A stretch of 64,000 nt of DNA from Candidatus Poribacteria bacterium (lineage in GTDB: Bacteria; Poribacteria; WGA-4E; WGA-3G): positions 4,096,001 to 4,160,000 of the forward strand of contig OZ251518.1 of the NCBI GenBank assembly GCA_965242965.1. The letters run 5' to 3'. Both the position numbers and the translations under genes were made by a program. Each line of letters opens with the position of its first letter. Positions within the stretch are counted from its first letter, which is position 1. A model generated the notes under the pieces. It saw only the letters and a list, made by a program, of their open reading frames with translations, made no database searches and had not been told where the DNA came from. Shown piece by piece: positions 1-64,000 of this stretch.

Positions 1-417
1 CATCAACGGTGCCACCTGCGCCGAGATGCTTGCGGCGAGCAGCTCCCAGTTGCCGAAATGTCCTGTCAAGATAATCGCGCCTTTGCCGCGTGCGAGTGCT
101 GCCTTAATGTGCGACGCGCCTTCAAAAGTCACCGCTTGTCGCAGGGCCCTCGCGTCCATGCCCGGAAATCGCAGAAATTCTACCACGTTTTTGCCGAGGT
201 TTTCAAAGCACCGCTTCGCAATTGCTGTTGCGCATCGGTTATCCGAAATGTTCAGGCTTCGCTGGAGTTGCTCGCAAGCGCGCTCTCTTTCCTTCGTCGC
301 GAGCCAGAAAGCGAGTCTGCCGAAGCCTGCACCGATGGCTAATGCCACCGAGTTCGGCAATCGTGAAACGCACGCGCCCATTAATTTGGCGGCAAATTCA
401 TAACACCAATCTTTCAT
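1..417 (-). CDS. Lipid A/lysophospholipid acyltransferase (LpxL/HtrB family), 5' part; runs off the window
   Basis: Manual minus-strand translation MKDWCYEFAAKLMG...ALARGKGAIILTGHFGNWELLAA carries the HxGNWE acyltransferase motif. Not in the ORF track because it is truncated. Confidence 0.85.
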   Translation of the reverse strand, partial: MKDWCYEFAAKLMGACVSRLPNSVALAIGAGFGRLAFWLATKERERACEQLQRSLNISDNRCATAIAKRCFENLGKNVVEFLRFPGMDARALRQAVTFEGASHIKAALARGKGAIILTGHFGNWELLAASISAQVAPLM

Positions 418-425
418 CACTATAT

Positions 426-454
426 AGTATAGCAAATTTCATGCGAAATTGCAA
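426..454 (-). promoter_or_regulatory. Sigma70-like promoter for the acyltransferase
   Basis: Minus strand TTGCAA-N17-TATACT, with TG upstream of the -10; GTG/ATG follows 5-8 nt later. Confidence 0.6.
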
Positions 455-539
455 ATAAATTTAATATTTTGTTGCATTTTGCGGGGATTTTCTTTGTTTT
501 TCGGAGCATTTCGTTATTAGCATTCGGATAAAAAACGCC

Positions 540-1215
540 ATCCCCTTCACCGTAGGGCTTGGGCCCTCGGATGCCACACGCGCATCCGAGCGGGTGTCCC
601 TCGCCATCGCTCGCGCGCCAGGCCCTGTAGGGCAGGATCGCCAGATCCTGAACCGTTTGTGATCAGGCGATCACAAACTACAGAGGGCCCGATGCGCCGC
701 CCCCTCACCGTAGGGCGAGGGCCTGTCCCTCGCCATCGCTCGCGCAATCCAACGATCGCGGGGGACAGGCCCCCGCGCTACGAAAAAAAAACGCCACCCT
801 CTCACCGTAGGGCGAGGGCCTGTCCCTCGCCATCGCTCGCGCTGCGGAAAAAACGTCTCTTCAGGTCCGTAGGACCTTAATGTCTATAGCACGTGAGGCG
901 GCAAAGAACGCTAAGGTCCGTAGGACCTTAATAGATTTTGCCATGCGGCGCGTGTTTTTATTAAGGACCTAAAGGACCTTGACATGGGACCGGCACGTTT
1001 TTCTATAGACATGTAGGACCTAAAGGACCTAAAACGCCCCTCTTGACGATGGCGATCGCGGGGGACAGGCCCCCGCGCTACGATAAAAAACGGTTCTTGA
1101 GCCATCGCGGGGGAAACCCGCTCGGATGCGCGGGTGGCATCCGAGGGCCCACGCGCTACCGGAAAATCAAGACCAGAGGGCGCGCCTACCGAACACATCG
1201 AAATATGAAACCTTC
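540..1215. repeat. Composite palindromic repeat cluster (GTAG-REP doublets + AGGACCT module)
   Basis: GTAGGGCGAGGGCCTGTCCCTCGCC and inverted CGCGGGGGACAGGCCCCCGCGCTAC copies, AGGACCT module at 862-1030, TIR-like ATATGAAACCTTCTC at the right end. Confidence 0.95.
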
Positions 1216-1231
1216 TCGGTTAATTATCCCA

Positions 1232-1260
1232 TTGACTTCTATTTCAATTTCGGGTAAACT
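1232..1260 (+). promoter_or_regulatory. Sigma70-like promoter for MATE gene
   Basis: TTGACT-N17-TAAACT, 10 nt before the ATG, no SD sequence. Confidence 0.6.
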
Positions 1261-1270
1261 TTAACCTGCT

Positions 1271-2572
1271 ATGCCGACACCCGAAAACATCAACACCCAC
1301 ATCATCCGGCTCGCCATTCCGAATATCGTCAGCAACTTCTCTATCCCGCTTTTAGGCGCGGTAGACACAGCGTTGATGGGGCGGCTAGATTCCGCACACT
1401 ACTTAGGTGCTGTCGGTATCGGCGGCGTGATTTTCAGTTTTATCTATTGGGGATTCGGATTCCTCCGCATGGCGATGACAGGGCTCGTCGCGCAAGCATT
1501 TGGGAGAAATGACGCGGCGGAATGTGGATGTTTGCTACTGCGGGGACTCTTCATCGGTGGGCTCGGTAGTTTTCTGCTCATCGTCCTCCAAGGGGCTATC
1601 GCTGAGGTGAGTTTTACGCTCATCAATGCGAGCCCAGAAGTGGAACGCCTCGCCCGCGTCTATTTTCACATTCGCATCGCTGCCGCACCGGCGACGCTCT
1701 GTCTGCACGCCTTCCACGGCACTTTTTTGGGGTTACAGAACGCGCGCTACCCGATGTTCCTGACAATTCTGGTGAACGTCATCAACATCGCGCTGAACCT
1801 GGTCTTCGTGCGAAAACTAGGGATGACGGTGGAAGGCATCGCGTTGGCAACCGTCATTGCGCAATATATCGGGTTGCTTTTGGCAGGCGCGCTCTTTTTC
1901 GTGCGGTATCGGTATCTGATACGCGGGACAGATATCCGAGGCGTGTTGCATCCGGCGCAACTCAAACGGTTTCTGAGCATTAGCGGCGATATTTTCATCA
2001 GAACCTGTTTTCTGGTGTTTAGTCACGCCTTTTTCATGGCGAAATCCGCTGAATTGAGCGATACCGTCCTAGCGATTAACACGATCCTGCTCCAATTCAT
2101 CAACCTCATGTCTTACGCGATTGATGGGTTCGCGTTCGCGGCGGAGAGCCTCGTCGGCAAATACAAGGGCGCGCAGGATACGCAGAATCTGAAACGGACA
2201 ACGCGCTACGTCTTCCGATGGGCGTTTCTGTTTGGCGGCGTGCTGATGTTAATTTTCTCGGTGTTCGGTGCCCGGGCACTACACCTCTTCACAGATCAGC
2301 CAACCGTGTTAACGCAGGCGGCTCCTTATCTCGGCTGGCTCTTCATCGCGCCTGTGGTTAACGTTGCCGCCTATATTTGGGACGGGATTTTCCTCGGCGC
2401 GACTGCATCGAAGCCGCTGCGTGACACGGTGATTTTTTCTACCTTGCTCTTCTTGGGTGCCGCGTATTTGCTGATGCCTTACGGGAATCACGGATTGTGG
2501 GGTGCGTTGACGTTGCTTTTGGTGGCGCGCGGCGTGTCGTTGACGGTGTTGGCACGCAAATATATCGCCTAG
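1271..2572 (+). CDS. dinF: MATE family efflux transporter (DinF-like)
   Basis: 433 aa, ~12 TM segments, LAIPNIVSNFSIPLLGAVDTALMG, GFLRM, DGFAFAAE and DGIFLGAT motifs typical of DinF. Confidence 0.9.
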   Translation: MPTPENINTHIIRLAIPNIVSNFSIPLLGAVDTALMGRLDSAHYLGAVGIGGVIFSFIYWGFGFLRMAMTGLVAQAFGRNDAAECGCLLLRGLFIGGLGSFLLIVLQGAIAEVSFTLINASPEVERLARVYFHIRIAAAPATLCLHAFHGTFLGLQNARYPMFLTILVNVINIALNLVFVRKLGMTVEGIALATVIAQYIGLLLAGALFFVRYRYLIRGTDIRGVLHPAQLKRFLSISGDIFIRTCFLVFSHAFFMAKSAELSDTVLAINTILLQFINLMSYAIDGFAFAAESLVGKYKGAQDTQNLKRTTRYVFRWAFLFGGVLMLIFSVFGARALHLFTDQPTVLTQAAPYLGWLFIAPVVNVAAYIWDGIFLGATASKPLRDTVIFSTLLFLGAAYLLMPYGNHGLWGALTLLLVARGVSLTVLARKYIA

Positions 2573-2574
2573 CA

Positions 2575-2955
2575 GAAGGCATCGGGCCCATCTCTGTAGT
2601 TCGGGAGCGCCCGCTCCCGAACGGGTCAGGATCAGGCGATCCTGACCTACAGAGGTGATGCGGTCTGACACCAAAACGCATGGCGAGGGACAGGCCCTCG
2701 CCCTACGTGAAAGGGAAGCGTTTTTTCATCGTAGCGCGGGGCCCTCGGATGCCAGACGCGCATCCGAGCGGGTTTCCTCCGCGATCGTTGCATAGCGAGG
2801 GACAGGCCCTCGCCCTACGGTGAAGGGGATTGTTTTTTTCCGTAGCGCGGGGGCCTGTCCCCCGCGATCGCAGCATGGCGAGGGAAACCCTCTCGCATGC
2901 GCGTGTGGCATGCGAGGGCCCTCGCCCTACGGTGAAGGGGAAGCGTTTTTTTTCA
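2575..2955. repeat. Palindromic repeat cluster
   Basis: GTAGTTCGGGAGCGCCCGCTCCCGAAC / GGTCAGGATCAGGCGATCCTGACCTAC doublet plus several A/B-type hairpins. Confidence 0.95.
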
Positions 2956-2998
2956 CCGCATCGCGGGGGATCGTTCCGTTGCGAAATCCAAAAAAAAC

Positions 2999-3027
2999 TT
3001 GAAATACGTCTCGATTTATGCTAAACT
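2999..3027 (+). promoter_or_regulatory. Sigma70-like promoter
   Basis: TTGAAA-N17-TAAACT with extended TG. Confidence 0.55.
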
Positions 3028-3097
3028 GAACAAAACACACCTTAAAAAACGTTCCTGATAGGTGAGGTCCAACCGCGCCTACCGGGGAGGATTATTC

Positions 3098-5476
3098 ATG
3101 AGATGGGAATTTTTACTCGTGCTTGGGCTAATCATCGGGTGCAACTTGGGACAACCACCACGGCGCGCAAACCCCGAATTCGCAAAGCAGTATCAAATCG
3201 GCGCAGACGCACTTTTCAATGATAACCTTGAGGAAGCAGAACAAGCGTTCCTCGCGTGCCTCGAGATCGACCCCGAGTCTGTCAATGCACGCATGCAGCT
3301 TTCGCGCGTCTATATCAAACAGCAGAAATTTGAAGAAGCATCGGCAACGTTAGACCGGGTTGACGAAACCTTCGCTGACCCGAGCCTGCTGCTCAGCCCG
3401 GAAGAATTGGCGGAAGCATACGTCATTATGTCGCAAATCCACAGTTACCAAGGGGAGTTCAGCGAGGCAACCGAAGATTTGACGAGTGCCTTAGAATTGG
3501 ACCCGAAGAATATCAACGCGCGGATGAGACTCGGCTACTTCCTCGGCGCACCGCAACAGATGCTTGTCCCAGACCTGGCCGCGTCCAAACGGCAATTCGA
3601 GAAGGTGCTGAAGAAGGACCCGAACCATCTTGAAGCGATGCTCCAACTCGGCCTCGCGGAATTCCGACTCGGCGACGCGGAAAAGGCGGCGGAACGGTTC
3701 AGGCATATCATTGAAAACTACGGCCGCCACGCCGGTGCCTACTACTACCTCGGTGTCTATTACCTGCGGCAAGCCTACCTAGGGAACCCCGACTCGCGGG
3801 AAGATAATGCGAAAAAGGCAATTGAGAATTTGAAAGCCTCCAACGATCTCAAGTCAAGCGATTTGGATACGATTTGGAACTTGTATACCGCCGCAAGGCT
3901 GGCAGGATACCCCGAAGATGTGTTAAATGCTTTCCGACCGGATGAGCGGGAAGAAGACTGGCAGGAGCATACGCTACCCGAGAACCCTCGGTTTACAGAT
4001 GTCGCACCTGATTTAGAGATGGACAAAACGGACGGTGGGCGCGGCAGTGCTTGGGCAGATTATGATGCCGATGGCGATTTGGACATCGTCGCCGTGGGGA
4101 CATATCAACCGCATGCGCTCTATCAAAATAACGGGGATGGCACGTTCACGAACGTCGCCAAGAAGGCCCGCCTCGCCGACCCGAGAGGCGGCTGGGGCTC
4201 CCTCTTTGCCGATTACGATAACGACGGCTACCCAGACCTCTATGTGACGCGCGGCGGCTGGTCTGGCGCAGACGACAACACGCTCTATCACAACAATGGT
4301 GACGGCACCTTCACCGATGTAACGCGCCACGCCGGCGTGCGCGCACCGCAAAGCAGTTTCTGTGCAGCCTGGGCAGATTACGATAACGATGGATACCTAG
4401 ACATCTACATAGCGAACGGCGTTATCGGCGATGGCGCGGCGAATGTGCTTTACCACAACAACGGCGACAGCACGTTTACCGACGTGGCAGAAGAAGCCGG
4501 CGTTGCAAACACCGGGAGCTCACTCGGCACCGCCTGGGGCGATTACAATAACGATGGCCACATCGATATTCACCTCGTCAACTATGGGGATAAGAACGTG
4601 CTTTATCGGAACAACGGCGATGGAACTTTCACCGACGTGACAGAGGAAACGGGGATGGATTTGACTATCACCGATTCGTTCGTCACCTTTTTCCTTGACT
4701 ACGATAACGATAGCGATTTGGACATTTTCATATCCAACTCCGGCTCCTATGGTTCGTTCATCCTGTCTCAATTCAGTGGCGAGGCGTTGCAGGATGGAGA
4801 ACGGCAGGTGCTTTATCGGAACAACGGCGATGGAACTTTCACCGACATAACGAAGGAAGCTGGACTCTCCTGGTCCTTCGGGGCAATGGGCGCAAACTTC
4901 GGCGACGTTGATGGAGATGGCAACCTTGACATCTATCTGGCGACAGGCGCACCGCAGATGGGACGCTTGGAACGCGACGCGCTCTTCCTCAACAACGGCG
5001 ATGGAACTTTCACCGATACGACTATCGCTTTAGGGCTCGGCAACCTCGGAAAAGGACACGGCGTTACTTTCGGCGATGCAGATGCTGATGGAGACCAGGA
5101 TATTTACGTCTCTGTCGGTGGTGCATTCATCGGGGACCAGTGGCCCAACCTATTTTATCAAAACCAAGGACCGGCAAGCAATTGGCTCACCGTCAAACCA
5201 GTCGGCATCGAAAGCAACCGTGATGGCATCGGCGCGAGAGTGACGGTAACCGTCGGCAATAGAACGCTTTATCGGGAAGTGAGCGGCGGATGCGGGTTCG
5301 GTTCAACGAACAGCATCCAATTAGAAATCGGATTGGGGGATGCAACGTTGGTGGATAGATTGGAAATCGTCTGGCCCTCCGGACAGGTAGATATGTATGA
5401 GAACCTGTCCGTGAATCAAGTGCTAGTCGCCACGGAAGGTGACAGCATGAAGGGCACATCGGATCCGAATAAATAG
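3098..5476 (+). CDS. Lipoprotein with TPR repeats, FG-GAP/VCBS propeller and ASPIC/UnbV C-terminal domain (CRTAC1-like)
   Basis: ATG 3098 after GGAGG; lipobox LIIGC; N-terminal TPRs; repeated DYDNDG..D and NNGDGTFTDV; C-terminal NRDGIGARV...GLG...IVWPSG. Confidence 0.9.
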   Translation: MRWEFLLVLGLIIGCNLGQPPRRANPEFAKQYQIGADALFNDNLEEAEQAFLACLEIDPESVNARMQLSRVYIKQQKFEEASATLDRVDETFADPSLLLSPEELAEAYVIMSQIHSYQGEFSEATEDLTSALELDPKNINARMRLGYFLGAPQQMLVPDLAASKRQFEKVLKKDPNHLEAMLQLGLAEFRLGDAEKAAERFRHIIENYGRHAGAYYYLGVYYLRQAYLGNPDSREDNAKKAIENLKASNDLKSSDLDTIWNLYTAARLAGYPEDVLNAFRPDEREEDWQEHTLPENPRFTDVAPDLEMDKTDGGRGSAWADYDADGDLDIVAVGTYQPHALYQNNGDGTFTNVAKKARLADPRGGWGSLFADYDNDGYPDLYVTRGGWSGADDNTLYHNNGDGTFTDVTRHAGVRAPQSSFCAAWADYDNDGYLDIYIANGVIGDGAANVLYHNNGDSTFTDVAEEAGVANTGSSLGTAWGDYNNDGHIDIHLVNYGDKNVLYRNNGDGTFTDVTEETGMDLTITDSFVTFFLDYDNDSDLDIFISNSGSYGSFILSQFSGEALQDGERQVLYRNNGDGTFTDITKEAGLSWSFGAMGANFGDVDGDGNLDIYLATGAPQMGRLERDALFLNNGDGTFTDTTIALGLGNLGKGHGVTFGDADADGDQDIYVSVGGAFIGDQWPNLFYQNQGPASNWLTVKPVGIESNRDGIGARVTVTVGNRTLYREVSGGCGFGSTNSIQLEIGLGDATLVDRLEIVWPSGQVDMYENLSVNQVLVATEGDSMKGTSDPNK

Positions 5477-5477
5477 T

Positions 5478-5610
5478 CCCGAAGGGTGGGGAGCCGTCCC
5501 GCGCCGTGCGGCGACGCGGGGGACAGGCCCCCGCGCTACGTGTGCCGGTAGGCACTTTGTCACAGATAACTGATGTCGACAGCCCCCGCGCTACGTGTGC
5601 CGGTAGGTTC
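5478..5610. repeat. Small REP cluster between convergent genes
   Basis: B-type hairpin plus a duplicated CCCCGCGCTACGTGTGCCGGTAGG. Confidence 0.75.
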
Positions 5611-5612
5611 GC

Positions 5613-6383
5613 TTATTCTTTAATCACAAAGAATTTCTCCTCTTTAATCCGTTCTTCCGGGAAGCGCGCGCGCGCCCAGATCGCCTTTGCATTCTCGATC
5701 ATCTGTGGATGTCCGCATGCGTAGACGACTGAGTTCGTATGATTGAAGTCTTGCGCGTCCCCGTATTTGCGGATGACATCTTCGGCGCGCCCACTTTCGC
5801 CTTCCCAACTCGGGTCTTCCCACGGCCGGCTGACTGTCGGGACGAAAGAGAACCATTCTTCCTGCGCGGCGAGTTCGTTAAGTTCGTCCATGTAGTAGCC
5901 GAGTTCCCAGGAACGGCTCGCGCCGACGATGGCGAGGAGTTGGTGCGGGCTCGGTTCGCCGCGTTCCTGCTCGATTTTCTGCGTGCGCGCGATGCTAATG
6001 TAGGGTGCCGCGCCCGTGACGGTGCCCGCCATGAGGTGCCGCGTCATGCCGCTCTCGGTGTCCATGACGAACTTCCCGACGAGACGTTCGCGGAAAAACA
6101 CACTGTCGCCGAGTTTCAATTCCCAGAACAGCGGAGTTGTTTCACCCTCCGGCACTAATTCCACGAACACTTCCATGAACGGCTCATGCGGCGAGGAGAC
6201 GATGGAGTAGGGACGCTGGACAATTTTCTCACCGACCTGGAAGCCGATAGTGGCGTATTGTCCCGGAATAAACGGGAGCTGCTTCTCCATCCCAAATTTG
6301 AACGCCGCCAAGTCTTCGGAAAAGTCCTCACGTTCAATAAGTTCGCCTTTACAATACTGCGCTCTAGCGCGTCTTCTTCGCAT
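5613..6383 (-). CDS. fpr: Ferredoxin/flavodoxin--NADP+ reductase (FNR family)
   Basis: FIPGQY, RPYSIVS, TVTGAAPY, TVSR and YACGHPQM motifs. Start placed at 6383 (AAGGA SD); the ORF extension upstream lies in repeat DNA. Confidence 0.85.
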   Translation of the reverse strand: MRRRRARAQYCKGELIEREDFSEDLAAFKFGMEKQLPFIPGQYATIGFQVGEKIVQRPYSIVSSPHEPFMEVFVELVPEGETTPLFWELKLGDSVFFRERLVGKFVMDTESGMTRHLMAGTVTGAAPYISIARTQKIEQERGEPSPHQLLAIVGASRSWELGYYMDELNELAAQEEWFSFVPTVSRPWEDPSWEGESGRAEDVIRKYGDAQDFNHTNSVVYACGHPQMIENAKAIWARARFPEERIKEEKFFVIKE

Positions 6384-6406
6384 AATAAATTCCTTTACAA
6401 TTAAAT

Positions 6407-6701
6407 GAGGGTGTTTCATAAATCGCTCAACGTCGCGGGGAAACCCGCTCGGATGCGCGTGTGGCATGCGAGGGCCCCCGCGCTACGATAAAAAACGCCT
6501 TTCCTTCACGTAGGGCGAGGGCCTGTCCCTCGCCATGCATTTTGGTGTCAGACCGCATCCCCCCTGTAGGTCAAGATCGCCTGATCTTGACCCGTTCGGG
6601 ATCAGGCGATCCCGAACTACAGAGATGGGCCCGATGCCTTCCGGTATTCGCCCGCCCTCCAAGGCGGGATAAATACCGAAACGGAGTTATGAAACACCCT
6701 G
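6407..6701. mobile_element. MITE-like composite element: TIRs enclosing REP modules, 8-bp target duplication
   Basis: AATTAAAT|GAGGGTGTTTCATAA ... TTATGAAACACCCTG|AATTAAAT (direct repeats at 6399-6406 and 6702-6709). Confidence 0.8.
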
Positions 6702-6804
6702 AATTAAATCAAGTTACGTCAAAAACCGCCGAATAGGTTTTCGACAATCGGGTTTTGTCATATTATACACGAAAAACCAAAGTAGATCAAGAGAAAAGTT
6801 TTTC

Positions 6805-6833
6805 TTGCAATTTGATACGATTTTGGTTATGAT
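6805..6833 (+). promoter_or_regulatory. Sigma70-like promoter
   Basis: TTGCAA-N17-TATGAT upstream of AGGAGG and ATG 6907. Confidence 0.55.
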
Positions 6834-6906
6834 TAACATTGGCAACGTAACCTAGACGCATCACATTGCGTTTTTAAACAAAAATCATTAGGAGGATAAT
6901 ATCATT

Positions 6907-7686
6907 ATGTTGAAATTTATGAACGTATTCGCCCTCATCATCGTGCTAGTTGCGGGATGCGTCTTTAGCGTCCAAGGCGCGAAGGATGATTGCGAAAATA
7001 TCGATGGCAAGGGCGCGAAGCCTATCAAAGAAGTCGGCAAGGAAGACGATGGCGTTCAAAACGATTACGACGAAGTCGTCGAAGAGGACGAACGCAAGGG
7101 TGTCACCTACCTCTCCCTCATCGGGGGAAGTTCGCCGAAACCGAACGATTGTGGACTCAACCCGAAAAATAAGGAAGATGAGTGGACAGGCTGGGGTGGC
7201 CCGCTGGATACAGACAACGCGACTATCGGCGAAGGTATCGGCACGCGGAACGAAATCGTCATCGGTGGCATCTATTTTCCGCGCGGCATCGGCACGCATA
7301 CCATCGGCACGCTCGTCTATGATCTTTCCGGTGATAACTACCTCAAATTTGAGGGATACATCGGCATGGCAGACGAGAAGGACCCGGCCGAGTGCGGACA
7401 CGGCGGCAGCGGCGATTTCATCTTTAGCATCGATGGCAAGGAAGTCTACGCCTCCGAAAAACTCCAAGGTACCGAAGACGGAAAGAATGTCGACGCGGTA
7501 AAAGTTGAGCTTGACATTCCGGCGAACGCCAAAGAATTGGAGATTATCATGGGTGATGGCGGCGATGGACTCGGCTGCGATCATTCCGCTATTGGCGATG
7601 CGAAGTTGCTCAACGCGCAAGCACTCGCCGTTGAACCGGCGAATAAACTGCCGACGATTTGGGGCCACCTGAAGTCTCAGTATTAA
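6907..7686 (+). CDS. Secreted NPCBM/NEW2 carbohydrate-binding domain protein with conserved C-terminal tail
   Basis: Signal peptide; IGGIYFPRGIGTH...YDLSG..Y.KFEGYIG...DGGDG.GCDH..IGDAKL NPCBM pattern; ends AVEPANKLPTIWGHLKSQY. Confidence 0.8.
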   Translation: MLKFMNVFALIIVLVAGCVFSVQGAKDDCENIDGKGAKPIKEVGKEDDGVQNDYDEVVEEDERKGVTYLSLIGGSSPKPNDCGLNPKNKEDEWTGWGGPLDTDNATIGEGIGTRNEIVIGGIYFPRGIGTHTIGTLVYDLSGDNYLKFEGYIGMADEKDPAECGHGGSGDFIFSIDGKEVYASEKLQGTEDGKNVDAVKVELDIPANAKELEIIMGDGGDGLGCDHSAIGDAKLLNAQALAVEPANKLPTIWGHLKSQY

Positions 7687-7704
7687 ACACCGCCGTGATA
7701 CGAA

Positions 7705-8165
7705 GAACCGTTTTTTTATCGTAGCGCGGGGGCGTTTTTTATCGTAGCGCGGGGGCCTGTCCCCCGCGATCGTTTCAGGTCCCGGAGCGGGTTTCCTCGC
7801 GATCTCGGCATGGCGAGGGACAGGCCCTCGCCCTACGATGCAGGGAGGCGTTTTTTTATCGTAGCGCGGGGGCCTGTCCCCCGCGATCGTTTCAGGCTCC
7901 GTAGCGGGTTTCCTCGCGATCTCGGCATGGCGAGGGACAGGCCCTCGCCCTACGGTGCAGGGGGCGTTTTTTATCGTAGGGCTTGGGCCCTCGGATGCCA
8001 CACGCGCATCCGAGCGGGTTTCCCCCGCGATCGTTTCAGGCTCCGTAGCGGGTTTCCTCGCGATCTCGGCATGGCGAGGGACAGGCCCTCGCCCTACGAT
8101 GAGGGTGGTGTTTTTTTCGTAGACGCGCCGTCCTATTGCATCAAAACCAGGAGGGCTCTCCTACG
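7705..8165. repeat. Tandem REP doublet array
   Basis: About three near-identical units of B hairpin, GATCGTTTCAGG...GCGATCTCGGCAT spacer and inverted A hairpin. Confidence 0.95.
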
Positions 8166-8180
8166 GATACACGTTTTTCC

Positions 8181-8209
8181 TTGCAATTTTATTTTCGTTG
8201 TGTTATCAT
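8181..8209 (+). promoter_or_regulatory. Sigma70-like promoter for LamG pair
   Basis: TTGCAA-N17-TATCAT with extended TG. Confidence 0.55.
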
Positions 8210-8241
8210 ATTAACAATTCTTGTTCATAAGGAGAAAATTT

Positions 8242-9009
8242 ATGAAAACAGTTATCTTAACCCTCGGCGTGCTGGTTTTCAGCCTCATCGCGGCGCACAT
8301 CAGCACCGCCGAGATTGATATGGAGACAGCCGTCGGCATTTGGCTCTTTGACGAAGGAAAAGGCGATGTTGCCGGCGATCTGTCTGACGCAGGAAACGAG
8401 GGCGAATTGGTGGAATCTCCCGCCTGGGTGAAAGGCAAATTCGGGATGGCTCTTGAATTTGATGGGAAAGCCAGCTGCGTCAAAACCGAACAGAAACTCC
8501 TCGATAGTTTAGAAGAATTCACGATTATCACGTGGATAAAGACCGGCGACATCACCGCGAATCGTATCGGCCTCGTCGGGCAAAACGATGCACCGGAATT
8601 CGGGTTCGGGAACCCGAAGGAACTGGCACTCTGGACACCCACCTCCGGTTGGAACCCGCACCCGTGGAAATTGAAGCACGGCGATGGCGAGTGGCACCAC
8701 GTCGGATGTGTCGCCACAACGGACTATGTCCACGTCTACATTGACGGCGAATACGAGGAAAAGAAGGGCGGCTGGGCAAATCACGGCGCGTCCGGTTTTA
8801 ACGTCAATATCGGCGGCTGCGGCGTGTGGGATCCCAATGGCAACTTTTTCACCGGTGCCATGGACGAAGTCGCTATCTTCCACTCCGCACTAGAGCAAGA
8901 GGATATCCAGACGTTGATGGGCGGATTCAATGCCTATTTGGCGGTTGAACCGGCCAATAAACTGAGCGTCACATGGGGACATCTGAAGGCGAATCATCAT
9001 TTTCGGTAG
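8242..9009 (+). CDS. Secreted LamG/concanavalin-like jellyroll protein (copy 1)
   Basis: GIWLFDEGKG, WVKGKFGMALEFDG, EWHHV, FTGAMDEVAIF; C-terminal AVEPANKLSVTWGHLK; SD AAGGAG before ATG 8242. Confidence 0.9.
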   Translation: MKTVILTLGVLVFSLIAAHISTAEIDMETAVGIWLFDEGKGDVAGDLSDAGNEGELVESPAWVKGKFGMALEFDGKASCVKTEQKLLDSLEEFTIITWIKTGDITANRIGLVGQNDAPEFGFGNPKELALWTPTSGWNPHPWKLKHGDGEWHHVGCVATTDYVHVYIDGEYEEKKGGWANHGASGFNVNIGGCGVWDPNGNFFTGAMDEVAIFHSALEQEDIQTLMGGFNAYLAVEPANKLSVTWGHLKANHHFR

Positions 9010-9081
9010 AGCGAGCTCGCATCGGTAGGCGCGCTTACAAACCGCGCCTATCGGTTATCATTTCATAAAGGAGAAAAACGT

Positions 9082-9849
9082 ATGAGAAAAGTTATCTTAA
9101 CCCTCGGCGTGCTGGTGTTCAGCCTCATCGCGGCACACATCAGCACCGCCGAGATTGATATGGAGACAGCCGTCGGCATTTGGCTCTTTGATGAAGGCAA
9201 AGGCGATGTTGCCGGTGACCTGTCTGACGCAGGAAACGAGGGTGAACTCGTCAAGTCGCCCGCTTGGGTGAAAGGCAAATTCGGGATGGCTCTCGAATTT
9301 GACGGGAAAGCCAGCTGCGTCAAAACCGAACAGAAACTCCTTGATAGTTTAGAGGAGTTTACGATTATCCTGTGGGTGCAGACCGGGGACATCACCGCGA
9401 ATCGTATCGGCCTCGTCGGGCAAAACGATTCGCCAGAATTCGGGTTTATCAATCCGAACGAGTTGAACCTCTGGACACCCACCGCCGGTGGAACTTCAAA
9501 CCCGTGGGAATTCAAGCACGATGATGGCGAGTGGCACCACGTCGGATGTGTCGCCACGACAGACTATGTCCACGTCTATATTGATGGTGAATATGTTGAG
9601 AAGAAGGGCGGCTGGGCAAATCACGGCGCGTCTAATTTCAACGTCAACATCGGCGGCTGCGGCGTGTGGGACCCCGATGGTAACTTTTTCACCGGTGCTA
9701 TAGACGAAGTCGCCATCTTCCACTCTGCGCTGGAGCAAGAGGATATCCAGACGTTAATGGATGGATTCCAGACCTACTTGGCAGTTGAACCTGCCAATAA
9801 GTTGAGTGTGACGTGGGGACATCTGAAAAAGGTTAACCATTTCCGGTAA
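9082..9849 (+). CDS. Secreted LamG/concanavalin-like jellyroll protein (copy 2, tandem paralog)
   Basis: Near-identical to copy 1 except one internal segment; same C-terminal tail. Confidence 0.9.
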   Translation: MRKVILTLGVLVFSLIAAHISTAEIDMETAVGIWLFDEGKGDVAGDLSDAGNEGELVKSPAWVKGKFGMALEFDGKASCVKTEQKLLDSLEEFTIILWVQTGDITANRIGLVGQNDSPEFGFINPNELNLWTPTAGGTSNPWEFKHDDGEWHHVGCVATTDYVHVYIDGEYVEKKGGWANHGASNFNVNIGGCGVWDPDGNFFTGAIDEVAIFHSALEQEDIQTLMDGFQTYLAVEPANKLSVTWGHLKKVNHFR

Positions 9850-9875
9850 CGTTGTCGAAAACGTTCCATATTCAC

Positions 9876-10375
9876 GTAGGGCGAGGGCCTGTCCCTCGCC
9901 ATCCAACGATCGCGGGGGACAGGCCCCCGCGCTACGGTGTCCGGAACGGCCTCCCTTTACCGTAGGGCGAGGGCCTGTCCCTCGCCACGCACCGATCGCG
10001 AGAAAACCCGATCGCAGGCCGAAGACCACGCGCTCCGGGGCCTGAAACGATCGCGGGGGACAGGCCCCCGCGCTACGGTATTCGGAACGGCCTCCCTTAC
10101 CGTAGGGCGAGGGCCTGTCCCTCGCCATGCACCGATCGCGAAGAAACTCGCTCGGAACGGAGCTTGAAACGATCGCGGGGGACAGGCCCCCGCGCTACGG
10201 TGTCCGGAGCGGTCTCCTTTTACCGTAGGGCGAGGGCCTGTCCCTCGCCATCCAACAACCGCGCGCAAAACAGGCCCCCGCGCTAAGCCCATCTCTGTAG
10301 TTTGTGATCGCCTGATCACAAACGGTTCAGGATCTGGCGATCCTGACCTACAGAGGTGATGCAGTCTGACAGCCC
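9876..10375. repeat. Alternating inverted A/B REP array
   Basis: Four A hairpins alternating with inverted B hairpins, then a GTAGTTTGTGATCGCCTGATCACAAAC doublet. Confidence 0.95.
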
Positions 10376-10404
10376 GCCGGTAACGTGCTGTTTTTGCACA
10401 CAAA

Positions 10405-10623
10405 ATGAACATACAAGAAATGCTAACGCAGGAGATGCGTGAACTGCGCCGCTGCAACCCCGCGTTTCACGAACTTTTGAATGAACTTCTTCATTACAAA
10501 GACGGCACCGGAAATTATTCGGTCGACCGGCACAAGAAGTTGGACGAAGAGCCGGATATTGAGACGCTCGCAGCGCGAATCCAACGCAGACGCGAAACCG
10601 CGCAGAAGAACGAAAACGCGTAA
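10405..10623 (+). CDS. Small hypothetical protein
   Basis: 72-aa non-repeat ORF with a charged, helical composition, directly upstream of the R-M gene. Confidence 0.5.
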   Translation: MNIQEMLTQEMRELRRCNPAFHELLNELLHYKDGTGNYSVDRHKKLDEEPDIETLAARIQRRRETAQKNENA

Positions 10624-10685
10624 ACGAAAACCACACGGTAGGCGCGCTTACAAACCCGCGCCTACCAACACGATTTCACACGATT

Positions 10686-13600
10686 ATGCCAACACTTAAA
10701 CTCAAACCCACACATGCCGCCATCACCGAATACTACACGGCGCAGGAACGATACGCACGACAGAACGTCACCCGCGAAACAGCCGTGCGCGGCGCATTCA
10801 TCCCACTGCTAGAAACCTGCGCACGCCAAATGCAGTGGACACTCCTCCTCGAAGAGCCACTCCATACGCAACAAAACCGCAGAATTGTCATTGACGGTGT
10901 GCTTGTTGACGATTTCCGATTGCCGCAAGGTTACTACGAAGCGAAGGATATCCTCGATGATCTCGATGCCGAAATTGACAAGAAAATCGCCGCGGGCTAC
11001 CCACTTGACAATACCCTCTTCCAAAACCCCGAACGCGCGGTGCTTTATCAAAACGGCGAGATGGTGATGGAGGCAGACTTGGCGGATGCGGAACAACTGG
11101 TCGAAATCCTCAAGGCGTTTTGTGCCTACCGTTCCGATAACGTCACCGAATGGCAGGCGGCGGTGGCGGACTTCAAAACGCAGGTGCGCGCACTCGGACA
11201 ACGGGCGACGCGCCTCATCCAAGCCGAACTGCAGCAGAACCCACACTTTCAAGAGGTGTTCACCACTTTTCACCAACACTGCCGAGATTCAATCAACCCC
11301 AATCTCTCTACCGCCGCGGTGGAGGAGATGTTGGTGCAACACCTGCTGATAGAACGAACGTTCCGGACCGTTTTCAATAACCCCGATTTCACGCAGCGGA
11401 ACGTCATCGCGCGCGAAATCGCGAACGTTACCCAAGTGTTAATGGAACGGATGCCCAGTTCCGGCGAATTCCTCAAACCGTTGGACCGGTTTTATGACAC
11501 CATCGAACGCACCGCCGCCGATTTGAAGGACTTCTCCCAAAAACAGCACTTCCTTAACACCGTCTATGAGCAGTTCTTCCAAGGCTTTTCGGTTGACGTG
11601 GCGGATACGCACGGCATCGTCTACACCCCGCAACCTATCGTCAGTTTCATGGTGAAAAGCGTTGAACAGATTCTGCAAACCGAGTTTAACCGTTCGCTTT
11701 CGGATGCCGGGGTGCATCTCATCGACGCGTTCGTCGGCACCGGCAATTTCATCGTGCATCTCATGCGCGAAATCGGCGACAAAAGCAAAATCGCACTGAT
11801 GGACAAATACGCCGAGGGACTCTGGTGCAACGAGGTCTTGCTCTTACCCTATTACATCGCAACGCTCAACATCGAACACGAATTCTACGTCGCCACCGGG
11901 ACATACCGCCCCTTTGAAGGCATCTGTCTCGTCGATACGTTTGACTTGGCGGAAGGGAGACAGGCGGAGATGTTCGCGCCTGACAATACGCAACGCGTGG
12001 AGAAGCAGAAGGCTGCACCGATGTTCGTCGTCATCGGAAATCCACCCTATAACGCTGGACAAATCAACGAAAACGATAACAATAAGAATCGAAAGTATCC
12101 AGCAATGGATGCACGCGTGAAAGAGACATACGCGCAAGCCTCCAACGAGCAAAATAAAAAGCCTCTCGCGGACGCGTATGTTAAAGGACTCCGGTGGGCT
12201 TCCGACAGAATCGGCAAGGAAGGCATCGTCGCTGTCGTCACAAACAACAGTTTTCTTGACGGTAGAGCATTTGATGGAATGCGGAAACATCTGGCGCAGG
12301 ATTTCACCAAAATTTACCACCTCAATTTTAAGGGGAATGCGCGCACCTCCGGGGAACGCCGCCGAAAGGAGGGAGGTAACGTTTTTGACGATGAAATCCG
12401 TGTCGGCATCGGGATAAGTTTCTTCATCAAAAAGGCGCAACCGAAATCGGAACCTGCGGAAGTGTGGCTTTACCACGTTGACGACTATCTCAAGGCACGT
12501 GATAAGCAGGAACTCTTAATGCAATTCGGGGACTATACAAAAGTTCCGATGAAACAGGTAACGCCTGATTCAAGGCACACTTGGCTCACAGAGGATTTGC
12601 GTCCCGAATTTGAGACTTTTCTCCCTATGGGGAGCAAGAAAGCAAAAAAAGGCGAAGGAAATACCATTTTCGGCACTTTCTGCTGCGGTTTGCAAACTGC
12701 AAGAGATGTGTGGTGTTATCATTTCGACCGGGACGAACTCGCGCGAAACATGCGCGCGATGATTGACACCTACAACGGGGAGGTTTTCAGATGGGAACGG
12801 CGCACGAACCTAGATGAACAACTTGACTCCTTTGTAATTTCTGATAAGCAGAAAATTAGTTGGAGTTCGGCGTTAAAAAGTCATCTCCGGCGCGGACGCA
12901 TTGCGGAATTTTCAGAAGAGAAAATTCGCCAAGCACTCTATCGTCCCTTCACGAAAATGCATCTTTTCTTCGATCGCATTCTTGATCATGCCGTTTTTCT
13001 GTTCCCATCCATTTTCCCGACTCCCGAAACGGAAGGGGAGAATCGGGTGATATGTGTCAAGGCACCGGGTTCAACCAAACCTTTTCACGCGCTGATGACT
13101 GACATCATTCCTGATTACCATTTCACAGGGGATTCTCGGTGCTTTCCGTTCTATACTTACGATGAGGATGGGACGAATCGGCGTGAGAACATCACGGATT
13201 GGGCATTGGCGGCGTTCCGTTCGCATTACGGCGATGCTTCGATCACGAAGTGGGATATTTTCAACTATACTTACGGGCTGTTGCATCATCCTGCGTATGG
13301 CGAGACGTATCGGGCGAATTTGATGCGCGATTTGCCGCATATCCCGTTTGCGGCAGATTTCTGGGCATTTGCGAAGGCGGGTGCGCGGTTGGCAGAGTTG
13401 CATGTTGACTATGAGTCGCAGCCGGAGTATCCGTTGCGTTTGGCGGAGAATCCTGATGCCTCTCCCGATTGGCGCGTGGAGAAGATGAAGTTGTCGAGGG
13501 ACAAGACAGAGATTCGGTATAATGCGTGGTTAACGCTGGCGGACATTCCTGCGGCTGCGTTTTCGTATCGGTTGGGAGCGCGTTCGGCGTTGGAGTGGGT

Positions 13601-13760
13601 TGTGGAGCAGTATCGTGTCAAACGCAATGACCCGAGTGGCATCGTGAACGATGCGAATTGTTTGGGTTCGGAGCGCGCTATCGTGCGGCATCTCTGTCAG
13701 GTGACATGGGTGAGTTTAGAGACGGTTCGGGTTGTTTCGGGTTTGCCGGGGTTGATTTGA
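10686..13760 (+). CDS. Single-polypeptide R-M enzyme: N-terminal nuclease-like domain, N6-adenine MTase, type ISP-like C-terminal specificity domain
   Basis: IDG...YYEAKD PD-(D/E)xK-like motif; GIVYTPQPIV, DAFVGTGNF, IGNPPYN; GLQTARD.W, LYRPF, YTYGLLH...Y...L..DLPHIP, LAELHVDYE, SALEWVVEQY typical of the type ISP C-terminus. No SF2 helicase motifs. Confidence 0.85.
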   Translation: MPTLKLKPTHAAITEYYTAQERYARQNVTRETAVRGAFIPLLETCARQMQWTLLLEEPLHTQQNRRIVIDGVLVDDFRLPQGYYEAKDILDDLDAEIDKKIAAGYPLDNTLFQNPERAVLYQNGEMVMEADLADAEQLVEILKAFCAYRSDNVTEWQAAVADFKTQVRALGQRATRLIQAELQQNPHFQEVFTTFHQHCRDSINPNLSTAAVEEMLVQHLLIERTFRTVFNNPDFTQRNVIAREIANVTQVLMERMPSSGEFLKPLDRFYDTIERTAADLKDFSQKQHFLNTVYEQFFQGFSVDVADTHGIVYTPQPIVSFMVKSVEQILQTEFNRSLSDAGVHLIDAFVGTGNFIVHLMREIGDKSKIALMDKYAEGLWCNEVLLLPYYIATLNIEHEFYVATGTYRPFEGICLVDTFDLAEGRQAEMFAPDNTQRVEKQKAAPMFVVIGNPPYNAGQINENDNNKNRKYPAMDARVKETYAQASNEQNKKPLADAYVKGLRWASDRIGKEGIVAVVTNNSFLDGRAFDGMRKHLAQDFTKIYHLNFKGNARTSGERRRKEGGNVFDDEIRVGIGISFFIKKAQPKSEPAEVWLYHVDDYLKARDKQELLMQFGDYTKVPMKQVTPDSRHTWLTEDLRPEFETFLPMGSKKAKKGEGNTIFGTFCCGLQTARDVWCYHFDRDELARNMRAMIDTYNGEVFRWERRTNLDEQLDSFVISDKQKISWSSALKSHLRRGRIAEFSEEKIRQALYRPFTKMHLFFDRILDHAVFLFPSIFPTPETEGENRVICVKAPGSTKPFHALMTDIIPDYHFTGDSRCFPFYTYDEDGTNRRENITDWALAAFRSHYGDASITKWDIFNYTYGLLHHPAYGETYRANLMRDLPHIPFAADFWAFAKAGARLAELHVDYESQPEYPLRLAENPDASPDWRVEKMKLSRDKTEIRYNAWLTLADIPAAAFSYRLGARSALEWVVEQYRVKRNDPSGIVNDANCLGSERAIVRHLCQVTWVSLETVRVVSGLPGLI

Positions 13761-13774
13761 AAAGAAATTAATCC

Positions 13775-13803
13775 TTGCAATTCGGCGTAATTGCGTGTAA
13801 ATT
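13775..13803 (+). promoter_or_regulatory. Sigma70-like promoter
   Basis: TTGCAA-N17-TAAATT upstream of AGGAGG and ATG 13834. Confidence 0.5.
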
Positions 13804-13833
13804 AATATCCAAGCGACGAGAGGAGGGATTGAA

Positions 13834-14364
13834 ATGAAAGGCGTTGTTGTTTTGCTAGTGGCGTTGTTTTTGGCTGTGCCTGCGCACGGCCAGGTCAGCG
13901 AAGAAAGGCTTGAGCAGATTATGAACCGGGCTCTTGAGCCGGTGCTGAACGAACTCCGTGAACTGAACGTAAAGTTTCACAAACTGGAAGCAAAGGTCCA
14001 CGCATTGGAAGCAAAGGTCCACGAACTGGAAGTGGAGCTCATCGTGGTAAAAGAGACTGTCCAAAAGGGGGAGATTGCGTTAAGCGGGCTGACGAGCGAG
14101 GTCCGCGGGAACGGGACCCGGATTACCGATGTGCGCGAGCAACTGACTTGGCAGTCAACTGGGCTGTTAACGGTGTCAGGCTTGCTGGTGACGTTGCTGC
14201 TGTGGGTCCTCAAGAAGGTATGGGATGAGCGTCGCGCAGACCGCGCTGAGTTGGCGGCGCAGCAGGCAGAACTTGTTCGGTTGCGCGCCGAGAACGAACG
14301 GCTCAAACCCCAAATTATTACGGAACGTGGGGGTGCCGCGAATGTTTCTGGGAACGTGCCTTAA
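13834..14364 (+). CDS. Coiled-coil membrane protein (signal peptide, heptad repeats, TM segment, cytoplasmic coil)
   Basis: AHG signal cleavage site; LEAKVH heptads encoded by a 21-bp tandem repeat at ~13981-14032; GLLTVSGLLVTLLLWVL TM. Confidence 0.75.
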   Translation: MKGVVVLLVALFLAVPAHGQVSEERLEQIMNRALEPVLNELRELNVKFHKLEAKVHALEAKVHELEVELIVVKETVQKGEIALSGLTSEVRGNGTRITDVREQLTWQSTGLLTVSGLLVTLLLWVLKKVWDERRADRAELAAQQAELVRLRAENERLKPQIITERGGAANVSGNVP

Positions 14365-14429
14365 CGGGGTGAATCGAGACCGGGAGGTCTCTCCTACCGG
14401 GAACAAAGCAATATCCGAGGAAGGGAAAG

Positions 14430-16037
14430 ATGGCAACTACCAGATATTTTGAGACTCGGGGGCCGGTGGATGCGGCGTTGCACTACGTCGTGCCTCGGAC
14501 GGCGGAGTTAGCCGATTTCATCGCGCGCGTCAAACTGGGGCGGTATATCGTGATTTTCGCGCCGCGCCAGACAGGCAAGACGACGTTTTTCCGGTGGGCC
14601 CTAGCCGCGCTCGCAGCGGAAGACACAACCTATTTTCCGATTCATCTGGATTTTGAGGCGTATAAAAACTACTCGCCTGCCGATTTCTACGCCAATCTCC
14701 ACGAAGATATTCTTGAGGAGATTGAGGACGTTTTCCAGCAGCGGGGCATCGCGATGCCGGATGCCTTAACGGCGTTTTTAGCGGATGCGACGCTCACAGA
14801 TCACGTTGCCATGATAAGGTTTTTTAGAAGGTTCGCGCGTTTGCTAGGAAAGCCGCGGATTGTCCTTCTCATCGACGAATTTGATGGCATCCCGCAGGCA
14901 CTCGTGAGTGATTTTCTGTATGCACTCCGCCGTGTGTATGTCTCAAAGCGTCTTGATGACAGGGCTCCCTATAGCGTCGGCATCGTCGGTGTCAAGAACA
15001 TCACACAGTTGAACTACGATAGGACTATCTCGCCGTTTAATATCCAAGAGGAGTTCCACTTACCCAACTTCACGTTGGCACAAGTGCAGGAACTGTTCGG
15101 ACAGTATACCGCTGAAGTCGGACAACCGTTTGAACCGGCAGTCGTTGAAACCCTGCATCGGCAGACAGCCGGACAGCCGTTTCTCGTCAACCGCCTCGCG
15201 CAACTCCTCACACAGGAACCGGAGATACCGAGAACGGAGACAATCTCATTGACGCACTTCGCTGCAGCACACGCCACCGTTCTCGTGGAAGATAATGTCA
15301 ACATCCAACATCTGCGCGCCAATGTTCGCCGAAACCCGCGGTTTGAAAACCTCCTCATGAACATCGCCTTATCAGAGGACGGTGTCCTTTTCACGTTTGA
15401 CAACGAAGTCATGAGCGAACTTGCAACTTACGGTGTCATCGCCCGGGGAACCGATGGCATGTGTGAGATTGTCAATCCTATTTATCTTTACCGTATCTTG
15501 CGAACCTTCGCGCCGCTCGTCAACGGCTTAGAAGCCGACTACTACCCCGAGGACACGCGTGGGGGTAGTCACTACCTCACTTCTGATGGACAGTTGCAGA
15601 TGGACAGGCTCATGGAGAACTTCCGCGATTTCATCGCCCGCGTCGGGTTCAGGATACTGGAGGTGCCACAGACACCGCGGGAATATGTAGGACAACGCCT
15701 GCTGTTCGCCTATCTCGAACAGGTAGTGAAGCAGCAAGGCGGCGGGATGTTCCTTGAGGTGCCGACAGGGCGCGGCCGCATGGATTTACTCGTCGTCCAC
15801 CGCGGCCGCAAATATATCGTAGAAACGAAGATTTGGCACGGCACAGCGAGTTATGCAGATGGCAAGCGGCAGCTTGCCAAGTATCTCACGCTTGAGGATG
15901 CCGCCGAGGGATATTACCTCGTCTTCGATCACCGGCAGCAGCCGCAGCCCCGGACGGAAACCGAACAGATAGAGGGCAAGACGCTCCGGAGCTATGTCAT
16001 TCCTATCGTCCAAGAACGCCCATCGGACGCGGTATAG
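14430..16037 (+). CDS. AAA-like (STAND-type) ATPase with C-terminal PD-(D/E)XK nuclease domain, copy 1
   Basis: Walker A APRQTGKTT, Walker B LLIDEFD, GQPFLVN motif; C-terminal EVPTGRGRMD...VETK...QLAKY. Confidence 0.85.
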   Translation: MATTRYFETRGPVDAALHYVVPRTAELADFIARVKLGRYIVIFAPRQTGKTTFFRWALAALAAEDTTYFPIHLDFEAYKNYSPADFYANLHEDILEEIEDVFQQRGIAMPDALTAFLADATLTDHVAMIRFFRRFARLLGKPRIVLLIDEFDGIPQALVSDFLYALRRVYVSKRLDDRAPYSVGIVGVKNITQLNYDRTISPFNIQEEFHLPNFTLAQVQELFGQYTAEVGQPFEPAVVETLHRQTAGQPFLVNRLAQLLTQEPEIPRTETISLTHFAAAHATVLVEDNVNIQHLRANVRRNPRFENLLMNIALSEDGVLFTFDNEVMSELATYGVIARGTDGMCEIVNPIYLYRILRTFAPLVNGLEADYYPEDTRGGSHYLTSDGQLQMDRLMENFRDFIARVGFRILEVPQTPREYVGQRLLFAYLEQVVKQQGGGMFLEVPTGRGRMDLLVVHRGRKYIVETKIWHGTASYADGKRQLAKYLTLEDAAEGYYLVFDHRQQPQPRTETEQIEGKTLRSYVIPIVQERPSDAV

Positions 16038-16091
16038 CCACGCGTGTTATTCCACGGACGAGACTAGTTATCAACAAGGAGGCAAAAACTG

Positions 16092-17693
16092 ATGGCAACC
16101 CGATATTTTGAGACTCGAGGGCCCGTGGATGCGGCGTTGCACTACGTCGTGCCTCGGACGGTGGAGTTAGCCGATTTCATCGCGCGCGTCAAACTGGGGC
16201 GGTATATCGTTATCTTCGCGCCGCGCCAGACGGGCAAGACGACGTTCTTCCGGACAGCCCTGAAAACGTTGCTAGTTGAGGAGCCAAACTACTGTCCTAT
16301 TGAACTCAATTTCCAGGTGTATAAAAACGTCACACCGACTGCATTCTACGCGCATTTCTCGCAGAAGTTGCGCGAGGAAATTGAGAATGTCTTCCAAAAA
16401 CGGCAAGCGGTTGTTCCGGAGGCGTTGCACCGTTTGTTGGAGGAGTCAGTGCTAACCGATCATCTTGCGATGTTGGATTTCTTCAAACGTCTGGGGCGGG
16501 TGTTAGCCCCACAGCGGTTTGTCCTCATCATCGACGAGTTTGATGGTATTCCGCCGGCAATCGTGAGCGATTTTTTGTATGTGTTGCGGCAGACGTATCA
16601 TGAGGCGTTGGCTTCGCGGTGTCCGTTCAGTCTGGGGCTCGTGGGTGTGAAGGACCTCACGCAGTTGAACTACGACAGAACGATTTCGCCGTTCAATATC
16701 CAAGATGAGTTCTACTTGCCCAGCTTCACGTTGGAACAGGTGCAGGAACTGCTCGGACAGTATACCGCTGAAGTCGGACAACCGTTTGCCCCAAAGGTAA
16801 TCGAGACGTTGCATCGGCAGACAGGGGGGCAGCCCTTTCTCGTGAATCGTTTCGCGCAACTCCTCACACAGGAACTGGAGATACCTAAAACGGAGACTGT
16901 CTCACTAACGCACTTCGCGGTAGCACATGCCGCCGTTCTCGTGGAAGATAATGTCAACATCCAGCATCTGCGCGCCAATGTCCGACGAAACCCGCGGTTT
17001 GAACGTCTCCTTATGAACATCGCCTTATCAGAGAACGGCGTGCTCTTCACGCGTGACAACGAAGTCATGAGCGCACTTGCAACTTACGGTGTCATCGCCC
17101 GGGGAACCGATGGCATGTGTGAGATTGTCAATCCCATTTATCTTTACCGTATCCTGCGAACCTTCGCGCCACTCGTGAATGGCTTAGAAGCCGACTACTA
17201 CCCCGAGGACACACGTAGTGGTAGTCACTACCTCACCGCCGATGGACAGCTGCGGATGGATAGGCTCATGGAGAACTTCCGCGACTTCATCGCCCGCGTC
17301 GGGTTCAGAATTCTGAATGTGCCGGAGACACCGCGGGAATATGTAGGGCAACGCCTGCTGTTCGCCTATCTCGAACAGGTGGTAAAGCAGCAAGGCGGCG
17401 GGATGTACCTCGAAGTGCCGACAGGACGCGGCCGCATGGATTTACTCGTCGTTCACCGCGGCCGCAAATATATCGTAGAAACGAAGATTTGGCACGGCAC
17501 CGCGAGGTATGAAGCCGGCAAACAGCAACTCGCCAAGTATCTGACAGTCGAGCAGGCTGCCGAGGGATATTATCTCGTCTTCGATCATCGGCAGCAGCCA
17601 CAGCCGCGGACAGAAACCGAGCAGATAGAAGGCAGAACGCTCCGGAGCTATGTCATTCCTATCGTCCAAGAACGCCCATCGAACACCGCGTAA
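16092..17693 (+). CDS. AAA-like ATPase/PD-(D/E)XK nuclease, copy 2
   Basis: Same motifs; SD AAGGAGG. Confidence 0.85.
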   Translation: MATRYFETRGPVDAALHYVVPRTVELADFIARVKLGRYIVIFAPRQTGKTTFFRTALKTLLVEEPNYCPIELNFQVYKNVTPTAFYAHFSQKLREEIENVFQKRQAVVPEALHRLLEESVLTDHLAMLDFFKRLGRVLAPQRFVLIIDEFDGIPPAIVSDFLYVLRQTYHEALASRCPFSLGLVGVKDLTQLNYDRTISPFNIQDEFYLPSFTLEQVQELLGQYTAEVGQPFAPKVIETLHRQTGGQPFLVNRFAQLLTQELEIPKTETVSLTHFAVAHAAVLVEDNVNIQHLRANVRRNPRFERLLMNIALSENGVLFTRDNEVMSALATYGVIARGTDGMCEIVNPIYLYRILRTFAPLVNGLEADYYPEDTRSGSHYLTADGQLRMDRLMENFRDFIARVGFRILNVPETPREYVGQRLLFAYLEQVVKQQGGGMYLEVPTGRGRMDLLVVHRGRKYIVETKIWHGTARYEAGKQQLAKYLTVEQAAEGYYLVFDHRQQPQPRTETEQIEGRTLRSYVIPIVQERPSNTA

Positions 17694-17748
17694 ACTCGCG
17701 GGGTGTGCGCTAGGAGGAACACCGCTACCCGCTAAGGAGGAAACAATT

Positions 17749-19350
17749 ATGGCAACCCGATATTTTGAGACGCAGGGACCGGTAGATGCCGCCGTAAACT
17801 ACGTTGTCTCCCGGCAATCGGAACGCGCCGATTTCATCCAGCGCGTCAAGCGCGGGCGATACATTGTCATGTTCGCACCACGGCAAACAGGAAAAACGAC
17901 GTTCTTCCGGTGGGCCCTAGCCGAACTCGCGGCAGAAGACGCAACCTATTTTCCGATTCAATTCAATTTTGATGTGTATGAAGGCCGGCCCGCCGCCCGG
18001 TTTTATCCGCATTTCGCTAAAAAACTCCGCGAGGCAATTGAGGGAGTCTTCTACGAGCGTGACATCAAGCTGCCTCCGCCGCTCGCACAGTTTTTAGCGG
18101 ACGCGACGATAGCCGACCAGGTAGATATGCTAGATTTCTTTCAGGCGTTGGGACGGCATCTCACCGACTATCGCGTCGTGCTACTGATAGACGAGTTTGA
18201 TGGCATCCCGCCTGAGGCAGTGACAGGGTTTCTTCACGCACTCCGTCATATCTATATTTCCGGTGTCGCGGCTCGGTGTCCTTATAGCGTCGGCATCATC
18301 GGGGTGAAGAACGTCGTGCAACTGAACTACGATAGGACGATTTCGCCGTTTAATATACAAGAGGAGTTCCACTTACCCAACTTCACGTTGGAGCAGGTGC
18401 AGGAACTGCTCGGACAGTATACCGCTGAAGTCGGACAGCCGTTTGACCCGGCAGTCGTTGAAACCCTGCATCGGCAGAGCGGGGGGCAACCGTTTCTCGT
18501 CAATCGCCTCGCGCAACTCCTTACACAGGAACTGGAGATACCGAAAACGGAGACTGTCTCACTGACGCACTTCGCGGCAGCACATGCCGCCGTGCTGGTG
18601 GAAGATAACGTCAACATCCAGCATCTGCGCGCCAATGTCCGACGAAATCCGCGGTTTGAACGCCTCCTCATGAACATCGCCTTATCAGAAAACGGCGTGC
18701 TCTTCACGCGTGACAACGAAGTCATGAGCGAACTTGCAACGTATGGTGTCATCGCCCGGGGAACCGATGGCATGTGTGAGATTGTTAATCCCATTTATCT
18801 TTACCGTATCCTGCGAACCTTCGCACCACTCGTCAACGGCTTAGAAGCCGACTATTTCCCCGCCGACACCGGCGGCGCAGGACACTACCTCACCGCCGAA
18901 GGGCAGCTGCGAATGGACAGGCTCATGGAGAACTTCCGCGACTTCATCGCCCGCGTCGGGTTCAGAATTCTGAATGTGCCGGAGACACCGCGGGAATATG
19001 TGGGACAACGCCTGCTGTTCGCCTATCTCGAACAGGTGGTGAAGCAGCAAGGCGGCGGGATGTACCTTGAAGTGCCGACAGGGCGCGGCCGCATGGATTT
19101 ACTCGTCGTTCACCGCGGCCGCAAATATATCGTAGAAACGAAGATTTGGCACGGCGCAGAGAGGTATGCAGCCGGCAAACGGCAACTCGCCAAGTATCTC
19201 GCGCTAGAAGATGCCGCCGAGGGATATTACCTCGTCTTCGATCACCGGCAACAGCCACAGCCGCGTACGGAAACCGAGCAGATAGAAGGCAGAACGCTCC
19301 GGAGTTATGTCATCCCCATCGTCCAAGAACGCCCATCGGACACCGCGTAA
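17749..19350 (+). CDS. AAA-like ATPase/PD-(D/E)XK nuclease, copy 3
   Basis: Same motifs; start MATRYF at 17749 by paralogy, with SD AAGGAGG. Confidence 0.85.
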   Translation: MATRYFETQGPVDAAVNYVVSRQSERADFIQRVKRGRYIVMFAPRQTGKTTFFRWALAELAAEDATYFPIQFNFDVYEGRPAARFYPHFAKKLREAIEGVFYERDIKLPPPLAQFLADATIADQVDMLDFFQALGRHLTDYRVVLLIDEFDGIPPEAVTGFLHALRHIYISGVAARCPYSVGIIGVKNVVQLNYDRTISPFNIQEEFHLPNFTLEQVQELLGQYTAEVGQPFDPAVVETLHRQSGGQPFLVNRLAQLLTQELEIPKTETVSLTHFAAAHAAVLVEDNVNIQHLRANVRRNPRFERLLMNIALSENGVLFTRDNEVMSELATYGVIARGTDGMCEIVNPIYLYRILRTFAPLVNGLEADYFPADTGGAGHYLTAEGQLRMDRLMENFRDFIARVGFRILNVPETPREYVGQRLLFAYLEQVVKQQGGGMYLEVPTGRGRMDLLVVHRGRKYIVETKIWHGAERYAAGKRQLAKYLALEDAAEGYYLVFDHRQQPQPRTETEQIEGRTLRSYVIPIVQERPSDTA

Positions 19351-19405
19351 GCGCGCGGGGTGTTCGCTATGAGGAGCACCGCTATCCGCTAAGGAGGAAA
19401 CAGTT

Positions 19406-21010
19406 ATGGCAACCCGATATTTTGAGACGCAGGGACCGGTAGATGCCGCCGTGAACTACGTTGTCTCCCGTCAATCGGAACGCGCCGATTTCATTCAGCG
19501 CGTCAAGCGCGGGCGATACATCGTCATGTTCGCACCACGGCAAACAGGAAAAACGACGTTCTTCCACGCCGCCCTGGAGACGCTTGCGGCAGAAGAGCCC
19601 ACCTACTTTCCTATCGCCCTCAATTTTGAGGAATATGAAGGCCTCACTGCCCCCGATTTTTACGAGGGGCTCCGTGAAGATATATTGGCAGCAATAGAGA
19701 ACACGTTTCATCAACGTGGCAGCGAACCTTCTGAGGCATTATCGCGATTTCTGGCGGAGGCGCAGATAACAAACCATATTGCCATGAGACGATTTCTTAG
19801 CCGGTTCGCGCGTTTTTTGGATGGGCAGCGGGTTGTCCTGCTCATTGATGAATTTGATGGCATCCCATCAGATGCGGTGATGGGGTTCCTCCATTCTCTC
19901 CGCCGTGTCTATGTCTCCGAGCCGCGCGACACTCGGTGTCCCTATAGTGTCTGTATCGTGGGGGTGAAGAACGTCGCGCAGTTGAATTACGATAGGACGA
20001 TTTCGCCGTTTAATATCCAAGAGGAGTTCCATTTGCCCGGCTTCACGTTGGAACAAGTGCAAGAACTGCTCGGACAGTATACCGCTGAAGTCGGACAATC
20101 GTTTGAACCCGAAGTCCTCGCAACGCTGCAGCGGCAGACAGGCGGACAACCGTTTCTCGTCAACCGCCTCGCGCAACTCCTCACACAGGAACTGGACATC
20201 CCCAAAGACATCACCATTTCCCTGGAACACTTTGCCCAGGCACATCAGAAACTCTTGATGGAAGACAATGTCAACTTTAATCATTTGACGACGAATGTCC
20301 AGCGAGACCCGAGATTTGAACACCTGTTGATGCGCATTGCTTCCTCGGCGCAACCCATCAGTTTCAATCCCTGGAATGATGTCATGAAGGAACTCGCAAC
20401 CTACGGTGTCATCGCGAAAGCGAACGATGGCAAATGTGAGATTGTCAATCCCATCTATCAGTATTGCGTCATCCGGGCATTTCAGCGGGAAATTAACGGT
20501 TTAGAAGGGGACTACTTCCCTGCGACTACCCGCACCGGGTATCAGGATTATCTCACCCCAACCGGCGACATCGCCCTGGCACCCTTGCTAGACAATTTTC
20601 GCGATTTCATCGTGCGTGCGGGGTTTCGGCTCCTCCACGTGCCGCAGCTCCCCCGGGAATCGGTGGGCCAACACCTCTTGGCGGCTTACCTCGATGGCTT
20701 TGTGAAAGCCGTCGGCGGTTTCCTCTATCTTGAAGTACCAACCGGACGGGGCCGGATAGATATGATCATCCTCCACAACCGGCGCAAGTATATCGTGGAG
20801 ACGAAGATATGGGGGGGCGCAGGACATTATGAAGCCGGAAAGAAACAACTCGTTGCATATCTCACGCTTGAGGATGCCGCCGAGGGATATTATCTCGTCT
20901 TCGATCACCGGCAGCAGCCGCAGCCGCTTACGGAAACCGAGCAGATAGAGGGCAGAACGCTCCGGAGCTATGTCATTCCCATCATCCAAGAACGCCCATC
21001 GGACGCTTGA
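19406..21010 (+). CDS. AAA-like ATPase/PD-(D/E)XK nuclease, copy 4 (divergent C-terminal half)
   Basis: Same motifs; EVPTGRGRID...VETK retained. Confidence 0.85.
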   Translation: MATRYFETQGPVDAAVNYVVSRQSERADFIQRVKRGRYIVMFAPRQTGKTTFFHAALETLAAEEPTYFPIALNFEEYEGLTAPDFYEGLREDILAAIENTFHQRGSEPSEALSRFLAEAQITNHIAMRRFLSRFARFLDGQRVVLLIDEFDGIPSDAVMGFLHSLRRVYVSEPRDTRCPYSVCIVGVKNVAQLNYDRTISPFNIQEEFHLPGFTLEQVQELLGQYTAEVGQSFEPEVLATLQRQTGGQPFLVNRLAQLLTQELDIPKDITISLEHFAQAHQKLLMEDNVNFNHLTTNVQRDPRFEHLLMRIASSAQPISFNPWNDVMKELATYGVIAKANDGKCEIVNPIYQYCVIRAFQREINGLEGDYFPATTRTGYQDYLTPTGDIALAPLLDNFRDFIVRAGFRLLHVPQLPRESVGQHLLAAYLDGFVKAVGGFLYLEVPTGRGRIDMIILHNRRKYIVETKIWGGAGHYEAGKKQLVAYLTLEDAAEGYYLVFDHRQQPQPLTETEQIEGRTLRSYVIPIIQERPSDA

Positions 21011-21019
21011 GGAAACAGA

Positions 21020-23227
21020 ATGATTGCGGAAACAAATCAATTCCACAGCGCACTTTCCAAGTGCGCCTACCAATGCCAGAACATGCTTGCAAAACGGTAT
21101 TTTCTCTGTTTTCTGCTGTGCACTATTCCACTCATCGGGCAGCCGCAAGGCACGTGGCAGCCGATGTCAGCCGGCCCGCCGAGCGCGCGATGGCTCCATA
21201 CCGCTGTCTGGACAGGCGAAGCGTTCATCGTCTGGGGCGGCATTGATGCAAACGGCCCACTTCAGATAGGCGGCGGTTATATACCTGCGACGAACGTTTG
21301 GAGTCCACTTCCTACCGAGGGCGCGCCCGCTGCACGCGCAGACCACGGTGCTATCTGGACAGGCACACAGTTGATTGTTTGGGGAGGATTTGATAGAGAA
21401 AACACCGCACTGAAGAATGGCGGCATTTACACGCCAACATATCGGCAGTGGAATCGCCTCCCTGTCCAGAATGCCCCGGAGGCACGCGGTGGCCATACCG
21501 CTATCTGGACAGGACAGGAACTGATTATCTGGGGAGGATGGAACGGCAAAGGGATGCATTTTAGCACAGGGGGCCGTTACTCGCCAGAAAACAAGATGTG
21601 GCAACCGATGTCTCTCCACCATGCGCCGAAGCCACGCACGAGTCACACCGCTGTCTGGACAGGGGAAACGATGCTTGTCTGGGGTGGCGTGGATAAGCAC
21701 AAACAGCCTCTCCAAACCGGCGGTGTTTATGAACCCAAAACCGATGCGTGGTATCCTATTTCTATGACAAGCGCGCCATCGCCTCGCAGCGTGCATACGG
21801 CTGTCTGGACAGGGGAAACAATGCTTATCTGGGGTGGATTGGATAACGGACAACAACCCCTCCACACCGGTGGCATCTACTCGCCGATGACGGATACGTG
21901 GAAACCCCTCTCTACGAGAGCTGCGCCGAGTGCCCGCGCCGGCCACACCGCAATGTGGATAGGCGACAAGATGCTGGTATGGGGAGGCTTTGATAGGAAG
22001 GGACAACTCCTGCAGACAGGCGCGCTTTATGAACCGAGAACGGATGCATGGATGCCTCTCCCCGCGCAAAACGCACCCATCGGCAGACTCGGGCACGCAG
22101 CTGCGTGGACAGGCACGCAACTGCTCGTGTGGGGCGGCACCGATAAACGGCGTTATCTGGACAGCGGCAGCCGTTATGTCCCAGTAACCGCGCGGTGGCG
22201 GGCATTGCCCAATGAACGCGGTGCCACCGCTCGCGGCGGACACACCGCTGTCTGGACAGGAAAGGAAATGCTCATCTGGGGCGGCACGTCGCGAACCGGC
22301 TATCTCAATAGCGGCGGCAGTTACGCACCGAAAACTAACGCGTGGAAACCGCTCGCAACGGATGGCGCGCCTGCTGAACGCGCCGGACATACGGCAGTGT
22401 GGACAGGGACAGAGATGCTCGTTTGGGGAGGCACCTCACAGACAGGGCACCTCAATAGCGGCGGCAGTTACTCGCGGAAAACCGACGCATGGAAACCGCT
22501 TGCAACGCAGCAGGCACCTGAAAGCGCGCTTCTTCATAGTGCCGTTTGGACTGGCACGCAACTTATTGTGTGGGGTGGAATGAATATCTCTGAGATGCCG
22601 GTGAAGACAGGAGCGATTTACACACCCGATACTGACGTTTGGATGCCTATCTCCGTTGAGAACGCGCCGAGTCCTCGCAGTGGACACACCGCCGTATGGA
22701 GCGGCGAGATGATGCTCGTCTGGGGAGGAACTACACAGGACGGATATGTCAACACAGGCGGCCGGTATCACCTCGCGACTGATACATGGCACCCGCTGAG
22801 CCTCATCGGTGCGCCGGAGGGACGGTTCGGGCATACCGCCGTTTGGACTGGCACGCAAATGTTGATTTGGGGTGGCACTGATGGCGGACAGCCGCTCAGC
22901 ACTGGGCGAATCTATGATGCCAAAACGGATACGTGGCACCCGCTCCCTACGGAAAACGCGCCCGAGGCACGCTTCGGACATCGCGCAATCTGGAACGGCT
23001 CCGTGATGATTATCTGGGGTGGCTACGGTAGCCAAGGCAAACCGCTGAAGACAGGCGGCATGTATGAACCGCAAACCGAGACGTGGCGTTCCCTATCCAC
23101 TGAAGGAATCCCAGATGGGCGCGTGCTTCACACCGCGATTTGGGCAGGCGATAAACTGATAGTTTGGGGCGGCACGGACGGTAAGTTTCCGCAAAATACG
23201 GGCGCGATATGGAGGCAGATACCGTAG
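21020..23227 (+). CDS. Kelch-like repeat beta-propeller protein (14 repeats)
   Basis: Fourteen ~50-aa R..HTAVWTG..M.VWGG...GG.Y.P.TD.W repeats; hydrophobic N-terminal segment (alternative start 21083). Confidence 0.9.
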   Translation: MIAETNQFHSALSKCAYQCQNMLAKRYFLCFLLCTIPLIGQPQGTWQPMSAGPPSARWLHTAVWTGEAFIVWGGIDANGPLQIGGGYIPATNVWSPLPTEGAPAARADHGAIWTGTQLIVWGGFDRENTALKNGGIYTPTYRQWNRLPVQNAPEARGGHTAIWTGQELIIWGGWNGKGMHFSTGGRYSPENKMWQPMSLHHAPKPRTSHTAVWTGETMLVWGGVDKHKQPLQTGGVYEPKTDAWYPISMTSAPSPRSVHTAVWTGETMLIWGGLDNGQQPLHTGGIYSPMTDTWKPLSTRAAPSARAGHTAMWIGDKMLVWGGFDRKGQLLQTGALYEPRTDAWMPLPAQNAPIGRLGHAAAWTGTQLLVWGGTDKRRYLDSGSRYVPVTARWRALPNERGATARGGHTAVWTGKEMLIWGGTSRTGYLNSGGSYAPKTNAWKPLATDGAPAERAGHTAVWTGTEMLVWGGTSQTGHLNSGGSYSRKTDAWKPLATQQAPESALLHSAVWTGTQLIVWGGMNISEMPVKTGAIYTPDTDVWMPISVENAPSPRSGHTAVWSGEMMLVWGGTTQDGYVNTGGRYHLATDTWHPLSLIGAPEGRFGHTAVWTGTQMLIWGGTDGGQPLSTGRIYDAKTDTWHPLPTENAPEARFGHRAIWNGSVMIIWGGYGSQGKPLKTGGMYEPQTETWRSLSTEGIPDGRVLHTAIWAGDKLIVWGGTDGKFPQNTGAIWRQIP

Positions 23228-23475
23228 ACGCGGTTTGAAACAGTGCCTACGGCATGTAGGTGAGTCCTCCCGGTCTCGATGAAACATCCGGTATCGGGAC
23301 AAGGATGTCCCTCCTACCGAACCGGCTCCGGTATCGGGACAAGGATGTCCCTCCTACCGAAGAAGGATGTCTCCATCGCATGCTTATTCCCCGGCTCCAA
23401 CTCCAACACCTTTTCACAGGTAGGCGAGCCCTCCCGGTCTCGATGAAACATCGGCGCACGCTTTGATGCCTACGG
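23224..23475. repeat. REP cluster containing a 48-bp copy of the adjacent gene's 3' end
   Basis: C/D-type hairpins; 23369-23416 is identical to 23506-23553. Confidence 0.9.
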
Positions 23476-23483
23476 TATTCTGT

Positions 23484-25163
23484 CTACTCGCGGAGCTGCA
23501 CCAGCGTCTCCATCGCATGCTTATTCCCCGGCTCCAACTCCAACACCTTTTCAAAAGCAGCTATTGCTTCTGAGACGTTACCAAGATTCTGGTGTGCCAC
23601 TCCCAATGCGCCGTAAGCGCGGGCGTGCGCCGAGTCAAGTGCCAGCACCTTTTCAAACTGCGCCACCGCCTTTGCGTAGTGGGTTTGCGTCAAAAAGATT
23701 AAGCCGAGTCTGTAAATCGCTTGCACATCTGTTGCATCGTCAGCGATGGCGACTTTGTAGTGCGGCTCGGCTTTGACATACGCCTGTTTTTTCCAATACA
23801 CCTCGGCGAGCGCGCGATGCAACGCAGGGGTATCGGGCGTGAGCACCAACGCCTTTTGATACGCCGCGATTGCTGTCACGTTCCTCCCAAGTTGATAATA
23901 GACGCGCCCCAAATAATAGTGAACCTCCGCTGTCAAATCGGTAATCTCCGTGGGTGTCATGTCCGTTTCACTGCGGAGCAACACGTGCGCGCTCTCAAAT
24001 GCGGCGATTGCCTCGTTATACCGTTCCGTATGAAGCAACGCGATACCGTAATCCCGCCACACCTCCACATCTTTTTGCTGATGCGAGATGAGGGGTTCAA
24101 ATTCTGCGGCGGCACTTGCAAAATCGCCTTCGGACAGATAACGTCTGCCGCGTTCGGCATAGAGTGGTGCAGTCACGCCTGCGCGAAGCACCTCCCACCA
24201 GAGCGGTTCAAGTAACCGGTTGAATCGGCTGGGTTCGCGCGCTGAGGTTGCATGCCGTTTTGCCGCCGCGGTATCGCCCAAGGCGAGATGCACTTGCGCC
24301 ATCAAGGCATGCGCCTCACGCTGATGCGGGTTAATCCGAAGGGCGCGTGCCAAATGTGTCCGTGCAAGCCCCACTTGCTGTCTCGTGAAGGCAATCTCTC
24401 CAAGCCAGAGTTCCGAAAACGGATTGTCGGGTTGGAGGATATTCGCGCGGGATAGGTGGTGCTTCGCCTCCTCAAGCCGGCCAAGCACCCGTAACGCCGA
24501 GGCGAGATAGAGATGCGCCGGCACATCCCCCGCCTTCAACGCCAGCGCACGTGTGAAGGCCTGCACCGCCGTTTGCGGTTCACGCTGCACCGTCACCCTG
24601 CCGAGAAAATAGTGCCACCGGAATCCATTCGGTGCGAGACGACTCGCTTGCCGATAACACGCCACCGATGTTTCTTCCCAGCCGTGGACGAGGTAGACAT
24701 GTCCTAATTTCCCCCACGCCTCGGCATCGTCAGGCGCATCCCGAACGGCTTGCTGCGCCAGCGCGATTGCATCCAACAGCAATTTCTCCGAAACGAGATG
24801 TAGATCAGCGGGTTCCGGAATCTCAATCTCCTCGGCAGCCATAGGCATCGCGTTTATCATCATAAGCAGCAGGGTAACCCCAAACAGGCTCCCTAGGCGC
24901 GCTTTGCCTGTAGGTGAGCCCTCCCGGTCTCGATGCATGCGATTTCGGGACAGGGATGTCCCTCCTACCGCACACCCCGTAGGAGAGCCCTCCTGGTCTC
25001 GCTGCATGCGATTTCGGGACAGGGATGTCCCTCCTACCGCACACCCCGTAGGAGAGCCCTCCCGGTCTCGATGGATGCGATTTCGGGACAAGGATGTCCC
25101 TCCTACCGCACACTCCGTAGGCGAGCCCTCCTGGTCTCGATGATGCTTGTATCTGAAATTCAA
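23484..25163 (-). CDS. Secreted TPR-repeat protein; 5' end uncertain because of an in-frame REP array
   Basis: Many TPRs (AEAWGKLGHVY, AYGALGVAH..LGN). TTG 25163 overlaps the upstream TGA; h-region LGSLFGVTLLLMM follows the repeat-encoded segment. Confidence 0.8.
   Translation of the reverse strand: MNFRYKHHRDQEGSPTECAVGGTSLSRNRIHRDREGSPTGCAVGGTSLSRNRMQRDQEGSPTGCAVGGTSLSRNRMHRDREGSPTGKARLGSLFGVTLLLMMINAMPMAAEEIEIPEPADLHLVSEKLLLDAIALAQQAVRDAPDDAEAWGKLGHVYLVHGWEETSVACYRQASRLAPNGFRWHYFLGRVTVQREPQTAVQAFTRALALKAGDVPAHLYLASALRVLGRLEEAKHHLSRANILQPDNPFSELWLGEIAFTRQQVGLARTHLARALRINPHQREAHALMAQVHLALGDTAAAKRHATSAREPSRFNRLLEPLWWEVLRAGVTAPLYAERGRRYLSEGDFASAAAEFEPLISHQQKDVEVWRDYGIALLHTERYNEAIAAFESAHVLLRSETDMTPTEITDLTAEVHYYLGRVYYQLGRNVTAIAAYQKALVLTPDTPALHRALAEVYWKKQAYVKAEPHYKVAIADDATDVQAIYRLGLIFLTQTHYAKAVAQFEKVLALDSAHARAYGALGVAHQNLGNVSEAIAAFEKVLELEPGNKHAMETLVQLRE
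24910..25142. repeat. 69-bp period tandem of C/D REP doublets (3 full + 1 partial)
   Basis: GTAG starts at 24910, 24979, 25048 and 25117. Confidence 0.95.
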
Positions 25164-26872
25164 AACGGTTCCCCCTCTCCCTGAACAACTATCACCCGTT
25201 GATTGACAGCCGCACCGCGAAATTGTTCACGACGGCCATCAGGCCACCGCACCTCAATCGCTTGAATTGCATCAGTAGTGCCCAATCCGAAATGCACACT
25301 CGGTTCGCTGCTGCTAAGATAACTGCTATTCGGCAGCACGAAGCCGGTGTAAACCTGCGATGCTTTTCCGCCGATTTTAATCGTCACCTGTGCGCCGAGG
25401 GCATCTCGGTTTTGAGCCATCGCGCGCACGAGAAGCCAGTTGTGTTTGGGTGGCGGCGCATCGTTTCGGAAAACGCGAAGACGATTGTCAAGCATGGTGA
25501 CGACGATGTCTAAATCGCCATCTCTATCAATATCGCCGAAAGCCGCGCCGCGGCTCACCTCAATCTGTCCTGTGAAATCTGATGCCCGCGAACTGACATC
25601 GGTGAAAATAGGTAGCTCTGCCTGTCCGCCGTTCCGAGAATTCTGAAACAGCAGATTCGGTTCGGCATAAAATCCCCAGAATTCCCCCGCGTTCTTGCCT
25701 TCACTGACAGGAATGACAGGCATGACAGGCCCGCGTTTCACTCTACCGTTAACGACAGCAATATCCACATCTGCATCGTTGTCAAAATCGATGAACCCAC
25801 AGCCAAATCCTGTGAACGGCACATCGCGTCCAGCAAACCCGACGACTTCTGTCATATCCATGAAAGTCGCGCCTGACGCACCGCCGATATAGAGGGTGTT
25901 CGTCTCATCGGTTAAGTGCGTTACAAACAGCTCCGGGTGCGTGTCGCCGTTGACATCCCCGACAGCGATGCCCATGCTCCCCTCCGGTTGTCCGTAGGTG
26001 TTGAAGGCGAGTCCTCGCAAAATAGCCTCCTCGGTAAACGTGTTATCCTTTTGGTTCTTTTGGTTTACCCAAAGTTGATTCGCCTCTCCATCGTTAGCGA
26101 CGTAGAAATCGCTCCAGCCATCTCCCGTTAAATCGAGGCAGACGACACCGAGCCCGCGCCCCGGAGCCCCCGCGATGCCGACTTGTTCTGTCATGTCCGT
26201 GAAAGTGCCATCGCCGTTATTGAGGAAGAACCTGTCTGGGGCAGGAGGAAACCTTTGCGGATTGCAGTAATCTCGCGCGCCGTGTTTGCCTCGACAAATC
26301 GCCGCCGCGTCAAATTGAACATAGTTTGCCACGTAGAGATCGAGGTATCCGTCCCTGTTGACATCGCCAAACGCTGCGGATGTCCCCCATGCATCGTTGG
26401 AAAGTCCAACGGACTCTAACGTGAAAGTGCCATCGCCGTTATTGCGATAGAAAGCATCCGGTCCGAAGTTTGTCACGTAGACATCGGCATCGCCATCGTT
26501 ATCTACATCGCCGATAGCCACGCCTTGGCCGTATCCCGGATGCCCAATCGCGGCGGTTTCTGTGACATCAACGAACGTTCCATCGGATTGTTGCCGGTAT
26601 AGCCGATTCGGCGCGGGCATGTCTGACTGCCCGGGCGGCGGAAATCGGATATGCAGGATATCCAGCGCGCCATCGCCATTGAAATCAAATAGCGCAACAC
26701 CGCTTCCAATGACTTCGTGGAGCGCGTAAGTGCCGGCAGGCCACAAAGCATCCGTTTGCCGAAAGCCGAGTTCCGTGGTTATTTCAACAAACAGCGGCGC
26801 GTCCGATGCCGCTTGGCTTGCGCATACCACTATCGCGGCGATAATCAATGCGAGCGCGTAGCGTTTAAACAC
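25160..26872 (-). CDS. CRTAC1-family FG-GAP/ASPIC-UnbV secreted protein
   Basis: GSGVALFDFNGDG, GQGVAIGDVDNDGD, SRGAAFGDIDRDGD, SYLSSS...HFGLG, VRWPDG. GTG start 26872 after GGAGA. Confidence 0.9.
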   Translation of the reverse strand: MFKRYALALIIAAIVVCASQAASDAPLFVEITTELGFRQTDALWPAGTYALHEVIGSGVALFDFNGDGALDILHIRFPPPGQSDMPAPNRLYRQQSDGTFVDVTETAAIGHPGYGQGVAIGDVDNDGDADVYVTNFGPDAFYRNNGDGTFTLESVGLSNDAWGTSAAFGDVNRDGYLDLYVANYVQFDAAAICRGKHGARDYCNPQRFPPAPDRFFLNNGDGTFTDMTEQVGIAGAPGRGLGVVCLDLTGDGWSDFYVANDGEANQLWVNQKNQKDNTFTEEAILRGLAFNTYGQPEGSMGIAVGDVNGDTHPELFVTHLTDETNTLYIGGASGATFMDMTEVVGFAGRDVPFTGFGCGFIDFDNDADVDIAVVNGRVKRGPVMPVIPVSEGKNAGEFWGFYAEPNLLFQNSRNGGQAELPIFTDVSSRASDFTGQIEVSRGAAFGDIDRDGDLDIVVTMLDNRLRVFRNDAPPPKHNWLLVRAMAQNRDALGAQVTIKIGGKASQVYTGFVLPNSSYLSSSEPSVHFGLGTTDAIQAIEVRWPDGRREQFRGAAVNQRVIVVQGEGEPF

Positions 26873-26906
26873 GTTATTTTCTCCGAACGTTCTCATTTTC
26901 CTAGAG

Positions 26907-27182
26907 CATCGAGACACCAAGAAGGCATCGAGACCAGGAGGTCTCTCCTACGGTGTCTCTTCGGTAGGAGGGACATCCCTGTCCCGAAACCGGAACATCG
27001 TGTGCGGTAGGAGGGACATCCCTGTCCCGAAACCGCATGCATCGAGACCAGGAGGTCTCTCCTACGGTGTCTCTTCGGTAGGAGGGACATCCCTGTCCCG
27101 AAATCGGGACATCGTGTGCGGTAGGAGGGACATCCCTGTCCCGAAATCGATGCATCGAGACCCGGAGGACTCTCCTACCGGG
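26907..27182. repeat. C/D-type REP tandem cluster
   Basis: Repeated GTAGGAGGGACATCCCTGTCCCG and inverted CGAGACCAGGAGGTCTCTCCTAC. Confidence 0.95.
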
Positions 27183-27309
27183 ACATTTTTTCTTGCATAA
27201 AAACGTTCCATCGTGTATCATATATAGCACAGGATTTACGCAGCCGAATGAGAGATTCTGGCATTTGCGTCCGTCCTGTATCATATAGACTCTGGAAAAG
27301 GAGAACATC

Positions 27310-28155
27310 ATGAAAGCGAAATTCACGTTTTTGGCAATCGCTCTCGTTGTGCTGCTGTGCCTCCCCACGGCGGTGCTCGCGCAACAGACGATAGAACTTC
27401 CACCAAACGCGGTAAATGGCGGCGGAAAACTTGTCTTGGACTCCCCCACGCGGTTGGGGATAACTCCTACAGCGTTGCAGGAAATCTCGGCGGCTCTCGC
27501 CAGGAGCGCGACGATTGAGTTGCTGAAACCCGCAGATTCTACTGCGCAGCCGAAAGACCTGGTTATCACCAAGGTCAGTTGGGAACGCGAGATGCGTACA
27601 GAATTCCACGAACTTATAGTTGGCGACTCTGAGCACCGAGTGTCGTATATTATCAAGGGACAACCGGAACCGATTCTAATTGTGCTTCACAACACGACGA
27701 AGAGTCGCATCGATTTGCAGGGCTGGCAGCTGCGGGTAACGCCCGATGCTATTCCTGATGAAACCGATAGGGTTATTGACAGGATGAGCAGCGTTGACAT
27801 TGAGTTTGCGCCAAGTTTCTGGTTGGAGGTCTCTGATGAAACCCTGGCAGAAGGACTTACGCAAGACACCGTCCTAGTGCCGCATAAATTTTCAATCTCG
27901 CGCGAGATAGACTACGCGCGCATCAACGACCCGGGTAAGACGCGGACAGAGCAGTTACGCGGTATCCCGGATGGCATCGATGCTGAGAGTTGGAAAGCCA
28001 GTTCGGGATTTGAAGCCGAAATGGTTGAGATGCACAACGGGCTCGTGAATGGCTGGATCGAGTTGCGCAGTGCTAACGATGAACCGATTGACTTCAAAAA
28101 GTGGATCCGGGTGGTGCGGCCTAAGGCAGATGGAACGTTCATTGAAGATCGTTAG
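27310..28155 (+). CDS. Secreted hypothetical protein with lamin-tail-domain-like motifs
   Basis: Signal peptide (AVLA-Q); IVLHNTT...IDLQGWQL and WIELRSA.DEPIDF resemble LTD motifs; SD AAGGAG. Confidence 0.65.
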   Translation: MKAKFTFLAIALVVLLCLPTAVLAQQTIELPPNAVNGGGKLVLDSPTRLGITPTALQEISAALARSATIELLKPADSTAQPKDLVITKVSWEREMRTEFHELIVGDSEHRVSYIIKGQPEPILIVLHNTTKSRIDLQGWQLRVTPDAIPDETDRVIDRMSSVDIEFAPSFWLEVSDETLAEGLTQDTVLVPHKFSISREIDYARINDPGKTRTEQLRGIPDGIDAESWKASSGFEAEMVEMHNGLVNGWIELRSANDEPIDFKKWIRVVRPKADGTFIEDR

Positions 28156-28159
28156 TTAT

Positions 28160-28400
28160 GCGAGGGACAGGTCCCTTTATACCGTAGGCGCGGGCCTGTC
28201 CCGCGCCATTGCCCGATTTACCGTAGGGCGCGGGCCTGTCCCGCGCCATGCATTTGGCTGGCAGACCGCCTCACCCCTGTAAGTCAGGATCGCCTGATCC
28301 TGACCCGATCGGGAGCAGGCGCTCCCGAACTACAGATTTATACCGTCACCAACGTTTCCGCGCTGGTCGTGCGATCGCGAGGGACAGGCCCTCGCGCTAC
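28160..28400. repeat. REP cluster with compensated variants
   Basis: GTAGGGCGCGGGCCTGTCCCGCGCC variant, E-type doublet and B variant. Confidence 0.9.
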
Positions 28401-28456
28401 GAAACACGGGCGTTTCCGCGCCCATCGCGCATTCGCGAGGGTCCGTTTTTCCAACC

Positions 28457-29539
28457 CTACGTCAAATCTAACACACTCCGCGCGACTTCCCCTCTCCCCA
28501 ATGCCTCAAACGCATCGTTAATCCCCTCCAGCGGATAGGTGCGCGTGACAAGCTCATCTAACTTAAGATGTCCGGCTTGATAGAGGGATACCAAACGCGG
28601 GAAATCGACATGCGGACGCGCCGTGCCATACATCGAACCGATAACCGTCTTCTCTGCCATCAGCATCCGCGCATCGAAATCGACAGGCGTGTTCTCTGGC
28701 GCATGCCCGACGAAGACTGTCACGCCGCGGCTGCGCGTGCAGAGAATAGCTTGACGGAACGTCTCGCCGATTAACCCGATTGCCTCAAACGCGTAATGCA
28801 CACCACGTCCATCGGTAATGTCACGAATCTTTTCGACCGGGGATACTTCCGCGGCGTTCACGGTATGCGTCGCACCGAACTGCTTGCCCAATGCCAGTTT
28901 GTTGTCCAGCACATCAACGGCAATGAGCGGGTCCGCGCCTGACAGGCTCGCGCCTTGAATGCAATTAAGCCCAACACCGCCGCAGCCGAACACCGCCACT
29001 GAACTTCCCGGCTCAACCTGCGCGGTATTAATCGCCGCGCCGACACCTGTCATCACGCCGCAGCCGATGAGCGCGGCTTGCCGGAACGGCATCGCTTTAT
29101 CAATCGGCACAACTGCGTCTTGCGGCACCAAAGTCTCGGTGCTAAACGTGCCCAACCCCGCCATCTTGTCGATCTCGCCGCCATCTGCTTGCTTGGCTGG
29201 GCGGCCGGAGTTATCGGAAGGTAACGCGCACAGATTCGGGAACCCCTTCTGGCACATCTCACAGAACCCGCAGTTCCGCTTCCACGAGAGGATAACGTGG
29301 TCCCCGACTTGGACTTGCGTGACTTCACTCCCGATTTCTTCGACAATGCCCGCGCCTTCATGCCCCAAGATAAGCGGGAGGCCGACGTGCGGCCATTCGC
29401 CTTTGACGATGTGCCAATCGGAATGGCAGACACCGCTGGCCACCAAGCGCACGCGCACCTGATTCGCACCCGTATCGGGTAAGTCAAACTCTTCGATTTT
29501 CAAGTGTGTCTCAATGTCATACAACACAGCGGCTTTCAT
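28457..29539 (-). CDS. Zn-dependent alcohol dehydrogenase (MDR family)
   Basis: GVCHSD, GHEGAG, CGFCEMC...C structural Zn site, GCGVMTG, GCGGVG NAD-binding motif. Confidence 0.95.
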   Translation of the reverse strand: MKAAVLYDIETHLKIEEFDLPDTGANQVRVRLVASGVCHSDWHIVKGEWPHVGLPLILGHEGAGIVEEIGSEVTQVQVGDHVILSWKRNCGFCEMCQKGFPNLCALPSDNSGRPAKQADGGEIDKMAGLGTFSTETLVPQDAVVPIDKAMPFRQAALIGCGVMTGVGAAINTAQVEPGSSVAVFGCGGVGLNCIQGASLSGADPLIAVDVLDNKLALGKQFGATHTVNAAEVSPVEKIRDITDGRGVHYAFEAIGLIGETFRQAILCTRSRGVTVFVGHAPENTPVDFDARMLMAEKTVIGSMYGTARPHVDFPRLVSLYQAGHLKLDELVTRTYPLEGINDAFEALGRGEVARSVLDLT

Positions 29540-29597
29540 GATTTTCCTCCATTTCGGAATGGCTTGGGGGTATTATACCAAATTTGGAAAAATAAAT

Positions 29598-29626
29598 TTG
29601 ACAAATTTGGTGAAAAATGGTATTAT
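29598..29626 (+). promoter_or_regulatory. Near-consensus sigma70 promoter
   Basis: TTGACA-N17-TATTAT with extended TG. Confidence 0.65.
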
Positions 29627-29649
29627 TTTAATAGATTATGAATTTTTAA

Positions 29650-30140
29650 GCGCGGGGGCCTGTCCTCCGCGATAAAACGCCCATGGCCCGTAGCGCGGGG
29701 GCCTGTCCCCCGCGATCGTTGGAGTGCGCGGGCATGAACGATGGCGAGGGACAGGCCCCTCGCCCTACGGTAAAACAGGCCGTCCCGGATACCGTAGCGC
29801 GGGGGCCTGTCCCCCGCGATCGTCATCGTCACGAGGCATCGTTTTAGGTCCTACGGACCTAAGAACCGTTTTTAATCGTAGCGCGGGGGCCTGTCCCCCG
29901 CGATCGTTGGAGTGCACGGAGGATGGAGAGGGACAGGCCCTCACGCTACGGGCCACGCGGAGATCGAGAGATCGCGAGGGACAGGCCCTCGCGCTACGGA
30001 GCCCGAGGACGATTTCTTACGCCGAAAACGTAGTTCGGGAGCGCCTGCTCCCGAACGGATCAAGAGCAGGCGCTCTTGAACTACAGATGCTACGGGCATT
30101 TTATATCAATGCAACGCGAGGGACAGGCCCTCGCGCTACG
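29650..30140. repeat. REP cluster between promoter and LRR gene
   Basis: Multiple A/B/E hairpins and one AGGTCCTACGGACCT unit. Confidence 0.95.
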
Positions 30141-30200
30141 AAACGCGAAAACGATTTCTGTTGGATAACCCACTCGTGAATACGAGATAGGAGATACACT

Positions 30201-33200
30201 ATGAAGATCCGAATTGCTATTGACGCTGCTATGAAACACGCCGCGCGCATACCGGTTGCCGCCTTGCAGGCTAGCCGCGAGGCAGTCAGTCGACTTAACC
30301 CCCCCTTTACTCTATACACGTTAACCCCAAACCCCACAAGGCAACATCGGCGTTCTTCCGGAGATTCCGTCCATGAACGCCGGACTGCCGTCAACATCCG
30401 CTTACCCGGTAACGTCGGCGTTCTTCTGGCGTTGGCGGTAATTGCGTTCTCCTGTTGCTGGATCCCTGTGGCTTCCGCAGATATGCATGATGACGGCGAA
30501 CCAGTGGATATCCCAGATCCTGTTTTAAAAAAGTGGGTGCTGGACCGGCCCAACGTTAATCCGGATAATCTTCCGTCGTATAATATCACGCGAGGAGACA
30601 TCAGGAGCTTAGAAACTCCGGAGAGTTGGCTACCAGATGAAACCATACTACGGATTCGTGTGGCGGCTGGTGCACCTGCAAACGAGCGTATCAAGGACTT
30701 AACCGGGCTAGAATACGCGACACAGGTGACCGCATTATGGCTCCATTATCATGCCGTTAGCGACCTCTCGCCTATTGAAGGTCTGACAGGTTTGAGGCGT
30801 TTAGCTCTCAGTGGTAATGAGATTCGCGACCTCACACCGCTCCGAAACCTGACAAATTTGACGACTTTAGAGCTCGCTGGTAATGATATTCGCGACCTCT
30901 CGCCGCTCCGAAACCTGACAAATTTGACGACTTTATATGTCGACGAGAATGATATTCGCGACACCTCGCCGCTTGGAACACTGACAAGTTTAACCACGTT
31001 ACACCTCAATGATAATGAAAATCTTGGTGCGAACCTTGCTGGACTCAGAAATCTGACGAATCTGAAATCCTTATGGATGCTATCTATCAACGCACGTGAC
31101 ATTCAGCCGCTTAAAGGGCTGACGAAGTTGGACACCCTCATGGCCTATAATAACCAAATCCGAGATCTCTCACCGCTCAGCGGCTTGAAAAATCTGAGGA
31201 CTTTGAACATTGCGGCTAATGGCATTCGTGATATTTCGCCGCTCACGGAGTTGACGTTCGAGAGTCTATACTTCAAAGGGGACTCAGATGAGCCCCACCA
31301 TCGTAGCAAGTTACTGAGTTACCCATCACTCTACACGTATCTTCCCATCATTCTAACTAACAATCCGGGGCTACAGGCACCACATCCTTTCCGGCCCCCT
31401 AACTATCGCGTTCCGACAACCCTAGTAAGCGTCTCTGACGAGAGTCACACCGTTGGGCTTGACGAGTCGCTGCAGCTCGTCGTGAAGGTGCTTGATGAAA
31501 ACAGCATACGGTTCGCGGGGGTGCCGGTGGTGTTCGCGTTGACAGAGGGAGAGGGAACTTTGGAACCAACGGAGGGAGCGGCACTGGATCCGACATACAA
31601 CCTCCGGTACGATGAGGAAGGGGAGGCGACTACGACCTTTACGCCGGGGAGCCGTCTTGGACAGCACATCGTGGTGGCAACGGTAACCCACGAGGAGACA
31701 ACGCTTGAAGTGGTCTTCACCATCAACGTGTTGCCCGGTGCCTCCCCTCCCGATGCGCCGATGTTATCCACAACAGGTCCCGCCTTGCCGACAAGTTTGC
31801 AGGTGAGTTGGGCTGCGCCGGTGTATGCTGTCGAAGGCTATGAGTTCCGCTATCGCATCGAAGGCAGCGAGGCATGGATAGATGCTGTCGTTGAGGGGAC
31901 AGAGACAAGTGCCACGCTCAGCGATTTAATCCCCGGCACCACTTATGAGTGGCAAGTGCGGGCGCAGACAAGCGTTGGTCCCGGCCCCTGGTCGGCGGTT
32001 AATCGCGGCACCACGGGATATGTGTTGCTCCAGACGCGGGAGCTCGCGCCATCGCCTGTCGCCTTGGACCGCCTCGTGTTTAACGAATTGCGCAACGCAA
32101 CAGACGATAAACAGGATTGGCTAGAGGTGAAAAATATCAGCGGCGCGGACATGTCGCTCGCCGACTGGGAGATAAGCATTGTGGCATCGGCGGGACAGGA
32201 TGTGGACATCGTTGCGTTTCCCGACTACACACTGCCGGCGGGGGAGGTCTTGCTCATCGTCAACACGGACCCGGGCGAGACGGACCTGGCGAGTGGCGTG
32301 AACATTGCGACAGGGGTTGGCAAGAAAGGCGCGAAGCACCGGTATCTCGTCTCGGGCAATCTGAAGTTCCCGCAGACATCCTATCTGTTGCTGTTGCGGA
32401 GTGCCACAGATAAAAACGGCACTTCGGCAGCAGTGGAGGATGTGGCGGGGAATTACTTCCGCGCAACGGGAGATTTCTTGTATGGTGCGGGGACGCAAGT
32501 GTGGCCGTTGCAGGATACCGAGCGTCCGTCTTCCGCCGATGCCGCGCCGTTGACAGCGGGTGAAGCTTGGGCGCGGGTTTCAACGGATAAGCGTGGTTAC
32601 CTTGCTGCGGCTTGGAGTCAGCGTGGGTATCAAGCCGGGCTTGGGTATAAACGCGGCGCAGATGCCGCGACGAGTCTCGGCACCCCAGGATATGCAAATA
32701 CGGCTGTCACTGGGGAGGCACCGAGCGGGCGCGTCAGTATCAGCGAGTTGATGTTTGCGAAAAAAGCCGGGCGGCGGACGGTGCCGCAGTGGATAGAGCT
32801 CTACAATAATTCCATGACGGAGGCAGTGAAGTTAGAAGGCTGGCAGTTGGAGGTAGAATACCTGAGCGAGGAAGCCGCGCGTCGGCATCGGTTCGATGCC
32901 GTTTCGCTCACGCCGCTCACGGTGTTGCCAAATCAGACGGTGTTGCTGGTGACATGGCGAGGTGAGACTTCGGGGCATTTTCCTGAGGAGCGCGTCTATA
33001 ACCTTTACTTTGAGCATCCGGCGGCGTTCAACCAACGCGAACGGCGGCACGATGTATTGAATCCGTTGGGGTTCTCGATTCGGCTGTTGGATGCATCAGG
33101 GACGCTTGTGGACAACGTCGGCAATTTAGATGGCGTGGCTCGGACGCAGGATGCGCCCGCGTGGGAAGTGCCGTCAAGTGTGACACCTGATGGGACGCGG

Positions 33201-33710
33201 GTGTCGCTCATCCGCAGGTATGAAGACAGCGCGCCGCTGCCGGGCACCGAGGCAGACAGTTGGGTAAGCGCATCGAACGTGAAACTCGCAGTGTCCACCT
33301 ATTATGGATGGGAGTCAGACATCGGGACACCTGGGTATCGGGACGGCGGTCCGTTGCCGGTGGTGTTGTCGCAATTCCAGTCGGTTCGGACAGATGCGGG
33401 GGTTGTGATTCGTTGGACAACCGAGTCGTCGGTGGACAATGCGGGGTTCAACCTGCTGCGCGGAACGAGTTTGCAAGGGCCGTTTACAAAGATTAATCCT
33501 GCCTTAATCGCGGGTGCAGGGACGACAGGTGAGGAGCGGGTTTATACGTTTACAGATGCGACTGCGGAGCCGGGTGTTGTCTACTATTATCGTCTGGAGG
33601 AGGTGTCGCTGGGTGGTGCGCGTCAGCAGTTAGCGACGGTGCGGTTGCGTGGCCAGGTGTCGGCGCGTGGGAAATTGACGAAGCGGTGGAGTGAGTTGAA
33701 ATCGCAGTAG
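30201..33710 (+). CDS. Large surface protein: internalin-like LRRs, Ig-like, FN3, two lamin-tail-like domains, conserved C-terminal tail
   Basis: VDIPDPVL cap; N.IRDL.PL.NLTNL 22-aa LRRs; GVPVVF Ig-like segment; W.AP...L.PGTTYEWQVRA FN3; FNELRN/ISELMF...WIELYN LTD; ends VSARGKLTKRWSELKSQ. SD AGGAG. Confidence 0.85.
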   Translation: MKIRIAIDAAMKHAARIPVAALQASREAVSRLNPPFTLYTLTPNPTRQHRRSSGDSVHERRTAVNIRLPGNVGVLLALAVIAFSCCWIPVASADMHDDGEPVDIPDPVLKKWVLDRPNVNPDNLPSYNITRGDIRSLETPESWLPDETILRIRVAAGAPANERIKDLTGLEYATQVTALWLHYHAVSDLSPIEGLTGLRRLALSGNEIRDLTPLRNLTNLTTLELAGNDIRDLSPLRNLTNLTTLYVDENDIRDTSPLGTLTSLTTLHLNDNENLGANLAGLRNLTNLKSLWMLSINARDIQPLKGLTKLDTLMAYNNQIRDLSPLSGLKNLRTLNIAANGIRDISPLTELTFESLYFKGDSDEPHHRSKLLSYPSLYTYLPIILTNNPGLQAPHPFRPPNYRVPTTLVSVSDESHTVGLDESLQLVVKVLDENSIRFAGVPVVFALTEGEGTLEPTEGAALDPTYNLRYDEEGEATTTFTPGSRLGQHIVVATVTHEETTLEVVFTINVLPGASPPDAPMLSTTGPALPTSLQVSWAAPVYAVEGYEFRYRIEGSEAWIDAVVEGTETSATLSDLIPGTTYEWQVRAQTSVGPGPWSAVNRGTTGYVLLQTRELAPSPVALDRLVFNELRNATDDKQDWLEVKNISGADMSLADWEISIVASAGQDVDIVAFPDYTLPAGEVLLIVNTDPGETDLASGVNIATGVGKKGAKHRYLVSGNLKFPQTSYLLLLRSATDKNGTSAAVEDVAGNYFRATGDFLYGAGTQVWPLQDTERPSSADAAPLTAGEAWARVSTDKRGYLAAAWSQRGYQAGLGYKRGADAATSLGTPGYANTAVTGEAPSGRVSISELMFAKKAGRRTVPQWIELYNNSMTEAVKLEGWQLEVEYLSEEAARRHRFDAVSLTPLTVLPNQTVLLVTWRGETSGHFPEERVYNLYFEHPAAFNQRERRHDVLNPLGFSIRLLDASGTLVDNVGNLDGVARTQDAPAWEVPSSVTPDGTRVSLIRRYEDSAPLPGTEADSWVSASNVKLAVSTYYGWESDIGTPGYRDGGPLPVVLSQFQSVRTDAGVVIRWTTESSVDNAGFNLLRGTSLQGPFTKINPALIAGAGTTGEERVYTFTDATAEPGVVYYYRLEEVSLGGARQQLATVRLRGQVSARGKLTKRWSELKSQ

Positions 33711-33729
33711 GTTAAAAAACGGCCCCCTT

Positions 33730-34135
33730 CACCGTAGGGCGAGGGCCTGTCCCTCGCCATGCCATCGGGCGCGCGTTATCTTGACCCGTTCGGGAGCAGG
33801 CGCTCCCGAACTACAGAGCTTGAGCGCGCGTCCCATCTGTAGTTCAGGAGCACCTGCTCCTGAACTGTTTGGGATCAGATGTCTTCCCCGTAGGAGAGAC
33901 CTCCCGGTCTCGATGCAATACTTATCGGGACAAGGATGTCCCTCCTACCTGTCCCGCGCCAGCGTTGAGTATCGCCAGCGATCGCGGGGGACAGGCCCCC
34001 GCGCTACGGTGGAAATGACGTGTCTCCTTCTGTAGGTCAGGAGCGCCTGCTCCTGACTCGTTCGGGAGCGGGTGCTCCCGAACTACAGAGATGGGCCCGA
34101 GGCACTCCCGTAGGAGAGACCTCCCGGTCTCGATG
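33730..34135. repeat. Mixed A/B/C/D/E REP cluster
   Basis: All main hairpin families are present. Confidence 0.95.
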
Positions 34136-34162
34136 CATCCCGCCGAATAGATGCTTTTCTGG

Positions 34163-34191
34163 TTGACTTCCTTTATCAAAAATGGTAAAAT
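34163..34191 (+). promoter_or_regulatory. Sigma70-like promoter
   Basis: TTGACT-N17-TAAAAT with extended TG. Confidence 0.6.
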
Positions 34192-34212
34192 AAAAAAAGG
34201 AGGTTAATCACC

Positions 34213-34707
34213 ATGTTTCACCGTTCAATTATAAAACCAATCCTCGTTGGCATTACAATTCTTGCGCTGCTTTCGTGCGGCAGTGGGGAAATCCAAAATT
34301 TTGAAGGCATTCGTATCCAATCAGACCCGAGGGTGGACCGGATCGATCTTCGCATTTATCTCGTTGATAGAAACGGCACACCGCTCATCTGGAACCAGAG
34401 CATCCTCAGTCCAAGCGTAGGTGTCAGCACGATATCGGAGGCGGATTTTACGACGAACGCCAAGGTCTACTCCATTCGCAATGGGCAAAAACATCGGAAA
34501 GTTTACGATGGCCGCCTCATCGATCTTCGCTGGTCCCGAGAATTGAACAGGCTGGACAGACTCATGACAGCCGAGATTCCGCGCGCGTTGATTGCGGAAG
34601 ACCCCGAGCGGGACACCCCCTTAGGTATCGTCACCATTGAAGTTGAGACAGAAAAACAAGGTCCTTTTGCGGATACGCTGGAGCGGACCGAGATTTACAA
34701 GTATTGA
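34213..34707 (+). CDS. Hypothetical lipoprotein
   Basis: SD AGGAGG; lipobox LLSC. Confidence 0.75.
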   Translation: MFHRSIIKPILVGITILALLSCGSGEIQNFEGIRIQSDPRVDRIDLRIYLVDRNGTPLIWNQSILSPSVGVSTISEADFTTNAKVYSIRNGQKHRKVYDGRLIDLRWSRELNRLDRLMTAEIPRALIAEDPERDTPLGIVTIEVETEKQGPFADTLERTEIYKY

Positions 34708-34710
34708 CTT

Positions 34711-35580
34711 ATGCCCATCCATACACAAGACTACCGACATTGGGAAGGCACGCTGAAACCGCACAGCCCCATGCGCTGGTGGGTAATCACGAAGGCGGAA
34801 CTGAAGCTGCTCGCTCAGCGGAAACTCGTCCGGCTCATCGTCGCAATTCCCCCGGCGGTTTACATGCTAGCCCACGCCATGCTCATCTATCTCAGCGATT
34901 ATCTGCCGGAAGACGCGATGCCGTTTTTGATAGACAAGGCGTTTTTTCACCGCTTCTTCTTCAGTTTCCGCTTTGTGTTCCTATCCGGGTTCCTCATCGC
35001 CCTGGTGACGATTTTCAGCGGTTCAGGCCTCATCGCCACCGATTTGAAGAACAACGCGCTGTCTCTCTATCTATCCAAACCGATTTCGTGGGTAGATTAC
35101 CTCATCGGGAAATTTGCCGTCGTCGGCATCCTGCTCGGCTGCACGCTCCTGATTCCCGGATTGCTCCTCTTTCTGGAGCATGTGCTGTTAACCGACACCA
35201 ATTTCTTCCAAAAACACTATTGGATGCCGTTCTCCATGATTGCGTATTCAGCGATTATCATCACCTCGACGAGCCTGCTGATGTTGCTATTTTCATCGCT
35301 GACCTCAAACCCGCGTTACGCCACGATAGGTTTCTGTGCCGTTTGGTTTGGCTCAAATGCTGTTTTCGGCGTGCTCCAAGGAACTAAAATTGCACGGAGC
35401 AGCAAAGTAGCACTCGTTTCGATCTGGGCGAACTACGACAGACTCGGTGCCGCGCTGTTCGGGTTGCCCAATAACTACGATGTGCATTGGTTTTGGGCGT
35501 TGCTGATATTGGTGGTGTTGGCGGCGTTGTGTATCCTGGTCCTTCGGCATCGGATTCGTGCCGTTGAAATTGTGAAGTGA
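34711..35580 (+). CDS. ABC-2 type transporter permease
   Basis: Six TM segments; GSGLIATDLKNNALSLYLSKPISWVDYLIGK ABC-2 motif. Confidence 0.85.
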   Translation: MPIHTQDYRHWEGTLKPHSPMRWWVITKAELKLLAQRKLVRLIVAIPPAVYMLAHAMLIYLSDYLPEDAMPFLIDKAFFHRFFFSFRFVFLSGFLIALVTIFSGSGLIATDLKNNALSLYLSKPISWVDYLIGKFAVVGILLGCTLLIPGLLLFLEHVLLTDTNFFQKHYWMPFSMIAYSAIIITSTSLLMLLFSSLTSNPRYATIGFCAVWFGSNAVFGVLQGTKIARSSKVALVSIWANYDRLGAALFGLPNNYDVHWFWALLILVVLAALCILVLRHRIRAVEIVK

Positions 35581-35615
35581 AGATGTCTCTTGCCGAAATT
35601 AAAAGGAGGAGAAAA

Positions 35616-35915
35616 ATGAGATTTGACAAGTTGTCTTTCTCAGCAAGCTCCGTATCCCTATTACGTGTGATTTCAGCGTTAACTGTAGGGATACTGCTAC
35701 TTTCCATGTCTTTTTTTCCTGCCAGTGGGATAGGGGAAAGTAAGGGAAAAGCAGCGGCTGATATTGCGAAAGGTGTTGCCATCATAGCCGGGGGAATAGC
35801 GATCCTTGTCTCTTCTCCCGTTGTTGTTACGGTTTCAACTGTTGTGGCGTTGGTTGGCACTGCCTACGCGGCGGGATATTATGTTACGGATAAACTTTTG
35901 AGTTTTCCCCAGTAG
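35616..35915 (+). CDS. Small hydrophobic hypothetical protein
   Basis: SD AGGAG before ATG 35616; two hydrophobic stretches; AT-richer than neighbours; stop TAG overlaps a REP GTAG. Confidence 0.55.
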   Translation: MRFDKLSFSASSVSLLRVISALTVGILLLSMSFFPASGIGESKGKAAADIAKGVAIIAGGIAILVSSPVVVTVSTVVALVGTAYAAGYYVTDKLLSFPQ

Positions 35916-36177
35916 GAGAGACCTCCTAGTCTCGATGCGAGCGATGTTCCCGTAGGAGAGACCTCCTGGTCTTGATGTGGTGCGTATCGGGACAAGGATG
36001 TCCCTCCTACCGAAAGGCCTCGAGCCCACCTCTGTAGTTCGGGATCGCCTGATCCCGAACGGGTCAGGAGCAGGTGCTCCTGAACTACAGGGGGATGCGG
36101 TCTGCCAGCCAAACGCATGGCGAGGGACAGGCCCTCGCCCTACGGTGAGGGGGGCGTTTTTTCACCGTAGCGCGGGC
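35912..36177. repeat. REP cluster
   Basis: C, C, inverted D, E doublet, inverted A. Confidence 0.95.
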
Positions 36178-36208
36178 ACGTCCATTTTAACGGAGAAAGG
36201 AGAACCTG

Positions 36209-37447
36209 ATGCAAACGAAACGATTCGTCTATATCTTTATCGGGGTAGTCATCTTAACACTAGGGATTGCGTTTTGGCGCGTTACCCAAAACTCACCTTC
36301 ACCTGTTCAGAAGGTATTTCGGACGACGCACCCGAGCGATTTAACTAACGAGCCCCCGACACAAGCACCACACAGTTCAGAAGAGCCGGCACTTACAGAA
36401 GACGCGACCTCTCGGCACGCGGAGAGTATCGCGTTTACGAAATCCCTTCTTTCTGAGGAACAACTCGCAAATCCAGAGGTACGGCAGTTCTTCGAGCTGC
36501 TTGCGTCGGAGGAGTTTCAAGCATTTACAGCAACTCACCGGACCTTGGAGGAGCGATTAGAGTTTCTAGCAGACCGGGGTGCAGATGTGCCACGCAATCT
36601 GAACATGCTATTATTTCGCGAATCTTTCCCTACTGGGGAACCGGCGGATTTTGAACCGATGATGCGGCAGAAGTTGTTGCACATGCTTCAAGAGGCAGGC
36701 ATCGGCGGTCCCGAAGAAGTGCCAGCCGAGATTCTCGCGCTTCGCGCCAACCGCGACTTGATGCCAGAACTCACTCAGGTAGCCGCGCTATTAGAGGAAT
36801 ACGGACAAGAAGAGGGGCTCCGGCAGCTCTATGCGTCGGATCCGGCTTTGGCAAGAGGGGTTGAGTGGGGATTACAGCAAGAACGGGCACATAAAAAGAA
36901 GCGGGCTGTCATTCGGGCATTTTGGGATGAGGAGCGACATTTTCATTGGAAAATGGGCTACTTCAAGGGACAGTTTGCCGGGGAAGAGGGCTCCAGCGCG
37001 TGGGTTGATGAAGTGCTAGCGAGTTTAAGTCCCGCCGCGCCTGCTGTCCCGATGTTTGTTGAACCCACGGAAGTCGCGTCTCCACCGAAAAATGAGGGAC
37101 AAGTTGAAACCGTCGTTCCTGATATTTCAACTACGCCGCGGGAAAAACAGCATCTGCCACACAGCGACAGTCCAATTGTGCGGGAAGGGGAGACCCGGCC
37201 AACAAGCCCGGCGGCACCGGAGCAGGGCAAACGCTTGACCCCCGTCACGCCTACGACTTCTCTGCCAGCCGATGCCGATTTTGAAACGGTTCTTAGCGAA
37301 CGCTTTTCACCGGCGCGGTTGAATCGAGCCATGGCGGCGTTGAATCGCTATGGCCCTGAAGAAGGGGTTCGCCGTCTCAAAGCGTCAGATCCGGAGTTGG
37401 CGGTGCAGGTGGAACGCCTACTCCAGAAACAAGGGGAAGAAGATTAA
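36209..37447 (+). CDS. Hypothetical N-terminally anchored protein
   Basis: N-terminal TM, Pro/Glu linkers, internal repeated motif YG.EEG.R.L..SDP.LA..VE; SD AAGGAG. Confidence 0.75.
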   Translation: MQTKRFVYIFIGVVILTLGIAFWRVTQNSPSPVQKVFRTTHPSDLTNEPPTQAPHSSEEPALTEDATSRHAESIAFTKSLLSEEQLANPEVRQFFELLASEEFQAFTATHRTLEERLEFLADRGADVPRNLNMLLFRESFPTGEPADFEPMMRQKLLHMLQEAGIGGPEEVPAEILALRANRDLMPELTQVAALLEEYGQEEGLRQLYASDPALARGVEWGLQQERAHKKKRAVIRAFWDEERHFHWKMGYFKGQFAGEEGSSAWVDEVLASLSPAAPAVPMFVEPTEVASPPKNEGQVETVVPDISTTPREKQHLPHSDSPIVREGETRPTSPAAPEQGKRLTPVTPTTSLPADADFETVLSERFSPARLNRAMAALNRYGPEEGVRRLKASDPELAVQVERLLQKQGEED

Positions 37448-37449
37448 AT

Positions 37450-38127
37450 GAGGGTGTTTCATAACTCGTTCAACATCGCGGGGGATACCCGCTCGCCATA
37501 ATCCGCGCAATCCAACGTTCGCGGGGGAAACCCGCTCGGATGCGCGTGTGGCATCCGAGGGCCCCCGCGCTATGGTGAAAAAACGCCTCTCTTTCACGAA
37601 CGCCGCCCTTTCACGTAGGGCGAGGGCCTGTCCCTCGCCATCGTCGGCGCACTCCAACGATCGCGGGGGACAGGCCCCCGCGCTACGATAAAAAACGGTT
37701 CTTGAGCACTCGCGGGGGACAGGCCCCCGCGCTACGGGGAAAATGGTACGTTACCGTAGGGCGAGGGCCTGTCCCTCGCCATGCTGCGATCGCGGGGGAC
37801 AGGCCCCCGCGCTACGATAAAAAAACGCCCCCCCCTCACCGTAGGGCGAGGGCCTGTCCCTCGCCATCGTCCGCGCGCCCAGGCCCTGTAGGGCAGGAGC
37901 ACCTGAGCCTGACCCGTTCGGGTGCAGGCGCACCCGAGCTACAGAGGTGGGCCCGATGCCTGCCGGTAGGAGAGACCTCCCGGTCTCGATGCTCTCTTCG
38001 GTAGGAGATACCTCCTGGTCTCGATGAGATAAGGCGTGCGTTATCTTGACCTGTTCGGGTGCAGGCGCACCCGAGCTACAGAGGTGGGCCCGATGCCTGC
38101 CGGTAGGAGAGACCTCCCGGTCTCGAC
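37450..38127. repeat. REP cluster opened by a GAGGGTGTTTCATAA end
   Basis: TIR-type left end 2 nt after the stop codon; no clear right TIR. Confidence 0.9.
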
Positions 38128-38227
38128 ATTACCGCGACGAACGCAACACTGCAAATCGGTGGGCTTTTCAAAACCCTCCGCGTGATTTAGGTTGTAGGTT
38201 TCCTATAATGCCTAATGGAGGCACCAA

Positions 38228-38983
38228 ATGTTATCCAGCAAATTCGTCATCAGCGCACTTCTCGTTTGTGGATTGATAGTCACCGCCTGCTTGCTTTGGA
38301 GTTGGCACGGGCATCGCGAACTCGCAGAACAAGAGGCAAAACACGCGCAGTTCCTTCAACAGATAACCTCCCAAAAGGCTGCGCCAACTGTCCAAGCCAC
38401 TGGACAAACTGACACTGAATCGGAGACATCCCCAAACGGGGAACGTCTTGACGATACCGCTAAGGAAGAACTTCCTGAAATGGAAACTTTCTTACCAGTT
38501 ACGGACACGGATAGTGTAGAGCGGGTGTCCTCGCAAGGCGAACCGATTGACAAAGAGGCACCTATTGAGACAGTGCGCGTTTCCCCGTTTGGATTCGGGC
38601 CCTATCCCGAGGTCCCAGAGGGATGTCCTGTTCCTCGCAACATCTGGCATGCCTCTGATGCACAGATGGAACTCCTCTTTCGCGTTGCCATCCAAAAATG
38701 GAATGAAGGCGAGCGTTTTAACGGGTGCAGCACCGGCGATGGAAAAATCTATCTGCATTACCCAAACACTGTCTATATTCAATATGGGGAGCCGGAAGTC
38801 AATGATTCTGGCATCCTCATCCGTCCGATTACTCACGTAATCAGTGCAAATATCGGGATGTCACCGCAGCAAATGCGATCCGGGGAAATTCCGGCGGGCA
38901 TCCATGTGCTAGAATACGGTAAGGACGGCATCGATGCTTATGAGTATCTGGACTTACCGTACCAACCTGAAAAGGAGTTTTAA
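38228..38983 (+). CDS. Hypothetical N-terminally anchored protein
   Basis: TM segment, acidic linker, VRVSPFGFGPYPEVP motif; SD GGAGG. Confidence 0.75.
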   Translation: MLSSKFVISALLVCGLIVTACLLWSWHGHRELAEQEAKHAQFLQQITSQKAAPTVQATGQTDTESETSPNGERLDDTAKEELPEMETFLPVTDTDSVERVSSQGEPIDKEAPIETVRVSPFGFGPYPEVPEGCPVPRNIWHASDAQMELLFRVAIQKWNEGERFNGCSTGDGKIYLHYPNTVYIQYGEPEVNDSGILIRPITHVISANIGMSPQQMRSGEIPAGIHVLEYGKDGIDAYEYLDLPYQPEKEF

Positions 38984-38984
38984 T

Positions 38985-39631
38985 GAGGGTGTTTCATAAA
39001 TCGCCCAACGTCGCGGGGTTCCCTCGCCATGCGTTTGGCTGACAGACCGCGTCACCTCTGTAGGTCAGGATCGCCTGATCCTGACCCGTTCGGGTGCAGG
39101 TGCTCCCGAACTACAGAGGTGGGCCCGATGCCGGCCGGTAGGAGAGACCTCCCGGTCTCGATGTTCCCGTAGCGCGGGGGACAGGCCCCCGCGAACTCCA
39201 TCGTCAAGTTATGTTTTTAGGTCCTTTAGGACCTACATGTCTATAGAAAAACGTGTCGTACCGTTTTCAAGGTCCTTTAGGTCCTTAATGAAAAACCATG
39301 CGGACTCTCAAAGTCTATTAAGGACCTAAAGGACCTTAGGGTTCTTGGCGAGTGCGCGTGCTATAGACATTAAGGTCCTAAAGGACCTAAGAGACGTTTT
39401 TTCATCGTAGCGCGAACGCTGGCGAGGGGAACCCGCTCGGATGCGCGTCTGGCATCCGAGGGCCCACGCCCTACGGTGAGGGGGGGCGTTTTTTTTCGTA
39501 GCGCGGGGGCCTGTCCCCCGCGAGCGTTGGAGTGCGCGGACGATATCAAGACCAGGAGGTCTCTCCTACCCGAAGAAATCGAGACCAGGAGGTCTCTCCT
39601 ACGGGGAAGGCATTGATATATGAAACCCCTC
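38985..39631. mobile_element. TIR-bounded composite repeat element
   Basis: GAGGGTGTTTCATAA ... ATATGAAACCCCTC; flanks GTTTTAAT/GTTTATTT match only partly; contains an AGGACCT module at 39219-39387. Confidence 0.7.
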
Positions 39632-39640
39632 GTTTATTTG

Positions 39641-39669
39641 TTGATTTCATGCAGTGAATCTGTTAGCAT
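39641..39669 (+). promoter_or_regulatory. Sigma70-like promoter
   Basis: TTGATT-N17-TAGCAT with extended TG. Confidence 0.45.
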
Positions 39670-39815
39670 TAAACACATCTCCTGCAAATGGATTTCCTAG
39701 AAATAGGGTAAATTTACGGGAAGTCGGTAGACTGTGGATGTAGCGAAACATGTGGCAGAGGAAACACTGAATGCAACGGCGGCGGTTCTACCGGTTGCTG
39801 AAAAGGAGAAGTTTG

Positions 39816-41885
39816 ATGCAAAATAGAATGCCATGCATATCAGGACAAGTCGCCCCAAGTGACACTGATGTGACGACATGGGCGTTACCGGCAGGTGCAG
39901 TGGCGCGCTTGGGCCGAGGTAGAGTGCAGGACATAGCCTTCTCGCCACAAGGGCATCATCTCGCCATCGGCACCTCTGTCGGCATTTGGTGGTATTCGCT
40001 TGCATCAAGGGTTCCCTTCGCACTCTCAGAAACGGAAAGGGGGATGGTCGATGCCATCTCCTTTTCTCACGATGGACGCTGGTTTGCTTCGGGCAATATT
40101 GACGGTGTGCTCAAAATCTGGGATATGCAGCACCAAGTTTGTGCCGAACGAGTCAGGGGGCAAAGTCAGTGGCGTATCCAGATGCGTCCTACCTTTTCGC
40201 CGCAGATGCGTCCCACCTTTTCGCCGGATGGGCATCACCTCGCCGTTTTGGCGGAGGGCTACAATACGCTTGACATCGTGAACTCGGCAACAGGCGAACA
40301 CGTTGCCACGCTCGGTGAAAGCACCCCAACAAAAAAAATCCGTCGATCCGCGGGCAACCTGCTTGCATTTTCGCCAGACAATCAACTGTTAGCGAATGTG
40401 AATTCTACGGAGGATATGTCTCGCGACTTTGTGACAGTCTGGGATATTGAATCGGGCGAGTGCGTCTCCCGTGTCTCGGAAGGCAAAGACTTTATTTACG
40501 GGCTCTGCTTTTCGCCTTGTGGCAGATTCCTCGCCGTTGGCTATTGGGGTGGCATCCTAAACGTCTGGGATATTTTCAGCGGTAAATTAGAGTTAGCCCT
40601 GACAGACTACGGAAAATATCGGATGTATCCCGCGTATTCACCGGCAGGCGAACTGCTCGCAGCGGGACTTTATCAATACGAAAATCAGCACGTCGTGCAA
40701 GTCTGGCAGGTAGCGCAAAACGAACAACTAGATACAATGCAGTTATTGCGAGGGAACGTCAGGCTCGTTCAATTTTCCCAGGGGGGTAATCAGGTGGCAG
40801 TCGCCAGTTCCCGCGGGGTCAAAGTGTGGACGAAACCCGACGACACCGCTGCCACGCAGGTGTCATTTGATGAACATCGAGATACCGTTGAATCCGTCGC
40901 ATTTTCACGAGATGGACATACGTTGGCAGCGGGATATCGGTGGGATGATTTGTCCTTATGGGATGTCGCGACGCGGCACTCGCGCCGCGTGCTTGAGGGG
41001 CAGCCACCCTGTCGCACCCATTTTGTTCACGTATCGCCAGACGCGAAACTCTTCTCTGTCAGCATCGATGACAGTATCCTCAGGGTGTGGGATATTCAAA
41101 AGGCTGAACTGTGCGCCGAGATGTCTGGACCCGAGAGGCCGGGGACGTGGACGGTGGCGTTATCGCCGCAAGCCGATTTGCTGGTAAGCGGCTATAGAAA
41201 TGGAACGCTGATAGTTTGGGACGTGCAGCACGGACAAAAGCGACACATCCTGCAGGCTCACACGGACAGCATCAAGTCTGCAGCGTTTTCGGCTGATGGC
41301 AAACGGCTTGCAAGTGCATCAGAGGACAGAACAGTCCGCCTCTGGGATGTCGAGAGTGGAAAAGCGGTTGGCACATTACCTGTCCAACCGCTGTTAGTTG
41401 CAGCCAAGTTTAACGCGGAGGTTCCAGCAATTCTGCGGGATGTGAAATCGTTGTCACAGGCAAACAAGCAGCTGCGTCCTCGTTTCACTGAAGTCATCAC
41501 ATTTTCACCTTGTGGTCGCTGGATTGCCGGCAGTGGTGTATTTGGGGATGGGGAGATTCGGTTGTGGGATGCCACGATGCATGAAATCCGCATGGTGCTC
41601 CTACTGCCCGATGGATGTGAGCGAACGTTTGTATTGGCTTTTTCGCCGTGTGGAAGATACCTCGCTTCCGGTGCTTGGTGGCGCGGCACAGAAAAGGTGT
41701 CTATCCGGTTATGGGACGTGGCGATAGGTGAGCATCTCGCGGCTTTCTGGGGGCACCCCACTGATGTCCAAACGCTCGCCTTCTCCCCAGATGGAGAGTT
41801 ATTAGCAAGTGGCAGTTATGACGGCACTATCCTTTTGTGGGATTTAAGTTCAGTAGGCGCGCCCGGTCTCCATAAATCCCGGTAG
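39816..41885 (+). CDS. WD40 repeat protein
   Basis: WALPAGAVARLGRG N-cap; repeated AFSPDG..LASGS.DGTI.LWD; SD AAGGAG before ATG 39816; 24-bp internal duplication QMRPTFSP x2 at 40179-40226. Confidence 0.9.
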   Translation: MQNRMPCISGQVAPSDTDVTTWALPAGAVARLGRGRVQDIAFSPQGHHLAIGTSVGIWWYSLASRVPFALSETERGMVDAISFSHDGRWFASGNIDGVLKIWDMQHQVCAERVRGQSQWRIQMRPTFSPQMRPTFSPDGHHLAVLAEGYNTLDIVNSATGEHVATLGESTPTKKIRRSAGNLLAFSPDNQLLANVNSTEDMSRDFVTVWDIESGECVSRVSEGKDFIYGLCFSPCGRFLAVGYWGGILNVWDIFSGKLELALTDYGKYRMYPAYSPAGELLAAGLYQYENQHVVQVWQVAQNEQLDTMQLLRGNVRLVQFSQGGNQVAVASSRGVKVWTKPDDTAATQVSFDEHRDTVESVAFSRDGHTLAAGYRWDDLSLWDVATRHSRRVLEGQPPCRTHFVHVSPDAKLFSVSIDDSILRVWDIQKAELCAEMSGPERPGTWTVALSPQADLLVSGYRNGTLIVWDVQHGQKRHILQAHTDSIKSAAFSADGKRLASASEDRTVRLWDVESGKAVGTLPVQPLLVAAKFNAEVPAILRDVKSLSQANKQLRPRFTEVITFSPCGRWIAGSGVFGDGEIRLWDATMHEIRMVLLLPDGCERTFVLAFSPCGRYLASGAWWRGTEKVSIRLWDVAIGEHLAAFWGHPTDVQTLAFSPDGELLASGSYDGTILLWDLSSVGAPGLHKSR

Positions 41886-42370
41886 GAGAGACCTCCTGGT
41901 CTCGATGCAATAGACGCTTGACCTGTTCGGGTGCAGGCGCACCCGAACTACAGAACTCGGGGGCGCGCCGGGTAGGAGAGACCTCCTGGTCTCGATGTGC
42001 CCGTAGCGCGGGGACCTGTCCCCCGCGGTGGTCATCAACAAGCGTTGGCGTTTTAGGTCCTTTAGGTCCTACATGTCTATAGATACACGTGCAGGTCCCA
42101 TGTCAAGGTCCGTTAGGTCCTTAATAAAAAAACACGCTGCCCTGGCAAAATCTATTAAGGACCTAAAGGACCTTAGGGTTCTTCGCAGGCGTGCGTGCTA
42201 TAGACATTAAGGTCCTACGGACCTAAGGGAACAAGAGACGTTTTTTGCGTAGTGCGAGCGATGGCGAGGGACAGGCCCTCGCCCTACGGTGAAGGAGAGG
42301 CTTTCTGCCGCCGCGCCCCCGGTAGGCGCGCAGCCCTATTGCATCGAGACCAGGAGGTCTATCCTACCGG
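41852..42370. repeat. REP cluster with AGGACCT module (42055-42224), overlapping the WD40 3' end
   Basis: C-type copies at 41882 and 41972; module in reverse orientation. Confidence 0.95.
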
Positions 42371-42470
42371 GAACATCGCTGACATCAAAACCGGGACAGC
42401 GCGTCAACAGGACGAAAACTGCGGGCAAACCGAGGTGTTGCTTCGCCCGCCGACTTTAGGAGGGAAACAC

Positions 42471-43178
42471 TTGAAAGTTTTGACAGTCTTTGCAATTCTG
42501 TTTTTTGCCACGCTTCTTGGACTGATTTTCTACGCGCACTACGATACCAATAAGTTCATCGAAAGCCTCCCGCAGGCACCCGCTCAGCAACGTGAAGTGG
42601 AGCCGGAAGAAAAAACACCAAAGCCACACGAGAAGGGGACTGCCGAAAACGAGGCAGAACAGCACTTAGAGGATACCGCGCCTGTGCCCGACACCCACGG
42701 CCATTTTCAGGAGTCTACCGATTCGCATGGGCACGGCCATCATGCTCCCGCGTCTGCGGATTCAACCTCTTGGGGGGATGCTTTGGAAACTGATCTGCCG
42801 CTGCCCGCCGAAGAAACGGGTGAAGAAACCACAAGCGCGGTGCAACTGCCCCCGGGTCTCGTGCCTTGGAAGACGGTCGGTCCCGATGGGGAAATCGTTT
42901 ACGATAGAGCGGCTGTCATCGCGGCGTTTGGAAACACCCCGAAAGTCCATGCCTATTTAGAATTGGCGAGGAAAGTCAACACGGCTGACTCCTACACGCA
43001 GAAAGAGATATACGAGTTTATGGTATTGGAGAAAGAGTTCACTCAGGATCCGAATATCCTGCCATCCCACCTAGAAAAGATGAGAAGGAGTGCTGTTCAA
43101 AATCCGGATGGAGTGATTCCGTCTTGGCGGGCTTTGAAAAATAATCCGAATATGAGGATAACGATAAGAGAGAAATAA
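42471..43178 (+). CDS. Hypothetical N-terminally anchored protein with His-rich linker
   Basis: TTG start after GGAGGG; TM segment; HGHGHH. The ORF-track extension upstream is repeat-derived. Confidence 0.7.
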   Translation: MKVLTVFAILFFATLLGLIFYAHYDTNKFIESLPQAPAQQREVEPEEKTPKPHEKGTAENEAEQHLEDTAPVPDTHGHFQESTDSHGHGHHAPASADSTSWGDALETDLPLPAEETGEETTSAVQLPPGLVPWKTVGPDGEIVYDRAAVIAAFGNTPKVHAYLELARKVNTADSYTQKEIYEFMVLEKEFTQDPNILPSHLEKMRRSAVQNPDGVIPSWRALKNNPNMRITIREK

Positions 43179-43180
43179 TT

Positions 43181-43563
43181 GAGGGTGTTTCATATCTCAA
43201 TGCCTTCCGGGTAGGAGAGACCTCCTGGTCTCGATGCAATAGGGCGGCGCGCCTGCCGGGGGCGTGGCGGCAGAAACCCCCCTTCATCGTAGGGCGAGGG
43301 ACAGGCCATCGCCAGCGTCCGCGCAATACAACGCTCGCGGGGGCCTGTCCCCCGCGCTACGGAAAAAAACGGCACTTCACCGTAGGGCGAGGGCCTGTCC
43401 CTCGCCATCGCTTGAGCACCCGGCCCTGTAGGGCAGGATCAGGCGATCCTGAACTGTTCGGGAGCGGGTGCTCCCGAACTACAGAGGTGGGCCCGATGCC
43501 TGCCGGTATTCGCCAGCCCTCCAAGGCGGGATAAATACCGAAACGGAGTTATGAAACACCTTC
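43181..43563. mobile_element. TIR-bounded composite repeat element between convergent stop codons
   Basis: GAGGGTGTTTCATA ... TTATGAAACACCTTC; only a 3-bp ATT flank match. Confidence 0.7.
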
Positions 43564-43564
43564 A

Positions 43565-44335
43565 TTAATACGAGACCGGCACCGGCGCATAACTGTTAAA
43601 CCCTTCTGTCCTATCTTCGCCTTGCAACAGATAGATCTGGTGCTTGCGCCGCCACTCGGCACCCGGATACCGCACATCCGCCGGCATATAGCGCATCGTG
43701 TAACCGCACCGCCGTTTCTGCGAGACGTTTGGACTAGAATTGTGGATTGTCCACGCATCGTGAAAATGACACTCGCCGACTGCCAATTCCAAGTCAACGG
43801 CGCGCGAGATGTCCATGTCTTCCCCGACAACTTCGCTGCCGAAGAGGTTGTTATCGCGATTCACTGCCTCATAGCGCCGGTCGCGGAGCCGATGGCTGCC
43901 GGGGATGACGCGCATGCAGCCGTTTTCTACCGTCGATTCGTCCACAGCCAGCCACATCGTAATGACGTTCATCGGTTCTAGGGATTTGCCCCAGTAGACT
44001 CCATCTTGGTGCCACGGCACCTCCATGCCGTCGCTCGCACGCTTGCTAATAAAATGGCTGGACCAGAGGACGATATCCGGTCCGATGAACCGTTCAATTA
44101 CCTGCAGCACGCGCGGGTGTGTGAGGTATTTGAACAAAAAGGGATGCTCAAAATGCGGCACGTCCATCTGTTCGGGACGTTTTCCTTCTGGCAAATCGGC
44201 TATCATCGCGTCCACGTAATCGCGCAGTTCGTCCAATTCAGGTTCGGTAAAAATCCTACCGAATGTGAGGTAGCCGTTCTCTCGGTAAAATGCGACCTGG
44301 GCATCGGATGCGGTGGTTTCTATTTTCCAATTCAT
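43565..44335 (-). CDS. Phytanoyl-CoA dioxygenase (PhyH) family Fe(II)/2OG enzyme
   Basis: FYRENGYL, PWHQD, ENGCMRVIPGSH, FHDAWTIHNS.PN.S..RR. Confidence 0.9.
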   Translation of the reverse strand: MNWKIETTASDAQVAFYRENGYLTFGRIFTEPELDELRDYVDAMIADLPEGKRPEQMDVPHFEHPFLFKYLTHPRVLQVIERFIGPDIVLWSSHFISKRASDGMEVPWHQDGVYWGKSLEPMNVITMWLAVDESTVENGCMRVIPGSHRLRDRRYEAVNRDNNLFGSEVVGEDMDISRAVDLELAVGECHFHDAWTIHNSSPNVSQKRRCGYTMRYMPADVRYPGAEWRRKHQIYLLQGEDRTEGFNSYAPVPVSY

Positions 44336-44389
44336 ATTTTTCTCCTAAATTTTAGGGCGGTTCGTGTGCCGCAAGAACTCCGTCTTCAT

Positions 44390-44995
44390 CGTAGGGCGAG
44401 GGCCTGTCCCTCGCCATGTCCTGGTAGGAGAGACTTCCCGGTCTCGATGCGCGCGATGTTCCCGTAGGAGAGACTTCCTAGTCTCGATGCAATAGGGCGG
44501 CGCGCCTCCCGGGGCCGCGGCGGCAGAAAGCCCACCCCTTGAAAAAACGGTTTTTAGGTCCGTAGGACCCTAATGTCTATAGTTCGCGTGCCCGCCAAGA
44601 ACACTAAGGTCCTTTAGGGCCTTAATAGTTTTTGCCAGGTCGGCGCGTGTTTTTATTAAGGACCTAAAGGACCTTGAAAAGTAACGACACGTGTATCTAT
44701 AGACATGTAGGTCCTAAAGGACCTAAAAACATAACTTGCCGATGGAGCTCGCGGGGGACAGGCCCCCGCGCTACGGGAACATCGAGACCAGGAGGTCTCT
44801 CCTACCCGGAAAGGCATTGATATACGAAACACCCTCGCCTGAGCTATTTCCAGCCTTGCGAGGGACAGGCCCTCGCACTACGATTGCCGGATGTTTTTTG
44901 ATTCAGTTTAGCGTGTCACCACAATCATTGCGAGGGACAGGCCCTCGCACTACGTTCGCCGGCCGTTTTTTGATTCAGTTTAGCATGTCACCACA
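44390..44995. repeat. REP cluster with AGGACCT module (44556-44724), TIR-like end at ~44836 and a ~72-bp tandem duplication
   Basis: ATACGAAACACCCTC; two copies of TTGCGAGGGACAGGCCCTCGCACTACG...TTGATTCAGTTTAGC.TGTCACCACAAT. Confidence 0.9.
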
Positions 44996-44998
44996 ATT

Positions 44999-45027
44999 TT
45001 GACAAATTGTAAGGTGCATGCTAAAAT
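44999..45027 (+). promoter_or_regulatory. Near-consensus promoter, probably leaderless transcript
   Basis: TTGACA-N17-TAAAAT with extended TG, 7 nt before ATG 45035, no SD. Confidence 0.7.
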
Positions 45028-45034
45028 TCTACCC

Positions 45035-46173
45035 ATGAAAATCGTAGTTGCACCTGATTCATTCAAAGGCAGCGTCACCGCACTGCAAGCCGCAAGTGCG
45101 ATGGAGACAGGGCTCCGCCGCATCTTCCCTGCTGCCACTATTGAGAAAGTTCCGATGGCAGATGGCGGCGAAGGCACCGTGCAATCTCTCGTTGATGCCA
45201 CCGGTGGACATTTCCAGACGCGCCGTGTCCTCGCGCCTCTCGGTGACGAAGTTGACGCGCAATTCGGCATCCTCGCCGATGGAGATACGGCTGTGATTGA
45301 GATGGCTGCCGCCTCCGGTCTGACGCTTGTCCCACCCGATAAACGGAATCCTCTTAAAACGACAACCTACGGGACGGGGCAACTTATCCGCGCCGCGCTG
45401 GAAGCCGGATGCAGACGCTTGATTATCGGCATCGGCGGCAGTGCTACCAACGATGGCGGCGCAGGCATGGCGGAAGCACTCGGCGTGAAATTATTGGATG
45501 CAAACGGAAAACCGATTCAGCGCGGCGGCGGTGGACTCGGCACTCTCGCGACAATAGACATCACCGGCTTGCATCCCGCGATTGCCGAAACGGATACCGT
45601 CGTCGCTTGTGATGTCAACAACCCTTTAACCGTCCCGAAGGCGCGTCGCATGTCTACGGCCCGCAGAAGGGAGCAACGGCTGCGATAATCGAGACGCTAG
45701 ATGCACATCTCGCGCATTTTGACGCAGTCTTAACACAAACGCTTGGCAAATCGTTTAACGCCATTCCCGGCGCGGGTGCCGCTGGCGGATTAGGTGCTGG
45801 GCTCATGGCGTTCCTCAACGCAGAACTGCGCCTCGGTGTTGACATCATGGTAGATGCGGTGAAACTCAAGGAGCGTATCAAAGGTGCCTCTCTCGTCTTC
45901 ACAGGTGAAGGGCAGCTCGATTTTCAGACAGTTTTCGGCAAAACGCCTGTCGGTGTCGCCAAGGTAGCGAAGGCATACAACATCCCCGTTATCGCCATTG
46001 CCGGCGGCATCGCTGAAGGTGCCGAGGCGGTGTATGACGCTGGCATTGATGCGATGTTAGGCATCGTTCATGAACCGATGTCGCTTGAACTTGCCGTCGC
46101 GGATGCCTCGCGATTAATCGCTGATACCGCGGAACGGGCGGCACGGTTAATCGCGATTGGACAAAAGTTTTGA
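45035..46173 (+). pseudogene. glxK: Glycerate kinase split by a single-base deletion (pseudogene or sequencing error)
   Basis: MKIVVAPDSFKGS, ADGGEGT, GIGGSATNDGG; adding one G at ~45632 restores NPLTGPEGASHVYGPQKGA and joins the GAAGGLG...TGEG.LD.QT..GK half. Confidence 0.85.
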
Positions 46174-46192
46174 TGCGATAACCCTTTTGGCC

Positions 46193-46476
46193 CGTAGCGC
46201 GGGGGCCTGCAACTGAAACCCCTTTGGCCCGTAGCGCGGGGGCCTGTCCCCCGCGATCGTCGCATGGCGAGGGACAGGCCCTCGCCCTACGGTAAACTGA
46301 AACCCCCTTCGCCCCGTAGCGCGGGGGCCTGTCCCCCGCGATCGTTGCACGGCGAGGGACAGGCCCTCGCCCTACGGTATGCGGCACGTTTTTTCACGTA
46401 GCGCGGGGGCCCTCGCGCATCCGAGCGGGTTTCCCCCGCGATCGGTGCATGGCGAGGGACAGGCCCTCGCCCTACG
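46193..46476. repeat. A/B REP doublet array
   Basis: Three B + inverted A doublets. Confidence 0.95.
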
Positions 46477-46489
46477 TGCAACTGATTTT

Positions 46490-47821
46490 TCACGTTACCG
46501 ACGTATCTTTCAAAAAATCGTCTGTCTCAATCTGCCACTGATGCATATCAGCGGCAAGCGATTGGATGCGTTCCGCATGTTCAGGCAACATCGAAAGATC
46601 GGTTGTCTCACCCGGGTCGTTCGCCAGATCGAAGAGTTGGATGCGGTTCGTCCCCGCGCCTGTCTCTTTAGATACGTAGTAACGGATGAGTTTCCAACGT
46701 CCATCGCTGACGGTGCGCTGAATGTCGCGATAGGCGGCGAAAACAGTCTCGCGAACGCGTTCCGCGCTACCGTTCATCAACGGCACTAAACTCCTCCCCT
46801 CAACCGTATCCGGACATGCCCCGTCGGTTAACTCACAAACGGTAGGAAACACGTCGTAGAGATAGGTTAACGCATCGACTGTTTTGCCTTCGGGCACCCC
46901 CGGTCCTGCGAATATCGATGGCACGCGGATGCTGTGGCTATAGAGATTCTGTTTGCCTAACAGCCCGTGCTGTCCGACGGCTAATCCGTGGTCTGCCGTG
47001 TAAATAATCAGCGTATTTTCCAACTGCCCGGTGGCTTCCAGCGTTTTCAGCACGCGCCCGATCTCAGCATCCATGTGCGAGATCATCCCGTAATAGTCGG
47101 CGATGTGTTGCTGCACGATTTCTGGGGTGCGCGGGAACGGTGCCAACACTTCGTCTCGGATGCGCATTTCGCCGTTGTCAAACGGATGCTCCGGCATGAA
47201 GTTTTCAGGGACAGGTATCTCCTCCGGCGCATACATCGACGCGTATTCGCCGGGCGGCGTTCTCGGGTCGTGCGGTGAAGTGAACGCAAGGTAGAGGAAA
47301 AACGGGGCATCGGCATCGTATTCCTGCAAGAATTGCACCGCTTCATCGGTAAACATCTCGGTAGAGAACTTCTCGCCGATATATTTCGCCGTGTTGGGAT
47401 AGGCACCGTTTGCGTCATAATCAAAGACAGGCACCTCAAAATGACTGCTCATTCCGCCGAAGAAGATTTTGGCACCATCGGCGAAACTGTTAGTGAACGT
47501 CTGTTTGTCGTTATGCCATTTCCCGGTTGCGAAGGTATGATACCCTTCTTCGCGCATCACCTGCGGCCACACTGCTAAATCACGGTTAATCTCCTGCATG
47601 CCGCTGCGAAATAGACTCGCGCTTGTCAGCACGGCGGCGCGACTCGGCACACAAACGGCACCGACAAGCGAGCCCATGATATGCGTTTGTCGGAATGTCG
47701 TCCCGCGCGCCATGAGTGAATCGAGGGTAGGCGTTTGCACCGTTGCATCGCCCATCGCGCCGATGGCATCAAACCGATGGTCATCGGCTATCATGAAAAG
47801 AATGTTGGGTTGTGAAGGCAT
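46490..47821 (-). CDS. Formylglycine-dependent sulfatase (choline-sulfatase-like)
   Basis: PNILFMIADD, CVPSR (CxPxR), GKWH, PHDP, ADHG, GKQN. Confidence 0.93.
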   Translation of the reverse strand: MPSQPNILFMIADDHRFDAIGAMGDATVQTPTLDSLMARGTTFRQTHIMGSLVGAVCVPSRAAVLTSASLFRSGMQEINRDLAVWPQVMREEGYHTFATGKWHNDKQTFTNSFADGAKIFFGGMSSHFEVPVFDYDANGAYPNTAKYIGEKFSTEMFTDEAVQFLQEYDADAPFFLYLAFTSPHDPRTPPGEYASMYAPEEIPVPENFMPEHPFDNGEMRIRDEVLAPFPRTPEIVQQHIADYYGMISHMDAEIGRVLKTLEATGQLENTLIIYTADHGLAVGQHGLLGKQNLYSHSIRVPSIFAGPGVPEGKTVDALTYLYDVFPTVCELTDGACPDTVEGRSLVPLMNGSAERVRETVFAAYRDIQRTVSDGRWKLIRYYVSKETGAGTNRIQLFDLANDPGETTDLSMLPEHAERIQSLAADMHQWQIETDDFLKDTSVT

Positions 47822-47929
47822 GTTTTTATCCTATAGACATTAGTTTTAATAGTTGAGATCAGGCGAGCTCAACCTACAGAGACTTTTTGTGGAAGTATAG
47901 CATGGTTCGCGGAAAAATGGAAATTCTTC

Positions 47930-47958
47930 TTGATTCTTAATCCATTTTGCGGTATAAT
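47930..47958 (+). promoter_or_regulatory. Sigma70-like promoter; single REP hairpin in the 5' UTR (47990-48013)
   Basis: TTGATT-N17-TATAAT. Confidence 0.6.
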
Positions 47959-48046
47959 AGTTTTGAAGGGTTCTTGTCACATGTAGGCATGCGAGGGACA
48001 GGCCCTCGCACTACAGAACATGAGGTGATTATAGGAGGAATGAACG

Positions 48047-49396
48047 ATGCTAACGCATATCCGTATGAAAAACTTCAAATCGTGGAAAGACAGCGGCAAG
48101 GTGAAACTCGCGCCGCTGACCGGCTTTTTCGGCGCGAACAGTTCTGGCAAAAGCAGTCTCTTGCAAATGCTGTTGCTCCTGAAACAGACAATCGGCAGTG
48201 ATGAGGTGCTGTTCTTCGGCGACGAAAACTCACTTGTCAACCTCGGCAGTTTTGACGAAGTGATTCATCGCCATAACCGAGACGCGCGACTTGAGTTGGA
48301 ATTTGGCGGCAACCTTCGGGAACCGCGTCTCGTTGACATTCCTTTGGAAAAGGGACGATTGGACAAAACGGCGGTAGATGGCTTCACTTTCCACACGGTG
48401 CTCAGCGCGGGAAATGGGGAGCCTAAGATTCAAAACTTTCGCTATGTTTCCTCCACCGGCCGCCCGAAAATAATCTGGCATTTTCTCCAAAGCAAGGTAG
48501 AAGGAGGGAGAATAAGACGACTAGGCCATCAATTTTTCAACGGCAAGAACCTGGGACACGCCTATGTCCACAACTGCTACGGAGTGCCTGCACTGCGGCG
48601 GAATATACAATGGGATAGCAAATTCTTAGGACAATTCTCATCGCTCTTTAAGGCATTCTTTTCCGACCTCTATTATCTCGCCTCAACTCGGGCTGAGCCG
48701 CGGCGGCACGATCGGTGGGAAGGGGAGCATGCGATAGACGTTGGGAAACGGGGACATGATGTCATTAGCGCGCTCCTGTCCGCGCGCGTGAAACATCGGG
48801 GACAGAATGAGGAACGAATCTCCGCGTGGCTCCGAGAGATGAAATTAGCGCACTCATTTTCGCTTGAAAGTCAAGACGACGATGAGAAGAACTACGAAAT
48901 TCGCCTCCGCAAAAACGCAGAAAGCCCCGCGGTGCCGCTGGTTGACATGGGATACGGATTGTCCCAGTTTTTACCGGTGCTGGTGCTTTGCTATTACGTG
49001 CCGAAGGGCTCAACGCTGATTCTGGAACAGCCCGGTATCCATCTGCATCCGATGGTGCAGTCTCAACTTGCCGACTTGTTGATAGAGGTTGTCACCGAAC
49101 GCAACCTGCAGGTTATCGTGGAGAGCCACAGCGAGCATCTATTGGTGCGCCTGCAACGCCGCATCGCTGAAGGAGGAACAGGAGAAACAACAATTAGCAC
49201 AGACGAAATCGGGCTCTATTTTTGCCGCAACGATGAGGCAGAGGGAGTTTCTACGTTGGATCCGCTGGATGTAGACAAGGTGGGTAACATCCGAAACTGG
49301 CCGGAGAACTTTTTCGGCGACGTGATGGGTGACATGTTTGCGATAACTGACGCGCAAGCGAAACAACTGAAACGTCAGGAAGAAGGAGGGGATTGA
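48047..49396 (+). CDS. Soluble ABC-type ATPase (AAA_15/AAA_21-like) with DUF3696-like C-terminus
   Basis: NFKS, Walker A GANSSGKSS, signature MGYGLSQ, LILEQP..HLHP, ESHSEH, G.I.NWPENFF. Confidence 0.85.
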   Translation: MLTHIRMKNFKSWKDSGKVKLAPLTGFFGANSSGKSSLLQMLLLLKQTIGSDEVLFFGDENSLVNLGSFDEVIHRHNRDARLELEFGGNLREPRLVDIPLEKGRLDKTAVDGFTFHTVLSAGNGEPKIQNFRYVSSTGRPKIIWHFLQSKVEGGRIRRLGHQFFNGKNLGHAYVHNCYGVPALRRNIQWDSKFLGQFSSLFKAFFSDLYYLASTRAEPRRHDRWEGEHAIDVGKRGHDVISALLSARVKHRGQNEERISAWLREMKLAHSFSLESQDDDEKNYEIRLRKNAESPAVPLVDMGYGLSQFLPVLVLCYYVPKGSTLILEQPGIHLHPMVQSQLADLLIEVVTERNLQVIVESHSEHLLVRLQRRIAEGGTGETTISTDEIGLYFCRNDEAEGVSTLDPLDVDKVGNIRNWPENFFGDVMGDMFAITDAQAKQLKRQEEGGD

Positions 49397-49956
49397 TGGA
49401 GGCAGTTATCATTGATACGAACGTGCTCGTCGTTGCAAACACGGAGATCCGAGAGGATGAAAACGGTAGGCTCATCGCTGTAGGTATGGCAAATCACGCT
49501 ACACCGGCGTGTATCATCACCTGCCAAAATCGGTTGGATCAGATTCGCAGCGGCTCTACAAAGGTCGTGCTGGATGACAGCGAGCGTATCGTCGGAGAAT
49601 ACCGGCGAAAGATAGAACGTTCGCGGCACCGCCGATTGCAGCAAAATCGCGCTGGAGATCTGTTTTGGGCTTGGTTAATGCGGATTCAGTGGCGTGAAGA
49701 AAAGTGCACGATGGTGCATATCACCCCGCGGCAGGAAAACGGCACAGAGTTTGAAGAGTTTCCCGACGATACAGCGTTAAACGACTTTGACAAGGACGAC
49801 AGGAAATTCATCGCGGTGGCAATTGCTTATACGCGCGACACTCAGCAGACAGCCCCTATCTTGCAAGCGGTGGATACAAAATGGGAAGGCTTCATTGAGG
49901 CACTACAGCGGCACGGCGTGGAAGTTGAGCAGATCTGCAAACCTGAGCAAGCCTAG
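49396..49956 (+). CDS. PIN-like domain protein coupled to the ATPase
   Basis: IIDTNVLV N-terminal motif, GEY, DKDDRKFIAVA, AVD; TGATG stop/start overlap. Confidence 0.65.
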   Translation: MEAVIIDTNVLVVANTEIREDENGRLIAVGMANHATPACIITCQNRLDQIRSGSTKVVLDDSERIVGEYRRKIERSRHRRLQQNRAGDLFWAWLMRIQWREEKCTMVHITPRQENGTEFEEFPDDTALNDFDKDDRKFIAVAIAYTRDTQQTAPILQAVDTKWEGFIEALQRHGVEVEQICKPEQA

Positions 49957-49965
49957 TTCTTATTT

Positions 49966-50422
49966 CCGGGTGTTTCATATTTCGATTCGTTCGTTAGGAG
50001 AGCCCTCCTGGTCTCGATGTTCCCGTAGTGCGGGGGCCTGTCCCCCGCGAGTGTTGGGTTGCGCGAGCGATGGCGAGGGACAGGCCCTCGCCCTACGGTG
50101 AGGGGGCGTTTTTTTTTCGTAGTGCGGGGGCCTGTCCCCCGCGAGTGTTGGGTTGCGCGAGCGATGGCGAGGGACAGGCCCTCGCCCTACGGTGAGGGGG
50201 CGTTTTTTTTTCGTAGTGCGGGGGCCTGTCCCCCGCGAGTGTTGGGTTGCGCGAGCGATGGCGAGGGACAGGCCCTCGCCCTACGATGAAAGGGGGCTTT
50301 CTGCCGCCGCTGCCCCGGGCTATTGCATCGAGACCAGGAGGTCTCTCCTACCAAGAAGACGCGGGAGTCGCCCGATCTCCAACGGAGAATAAATACCGAA
50401 ACGGATTTATGAACACACCCTC
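49966..50422. mobile_element. MITE-like composite element with 8-bp target duplication
   Basis: TCTTATTT|CCGGGTGTTTCATA ... TTATGAACACACCCTC|TCTTATTT; internal 94-bp tandem of B/A doublets (about 3 copies). Confidence 0.8.
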
Positions 50423-50428
50423 TCTTAT

Positions 50429-51202
50429 TTACATCCCATCAACTGCCTTGAAAAAATCAGCATTTGATGCGCTGAAACCGAACTGCTGTTCTACCTCCCG
50501 AATGGCAATTTCAGTGGTGAACAACGTATCAAACGTGTCAGGAAATTCCACACCCGTTGTGGCATCTCGGAGGAGGACGATGTTGTAGCCATAACGCGCC
50601 ATTGAACGGATACCGTAGTCCCTGCCTAAAACGCACCAATTCGTCGCGAAACCCGCATAGAGCAGATGCAAGATGTGCTGTTCCTCCAGCAACGCATGCA
50701 ACTGTGTCCCAGCGGCGATGACAAAATCATCGGCTTGAACGTCGATTGCCGGAGAGACAGCGAGTTCCGGTTCAAGGCTATCCCAATGCACACCGATGCC
50801 CGGCGGTTGACTGCGAGGACCGCGGTAAACCTCGAAGTCGCCTTCGCGAGAACGAAACGCCTCGGGCGGCCACGCCGATGGCACAGACGATTCAGGCGGT
50901 TTATGTCGACTGAGCTGCGGATACTGCGCGGCTACTGGCGGCGAGGGTGCATGAACGATTGTGACACCGGCTCTCCGTGCCGCATCTATCACGGGAACAA
51001 CGCAGTCTACCGTTATCTGTTTTGCCCGTTCGATCCAACTTTCAATGAAATGCACGTTCCACAGATCTACCAAGACCAGGGCTGTTTGTGCAACAGGCAT
51101 CGGCATCTCAAATTCGCGACGGATGAATTGCGTCTCGCGGCACGGGATATTTGCCGGCGTGCTATCTTGAAAGTAGCGCACGCGTAAATTGAGTTTTTTC
51201 AT
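50429..51202 (-). CDS. Isochorismatase-like cysteine hydrolase
   Basis: TALVLVDLW, AGFATNWCV, LLRDAT. Confidence 0.8.
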   Translation of the reverse strand: MKKLNLRVRYFQDSTPANIPCRETQFIRREFEMPMPVAQTALVLVDLWNVHFIESWIERAKQITVDCVVPVIDAARRAGVTIVHAPSPPVAAQYPQLSRHKPPESSVPSAWPPEAFRSREGDFEVYRGPRSQPPGIGVHWDSLEPELAVSPAIDVQADDFVIAAGTQLHALLEEQHILHLLYAGFATNWCVLGRDYGIRSMARYGYNIVLLRDATTGVEFPDTFDTLFTTEIAIREVEQQFGFSASNADFFKAVDGM

Positions 51203-51211
51203 GAGTTGTGT

Positions 51212-51310
51212 GAGGGTGTTTCATAAATCCGTTTCGGTATTTATCCCGCCACCAAAACGCATGGCGAGGGACAGGCCCTCGCCCTACGTGAAGGGGCGGC
51301 GTTTTTTTCA
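51212..51310. repeat. Solo TIR end plus A hairpin
   Basis: GAGGGTGTTTCATAAATCCGTTTCGGTATTTATCCCGCC is a near-exact reverse complement of the right ends at 6663-6701 and 43524-43563. Confidence 0.8.
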
Positions 51311-51325
51311 CCGCACGCTGTTCAC

Positions 51326-53563
51326 CTATTCCTGAAACAGCGAGGCATCTAACGCTGCATTCAACGTTACCTGCGAGATCCAACTCTCCGTGAAGAGCTC
51401 TCCATCAACATTTTGGACAACATGATGCGTCACCTGGATACCATCGACATCCCGATAATCGTCAAAAAACGTTTCCCGATTCGCGGTAACGCCTTGCGAC
51501 ATCTCGCGGAAACCCATCTTCACAACGTAGTGCGTTTCCTCGCTAATGAAGATACGAAGGAGCTCCCCCGAAGGCTGTGTGACAAGCAACACTGCCGCCG
51601 GCGTTCCCCCTACATCTTCTGTCCCAGCGTATTGCACCGGGATATCGTTCAGCGTGAGGTTTGTCAGTAGCCAGATCGTCTCACGAAAAACGCCGTCCCT
51701 ATAGGTGTTCACCGCCTCAGGTGGCAGCGGTTGCACCCCCATCTGGCTCTTCATAACCGCAGTTTCGCCATCGAAAATCTGACTCATCTCGCCTACCTGT
51801 GGGATAGACGCGTCTTGGCGGAATTTGTCCGGATAGAGATAATACGACGTGCCTTCGATCTGCATCGGGCCGTTCGGCGTATTGGCGGCAGTCTTGCCTT
51901 TCAACACGATGTTTTTCACCGCCTGCAGCTTCTCGATTCCGCCGTGTGCTTCAACGGCTGCGGCGAGAATCTCCTTTGCCATTGCGATGTCCGCCTCGCT
52001 CGCCTCAGGCATCGGTTCCGCGGGTGGCGGCGCAGGACGCGCTATCTCAATCTCATTTACCTCGCCGAATTCGCTCAACGGCCGGTCAAAAATGTCCTTA
52101 TTGCCGACGGTGACGATAGTGAGTGCATCCGGATGGAGATATTTCTGTGCAACTTCCTGCACGTCTTCCGCCGTTACCTTTGCGATGTTATCACTGAATG
52201 TCTCAAGAAAATCGGGTGCGTAACCGCGAAATGCCAGCATCATCTGCTGAAAAGCGATCTGGCTGCTGCTATCAAACTGAAAAACGAACGAATTGGTGAG
52301 CGAATCCTTTGTCCGCTGCAACTCGTCTTCCGGGACCTGTGTATCCCGCAAATCGCTGACGATGTCAATAATGAGCGCGATTGCCTCGGCGGTTTTATCT
52401 GCGCGCGTCTGCGAATACGCAAACCACTCACCCGGGTTCGTGTAATAACTCGTCTGCATCAAACTGCCCACCATATAGGCGAGTCCGTGTTTCTCGCGCA
52501 CCTCCCGCATCAGCCGTGACGTAAACCCGCCTTCACCGAGGATCTCGTTCATGACACGGAGCGCGAAGTAGTCCGGAAAATCAGGCGTGCGCTTGATACC
52601 GAAATGCCCGATTAACATCGTCGTCTGATTTAGCTCCTTGAAAATATAGTTGACAGACGGCTCCGGCGCGTTTTCTACCGACGGCACGGCAGGAAACTCA
52701 ATCACCGAGTTTTCCCATCCCGCAAACACCGTTTCCAATTGCGCGATGAGCGTCTCTGTCTCAAAATCGCCGGTAATCGCGAGGCTGATGTTGTCGGGTT
52801 GATAGTATTTCGCATGGAACGCCTGAAGATCAGCGACAGTGATGCTCTCCACGCCTTCAATCTCGGAATACCGACCAAACGGATGCGATTTCCCGTAAAG
52901 CAGTGCGGAGAAATTGCGCCACGCTAACTGAATAGGATTGTCGTTTCTGCGACGGATGGACTCGATTGCCTGCTGTTTGCGGAGTTCCAGTTTATCCTCC
53001 CGAAACGCCGGATGCATCAGCACATCGGCAAAGATTTCCAACCCCTTTTCAATATCCTCGGCGAGGGTTGAGAGACTCATCCCGCCATATTCCGCGGACA
53101 TGCTGATTTCAACGGCGGCGGCCATCGATTCCAATTCCTCGTTGAGTGCATCGGGCTCGCGCGAGACGGTGCCGCCGGTGCGCATCACGCTGGCGAAGAT
53201 GGATGCTAATCCCACCTTATCCCCCGGTTCATAGATGCTGCCTGTCTTAATCAATCCGTTGATGTTGAAGAGCGGCAACTCCCGGTCCTCCAGCAAATAG
53301 AGTTTCATCCCGTTTGACAACTCGCGCTGTTCCGGGACAGGCGGTTTGAATTGGATGGGTTCAAACGTGAGTTCTTCGTGCGGTTTCGCTATTGTCGGCA
53401 GGGTTACGCACAGCATCGCCAAGGCAATGAGCATCGCGATGCTCAACCACTTTCGGTACAGCGAGGGCCACTTTCGGTACAGCGAGGGCCACTTTCGGCA
53501 CAGCGAGGGAAAGACACTCGCACTACGGGTTAAGGTAGTCGATATGACACGTTGATTTTTCAT
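51326..53563 (-). CDS. M16B peptidase non-catalytic subunit with extra C-terminal beta-rich domain
   Basis: LSNGMKLYLLEDRELP, no HxxEH, GGFTSRLM.EVREK.GLAY; ~230-aa extension from AVEAHGG onward. Confidence 0.85.
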   Translation of the reverse strand: MKNQRVISTTLTRSASVFPSLCRKWPSLYRKWPSLYRKWLSIAMLIALAMLCVTLPTIAKPHEELTFEPIQFKPPVPEQRELSNGMKLYLLEDRELPLFNINGLIKTGSIYEPGDKVGLASIFASVMRTGGTVSREPDALNEELESMAAAVEISMSAEYGGMSLSTLAEDIEKGLEIFADVLMHPAFREDKLELRKQQAIESIRRRNDNPIQLAWRNFSALLYGKSHPFGRYSEIEGVESITVADLQAFHAKYYQPDNISLAITGDFETETLIAQLETVFAGWENSVIEFPAVPSVENAPEPSVNYIFKELNQTTMLIGHFGIKRTPDFPDYFALRVMNEILGEGGFTSRLMREVREKHGLAYMVGSLMQTSYYTNPGEWFAYSQTRADKTAEAIALIIDIVSDLRDTQVPEDELQRTKDSLTNSFVFQFDSSSQIAFQQMMLAFRGYAPDFLETFSDNIAKVTAEDVQEVAQKYLHPDALTIVTVGNKDIFDRPLSEFGEVNEIEIARPAPPPAEPMPEASEADIAMAKEILAAAVEAHGGIEKLQAVKNIVLKGKTAANTPNGPMQIEGTSYYLYPDKFRQDASIPQVGEMSQIFDGETAVMKSQMGVQPLPPEAVNTYRDGVFRETIWLLTNLTLNDIPVQYAGTEDVGGTPAAVLLVTQPSGELLRIFISEETHYVVKMGFREMSQGVTANRETFFDDYRDVDGIQVTHHVVQNVDGELFTESWISQVTLNAALDASLFQE
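53447..53509. repeat. 21-bp tandem repeat x3 in the signal-peptide region
   Basis: CCACTTTCGG(T/C)ACAGCGAGGG, encoding PSL(C/Y)RKW. Confidence 0.95.
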
Positions 53564-55062
53564 TCGGTATCCTCCTTATCGGGAGTCTTCTTAATCAGGG
53601 TGGCGACAGTCCTGTTGCTTTTCGTAAAATAGGTTTCCGCCGCTTTCATGATGTCTTCCGGCGTGATTTGATACATTTTTTCGCGCCAATCGAGGATATA
53701 CTCCCAGTTACCGGCGATGCCTTCATAGAAGGCTAACTGCCGCGCCATGCCCGTGTTTGAGCTAAGGTTACGGATGAAGCCGGCATCAACCTGCTTCAGA
53801 ATCCGTTTAAATTCCTTGTCCGCCACCGGTTCCGTCTTTAGTCGTTCTAACTCCGCGTAAATTGCCGCTTCAACGTCAGCCGTTGTGTTGGGCGAACGCG
53901 GGGTGGCATCAATCACAAAGAGATTGTCGTAGCGCGCGCCGGGGTAGCCGTTACTGGCATCGACAGAAACCGCTATTCCCTTTTCGACGATGTTTTTGTA
54001 AAACCGCGAGGTGCGGCCATCTGCCAGAATCGCGCTAATCATGTCCAGCACATAATCGTCAAAATGCGGGATAGTGGGTTTATGATACCCGAGCATGAGT
54101 TGCGGTTCCGCGTCAAATTCCACTTCGATGCGGCGTTCGCCTTCCTGCGGCGGTTCGTCTACCGTCACTGCCGCGGGCAGCGGTTGCGAGGGGATGTCCC
54201 CGAAATACTTGTCGATGAGTTGTATGGTATCCTCAACGTTAATATCGCCGACGATTACCATCACGGAGTTATTGGGCGCGTAGTGGATGCGGAAGAATTC
54301 CGCCGCTTTCCGGCGATTGAGCATCGCAATGTCCGAGGGCCACCCGATAATCGGCATACCGTAAGGGTGCGCGGTGAAAGCGGCGGCGATGAACTGTTCA
54401 TAAAGTTTACCGCCCGGGTCGGTATCTACGCGCATTCGGCGTTCTTCTTTGACTGCCTCGCGTTCCACATAAAACTCGCGCAAAACGGCGTTTTTCAGCC
54501 GGTCTGCCTCCAACATCGCCCACAACTCCAACTTGTTAGAGGGCAATGCCACGGTGTAAATCGTATAGTCCACGGAGGTGCCGACGTTGAAGCCGGTGCT
54601 GCCGTGTTGCGTGTAAATTTCGGTATATTCGCCGGTGACAATCCACGCTTTGGCGGCTTCTTGCTGCGCTTTGAGTTCCGCCGCCAATTCGGCGATTTTT
54701 TCGGCATCGGCGCGATTGCCCTTGGCGCGCTCCATGTCAAGCGCGTCGCCTATCCGGTCGATCTCCGCCAAAACCGCCTTCTCCTGTTCATAGTCTTTGG
54801 TGCCGATAGTTTTCGTGCCTTTGAACAGCATGTGCTCTAACATGTGCGCGATGCCGCGTGCGTCGTCAGACTCGTCTACGGAACCGGCTTTAAACAGGAT
54901 ATACGGCGCAACCGTCGGCGAGGTGTGCCGTTCTATCATGAGCAGTTTCAATCCGTTCGGGAAGGTATGTTCTACCACCCGGTCTGCCAGATTTTGTGCG
55001 GAGGCAACCCCGTGCAAAATCATCAGCACGAGGAGCATCAGCCATCGACTGACGTGTTTCAT
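53560..55062 (-). CDS. M16B zinc peptidase catalytic subunit (pitrilysin family)
   Basis: GIAHMLEHMLFKGT (HxxEH), EERRMR, HPYG.PIIG, YAPNN; ATGA overlap with the partner gene. Confidence 0.93.
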   Translation of the reverse strand: MKHVSRWLMLLVLMILHGVASAQNLADRVVEHTFPNGLKLLMIERHTSPTVAPYILFKAGSVDESDDARGIAHMLEHMLFKGTKTIGTKDYEQEKAVLAEIDRIGDALDMERAKGNRADAEKIAELAAELKAQQEAAKAWIVTGEYTEIYTQHGSTGFNVGTSVDYTIYTVALPSNKLELWAMLEADRLKNAVLREFYVEREAVKEERRMRVDTDPGGKLYEQFIAAAFTAHPYGMPIIGWPSDIAMLNRRKAAEFFRIHYAPNNSVMVIVGDINVEDTIQLIDKYFGDIPSQPLPAAVTVDEPPQEGERRIEVEFDAEPQLMLGYHKPTIPHFDDYVLDMISAILADGRTSRFYKNIVEKGIAVSVDASNGYPGARYDNLFVIDATPRSPNTTADVEAAIYAELERLKTEPVADKEFKRILKQVDAGFIRNLSSNTGMARQLAFYEGIAGNWEYILDWREKMYQITPEDIMKAAETYFTKSNRTVATLIKKTPDKEDTE

Positions 55063-55074
55063 TTTTCACTCCTT

Positions 55075-55532
55075 GTATAATCTCACGTAATGGAACGTAG
55101 GGCGGGGGCCTGTCCCCCGCCGTGCTACGATCGCGAGGGACAGGCCCTCGCACTACGAGCTTGGAACGTATTATCCCGTCCTTGGAACGTATTATCCCGT
55201 CCTTGGAACGTATTATCCCGTCCTTGGAACGTAGGGCGGGGGCCTGTCCCCCGCCGTGTTACGATCGCGTATAATCTCACGTAATGGAACGTAGGGCGGG
55301 GGCCTGTCCCCCGCCATGTTACGATCGCGAGGGACAGGCCCTCGCGCTACGGGCCCTGGAGGGAACTTGTCCTCCAACGTTTACGATCGCGAGGGACAGG
55401 CCCTCGCGCTACGGGCCCTGGAGGGAACTTGTCCTCCAACGTTCACGATCGCGAGGGACAGGCCCTCGCGCTACGGGCCGCGGGGGTGTTCGTCCGCGCG
55501 GCGATTCGCGAGGGACAGGCCCTCGCACTACG
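55075..55532. repeat. REP cluster with local tandem duplications
   Basis: GTATAATCTCACGTAATGGAAC+REP duplicated at 55075 and 55269; 21-bp CTTGGAACGTATTATCCCGTC x3; ~62-bp tandem. Confidence 0.9.
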
Positions 55533-55580
55533 GGCGAGAGGCGGCGCGCTTTACAAGCGCGCCCACCAATAATAAGCCGC

Positions 55581-55838
55581 TTACTCTTTCGCCAGATCGC
55601 CGAGCAACCCGACGAGGGCAAATCGGACATGCGACGAGAGCGCGGAATTCTCCGCGCGAAGGTCCGCGCCTTCCTCGTCCGGATACATCACGTGTTGTGC
55701 CACAGCGCGTTTGACCCACCGTTCTGCCCGGTCATCGTAAGGGACATACTTCTCTTTCGGTGCCGTGCAAGCCGGGCACTCATCAGGCGGGCTATCCGCT
55801 TCTTTCCACAGATACCCGCAGGCTATACAAACAAACAT
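55581..55838 (-). CDS. Small rubredoxin-like protein
   Basis: CIACGY...PPDECPAC.APK; SD AGAGGA. Confidence 0.7.
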   Translation of the reverse strand: MFVCIACGYLWKEADSPPDECPACTAPKEKYVPYDDRAERWVKRAVAQHVMYPDEEGADLRAENSALSSHVRFALVGLLGDLAKE

Positions 55839-55920
55839 TGCGAATTCCTCTCTTTTGAAAAAATTATGAGTGTTTCTATTCTAGCAAATTTTCTATTGCA
55901 ATGCAAGGTTTAATTTATTT

Positions 55921-56595
55921 GCGGGTGTTTCATAAAGCGTTCAACGTCGCGGGGGACAGGCTCCCGCGCTACGGCGAGAAAAAACGCCTCTCCTTCACGT
56001 AGGGCGTGGGCCCTCGCATGCCACACGCGCCGGCGAGGTTTCCCTCGCCATCGTCGGCGCACTCCAACGATCGCGGGGGACAGGCCCCCGCGCTACGATA
56101 AAAAAAACGGTACTTCACCGTAGGGCGAGGGCCTGTCCCTCGCCACCGTTCGCGAGCCAGGCCCTGTAGGGCAGGATCGTCTGAAGCTCTGGCATAATTG
56201 CCAAGCGATCCTGACCTGTTTGTGATCAGGCGATCACAAACTACAGAGGGAGCGCGAAAATCCCTCTTCATCGTAGGGCGAGGGCCTGTCCCTCGCCATG
56301 CCTCGCGCTACGGAAAAACGTCTCTAAGGTCCGTAGGACCTTAATGTCTATAGCACTCGGCGACGTGAAGAGATTTAAGGTCCTTTAGGTCTTAATAGTT
56401 TTTGACATGCGGCGAGTTTTTTTATTAAGGACCTAAAGGACCTTGACATGGGACCGGCACGTTTTTCTATAGACATGTAGGTCCTAAAGGACCTAAAACG
56501 CCATCTCTTGACGATGGCGATCGCGGGGGACAGGCCCCCGCGCTACGAGAACATCGAGACCGGGAGGTCTCTCCTACCCGAAGAAATCAAGACCA
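55921..56595. repeat. REP cluster opened by a GGGTGTTTCATAA end, with AGGACCT module (56327-56494)
   Basis: Same modules as the 540-1215 cluster. Confidence 0.95.
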
Positions 56596-56606
56596 GTTCG
56601 CAGCTT

Positions 56607-58622
56607 TCATCGTGTCTTCAGTTCAGCAATTTGATCGCGGAAGTCGGCGGCCTGCTCAAAATCCAGGTCCAACGCAGCCTTGTGCATCTGCCGCGTTAAA
56701 TCGGCGATGATCGCCTGAACGTCTTCACGTTTGGAATCCTCTGGAACAACAACCCGTTTCGCAGGCTTCGTCGTCTCGTATTCCGCTGACGATTCGGCGA
56801 TGAGCTCCTGAATAGCCTTTTCGATTGTCGCGGGCGTGATGTTGTGTTCGGTGTTATATTTCATCTGCGCCTCGCGTCGCCGGCGCGTCTCCCGCATCGC
56901 TTCAGCCATCGCATCCGTGATGGTATCGCCATATAGGATCACCTCGCCATCAACGTTCCGCGCCGCGCGTCCCGATGTCTGCACCAATGATCGAACCGAC
57001 CTGAGGAACCCGGGCCGGTCTGCGTCTAAAATCGCGACAAGGGAGACTTCCGGCAGGTCCAACCCCTCGCGCAGCAGGTTGATGCCGACAAGCACATCAA
57101 ACACGCCTTCGCGCAGTTCGCGGAGAATGCGCGCCCGGTCAAACACGTCAACTTCGGCGTGCATGTAATTCGCACGGATGCCTGCCTCCGTGAAATACTC
57201 CGTTAAATCCTCCGCCATCCGTTTCGTCAGAGTTGTGACGAGGACGCGCTGTTTCCGCGTCACGCGCTCGCGAATCTTGCCCATGAGATGGTCGATCTGG
57301 TTTTTCACGGGATGGACAGCAATCTCCGGATCGATGAGGCCTGTCGGGCGGATCAGCTGCTCGGCAATCTGGGTGCTGTTTTCCAATTCATAAGGCCCCG
57401 GCGTTGCCGAGACAAAAACGACTTGGTTGACATGCGCCTCAACCTCTTCAAACCGAAGCGGACGGTTATCCAACGCCGATGGCAATCGAAACCCGTAATT
57501 GACGAGCGTCTCCTTTCTCGACCGGTCACCGCGATACATCCCGCGCAGTTGTGGGATAGTCACGTGCGATTCGTCCACAAAAAAGAGGAAATCGTCAGGG
57601 AAATAGTGGAGGAGGCAGTAAGGCGGTTCTCCCGGTTGCAACCCGGAGAGATGCCGCGAATAATTTTCAATGCCTGAGCAGTAGCCCACCTCCCGCAACA
57701 TCTCCAGATCGAAGCGGGTGCGCTGTTCGATGCGCTGCGCCTCTAGCAGTTTGTTCATCTTCTTGAACTCAATGATGCGTTCTTGGAGTTCAAGTTCGAT
57801 GTTAATGAGTGCCTCGTCAAAGATTTCGGCATCTGTCATGAAGTGCTTCGCGGGGTAGATTTCCAGACTTTCCGGTTTTCCCAGCACTTCGCCTGTCGTG
57901 GTGTCAATTTCGGCGATTCTGTCGATTTCGTCGCCAAACAATTCAATGCGATAGGCGTTTTCGGAATACGCCGGAAACACCTCAATCACGTCGCCGCGCG
58001 CGCGGAATGTGCCTTGCCAAAAGTCAACATCGTTGCGAGTATATTGAATGCTGACTAAATCACGAAGCAATCTATCGCGGCGGACAACCTGTCCAATCTC
58101 AACGTCAACCTTCTGTCCTTCAAATTCATCGGGGGAGCCGAGGCCATAGAGGCACGAGACACTGGCGACGACGATGACATCGCGCCGCGAGATTAAGGAG
58201 GCACTCGCAGCGAGGCGCATCCGCGTGATCTCCTCGTTAATCCGCACATCCTTCTCAATATAGGTATCGGTAGAGGGGATGTATGCCTCCGGTTGATAAT
58301 ACTCGTAATCGCTGACGAAGTAGTGAACGGCGTTGTTTGGGAAGAACGTCCGGAACTCGTTGTAAAGTTGCGCGGCGAGCGTCTTATTCGGTGAAATGAC
58401 GAGGGTGGGACGCTGGACGTTCTCGATGAGATTTGCCATCGTATAGGTTTTGCCGGAGCCTGTCACGCCGAGGAGTGTCTGTGCTTTATCGCCTCGGCGG
58501 AGTCCTTCGGAGAGTTGCGCGATGGCTTGTGGCTGGTCTCCTTGCGGCGTGAAGTCAGATATTAATTCAAAACGTTGCATTTCGCCGCTATGTTTGATGA
58601 TGCGCTTGATTTTTTCTCGCAT
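56607..58622 (-). CDS. uvrB: Excinuclease ABC subunit B
   Basis: GDQPQAI, LLGVTGSGKT, YYQPEAY, DESHVT, GINLLREGLDLPEV, GRAARN, C-terminal UVR coil. Confidence 0.98.
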   Translation of the reverse strand: MREKIKRIIKHSGEMQRFELISDFTPQGDQPQAIAQLSEGLRRGDKAQTLLGVTGSGKTYTMANLIENVQRPTLVISPNKTLAAQLYNEFRTFFPNNAVHYFVSDYEYYQPEAYIPSTDTYIEKDVRINEEITRMRLAASASLISRRDVIVVASVSCLYGLGSPDEFEGQKVDVEIGQVVRRDRLLRDLVSIQYTRNDVDFWQGTFRARGDVIEVFPAYSENAYRIELFGDEIDRIAEIDTTTGEVLGKPESLEIYPAKHFMTDAEIFDEALINIELELQERIIEFKKMNKLLEAQRIEQRTRFDLEMLREVGYCSGIENYSRHLSGLQPGEPPYCLLHYFPDDFLFFVDESHVTIPQLRGMYRGDRSRKETLVNYGFRLPSALDNRPLRFEEVEAHVNQVVFVSATPGPYELENSTQIAEQLIRPTGLIDPEIAVHPVKNQIDHLMGKIRERVTRKQRVLVTTLTKRMAEDLTEYFTEAGIRANYMHAEVDVFDRARILRELREGVFDVLVGINLLREGLDLPEVSLVAILDADRPGFLRSVRSLVQTSGRAARNVDGEVILYGDTITDAMAEAMRETRRRREAQMKYNTEHNITPATIEKAIQELIAESSAEYETTKPAKRVVVPEDSKREDVQAIIADLTRQMHKAALDLDFEQAADFRDQIAELKTR

Positions 58623-58692
58623 GTGCGTGCTCCTTTGCGCGGTTTGTTAAAAGGTGTTACGTTTAGTATAGCATATTCTGGGGGAAATGTGG

Positions 58693-59690
58693 AGCAGGAT
58701 TTGCAGGATTTATAGGATTTACAAGATGAAGAGAAAATGGGTTTTACCGTAGCGCGGGGGCCTGTCCCCCGCGAGCGTTCAATTGTTTGAAGCAGGATTT
58801 ACAAGATTTATAGGATTTGCAGGATTATCTCTCACGCAACGAGCCTTCTTTTTGCAACGGATGCCTCTTCAGGTCCTTTAGGGACCTGCATGTCTATAGA
58901 AAAACGGACCTGCCACCGTTTTCAAGGTCCTACAGACCTTAGGTTCATCGTGGTGCGGGGGCTATAGACATTAAGGTTTTACAGACCTTAAGTCCCGAGA
59001 GGAAACCCCACCTTTTTTCGTAGGGCGGGGGCCTGTCCCCCGCGATGCTAATTGGCTGAAGCAGGCTGAACCTAAGTAGTTCGGGATCGCCTGATCCCGA
59101 ACGGGTCAAGATCGGGCGATCTTGACCTACAGAGACGAGGCAAATTATCTGTCCCCCGCGAAGCCTCTTGTTGTCTGAATCAGGATTCACAAGATTCACA
59201 CGATTTACAAGAGTATCTTTCGCGCCGCTAGCATTTTTTTGCAATGGATGCCTCTTCAGGTCCTTTAGGTCCTGCATGTCTATAGAAAACGGGTTTCCAT
59301 AATTTTCAAGGTCCGTTAGGACCTTAATGGAAATGGCAGCCAAGCGAGTCAAGGCACATTAAGGACCTAAAGGACCTTAAGTTCATCGTGGTGCGAGGAA
59401 CTATAGACATTAAGGTCTTACAGACTTTAGGTCCTGAGCGGAAACGCCACAGTTACCGTAGCGCGGGGGCCTGTCCCCCGCGAACGTTCGATCCAAACGA
59501 AAAACGTCGCGGGGAACGTAGCGCGGGGGCCTGTCCCCCGCAATCTCTCTGCCAAAACGAGAAACGTCCGCAGCCCTAGAGGCTTGGACGTTTACTGTCA
59601 CGATCGATGCATGGCGAGGGACAGGCCCTCGCCCTACGGTGGTAGGAGGGTTTTTTAGGTGCCGTAGCGCGAGGGCCTGTCCCCCGTAAT
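58693..59690. repeat. Large repeat cluster: REPs, two AGGACCT modules, 9-bp period CAGGATTTA-type tandems
   Basis: Modules at ~58871-58988 and 59258-59427; tandems at ~58694-58727, 58792-58826 and 59180-59211. Confidence 0.9.
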
Positions 59691-59863
59691 GCCAATTGAA
59701 TGCTCAGCCAATTCACATACAATAAGCGGAACGTCACTCTCCTCCAGAGATTGCACGCCTCCTCCCCGACATGCCAAAAGCCGTCGGCATTATAGACGTA
59801 CTGGACCCCATCATAAGTGAAACTAATCCCCGTCTCGTGAGGGACGCAATGAACCTTGCTCAT
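59576..59863 (-). CDS. Small hypothetical protein, C-terminus reading into REP DNA
   Basis: SD GGAGG before ATG 59863; unique N-terminal ~58 aa. Confidence 0.35.
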   Translation of the reverse strand: MSKVHCVPHETGISFTYDGVQYVYNADGFWHVGEEACNLWRRVTFRLLYVNWLSIQLALRGTGPRATAPKKPSYHRRARACPSPCIDRDSKRPSL

Positions 59864-60074
59864 ACCTCCGCCTCCGTTTCTCGCTGCACTCAATCAAACG
59901 ATTAGCACGCCGAGAACACTCATCAAGCGAAATCTTTCCCGCCTGATAATCATCTGCAATCTGTTCCCACGCAGCGATAATATCCTGCGCCCGCGGACAC
60001 GGTTCTGTCAAAACAGAATACGCAATCACCGCAAGCAATGCACCGATGATAACGCCAATTAATAAATTGTTCAT
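59823..60074 (-). CDS. Small membrane-anchored hypothetical protein
   Basis: N-terminal TM segment LLIGVIIGALLAVIAY. Confidence 0.5.
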   Translation of the reverse strand: MNNLLIGVIIGALLAVIAYSVLTEPCPRAQDIIAAWEQIADDYQAGKISLDECSRRANRLIECSEKRRRRYEQGSLRPSRDGD

Positions 60075-60093
60075 AATGGATTCAAATGAAATG

Positions 60094-60130
60094 CGAAACC
60101 CCGCCGTGAAAAATCCACAGCGAGGTTTCG
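60094..60130. terminator. Stem-loop downstream of the peptidase-like gene
   Basis: CGAAACCCCGCCGTG-loop-CACAGCGAGGTTTCG imperfect hairpin; no clear U-tract. Confidence 0.4.
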
Positions 60131-60153
60131 GTTATGCGCGTGATGCGCGCGGG

Positions 60154-61923
60154 TTAATTATGCCATTGATAGGTGCCGCCGCCCGGACGACGCGCGCGAC
60201 AACTACCATTGCCTTTAGAACATTTCGTATATGTCAGACCGCAGCCGCTGCGGGTGCAAGTATAAGACGTTGCATGCCACGCAACAGCGGAGCTATTGCA
60301 ACTCCAATAACTATGCCCGGCACCACAGGTGCTTTGGTGGGCGGTTCGGCTGGAGGCGCGGCCGCCGGAGGTGCAGGCACCTGAGCCTCGCCATGTGTTG
60401 CCGCATCGGACAGTTGTCGGTGTCGATGTCGTTGGCGCAGCCGGCGCAGTGTCGGTGCTAGTTCCGCCATCAGCACCATCATCATCGTCATCACTACCAC
60501 CATCGTTATCGCCACCGTTGTTAGACGAAGCCTTGGGCTTCGTCTTTATCGTTCTGGGGGAACCCAGGCTGCTGCCAGCGGGAGGAATCCAATTGGTGGG
60601 CCGCCAATCCGCATGCACGTGCCCAGTAGTGTAAATTTTTCTATACCTGTGAGAACCGGCTTTCAAGGCGGCATCCTTCAGTGCTGTTCGATCCGCGGAA
60701 GTTATATTGCCATCACCGTTTGCATCCGGTAGCGACGTTTTTGATCCGTCGACTTTCCCGTTTTTGTAGACGATTTTTCCGCCGATATCTAGGGCGCAGC
60801 CGTATTGGTGCAGCCCGTGCGCTGATGTCGGGGGATCACCGGGGCCCACAATACAATAAACGTTGTGATGCGGATGCCGATAGCCGGATTTGACAATAAG
60901 GTCCGTTTTCGTAAGATTCACGCAGTGTGATGCCCAGGCGGCGCGCATGGAATCTAGGCCCAAATTGATCATATACGGGTAGTGTCCCCAATTGTAGACA
61001 CGGCCAGCATCAGTGGCAGTGAATTTGTCCCGGCTGGGAACCACGTTCCGGTTATGATCGACATACTCCTGTCGGAGGCCGTCTTTTTGGTCTTGCGTGA
61101 CTGTCAGCAACTTTGTGACCGTGCCGCCATCAGAGGTGGTACCGGTAAAGCGGATTGTCAGATACATTCTTATTGCATCTCTACCCGGATAATCTGTCTT
61201 GCTCCCCGGATCTGGCGGTTCCAGATTAGGGTTACACTCATTTTCTTCCTGATGCGCGTTGCCGTTCAGCGTGGCCTTGTATTTCCAGACTTTGCTGAAC
61301 CCAGACCCTTCTGGATCCGGGTCCACTGTGCTGCTATCAACAGTGAAACCATGGGACATTGTGACTGTCCAAGTTGCACCCGTGATTTCACAAGTGTTCG
61401 GCGGTTGACTGCCATCGTAAGTAACCTCTGCTTCCACCTCACAGGTTGTCTCTGTGTCGGTGATGAAGGTAGTCGCGATGGTTTCGCTGCTTTGTCCGAT
61501 AGTCAGTTTCTTGAACGTGACGGTCGGTGCTGTGCAACTCTGCTGCGGTTGCTGTCGTCTCGGAGTCTGTTCCCGCTGAGGCGTTTGACTCGTTGTCTGA
61601 CTCGTTGTCTGACTCGTTGTCTGACTCGTTGTCTGACGTGTCGTTGGTGCCGGTGTCGTTGCCTGCGCACGGTGCGCCTGCCCAGCATGCCGGGTTCGCG
61701 AGCCCGCATGACATCCCCAGTAGGCATGTTCTCCGCTAGGGCATCTGACTATGTGTTGGTACCGGTTGTTCCGAACCCAGCCGCCACGGTCACACGTGAG
61801 TCCGTACTTAGTAATCAGGCCACAGCGCACCCAGCGTGCTTCAACAGGTGCACTACTGGAGATACAGAAACAAATCGCGATAAATATCGCGAAACCTGCA
61901 TACCCAAAATATTTGCGGTTCAT
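60154..61923 (-). CDS. Secreted protein with peptidase M15-like (LAS Zn) domain and Cys/His-rich termini
   Basis: Signal peptide after SD AAGGAG; SGYR.P.HN...H..G.ALD...HVHAD motif; DANGDGNIT..D EF-hand-like insert; QTTS x4 linker. Confidence 0.65.
   Translation of the reverse strand: MNRKYFGYAGFAIFIAICFCISSSAPVEARWVRCGLITKYGLTCDRGGWVRNNRYQHIVRCPSGEHAYWGCHAGSRTRHAGQAHRAQATTPAPTTRQTTSQTTSQTTSQTTSQTPQREQTPRRQQPQQSCTAPTVTFKKLTIGQSSETIATTFITDTETTCEVEAEVTYDGSQPPNTCEITGATWTVTMSHGFTVDSSTVDPDPEGSGFSKVWKYKATLNGNAHQEENECNPNLEPPDPGSKTDYPGRDAIRMYLTIRFTGTTSDGGTVTKLLTVTQDQKDGLRQEYVDHNRNVVPSRDKFTATDAGRVYNWGHYPYMINLGLDSMRAAWASHCVNLTKTDLIVKSGYRHPHHNVYCIVGPGDPPTSAHGLHQYGCALDIGGKIVYKNGKVDGSKTSLPDANGDGNITSADRTALKDAALKAGSHRYRKIYTTGHVHADWRPTNWIPPAGSSLGSPRTIKTKPKASSNNGGDNDGGSDDDDDGADGGTSTDTAPAAPTTSTPTTVRCGNTWRGSGACTSGGRASSRTAHQSTCGAGHSYWSCNSSAVAWHATSYTCTRSGCGLTYTKCSKGNGSCRARRPGGGTYQWHN
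61586..61633. repeat. 12-bp tandem repeat x4 (QTTS)
   Basis: TGACTCGTTGTC x4. Confidence 0.95.
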
Positions 61924-62117
61924 TGAAAAATTCTCCTTTTGATACGCGCGCCAAGAAGGCGCGCCGTTGATAAACATAATCTCTCTCTCCGCGCGAAACG
62001 TTCGCACGGCCCTGTACCTAGAGTTATGTCAAAACGTTCTGTTTTGACAGGTTAGTATTTAGGCGCAGGAGAGGCTTTCCTTTCCCACGCGCGACGGTAA
62101 CTGTCGGAGTTATGCTA

Positions 62118-62945
62118 CTATCTTTTTAGGACAGCGATAGCCTCCGCCACGCGCCGTTTACCATAAGGGCTCAGGGATTCCTTGGCAAGCAGCAGATTAA
62201 ATTTTGGCAGGATAATATGTTCAACGATGCCGCCTAGGTCTGCCCGGCGCTGCGCCCCGATTTGGCCTAAGATATCAGAGACAACATACAGGCCCATCGA
62301 ATCTTCTTTCGCTTTGAGTGCCTCGTCTAGATAAGGTATCAGATAGGGGACGGTGGGCGGCCCCATGGCGACGAGTGCTTCTTCAATAGGCTTGCCCGAG
62401 ATGGGGCTCTCGCACTCATAAGCGACGAAGACTTCAATAGAGCGCGGGTCGCGGAGGGCGGCGAGTTCCTCCAGCAGTATAATGAGATCTTCGGAGTTAT
62501 CCTCAGTACTTCCTTCCGGGGCAAGTTCCATCGGTGGTGGCATCAATTGCTGGACAAGCCCCGCCGTTCTCGGGTCTGCATTACCACCCCAGGCGAACGG
62601 GTTATCAGCGATGTAGTCGAGTTTCGCCCAGGCCTTAGCAACAGGATCCTCGGCATCCAGTTTGTCAAACCCTTCCGGTTTGACGGCCTCGTGCGGCCTG
62701 CCCGTGCTCGGTTCCCAGTCAACACTCGGTATCAGTTCGTCTCCACCGGTCTCGTTATCATGTGCATCATCGGCGTGCCACTCGTCACCGTGCCAATGAC
62801 CACCCGCTTGTTCTTCGGCAGGTGGTGCCGGCGGCACAGGCAGCGATGCATCAAACCGCTGCTTCTGCCATTCCGCATAGAAATAAATAGCGAGACAGAT
62901 AGCCAGCAAGATGCACAAGCCACTGATCAGCGTTTTCGGTTTCAT
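62118..62945 (-). CDS. Hypothetical N-terminally anchored protein with GGHWHGDEWH motif and HEAT-like C-terminus
   Basis: TM segment; GGHWHGDEWH; LRDPRSIE..., ALVAMGPPTVPYLI; SD AAGGAG before 62945. Confidence 0.75.
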   Translation of the reverse strand: MKPKTLISGLCILLAICLAIYFYAEWQKQRFDASLPVPPAPPAEEQAGGHWHGDEWHADDAHDNETGGDELIPSVDWEPSTGRPHEAVKPEGFDKLDAEDPVAKAWAKLDYIADNPFAWGGNADPRTAGLVQQLMPPPMELAPEGSTEDNSEDLIILLEELAALRDPRSIEVFVAYECESPISGKPIEEALVAMGPPTVPYLIPYLDEALKAKEDSMGLYVVSDILGQIGAQRRADLGGIVEHIILPKFNLLLAKESLSPYGKRRVAEAIAVLKR

Positions 62946-62973
62946 GAGAAAATCTCCTTGGAACAGCACCTTT

Positions 62974-63459
62974 TCATCTCTCATATTGCCGAGTGAGGAA
63001 AAGGTGCTGTTCGTTCAGTGCTAACGTGATGCGCCGGTCGCCCTTTTCAAGGACAACCTGTTTCGGTTCAATCATAACCAAACGCCAGCCGTCTTGCCCC
63101 TCGTCTAGCGTCACGAAATAAACCCGCTGCGTGTCAACCGATTTCAGGACAGCTTGATAGTAACCAAGCGCGTCCTTCAAGACAGTGCCCACCAGTTGGA
63201 AAGGGACATCGCTTTTAACTTCAGCCTTCCAACCCAGAGGTAGGAACAGGTTATTATCAATAATCACCTGAAAGTATTCCGAGAGCTCTCCTTCCCCATC
63301 AGGAGAAGACCCCCGTTCAGATGACATTTCAGTTTCAGTTTGGGTTTCAGTCCGCTCAACAGAGACTACCTGTTGCGAGTGCCTCGGTTTCCGAGTCATG
63401 AACATGCCGCCGATTAGCACCAATAGGAGCATCACGATAGATGCAGCGATGGTTTTCAT
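62974..63459 (-). CDS. Hypothetical protein resembling GspC/PilP-like periplasmic beta domain
   Basis: TM segment, NNLF.P, FQLVGTV...A.L, GW.L..IEP.QV.LE. Confidence 0.5.
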   Translation of the reverse strand: MKTIAASIVMLLLVLIGGMFMTRKPRHSQQVVSVERTETQTETEMSSERGSSPDGEGELSEYFQVIIDNNLFLPLGWKAEVKSDVPFQLVGTVLKDALGYYQAVLKSVDTQRVYFVTLDEGQDGWRLVMIEPKQVVLEKGDRRITLALNEQHLFLTRQYER

Positions 63460-63548
63460 CGCAGTCTGTTTTCTCCGTTTGTTGGGCGCGCGGTTAGGCG
63501 CGCGGTTGGTAAAACGTTTTCTAGGTACGCGAGCGATGTCGCGCGGGC

Positions 63549-64000
63549 TTAGTCGGCTTCTCCAAGATGCCGAATCTCAAAGGCGTAGACGCGCATTGTA
63601 GAAAATCCATTTCTCTCAAACTCTGCGTGTCTCGTGTATGCCGCAAGAAAACCGGTGAATTCATATTTCTGCCCCGATTGATAGGCTTCCGGAAGTTTCG
63701 GCAAGTCCATCGGACGTACGCGAATAGATGGATATCCCTCAAGCCACAATTCATCAACCTCTTCAGTGAAAGGGAAGGCAGTCCAGTCAGTCACAGACGT
63801 GCTGACATAATCAACAACGCCCGTAAAACGAACAAACCGGCCATCATTATCCCACAAGTTTGCGCGCAAGTCTCGCGAGCGGACCGTCTCAACCGCTGCA
63901 TTTTCCAGTGGTGAGAGTGTGACGTTAACGGGGAGTCCGTTTAGATCGTTTTGGAACTGCCCCACGTTTGTGGCGGTGTTGGCGGGTTCACCTTGTTCTC
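63549..64000 (-). CDS. Hypothetical protein, 3' part (start outside window)
   Basis: The reading frame stays open to the window edge. Confidence 0.55.
   Translation of the reverse strand, partial: EQGEPANTATNVGQFQNDLNGLPVNVTLSPLENAAVETVRSRDLRANLWDNDGRFVRFTGVVDYVSTSVTDWTAFPFTEEVDELWLEGYPSIRVRPMDLPKLPEAYQSGQKYEFTGFLAAYTRHAEFERNGFSTMRVYAFEIRHLGEAD

Follow-up and report, generated by a model that had tools for sequence, protein, structure and literature searches.

What is the short repeat at positions 6399-6709 of this stretch of Candidatus Poribacteria DNA, how did it come to be there, and where does the sequence between its ends come from? The window, by which we mean the whole 64,000-nucleotide stretch analyzed here, is C1:4096001-4160000 of G000, a 5.70-Mb genome in two contigs. 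We compared it with two congeners of genus g1 (G001 and G002), with other genomes of the family, and with sponge metagenome contigs. From the letters alone, the sequence-only reading had proposed composite MITE-like elements, moved by a DDE transposase reminiscent of ISAs1, inside which REP units are shuffled.

A MITE with an 8-bp target duplication

The near-perfect 15-bp inverted ends and the twice-occurring 8-mer described in the sequence-only reading are both present. The ends, GAGGGTGTTTCATAA on the left and TTATGAAACACCCTG on the right, are complementary at 14 of 15 positions, and AATTAAAT stands directly outside each of them (6399..6406 and 6702..6709); the orthologous site of G001 and G002 holds this 8-mer as a single copy. 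Sequence, clustering, and empty sites identify 6407..6701 (+ strand) as a 295-bp MITE of canonical A-B architecture. The left terminal inverted repeat, GAGGGTGTTTCATAAAT (6407..6423, + strand), matches at every base the ends of the intact IS found in sister genera, and the right one (6685..6701, - strand) has C instead of G as its outermost base. Between them lie a REP1 unit with a GTAG head and a GGGCGAGGGCCTGTCCCTCGCC hairpin (6509..6534, + strand), an inverted doublet of REP3 (J-type), CTGTAG...CTACAG (6564..6622, + strand), of the type that also flanks a RAYT-like gene, and the B module (6641..6684, + strand). The B module is a hairpin specific to the MITE: of the 114 places in the genome where the B motif occurs, 102 are no more than 60 bp away from a terminal repeat. 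Folded as single-stranded DNA, the whole element reaches -84.3 kcal/mol (z = -10.3).

A minus-strand gene begins next to the element. Its likely ATG (complement of 6381-6383) is 24 bp downstream of the MITE at 6407, and about 10 bp separate its AAGGAA ribosome-binding site from the MITE, which therefore lies within the promoter/leader region of this gene.

Other paired and solo ends in the window

The 12-mer core of the ends, GGGTGTTTCATA, occurs 11 times in the window when one mismatch is allowed, compared with 0.28 expected from shuffles. A second element, 457 bp long, occupies 49966-50422 and carries three tandem 94-bp REP doublet units; with both copies of TCTTATTT, which do flank it as had been claimed, it spans 49958..50430 (+ strand), and its site is empty in G002. 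Its left end reads CCGGGTG..., and the right one has a 1-nt insertion. Both ends are also present in the two further pairs that had been named, at 38985..39631 (+ strand; around REP1, REP2, and REP4 units) and 43181..43563 (+ strand; types C and B). Comparison of ends and flanks gave no duplication for either pair: the flanks match at 5 of 8 positions, and the best result among the 8-10 bp registers tried had 5 mismatches of 10. Duplications are thus present in two of the four paired elements of the sequence-only reading.

The solo ends of that reading are real as well. The core search recovered left ends of type A at 37450..37466 (+ strand) and 55921..55937 (+ strand), a left end of type B at 51212..51228 (+ strand), and a right end at 44820..44836 (- strand). 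The ends at 51212 and 55921 were also compared with G002, in which the flank of the latter is conserved up to the junction. The solo end placed near 1215 turned out, on inspection, to be a degenerate right end at 1203..1217 (- strand).

The window has other repeats of a different kind. Four tandem repeats of ~1,657 bp each, 67-91% identical, fill 14418-21004, and a unit with a period of 147-150 bp is repeated 12 times at 21186-23172 with a conserved ...TGGACAGG...TGGGG(A/T)GG pattern; the latter is probably a gene for a repeat-domain protein.

Ends and target duplications across the genome

Genome-wide, G000 contains 973 ends (12-mer core, up to one mismatch), 623 of them exact, and the reversed pattern used as a control gave three. 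The consensus end is (T)GAGGGTGTTTCATAA(A)TC, and the consensus of the flanks is A-N-T-T-A-A-N-T, with a palindromic, AT-rich target logo. Adjacent inverted pairs less than 3 kb apart number 282 (median length 378 bp), and about 390 ends are solo.

The identity of paired flanks, which had been proposed from a few cases in the window, is far above chance across the genome. With the register counted from GAGGG, the 8-bp duplication is perfect in 58 of the 282 pairs and has at most one mismatch in 90; off-register windows yield 0-5. As a control, left and right flanks were joined anew, which keeps the target preference, and the mean was then 0.56 perfect 8-bp matches (maximum 4 in 1,000 re-pairings). 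Perfect 9-bp duplications are likewise in excess (24 observed, 0.15 expected from re-pairing). In all, a duplication of 8-10 bp, with one mismatch at most, accompanies half of the pairs (140/282); the other 142 have none. A search guided by the duplication added 22 elements, including 49966-50422, that have a perfect duplication but a degenerate partner end, with none in the control. The outermost T/A can be assigned to the end or to the duplication, and 8-bp + GAGGG and 6-bp + TGAGGG fit equally well.

Since the elements lie in REP-rich intergenic DNA and their target is a strongly preferred AT-rich palindrome, it could be argued that the shared 15-mer is itself a REP-type palindromic unit, spread by an HUH/RAYT route, and that the flanks agree because of target preference. 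We regard this as extremely improbable, as the re-pairing control retains that preference and still gives only 0.56 perfect matches, compared with 58 observed. It also conflicts with the empty sites, which have exactly one 8- or 9-mer, and with the occurrence of identical ends on an IS with a DDE transposase.

Empty sites and insertion polymorphism

In both G001 and G002, the orthologue of 6399-6709 reads ...CAC AATTAAAT CAAGTTACG..., with one 8-mer and no element, and the orthologue of 49958-50430 in G002 likewise lacks the element and shows TCTCATCT once. We compared six further duplicated elements. Four have a precise single-copy target in G001 and/or G002, among them a 536-bp non-canonical (non-A-B) mosaic that is missing as a whole from both congeners, and the other two are absent from G002 with a diverged junction. 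Thus, six of the eight duplicated elements compared have a precise single-copy target, and all eight are absent from G002. In the other direction, a 198-bp element specific to G001 has an empty site in G000. None of the nine insertions with a precise empty site had pre-existing direct repeats there; each empty site has one copy.

The site at 6407 is also represented in sponge metagenomes, as contigs rather than raw reads. In two of them, from independent studies (X1 record 1, 1,149 bp; X5 record 24, 896 bp), window position 6398 is joined directly to 6702, and their flanks are ~97.5% identical to the window (~2.4% mismatches). Contigs from X13 and X14 read from the flank into the element. With contigs both with and without it, the 6407-6701 insertion is therefore polymorphic among close relatives. 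Empty sites with a single 8-mer, for which the sequence-only reading had suggested searching related genomes and metagenomes, were accordingly found in both.

The autonomous partner in sister genera

An autonomous transposase with the same ends had been anticipated, and it exists in sister genera, not within G000. The first such element, G024:C222:75-1186, is 1,112 bp long, has the MITE ends, and contains one open reading frame that a lone TGA interrupts. Its transposase protein matched 35 of 81 family genomes and none of the three in genus g1 (G000, G001, and G002). Intact multi-copy IS are found in G022 (seven identical copies), G079, and G092, and among the matches listed there is one intact copy in G049. 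All IS copies examined have GAGGGTGTTTCATAAAT at both ends. Among 11 copies with both ends, five have a perfect 8/9-bp duplication, two have one with one mismatch, one has a 7-bp core, and three have none. The related genomes examined for the partner contain 0-15 ends each, some at contig tips.

The IS transposase scores 32.4 bits with Pfam DDE_Tnp_1_3, above the cut-off of 27. Its best score is with the NCBIfam model for IS982 (NF033520; 52 bits, E = 6.8e-14), below the 130-bit cut-off, and the nearest annotated plasmid genes are named "IS982 family transposase" at 24-26% identity. A D in EDKSL, a D in ADxxY, and an E in IEP are invariant across 12 homologues and presumably form the catalytic triad. 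Judging from these similarities, the partner IS encodes a predicted DDE transposase distantly related to IS982. Public NCBI records name the Poribacteria IS proteins "hypothetical protein"; being unnamed and far from the IS982 cut-off, the partner IS was therefore missed by IS annotation of these genomes.

The proposed link to ISAs1 did not hold. NCBIfam and Pfam searches with E up to 1 gave no match of the IS transposase to the ISAs1 model or to DDE_Tnp_1_assoc, and with PF01609 also absent from G000, ISAs1 was rejected as the parent family. The remainder of the claim stands: the elements are MITE-like and point to DDE-type transposition with duplications of 8 bp (less often 9 bp), as indicated by duplication statistics, empty sites, and an IS with identical ends.

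Within G000, no intact gene for such a transposase was found. Searches for PF01609 and PF13612 gave no match, and tblastn with the partner transposase returned relics only: seven loci keep ~146 bp of the IS end with the transposase start at 70-74% identity, and one of these, C1:2371353-2371746, also retains decayed coding fragments. Long end pairs were considered as a possible location of the gene, and the two that have perfect duplications contain ankyrin/dockerin and Type ISP-like genes instead of a transposase.

Element bodies built from REP units

The sequences adjoining the 973 ends fall into 102 clusters, and the four largest correspond to the four subterminal types noticed in the window (A, 283; B, 143; C, 111; D, 79). 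The 140 duplicated elements include 43 combinations of end types, of which A+B is the most frequent (33). Full-length clustering of the 267 pairs of up to 1 kb yielded an A-B family with 49 members (227-301 bp), two families with six and five members, seven with two, and 193 architectural singletons; 38 of 138 duplicated elements belong to multi-member families, and small families with non-canonical cargo have duplications of their own. The A-B consensus is 266 bp long and consists of an end, a REP1 inverted doublet, a REP3 doublet, the B hairpin, and an end. The 49 members have a median identity of 86.8% to it, and in longer A-B elements REP1 units are repeated or REP4 units are present. Copies of the A and B motifs keep close to the ends, 89% of them within 60 bp of one.

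REP units are far more numerous than the shells, as we call the paired ends and what they enclose. The 5.7 Mb of G000 contain 4,535 REP1, 1,199 REP2, 840 REP3, and 365 REP4 cores, and every class has a GTAG head and a distinct hairpin. Paired shells make up 1.9% of the genome and hold 12% of the REP1 cores; the other 88% are outside. A REP1 17-mer is present in all three species of the genus (2,134 copies in G000, 614 in G001, and 333 in G002) and has no copy in 10 genomes of other genera, including genera that hold the intact IS. With REP1 found in genus g1 and the IS intact only elsewhere, the MITE body is therefore genus-specific and the ends come from the IS. REP-rich stretches of the window include 576-852, 2586-2951, 7700-8120, 9870-10370, 29685-30160, and 55092-55551.

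This composition bears on whether each element could be the in-place decay product of a full-length IS, the short forms never having transposed as such. In favor of this reading are the seven relics, one with coding fragments. For the elements as a whole, we consider this very improbable: the 266-bp body of the 49-member A-B family shares only its ends of ~17-21 bp with the IS, it contains REP1, which was found in 0 of 10 genomes outside genus g1, and separate deletions could not be expected to arrive at the same foreign body.

A different question is whether REP units have their own means of entering the shells. Under the definition in PMC2817692, REPs have a GT(A/G)G head and a palindrome, and a RAYT gene is flanked by inverted REPs. 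G000 has one RAYT-like gene (Y1_Tnp; motifs PDHLHAV and RYCYQNP, with HUH and Y) at C1:about 3147583-3148100 on the minus strand (locus L004 1417-2523), with REP3 (CTGTAGNTCNGGA) units on either side of it, in both orientations. A second copy at C1:3125391-3125627 has two in-frame TGA stops. It is conceivable that REPs moved by a RAYT-type tyrosine transposase enter and rearrange within the DDE shells, which in turn spread the new combinations. The heads and hairpins typical of RAYT-linked REPs in all four classes, the REP3-flanked gene, the 43 end-type combinations, the small non-canonical families with their own duplications, and the 536-bp mosaic missing as a whole from both congeners all agree with such coupling. 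On balance, we find it doubtful. Paired shells hold only a minority of the REP1 cores, and G001 (eight ends) and G002 (one end) are rich in REP1; at 55092-55551 and 46194-46495, where there are no ends, G000 and G002 have different REP arrays; additional cargo frequently repeats existing units in tandem, for which no transposase is needed; and no REP1, REP2, or REP4 lies near the intact RAYT-like gene.

The two-tier system of the sequence-only reading therefore survives in part. Interiors are indeed assortments of REP units, REP units occupy the shells, and shells that differ in cargo were each inserted as units. Most REP1 is nevertheless outside shells and is present in congeners with almost none, and the data give no sign of shuffling by a dedicated process. 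Much of the variety in cargo looks like ordinary growth of REP arrays, for example the tandem 94-bp units in 49966-50422 and the repeated REP1 in long A-B elements, and array growth and exchange explain the variety at least in part. That the two mobility systems are functionally coupled, with REP arrays growing in shells and the shells carrying new combinations, and occasionally genes, to AT-rich sites, is a tentative idea that we think unlikely to be correct. If it were true, the shell would be a second route of REP dissemination, and REP turnover would be an engine of new mobile cargo.

One locus combines different elements at one junction. G000 C1:3014258-3015016 and G001:C102 (locus L105 5123-5385) share the right-hand junction (G000 ~3015016). 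The element in G000 is of type D, with REP1/REP4/REP2 and no left end, and the one in G001 is a 263-bp M...A element whose flanks share a 14-bp direct repeat, ACT(G/A)AGGTTCCTCT, rather than one of 8-9 bp. These may be independent hits on a hot spot or an in-place replacement.

Cassettes that carry genes

Among the 229 inverted pairs 1-6 kb apart, three have perfect duplications, compared with about 0.24 expected (chance rate 0.00104); one is a 1,094-bp MITE, and the other two carry genes. The first cassette (C1:54311-57212; 2,902 bp, duplication ATTTAAGT) holds a 588-aa ankyrin-repeat/dockerin gene, and the second (C1:188873-192792; 3,920 bp, duplication AATAAATT) a 1,023-aa Type ISP-like methyltransferase/specificity gene. 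At both sites, G001 lacks the cassette and has the 8-mer once, as does G002 at C1:54311-57212. Inside each cassette, the passenger gene is surrounded by REP arrays. Larger cassettes were not apparent: perfect duplications were found for 0 of 660 pairs at 6-20 kb and for 2 of 890 at 20-40 kb, in keeping with the chance rate of 0.00104.

Both passengers have relatives elsewhere in the genome. Ankyrin/dockerin paralogues with 81-84% identity are located at C1:1710277-1712051. The Type ISP-like gene, which has N6_Mtase, ISP coupler, and Type_ISP_C domains, is present in seven copies (82-86% identity), e.g., at C1:2790503-2793573 and 1356238-1359303 in addition to the cassette, plus more distant ones. 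The validated cassette holds one of the seven. Four other copies have one outward-facing end 390-812 bp away, which is suggestive only. Several copies have a conserved upstream stretch with an inward-facing end-like CGGTGTTTCATAACTCTGTAG.

A burst in one species and its orphaned elements

Among 112 family genomes, G000 is the outlier with 807 copies of the 15-mer end; 62, 39, 28, and 21 copies follow, and no other genome exceeds 15, with eight in G001 and one in G002. In G104, G105, and G113, most of the ends coincide with contig tips, the pattern that full-length IS would be expected to produce. G107 (genus g5) has four end pairs ~200-212 bp apart (C41:10231-10432, C170:26194-26404, C242:16894-17105, and C272:4896-5107), which suggest a separate small MITE family derived from the same IS in another genus. 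The A-B members of G000 lie ~13% from their consensus, yet some insertions are polymorphic among strains ~2% apart, and the median identity to the consensus fits poorly with a single recent burst.

We conclude that the MITEs, solo ends, and two gene cassettes of G000 are very probably non-autonomous derivatives of a ~1.1-kb Poribacteria-specific IS that burst in one species, where its transposase has since decayed and left them orphaned. In this model, the IS encodes a DDE transposase of 332-353 aa, distantly related to IS982, and ends in 17-bp terminal inverted repeats (GAGGGTGTTTCATAAAT). Insertion would occur at the AT-rich palindrome A-N-T-T-A-A-N-T through a staggered cut of 8 bp, sometimes 9 bp, giving rise to the flank duplication. 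Nothing beyond the 17-21 bp ends seems to be required, so that anything between two inverted ends may move as a unit. In genus g1, the body would have been assembled from local REP/BIME hairpins, in its canonical form the 266-bp A-B element, and variants would have arisen mainly through growth, loss, and exchange of REP units, some of them being mobilized again. The family would have expanded in one species before the transposase gene decayed, hence its present orphaned state. What the data show directly is that the ends match those of the IS, that there are duplications, empty sites, and population polymorphism, and that this assembly lacks an intact transposase gene; action of the IS transposase in trans, the mode of transposition (cut-and-paste or copy), and the way in which bodies diversified are inferred. 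Because the assembly holds no transposase able to move the elements, activity is read from their history and not from a working system.

The base-pair-level empty sites document a transposon burst in an uncultivated sponge symbiont whose congeners have almost no shells; ~2% of its genome is in paired shells, and the transposase appears to have been lost since. A MITE body can evidently be built from host REP hairpins rather than from the parent IS. REP arrays are normally thought to spread without duplications, and here they have traveled inside DDE shells too. The same ends moved an ankyrin-repeat gene and a restriction-modification gene, a concrete route for spreading such genes; ankyrin-repeat proteins belong to an "eukaryote-like" class long discussed in sponge symbiosis. 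Our literature search found no work pairing Poribacteria with MITEs ("miniature inverted-repeat"), and only incidental co-mention with "repetitive extragenic palindromic."

Comparison with known systems

The partner IS resembles the IS982 family in its length of ~1.1 kb, its single DDE transposase of ~330-350 aa, and its DDE_Tnp_1_3 score above the cut-off. It differs in the 24-26% identity of the transposase to annotated genes, in the model score (52 versus 130 bits), and in ends that start with GAGGG; ISfinder describes IS982 ends as "AC." ISAs1 elements have 8-10 bp duplications and ends resembling CAGGG in ISfinder descriptions. Our elements share the duplication length, here measured, and CAGGG-like ends, but their partner transposase is without any ISAs1 match.

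The cargo matches the REP/BIME and RAYT systems described in PMC2817692 in its GT(A/G)G head and G+C-rich palindrome, its occurrence as single units and alternating arrays, and the one RAYT-like gene flanked by inverted REPs (REP3). The arrays here differ in that they are also enclosed by DDE-type inverted ends and carried to new sites with duplication. They differ in number too: Table 1 of PMC2817692 gives several hundred REPs per genome, and the 4,535 REP1 cores here are several-fold above that.

[quoted passage not shown] The two gene-carrying units fit the class of MICs as outlined there, in that their passenger genes lie between duplicated flanks and IS ends without a transposase. What sets them apart is their passengers, ankyrin/dockerin and Type ISP-like restriction-modification genes amid REP arrays.

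Among MITEs, the closest parallels are Chunjie of Geobacter uraniireducens (178-235 bp, 21-bp TIRs, and 9-bp DRs) and Nezha of cyanobacteria, as portrayed in PMC3184786. Like them, the elements described here are short and non-coding, have terminal inverted repeats and flanking direct repeats, insert into A+T-rich DNA, fold stably, and have empty sites in relatives. Unlike them, they have bodies of host REP/BIME hairpins that vary widely (among 267 paired elements, 193 have an architecture of their own), reach ~970 ends in one genome that holds no autonomous partner, and have an IS982-like partner IS. Altogether, the locus belongs to a MITE/mobile-cassette family of a known kind, unusual in its REP-built bodies and its species-specific burst.

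Follow-up and report, generated by a model that had tools for sequence, protein, structure and literature searches.

The window analysed, a 64,000-nucleotide stretch of the genome of a sponge-symbiont Poribacteria bacterium, contains an array of four neighbouring intact genes on the + strand. These encode proteins of 535 (copy 1, 14430..16037), 533 (copy 2, 16092..17693), 533 (copy 3, 17749..19350) and 534 residues (copy 4, 19406..21010) with a period of 1657-1662 nt, in agreement with the initial annotation, which had described four tandem paralogs of ~534 residues at ~1.66 kb. Copy 3 was assigned the ATG behind an AAGGAGG site; a longer ORF from 17650 is probably not its true start. Each of the three spacers (1/2, 16038..16091; 2/3, 17694..17748; 3/4, 19351..19405; all +) carries an AAGGAGG ribosome-binding site. 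Spacers 2/3 and 3/4 are homologous, as noted earlier, with about 90% identity across 52 nt, and spacer 1/2 has no homology to either. A hairpin over the stop codon, also proposed earlier, was not borne out: fold stability at the spacers relative to shuffled sequences gave z values of -0.26, 0.02 and -1.33, nothing beyond the shuffled expectation, and the same was true of promoters and terminators sought in the spacers.

All four proteins matched Pfam AAA_35 (PF14516), with 50.0, 57.5, 53.3 and 55.8 bits in copies 1-4 (gathering cut-off, 27 bits) and E values of 1e-13 to 1e-15 (2.5e-13 for copy 1), and also the newer DUF8371 (PF28130), which is not mentioned in the literature searched. The AF2 model of copy 1 (pLDDT 89.2, pTM 0.82) predicts an AAA+/STAND-like ATPase, a lid, a winged helix and a C-terminal PD-(D/E)XK nuclease, and the ORF, Pfam match and alignment of copy 2 indicate the same architecture. 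The top Foldseek matches to residues about 1-370 were 2qen, Orc1 (2v1u), Cdc6/Orc1 (2qby) and 2fna (E 3e-10 to 7e-9), and a sequence profile matched ORC4 and 2fna. In a 70-sequence alignment extending down to 21% identity, G49/K50, D149 and G248-x-P250 are invariant and E150 is nearly so. Proteins of STAND type are marked by a GxP motif in the helical domain, an acidic Walker B pair and a winged helix after the lid. The corresponding features, G248-x-P250, D149/E150 and the winged helix, are present here; the best folds are AAA+ and Orc/Cdc6-like, and nSTAND1 and iSTAND models matched 2 and 1 of the 70 relatives, respectively. The conserved N-terminus (MxxRYFETRGPV...) belongs to the fold, and it does not resemble a signal peptide.

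The C-terminal domain of copy 1 (residues 385-535; 15582..16034, +) was modelled on its own with a pLDDT of 91.1; in the AF2 model of copy 1 its topology is H418-435, E439-446, E449-457, E460-468, H472-488 and E493-500. The best fold match of the domain was McrC (Z=10.2), followed by Can2, BglII and BamHI (Z 8.4-8.8), Bax1, NucS and Hjc. The candidate catalytic residues are E418, E443, D452, E465-x-K467 and Q481, and E443/D452/E465/K467 are nearly invariant in the 70-sequence alignment. These conserved ATPase and nuclease residues are all present in 19 of 19 full-length paralogs of the genome. The domain is consequently a predicted PD-(D/E)XK nuclease, and the earlier assignment of an ATPase joined to such a nuclease is supported by Pfam, models, fold matches and residue conservation alike.

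Relative to copy 1, copies 2, 3 and 4 are 80, 80 and 67% identical at the protein level, and sliding-window DNA identity among the copies varied along the gene. Over nt 1-120, copies 1 and 2 (95-98%) and copies 3 and 4 (95-97%) form two pairs that are about 68% identical to each other. Over nt 121-210, copy 1 resembles copy 3 (80-90%), with which it shares the stretch RWALA..LAAED.TYFPI (given earlier as RWALA.LAAED.TYFPI). Identity is 40-78% in all pairs over nt 211-540 and about 70-95% in all pairs over nt 541-780. Copies 1-3 are then mostly 85-100% identical over nt 781-1440, with a dip to 65-77% at nt 1081-1140, compared with 47-82% for copy 4, and all pairs reconverge to about 77-95% over nt 1441-1611. 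The initial annotation had correctly read each of these patterns: two N-terminal alleles, the stretch common to copies 1 and 3, the next ~130 residues differing in all four copies, and a C-terminal half alike in copies 1-3, divergent in copy 4 and converging at its end.

Four-taxon analysis of informative sites gave a similar picture. The first 33 sites (nt 27-150) all favour 12|34, seven of the next eight (nt 167-214) favour 13|24, and within nt 781-1443 copy 4 has 192 private differences compared with 7-15 in each other copy. The sites fall into 52 runs, fewer than in any of 10,000 permutations (mean 79, minimum 59), and the four genes are a statistically robust mosaic. Monophyly of the array was rejected by the AU test for the variable region described below (dlnL 62.4, p=0.0011), whereas the array is monophyletic in residues 182-260. 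For residues 261-481, monophyly was not rejected at 0.05 (p=0.076), so the case for a separate origin of this segment in copy 4, a second type of C-terminal “tail,” is built on the identity profiles together with the combinations found in databases. Trees therefore conflict along the gene, as the recombination proposed earlier had predicted. Breakpoints had been placed in conserved motifs; the first does lie inside GKTTFF, and the variable zone stops at about residue 181, just short of QLNYDRTISPFNIQ. For copies 1, 2 and 3 the mosaics recur, at 93-100% identity per segment, in proteins encoded on other multi-megabase contigs (P0002, P0015 and P0017/P0018), which makes assembly chimerism an unlikely source of the pattern.

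Conservation is lowest in the segment that separates Walker A from Walker B, referred to here as the cassette. In copy 1 it spans residues about 56-181 (14595..14972, +) and comprises the end of helix a1, strand b2, a three-helix insertion (residues 83-139), the Walker B strand and the following loop, as delimited by the identity profile, the AF2 model and conservation. In the model, the three helices that make up the core of the cassette are inserted between b2 and the Walker B strand. From identity profiles and segment trees, the cassettes of copies 2, 3 and 4 lie approximately at 16254..16628, 17911..18285 and 19568..19945 (all +). The helices are amphipathic, with conserved hydrophobic positions alternating with variable ones, and the net charge of the cassette is -7 to +2, i.e. 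neutral to acidic, which does not suggest binding to the DNA backbone. A second variable zone is found at residues 311-330.

The earlier description of this segment as hypervariable is misleading. Cassettes form old, discrete lineages that are 94-100% conserved between assemblies, and in nine ortholog-like pairs (genomes G000 and G002) cassette dN/dS was 0.13-0.31, compared with 0.06-0.16 for residues 182-260. Cassettes are under purifying selection, and pairwise dN/dS gave no support for positive selection on them. Such selection and conservation are not what a continuing arms race would leave behind.

The array is real but does not stand alone, being one of three tandem arrays in a family that numbers 19 full-length paralogs, one truncated copy and one fragment in this genome. 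Homogenisation affects the flanks but not the cassette in each of these arrays. Cassette identity is 53-65% in 10 of 10 within-array pairs and equals the between-locus mean (58%), whereas segments D and F reach 82-95% within arrays against means of 76 and 69%. Gene conversion thus homogenises the tandem copies in the N-terminus, middle and C-terminus and spares the three-helix cassette inserted after b2 and before the Walker B strand. Cassette lineages are old and common to paralogs elsewhere in the genome: in segment trees, singleton paralogs have equally distinct cassettes, and the nearest relative of the copy 2 cassette is that of the truncated paralog at G000:C1:2878176 (support 0.999). 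The two discrete tail types reassort independently of the cassettes, each of the four array cassette types pairing with both (15/6, 13/5, 3/5 and 4/1 among 123 sequences). The cassette moves as a module between genes and strains, with breakpoints in conserved motifs. As far as our literature searches reach, a modular structure of one cassette and two tails has not been described previously.

Across the same Poribacteria family, 24 of 24 genomes searched contain matches (1-27 each), compared with 3 of 6, 1 of 5 and 0 of 5 genomes in sister families of the order (0-2 each). The paralogs are 59-65% identical and are therefore old, and syntenic orthologues are retained across species under purifying selection. 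Copy number varies at the array site: the same-genus genome G002 has a single gene between the same Type IIG restriction-modification (R-M) gene and Kelch gene. Relatives, including loci retrieved with a 12-sequence alignment, are patchily distributed over Poribacteria, Thiomargarita, Chloroflexota and cyanobacterial megaplasmids. NCBIfam has no model for the family, and literature searches on AAA_35/PF14516, Poribacteria nucleases, ATPases and paralogs, and defence/R-M returned no account of it in Poribacteria.

By sequence, the window family is best regarded as a sister of the DUF1703 ATPase-nucleases, which are themselves uncharacterised, rather than as a member. None of copies 1-4 matched PF09820 or PF08011 at E<=0.01, while 26 of 70 relatives matched PF09820 (best 2.4e-9) and 19 of 70 matched PF08011 (best 6.5e-7). 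DUF1703 (PF09820 AAA-ATPase_like plus PF08011 PDDEXK_9), as described by Knizewski et al. 2007 (PMC1913061), shares with the window family the four-domain order of AAA+ base, lid, small helical/winged-helix region and C-terminal PD-(D/E)XK domain, nuclease motifs I-IV including the motif I Glu and motif IV Gln (E420/Q480, compared with E418/Q481 here), and an atypical Walker A, PRxxGK[ST] (RPRRFGKS, compared with APRQTGKT here). In symbionts, each has undergone lineage-specific expansion accompanied by intragenic recombination, and neither has an assigned function. The insect symbiont Cardinium cCpun carries 25 recombining DUF1703 paralogs, 10 with predicted signal peptides, for which PMC6387759 reports “no apparent homogenization,” unlike the tandem copies in the window, which are strongly homogenised outside a defined cassette.

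For residues about 1-370, the closest folds are PABY2304 (2qen) and SSO1545 (2fna), of Pfam ATPase_2 (PF01637), and Orc1/Cdc6 (2v1u, 2qby). Like the window proteins, these carry inserted helices between b2 and the Walker B strand, the position at which Orc1/Cdc6 have their DNA-contacting initiator-specific motif (ISM). These ATPases differ in having no nuclease domain, no multi-copy exchangeable cassettes, and origin-binding or unassigned roles; the additional nuclease domain and the presence of about 20 paralogs rule out identity as an Orc1/Cdc6 initiator, in which an AAA+ module is followed by an origin-binding winged helix and nothing more. McrC is the best match to the C-terminal domain (6hz4_M, Z 10.2, rmsd 4.4 over 123 residues; Foldseek E 9.6e-5), and the window proteins would be like McrBC, a Type IV restriction enzyme, in having an NTPase ring that licenses a PD-(D/E)XK nuclease. 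McrBC differs in comprising a separate AAA+ GTPase, McrB, with McrC and an N-terminal DNA-binding domain, whereas the window proteins are single chains with an Orc/STAND-type ATPase; identity with McrBC was rejected, the ATPase module matching Orc and archaeal ATPases with no McrB chain among the fold matches listed. Avs and RADAR RdrA likewise join a P-loop switch ATPase to a nuclease or other effector and have a GxP motif, as well as hhxRxxE before Walker A. Avs4 was a distant fold match (rank 50), and the “Archaeal ATPase” 8hr7/8fnt (947 residues), presumably RdrA, was a weak sequence match (E 0.003). Avs proteins, however, have C-terminal TPR-like sensor repeats and an N-terminal effector, whereas here the effector is C-terminal and the candidate for target recognition is part of the ATPase domain. 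No PADLOC Avs model matched any of the four copies at E<=0.01 and no RADAR model matched them. With TPR-like repeats lacking, the nuclease C-terminal and the nearest folds archaeal AAA+ and Orc1/Cdc6, the earlier comparison with Avs-type STAND proteins was abandoned.

We estimate at about 0.5 the probability that the four genes are tandem copies from a gene family expanded in this Poribacteria family, encoding NTP-switched nucleases whose cassettes constitute a differently targeted repertoire against phage or foreign DNA. In this model each gene would encode a single-polypeptide switch of AAA+/STAND-like ATPase, lid, winged helix and PD-(D/E)XK nuclease. The cassette, at a position that we infer from topology to be that of the ISM in the oligomer, would be the specificity element, the variable exposed faces of its helices setting the target of each paralog. 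Target recognition would then drive ATP-dependent assembly and license the nuclease. Taking the cassette faces as the recognition element makes the roughly 20 paralogs a putative germline repertoire of differently targeted nucleases in conflict with phage or foreign DNA. The initial annotation had placed specificity inside the ATPase rather than in TPR/WD repeats; the least conserved part does lie between the Walker motifs, and a Pfam search of the four copies found no TPR, WD or other repeat domains, so that part holds, while a sensor-effector role is a conjecture from this arrangement.

In an alternative that we consider unlikely, the cassette would not sense targets but form the interface between protomers of an AAA+ assembly, its divergence insulating co-expressed paralogs from mixed oligomers, with any target specificity residing in the winged helix or the two tail types. 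Cassettes that always differ within arrays while flanks are homogenised, amphipathic helices whose cores are conserved and whose variable faces lack basic character, the second variable zone and the independent reassortment of the tails would all fit such an interface, and the equivalent insertion of initiator-clade AAA+ proteins also packs on the neighbouring protomer. Insulation does not readily explain why singletons dispersed in the genome have equally distinct cassettes. That the genes are cellular DNA-metabolism or regulatory proteins acting outside conflict on different chromosomal substrates, such as repair nucleases or Orc/MalT-like switches, appears improbable. Their fold resembles Orc1/Cdc6, RuvB and RFC, some loci lie among the housekeeping genes ruvABC, maf and glnE, and all copies are under purifying selection, but near absence from sister families implies that the family is not essential, and copy numbers of 1 to 27 among close relatives and modular reassortment between strains are atypical of housekeeping genes.

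It is similarly improbable that the genes are selfish or addictive elements, with a homing-type or mobile-element nuclease and mosaicism as a by-product of ectopic recombination. The many dispersed copies, patchy distribution, variable copy number at a syntenic site, truncated copy and fragment are as expected of such elements; old paralogs with syntenic orthologues under purifying selection are not. No family-specific terminal repeats were found, the 400-nt flanks sharing only short, genome-wide REP-like palindromes, the 30-residue insertion in paralog C1:2239891 is unique and not a repeat, and no transposase or integrase recurs beside family loci, so a mobile-element origin was rejected. A phage origin was rejected likewise, since none of 50,697 phage records matched and a search of IMG/VR yielded no confirmed relative. 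Least probable of all is delivery of the nucleases to the sponge host or to competitors as symbiosis effectors, a role suggested by the expansion of the family in a lineage that lives with a host and has many eukaryote-like proteins, and by the Cardinium cCpun paralogs (PMC6387759), for which such a role has been speculated. The N-terminus unlike a signal peptide argues against it, as do multi-copy relatives in Thiomargarita and Caldilineaceae/Chloroflexota metagenome genomes not labelled symbionts and the lack of secretion-system genes seen beside family loci.

A defence or antiphage role for the family, as favoured above, is one that we only infer; of the sensor-effector antiphage array first proposed, the mosaic array stands. 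The adjoining R-M gene had been cited in its support. With PADLOC at E<=1e-10, defence models were matched by 14 of 120 ORFs around the 12 loci of the family that lie outside the window and by 23 of 141 in 13 regions of 13.6 kb picked arbitrarily from this genome, and with no enrichment that proximity carries no weight and was dropped as evidence. A Type IIG enzyme lies directly upstream at only 2 of 13 family loci (window included), the two belonging to different PADLOC families, and several paralogs lie among housekeeping or polysaccharide genes. In the four copies themselves, PADLOC defence models gave nothing beyond weak nuclease-domain matches (E >= 4e-4). Among relatives on plasmids, one in Pseudanabaena adjoins DISARM/NACHT/BrnTA and one in Marinitoga adjoins a Type I R-M system, while one of three examined sits among carbohydrate genes. 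PDC-S27 candidates adjoin a family gene at 2 of 12 Chloroflexota/Thiomargarita loci.

DUF1703/AAA_35-type ATPase-nucleases are widespread (3792 cluster representatives at E<=1e-3) and have expanded repeatedly in symbionts and in large, complex bacteria; to our knowledge, no member has a known function. The locus and its family constitute an unusually clean natural experiment, in which conversion has homogenised a scaffold and left one cassette distinct, and the same cassettes joined to alternative tails in other assemblies pinpoint roughly 100 residues as candidates for specificity. Were the family a defence system, it would add a new single-gene class with a receptor repertoire built within the NTPase domain and would help to explain immunity in sponge symbionts under heavy viral traffic. 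It is a tentative suggestion that Poribacteria hold up to about 27 germline, combinatorially reassorted, single-chain ATPase-nuclease immune receptors per genome, with the exchangeable three-helix cassette within the NTPase domain, in place of a terminal repeat domain, as the recognition element. We are just as hesitant in proposing a bacterial analogue of an NLR repertoire, in which cassette exchange would diversify and concerted evolution maintain the scaffold, a logic that may extend to the DUF1703/AAA_35 superfamily. Genes for eukaryote-like Kelch, ankyrin, TPR and WD40 proteins were observed as neighbours of family loci.

The four paralogous ATPase-nuclease genes form a tandem array of intact, co-oriented ORFs on the + strand (copy 1, 14430-16037; copy 2, 16092-17693; copy 3, 17749-19350; copy 4, 19406-21010) with an ORF-to-ORF period of 1657-1662 nt. 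A longer frame for copy 3 opens at 17650, but it runs over the 3' end of copy 2, and 17650 is probably not the true start. Protein identity to copy 1 is 80, 80, and 67% for copies 2, 3, and 4, respectively. The spacers measure 54-55 nt, each with an AAGGAGG ribosome-binding site at its end, and spacers 2/3 and 3/4 share about 90% identity. Because no promoter-like or terminator-like sites were found between the ORFs above shuffled expectation, the four genes probably constitute one operon. The hairpin that the initial annotation had placed across the stop codon was not significant (z = -0.26, 0.02, and -1.33).

Sliding-window DNA identity recovered every identity block named in that annotation, and the mosaic of the four genes is real. 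A four-taxon test yielded 125 informative sites. Every one of the first 33 (nt 27-150) supports copies 1+2 versus 3+4, and seven of the next eight (nt 167-214) support copies 1+3 versus 2+4. Between nt 781 and 1443, copy 4 carries 192 private differences compared with 7-15 in the other copies, and over the last 168 nt its private differences fall to 8. The informative sites form 52 runs, compared with a mean of 79 and a minimum of 59 in 10,000 permutations. As had been proposed, a breakpoint lies within a conserved motif, the first being in GKTTFF, and residue 181 marks the approximate end of the variable zone.

Pfam searches placed AAA_35 over cut-off in copies 1-4, together with AAA_22/AAA_16 and a sub-threshold NERD match; PADLOC and NCBIfam models gave no significant match to these copies. 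A confident AlphaFold2 prediction from 70 aligned sequences (pLDDT 89.2, pTM 0.82) was compared with known structures. For residues ∼1-370, the top matches were the archaeal Walker-type ATPases PABY2304 (2qen) and SSO1545 (2fna) and Orc1/Cdc6, followed by RuvB and RFC; MalT and Avs4 appeared only at ranks 49-50. Profile searches matched ORC4 and 2fna and, weakly, the 947-residue “Archaeal ATPase” of 8hr7/8fnt, which we take to be RADAR RdrA. When modeled alone (pLDDT 91.1), the C-terminal 151 residues adopt a PD-(D/E)XK fold and are a predicted nuclease of this type; the best fold match was McrC (Z 10.2; Foldseek E 9.6e-5), with further matches to Can2/Card1, BglII, BamHI, Bax1, NucS, and Hjc. 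Residues E443, D452, E465, and K467 are near-invariant across relatives down to 21% identity.

The part of the published DUF1703 description that deals with architecture, an unusual Walker A, and nuclease motif positions (Knizewski et al. 2007, PMC1913061) agrees with the present family in all three, the Walker A here being APRQTGKT. Copies 1-4 differ in that they match neither PF09820 nor PF08011, which were matched by 26 and 19 of 70 relatives, respectively, and precomputed annotations label them DUF8371 (PF28130), a newer family. On the evidence of fold, motifs, and Pfam matches, the family is therefore filed as a sister of DUF1703 and not as an Avs-type STAND.

The genome (5.70 Mb, two contigs) encodes 19 full-length paralogs; a further copy is truncated (364 aa) and another is a fragment. 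The paralogs are spread over 13 loci at 58-65% identity to copy 1 and include a three-gene array (C1:3584918-3589814, C1 being the contig that holds the window) and a two-gene array (C1:5358888-5362107). Walker A, Walker B, the GxP motif, and the nuclease residues are retained in all 19 full-length proteins. A search of 40 related genomes gave matches in 24/24 genomes of the same family (1-27 per genome) and in 3/6, 1/5, and 0/5 genomes of three sister families of the order, with at most two each. Farther away, at 21-40% identity, full-length relatives occur widely and number 3792 representatives at E ≤ 1e-3, with multiple copies in Thiomargarita, Caldilineaceae/Chloroflexota genomes, and cyanobacterial megaplasmids; none was found in phage collections.

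Segment trees of all paralogs were mutually incongruent. Trees built from residues 1-41 (support 0.93), 182-260 (0.98), and 482-535 (1.0) recover the array copies as a monophyletic group. Across residues 42-181 they are dispersed among paralogs of other loci, and the variable segment (cassette) of copy 2 groups as sister with the cassette of the truncated paralog at C1:2878176 (0.999). For residues 261-481, copy 4 falls outside a clade of copies 1-3 (1.0). Monophyly of the array was rejected by the AU test for the cassette (ΔlnL 62.4, p = 0.0011) but was not rejected at the 0.05 level for residues 261-481 (p = 0.076). The three arrays provide 10 within-array pairs. In every one of them, cassette identity is at the level seen between loci (53-65% versus a mean of 58%), and segments 182-260 and 482-530 are 82-95% identical versus means of 76 and 69%. 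Homogenized flanks around distinct cassettes are thus the general pattern of the three arrays.

The cassettes themselves are not fast-evolving. Those of copies 1-4 recur in other assemblies at 94-100% identity, on other N termini or with the other of two tail types (residues 261-481). Both tail types were found with each of the four cassette types (15/6, 13/5, 3/5, and 4/1) in a biased sample of 123 sequences, namely the four copies and the 119 best database matches, clustered by single linkage on best matches to copy 1. Pairwise Nei-Gojobori dN/dS for nine ortholog-like pairs with a same-genus genome was 0.13-0.31 in the cassette and 0.06-0.16 in residues 182-260. The syntenic site of that genome, flanked by the same Type IIG enzyme and Kelch-repeat gene, holds one gene, whose cassette is of the copy-1 type (84%) and whose tail is of the copy-4 type (81%); therefore, the array either gained copies in the present lineage or collapsed in the other. 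The truncated paralog (C1:2878176-2879270), which has no nuclease domain and whose cassette is closest to that of copy 2, is a possible donor or relic of cassette exchange. The paralog at C1:2239891-2241630 carries a unique in-frame 30-residue insertion directly before the Walker B strand, the DNA of which has no second copy in the genome.

Conservation among the 19 paralogs is lowest at residues ∼56-140 and 171-180 (mean pairwise identity 0.29-0.54) and mostly 0.65-0.87 in the remaining protein. In the AlphaFold2 model, the low-conservation stretch comprises the end of helix α1, strand β2, and three helices (residues 83-105, 111-119, and 125-139) that form an insertion ahead of the Walker B strand. 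Hydrophobic positions that are conserved (FY86-87, I98, F102, L113, FL116-117, FF131-132, and LL138-139) are interspersed with variable ones; therefore, the scaffold of the cassette is conserved and its exposed faces vary. Its net charge ranges from -7 to +2. Judged by its topology, the cassette presumably occupies the position of the initiator-specific motif in initiator-clade AAA+ proteins.

We favor, with a probability of about 0.5, the reading that the family members are NTP-switched nucleases deployed in conflicts with foreign DNA and that the target of each paralog would be set by its cassette. The strongest rival, which we regard as improbable, retains the same enzymology and makes the cassette an oligomer interface that would insulate co-expressed paralogs from one another. 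The family proteins are probably self-contained, since no recurring partner gene was found at the family loci of this genome and most singleton paralogs have their own extended -10-like sequence. A selfish element, a housekeeping role, and a secreted effector are less likely. A precedent in the insect symbiont Cardinium cCpun is a 25-member DUF1703 expansion of unknown function (PMC6387759), which likewise combines expansion with recombination but is described as showing “no apparent homogenization”; new in the Poribacteria family are a delimited cassette, a pair of tail types that reassort, and, in tandem arrays, a scaffold that evolves in concert. No published description of the family in Poribacteria was found in the literature searched.

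The neighboring R-M gene, cited initially in favor of defense, carries no weight because PADLOC models (E ≤ 1e-10) matched 14/120 ORFs at the other family loci compared with 23/141 in 13 arbitrary control regions of the genome (mechanical ORF calls of at least 100 aa). This genome is packed with defense genes; matches in the control regions, whose defense-gene density is very high, include Type IIG and III R-M, a GajB-like helicase, PD-T4-4/AriA-like ATPases, Hma, a DRT-type reverse transcriptase with an MzaA-like neighbor, and a Dnd/Ssp-type Orf5. Outside Poribacteria, PADLOC models matched 9/106 neighboring ORFs (12 loci), and two of three plasmid relatives adjoin DISARM/NACHT/BrnTA or Type I R-M, the third lying among carbohydrate genes; this uncontrolled comparison is suggestive of a defense context.

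The R-M gene itself (10686-13760, +) encodes a complete 1024-aa Type IIG-like enzyme with an ISP coupler, an N6 methylase, a Type ISP C-terminal specificity domain, and full-length PADLOC REase_MTase_IIG matches; a D...EAK motif near residues 70-86 suggests an N-terminal nuclease. It is followed by a 176-aa coiled-coil membrane protein (13834-14364). Upstream of the three-gene array (C1:3578530-3584814) lies a gene for a 938-aa Tubulin_2 + HSDR_N_2 fusion, followed by genes for an XPB-type helicase and a Bax1-like (DUF790) protein; these may be a separate defense-type module. Beside another paralog (C1:2241829-2246612), a TGT-family (queuine tRNA-ribosyltransferase-like) gene followed by four genes without a Pfam match is reminiscent of 7-deazaguanine DNA-modification clusters.

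REP-like palindromic repeats are dense genome-wide, including at 9750-10460 and 24800-25190 of the window and in the flanks of many family loci, where they account for short common matches; repeated peptide motifs reveal them in spurious ORFs and in the 5′ portion of the TPR gene at 23484-25163. Finally, 19/20 family genes (12/13 loci, including 14430-21010) lie on the + strand of C1, compared with 50% of long ORFs genome-wide (binomial p = 0.003 by loci). No replichore pattern is evident from GC skew. One possible cause of the bias is selection against the inversions that ectopic recombination would produce.
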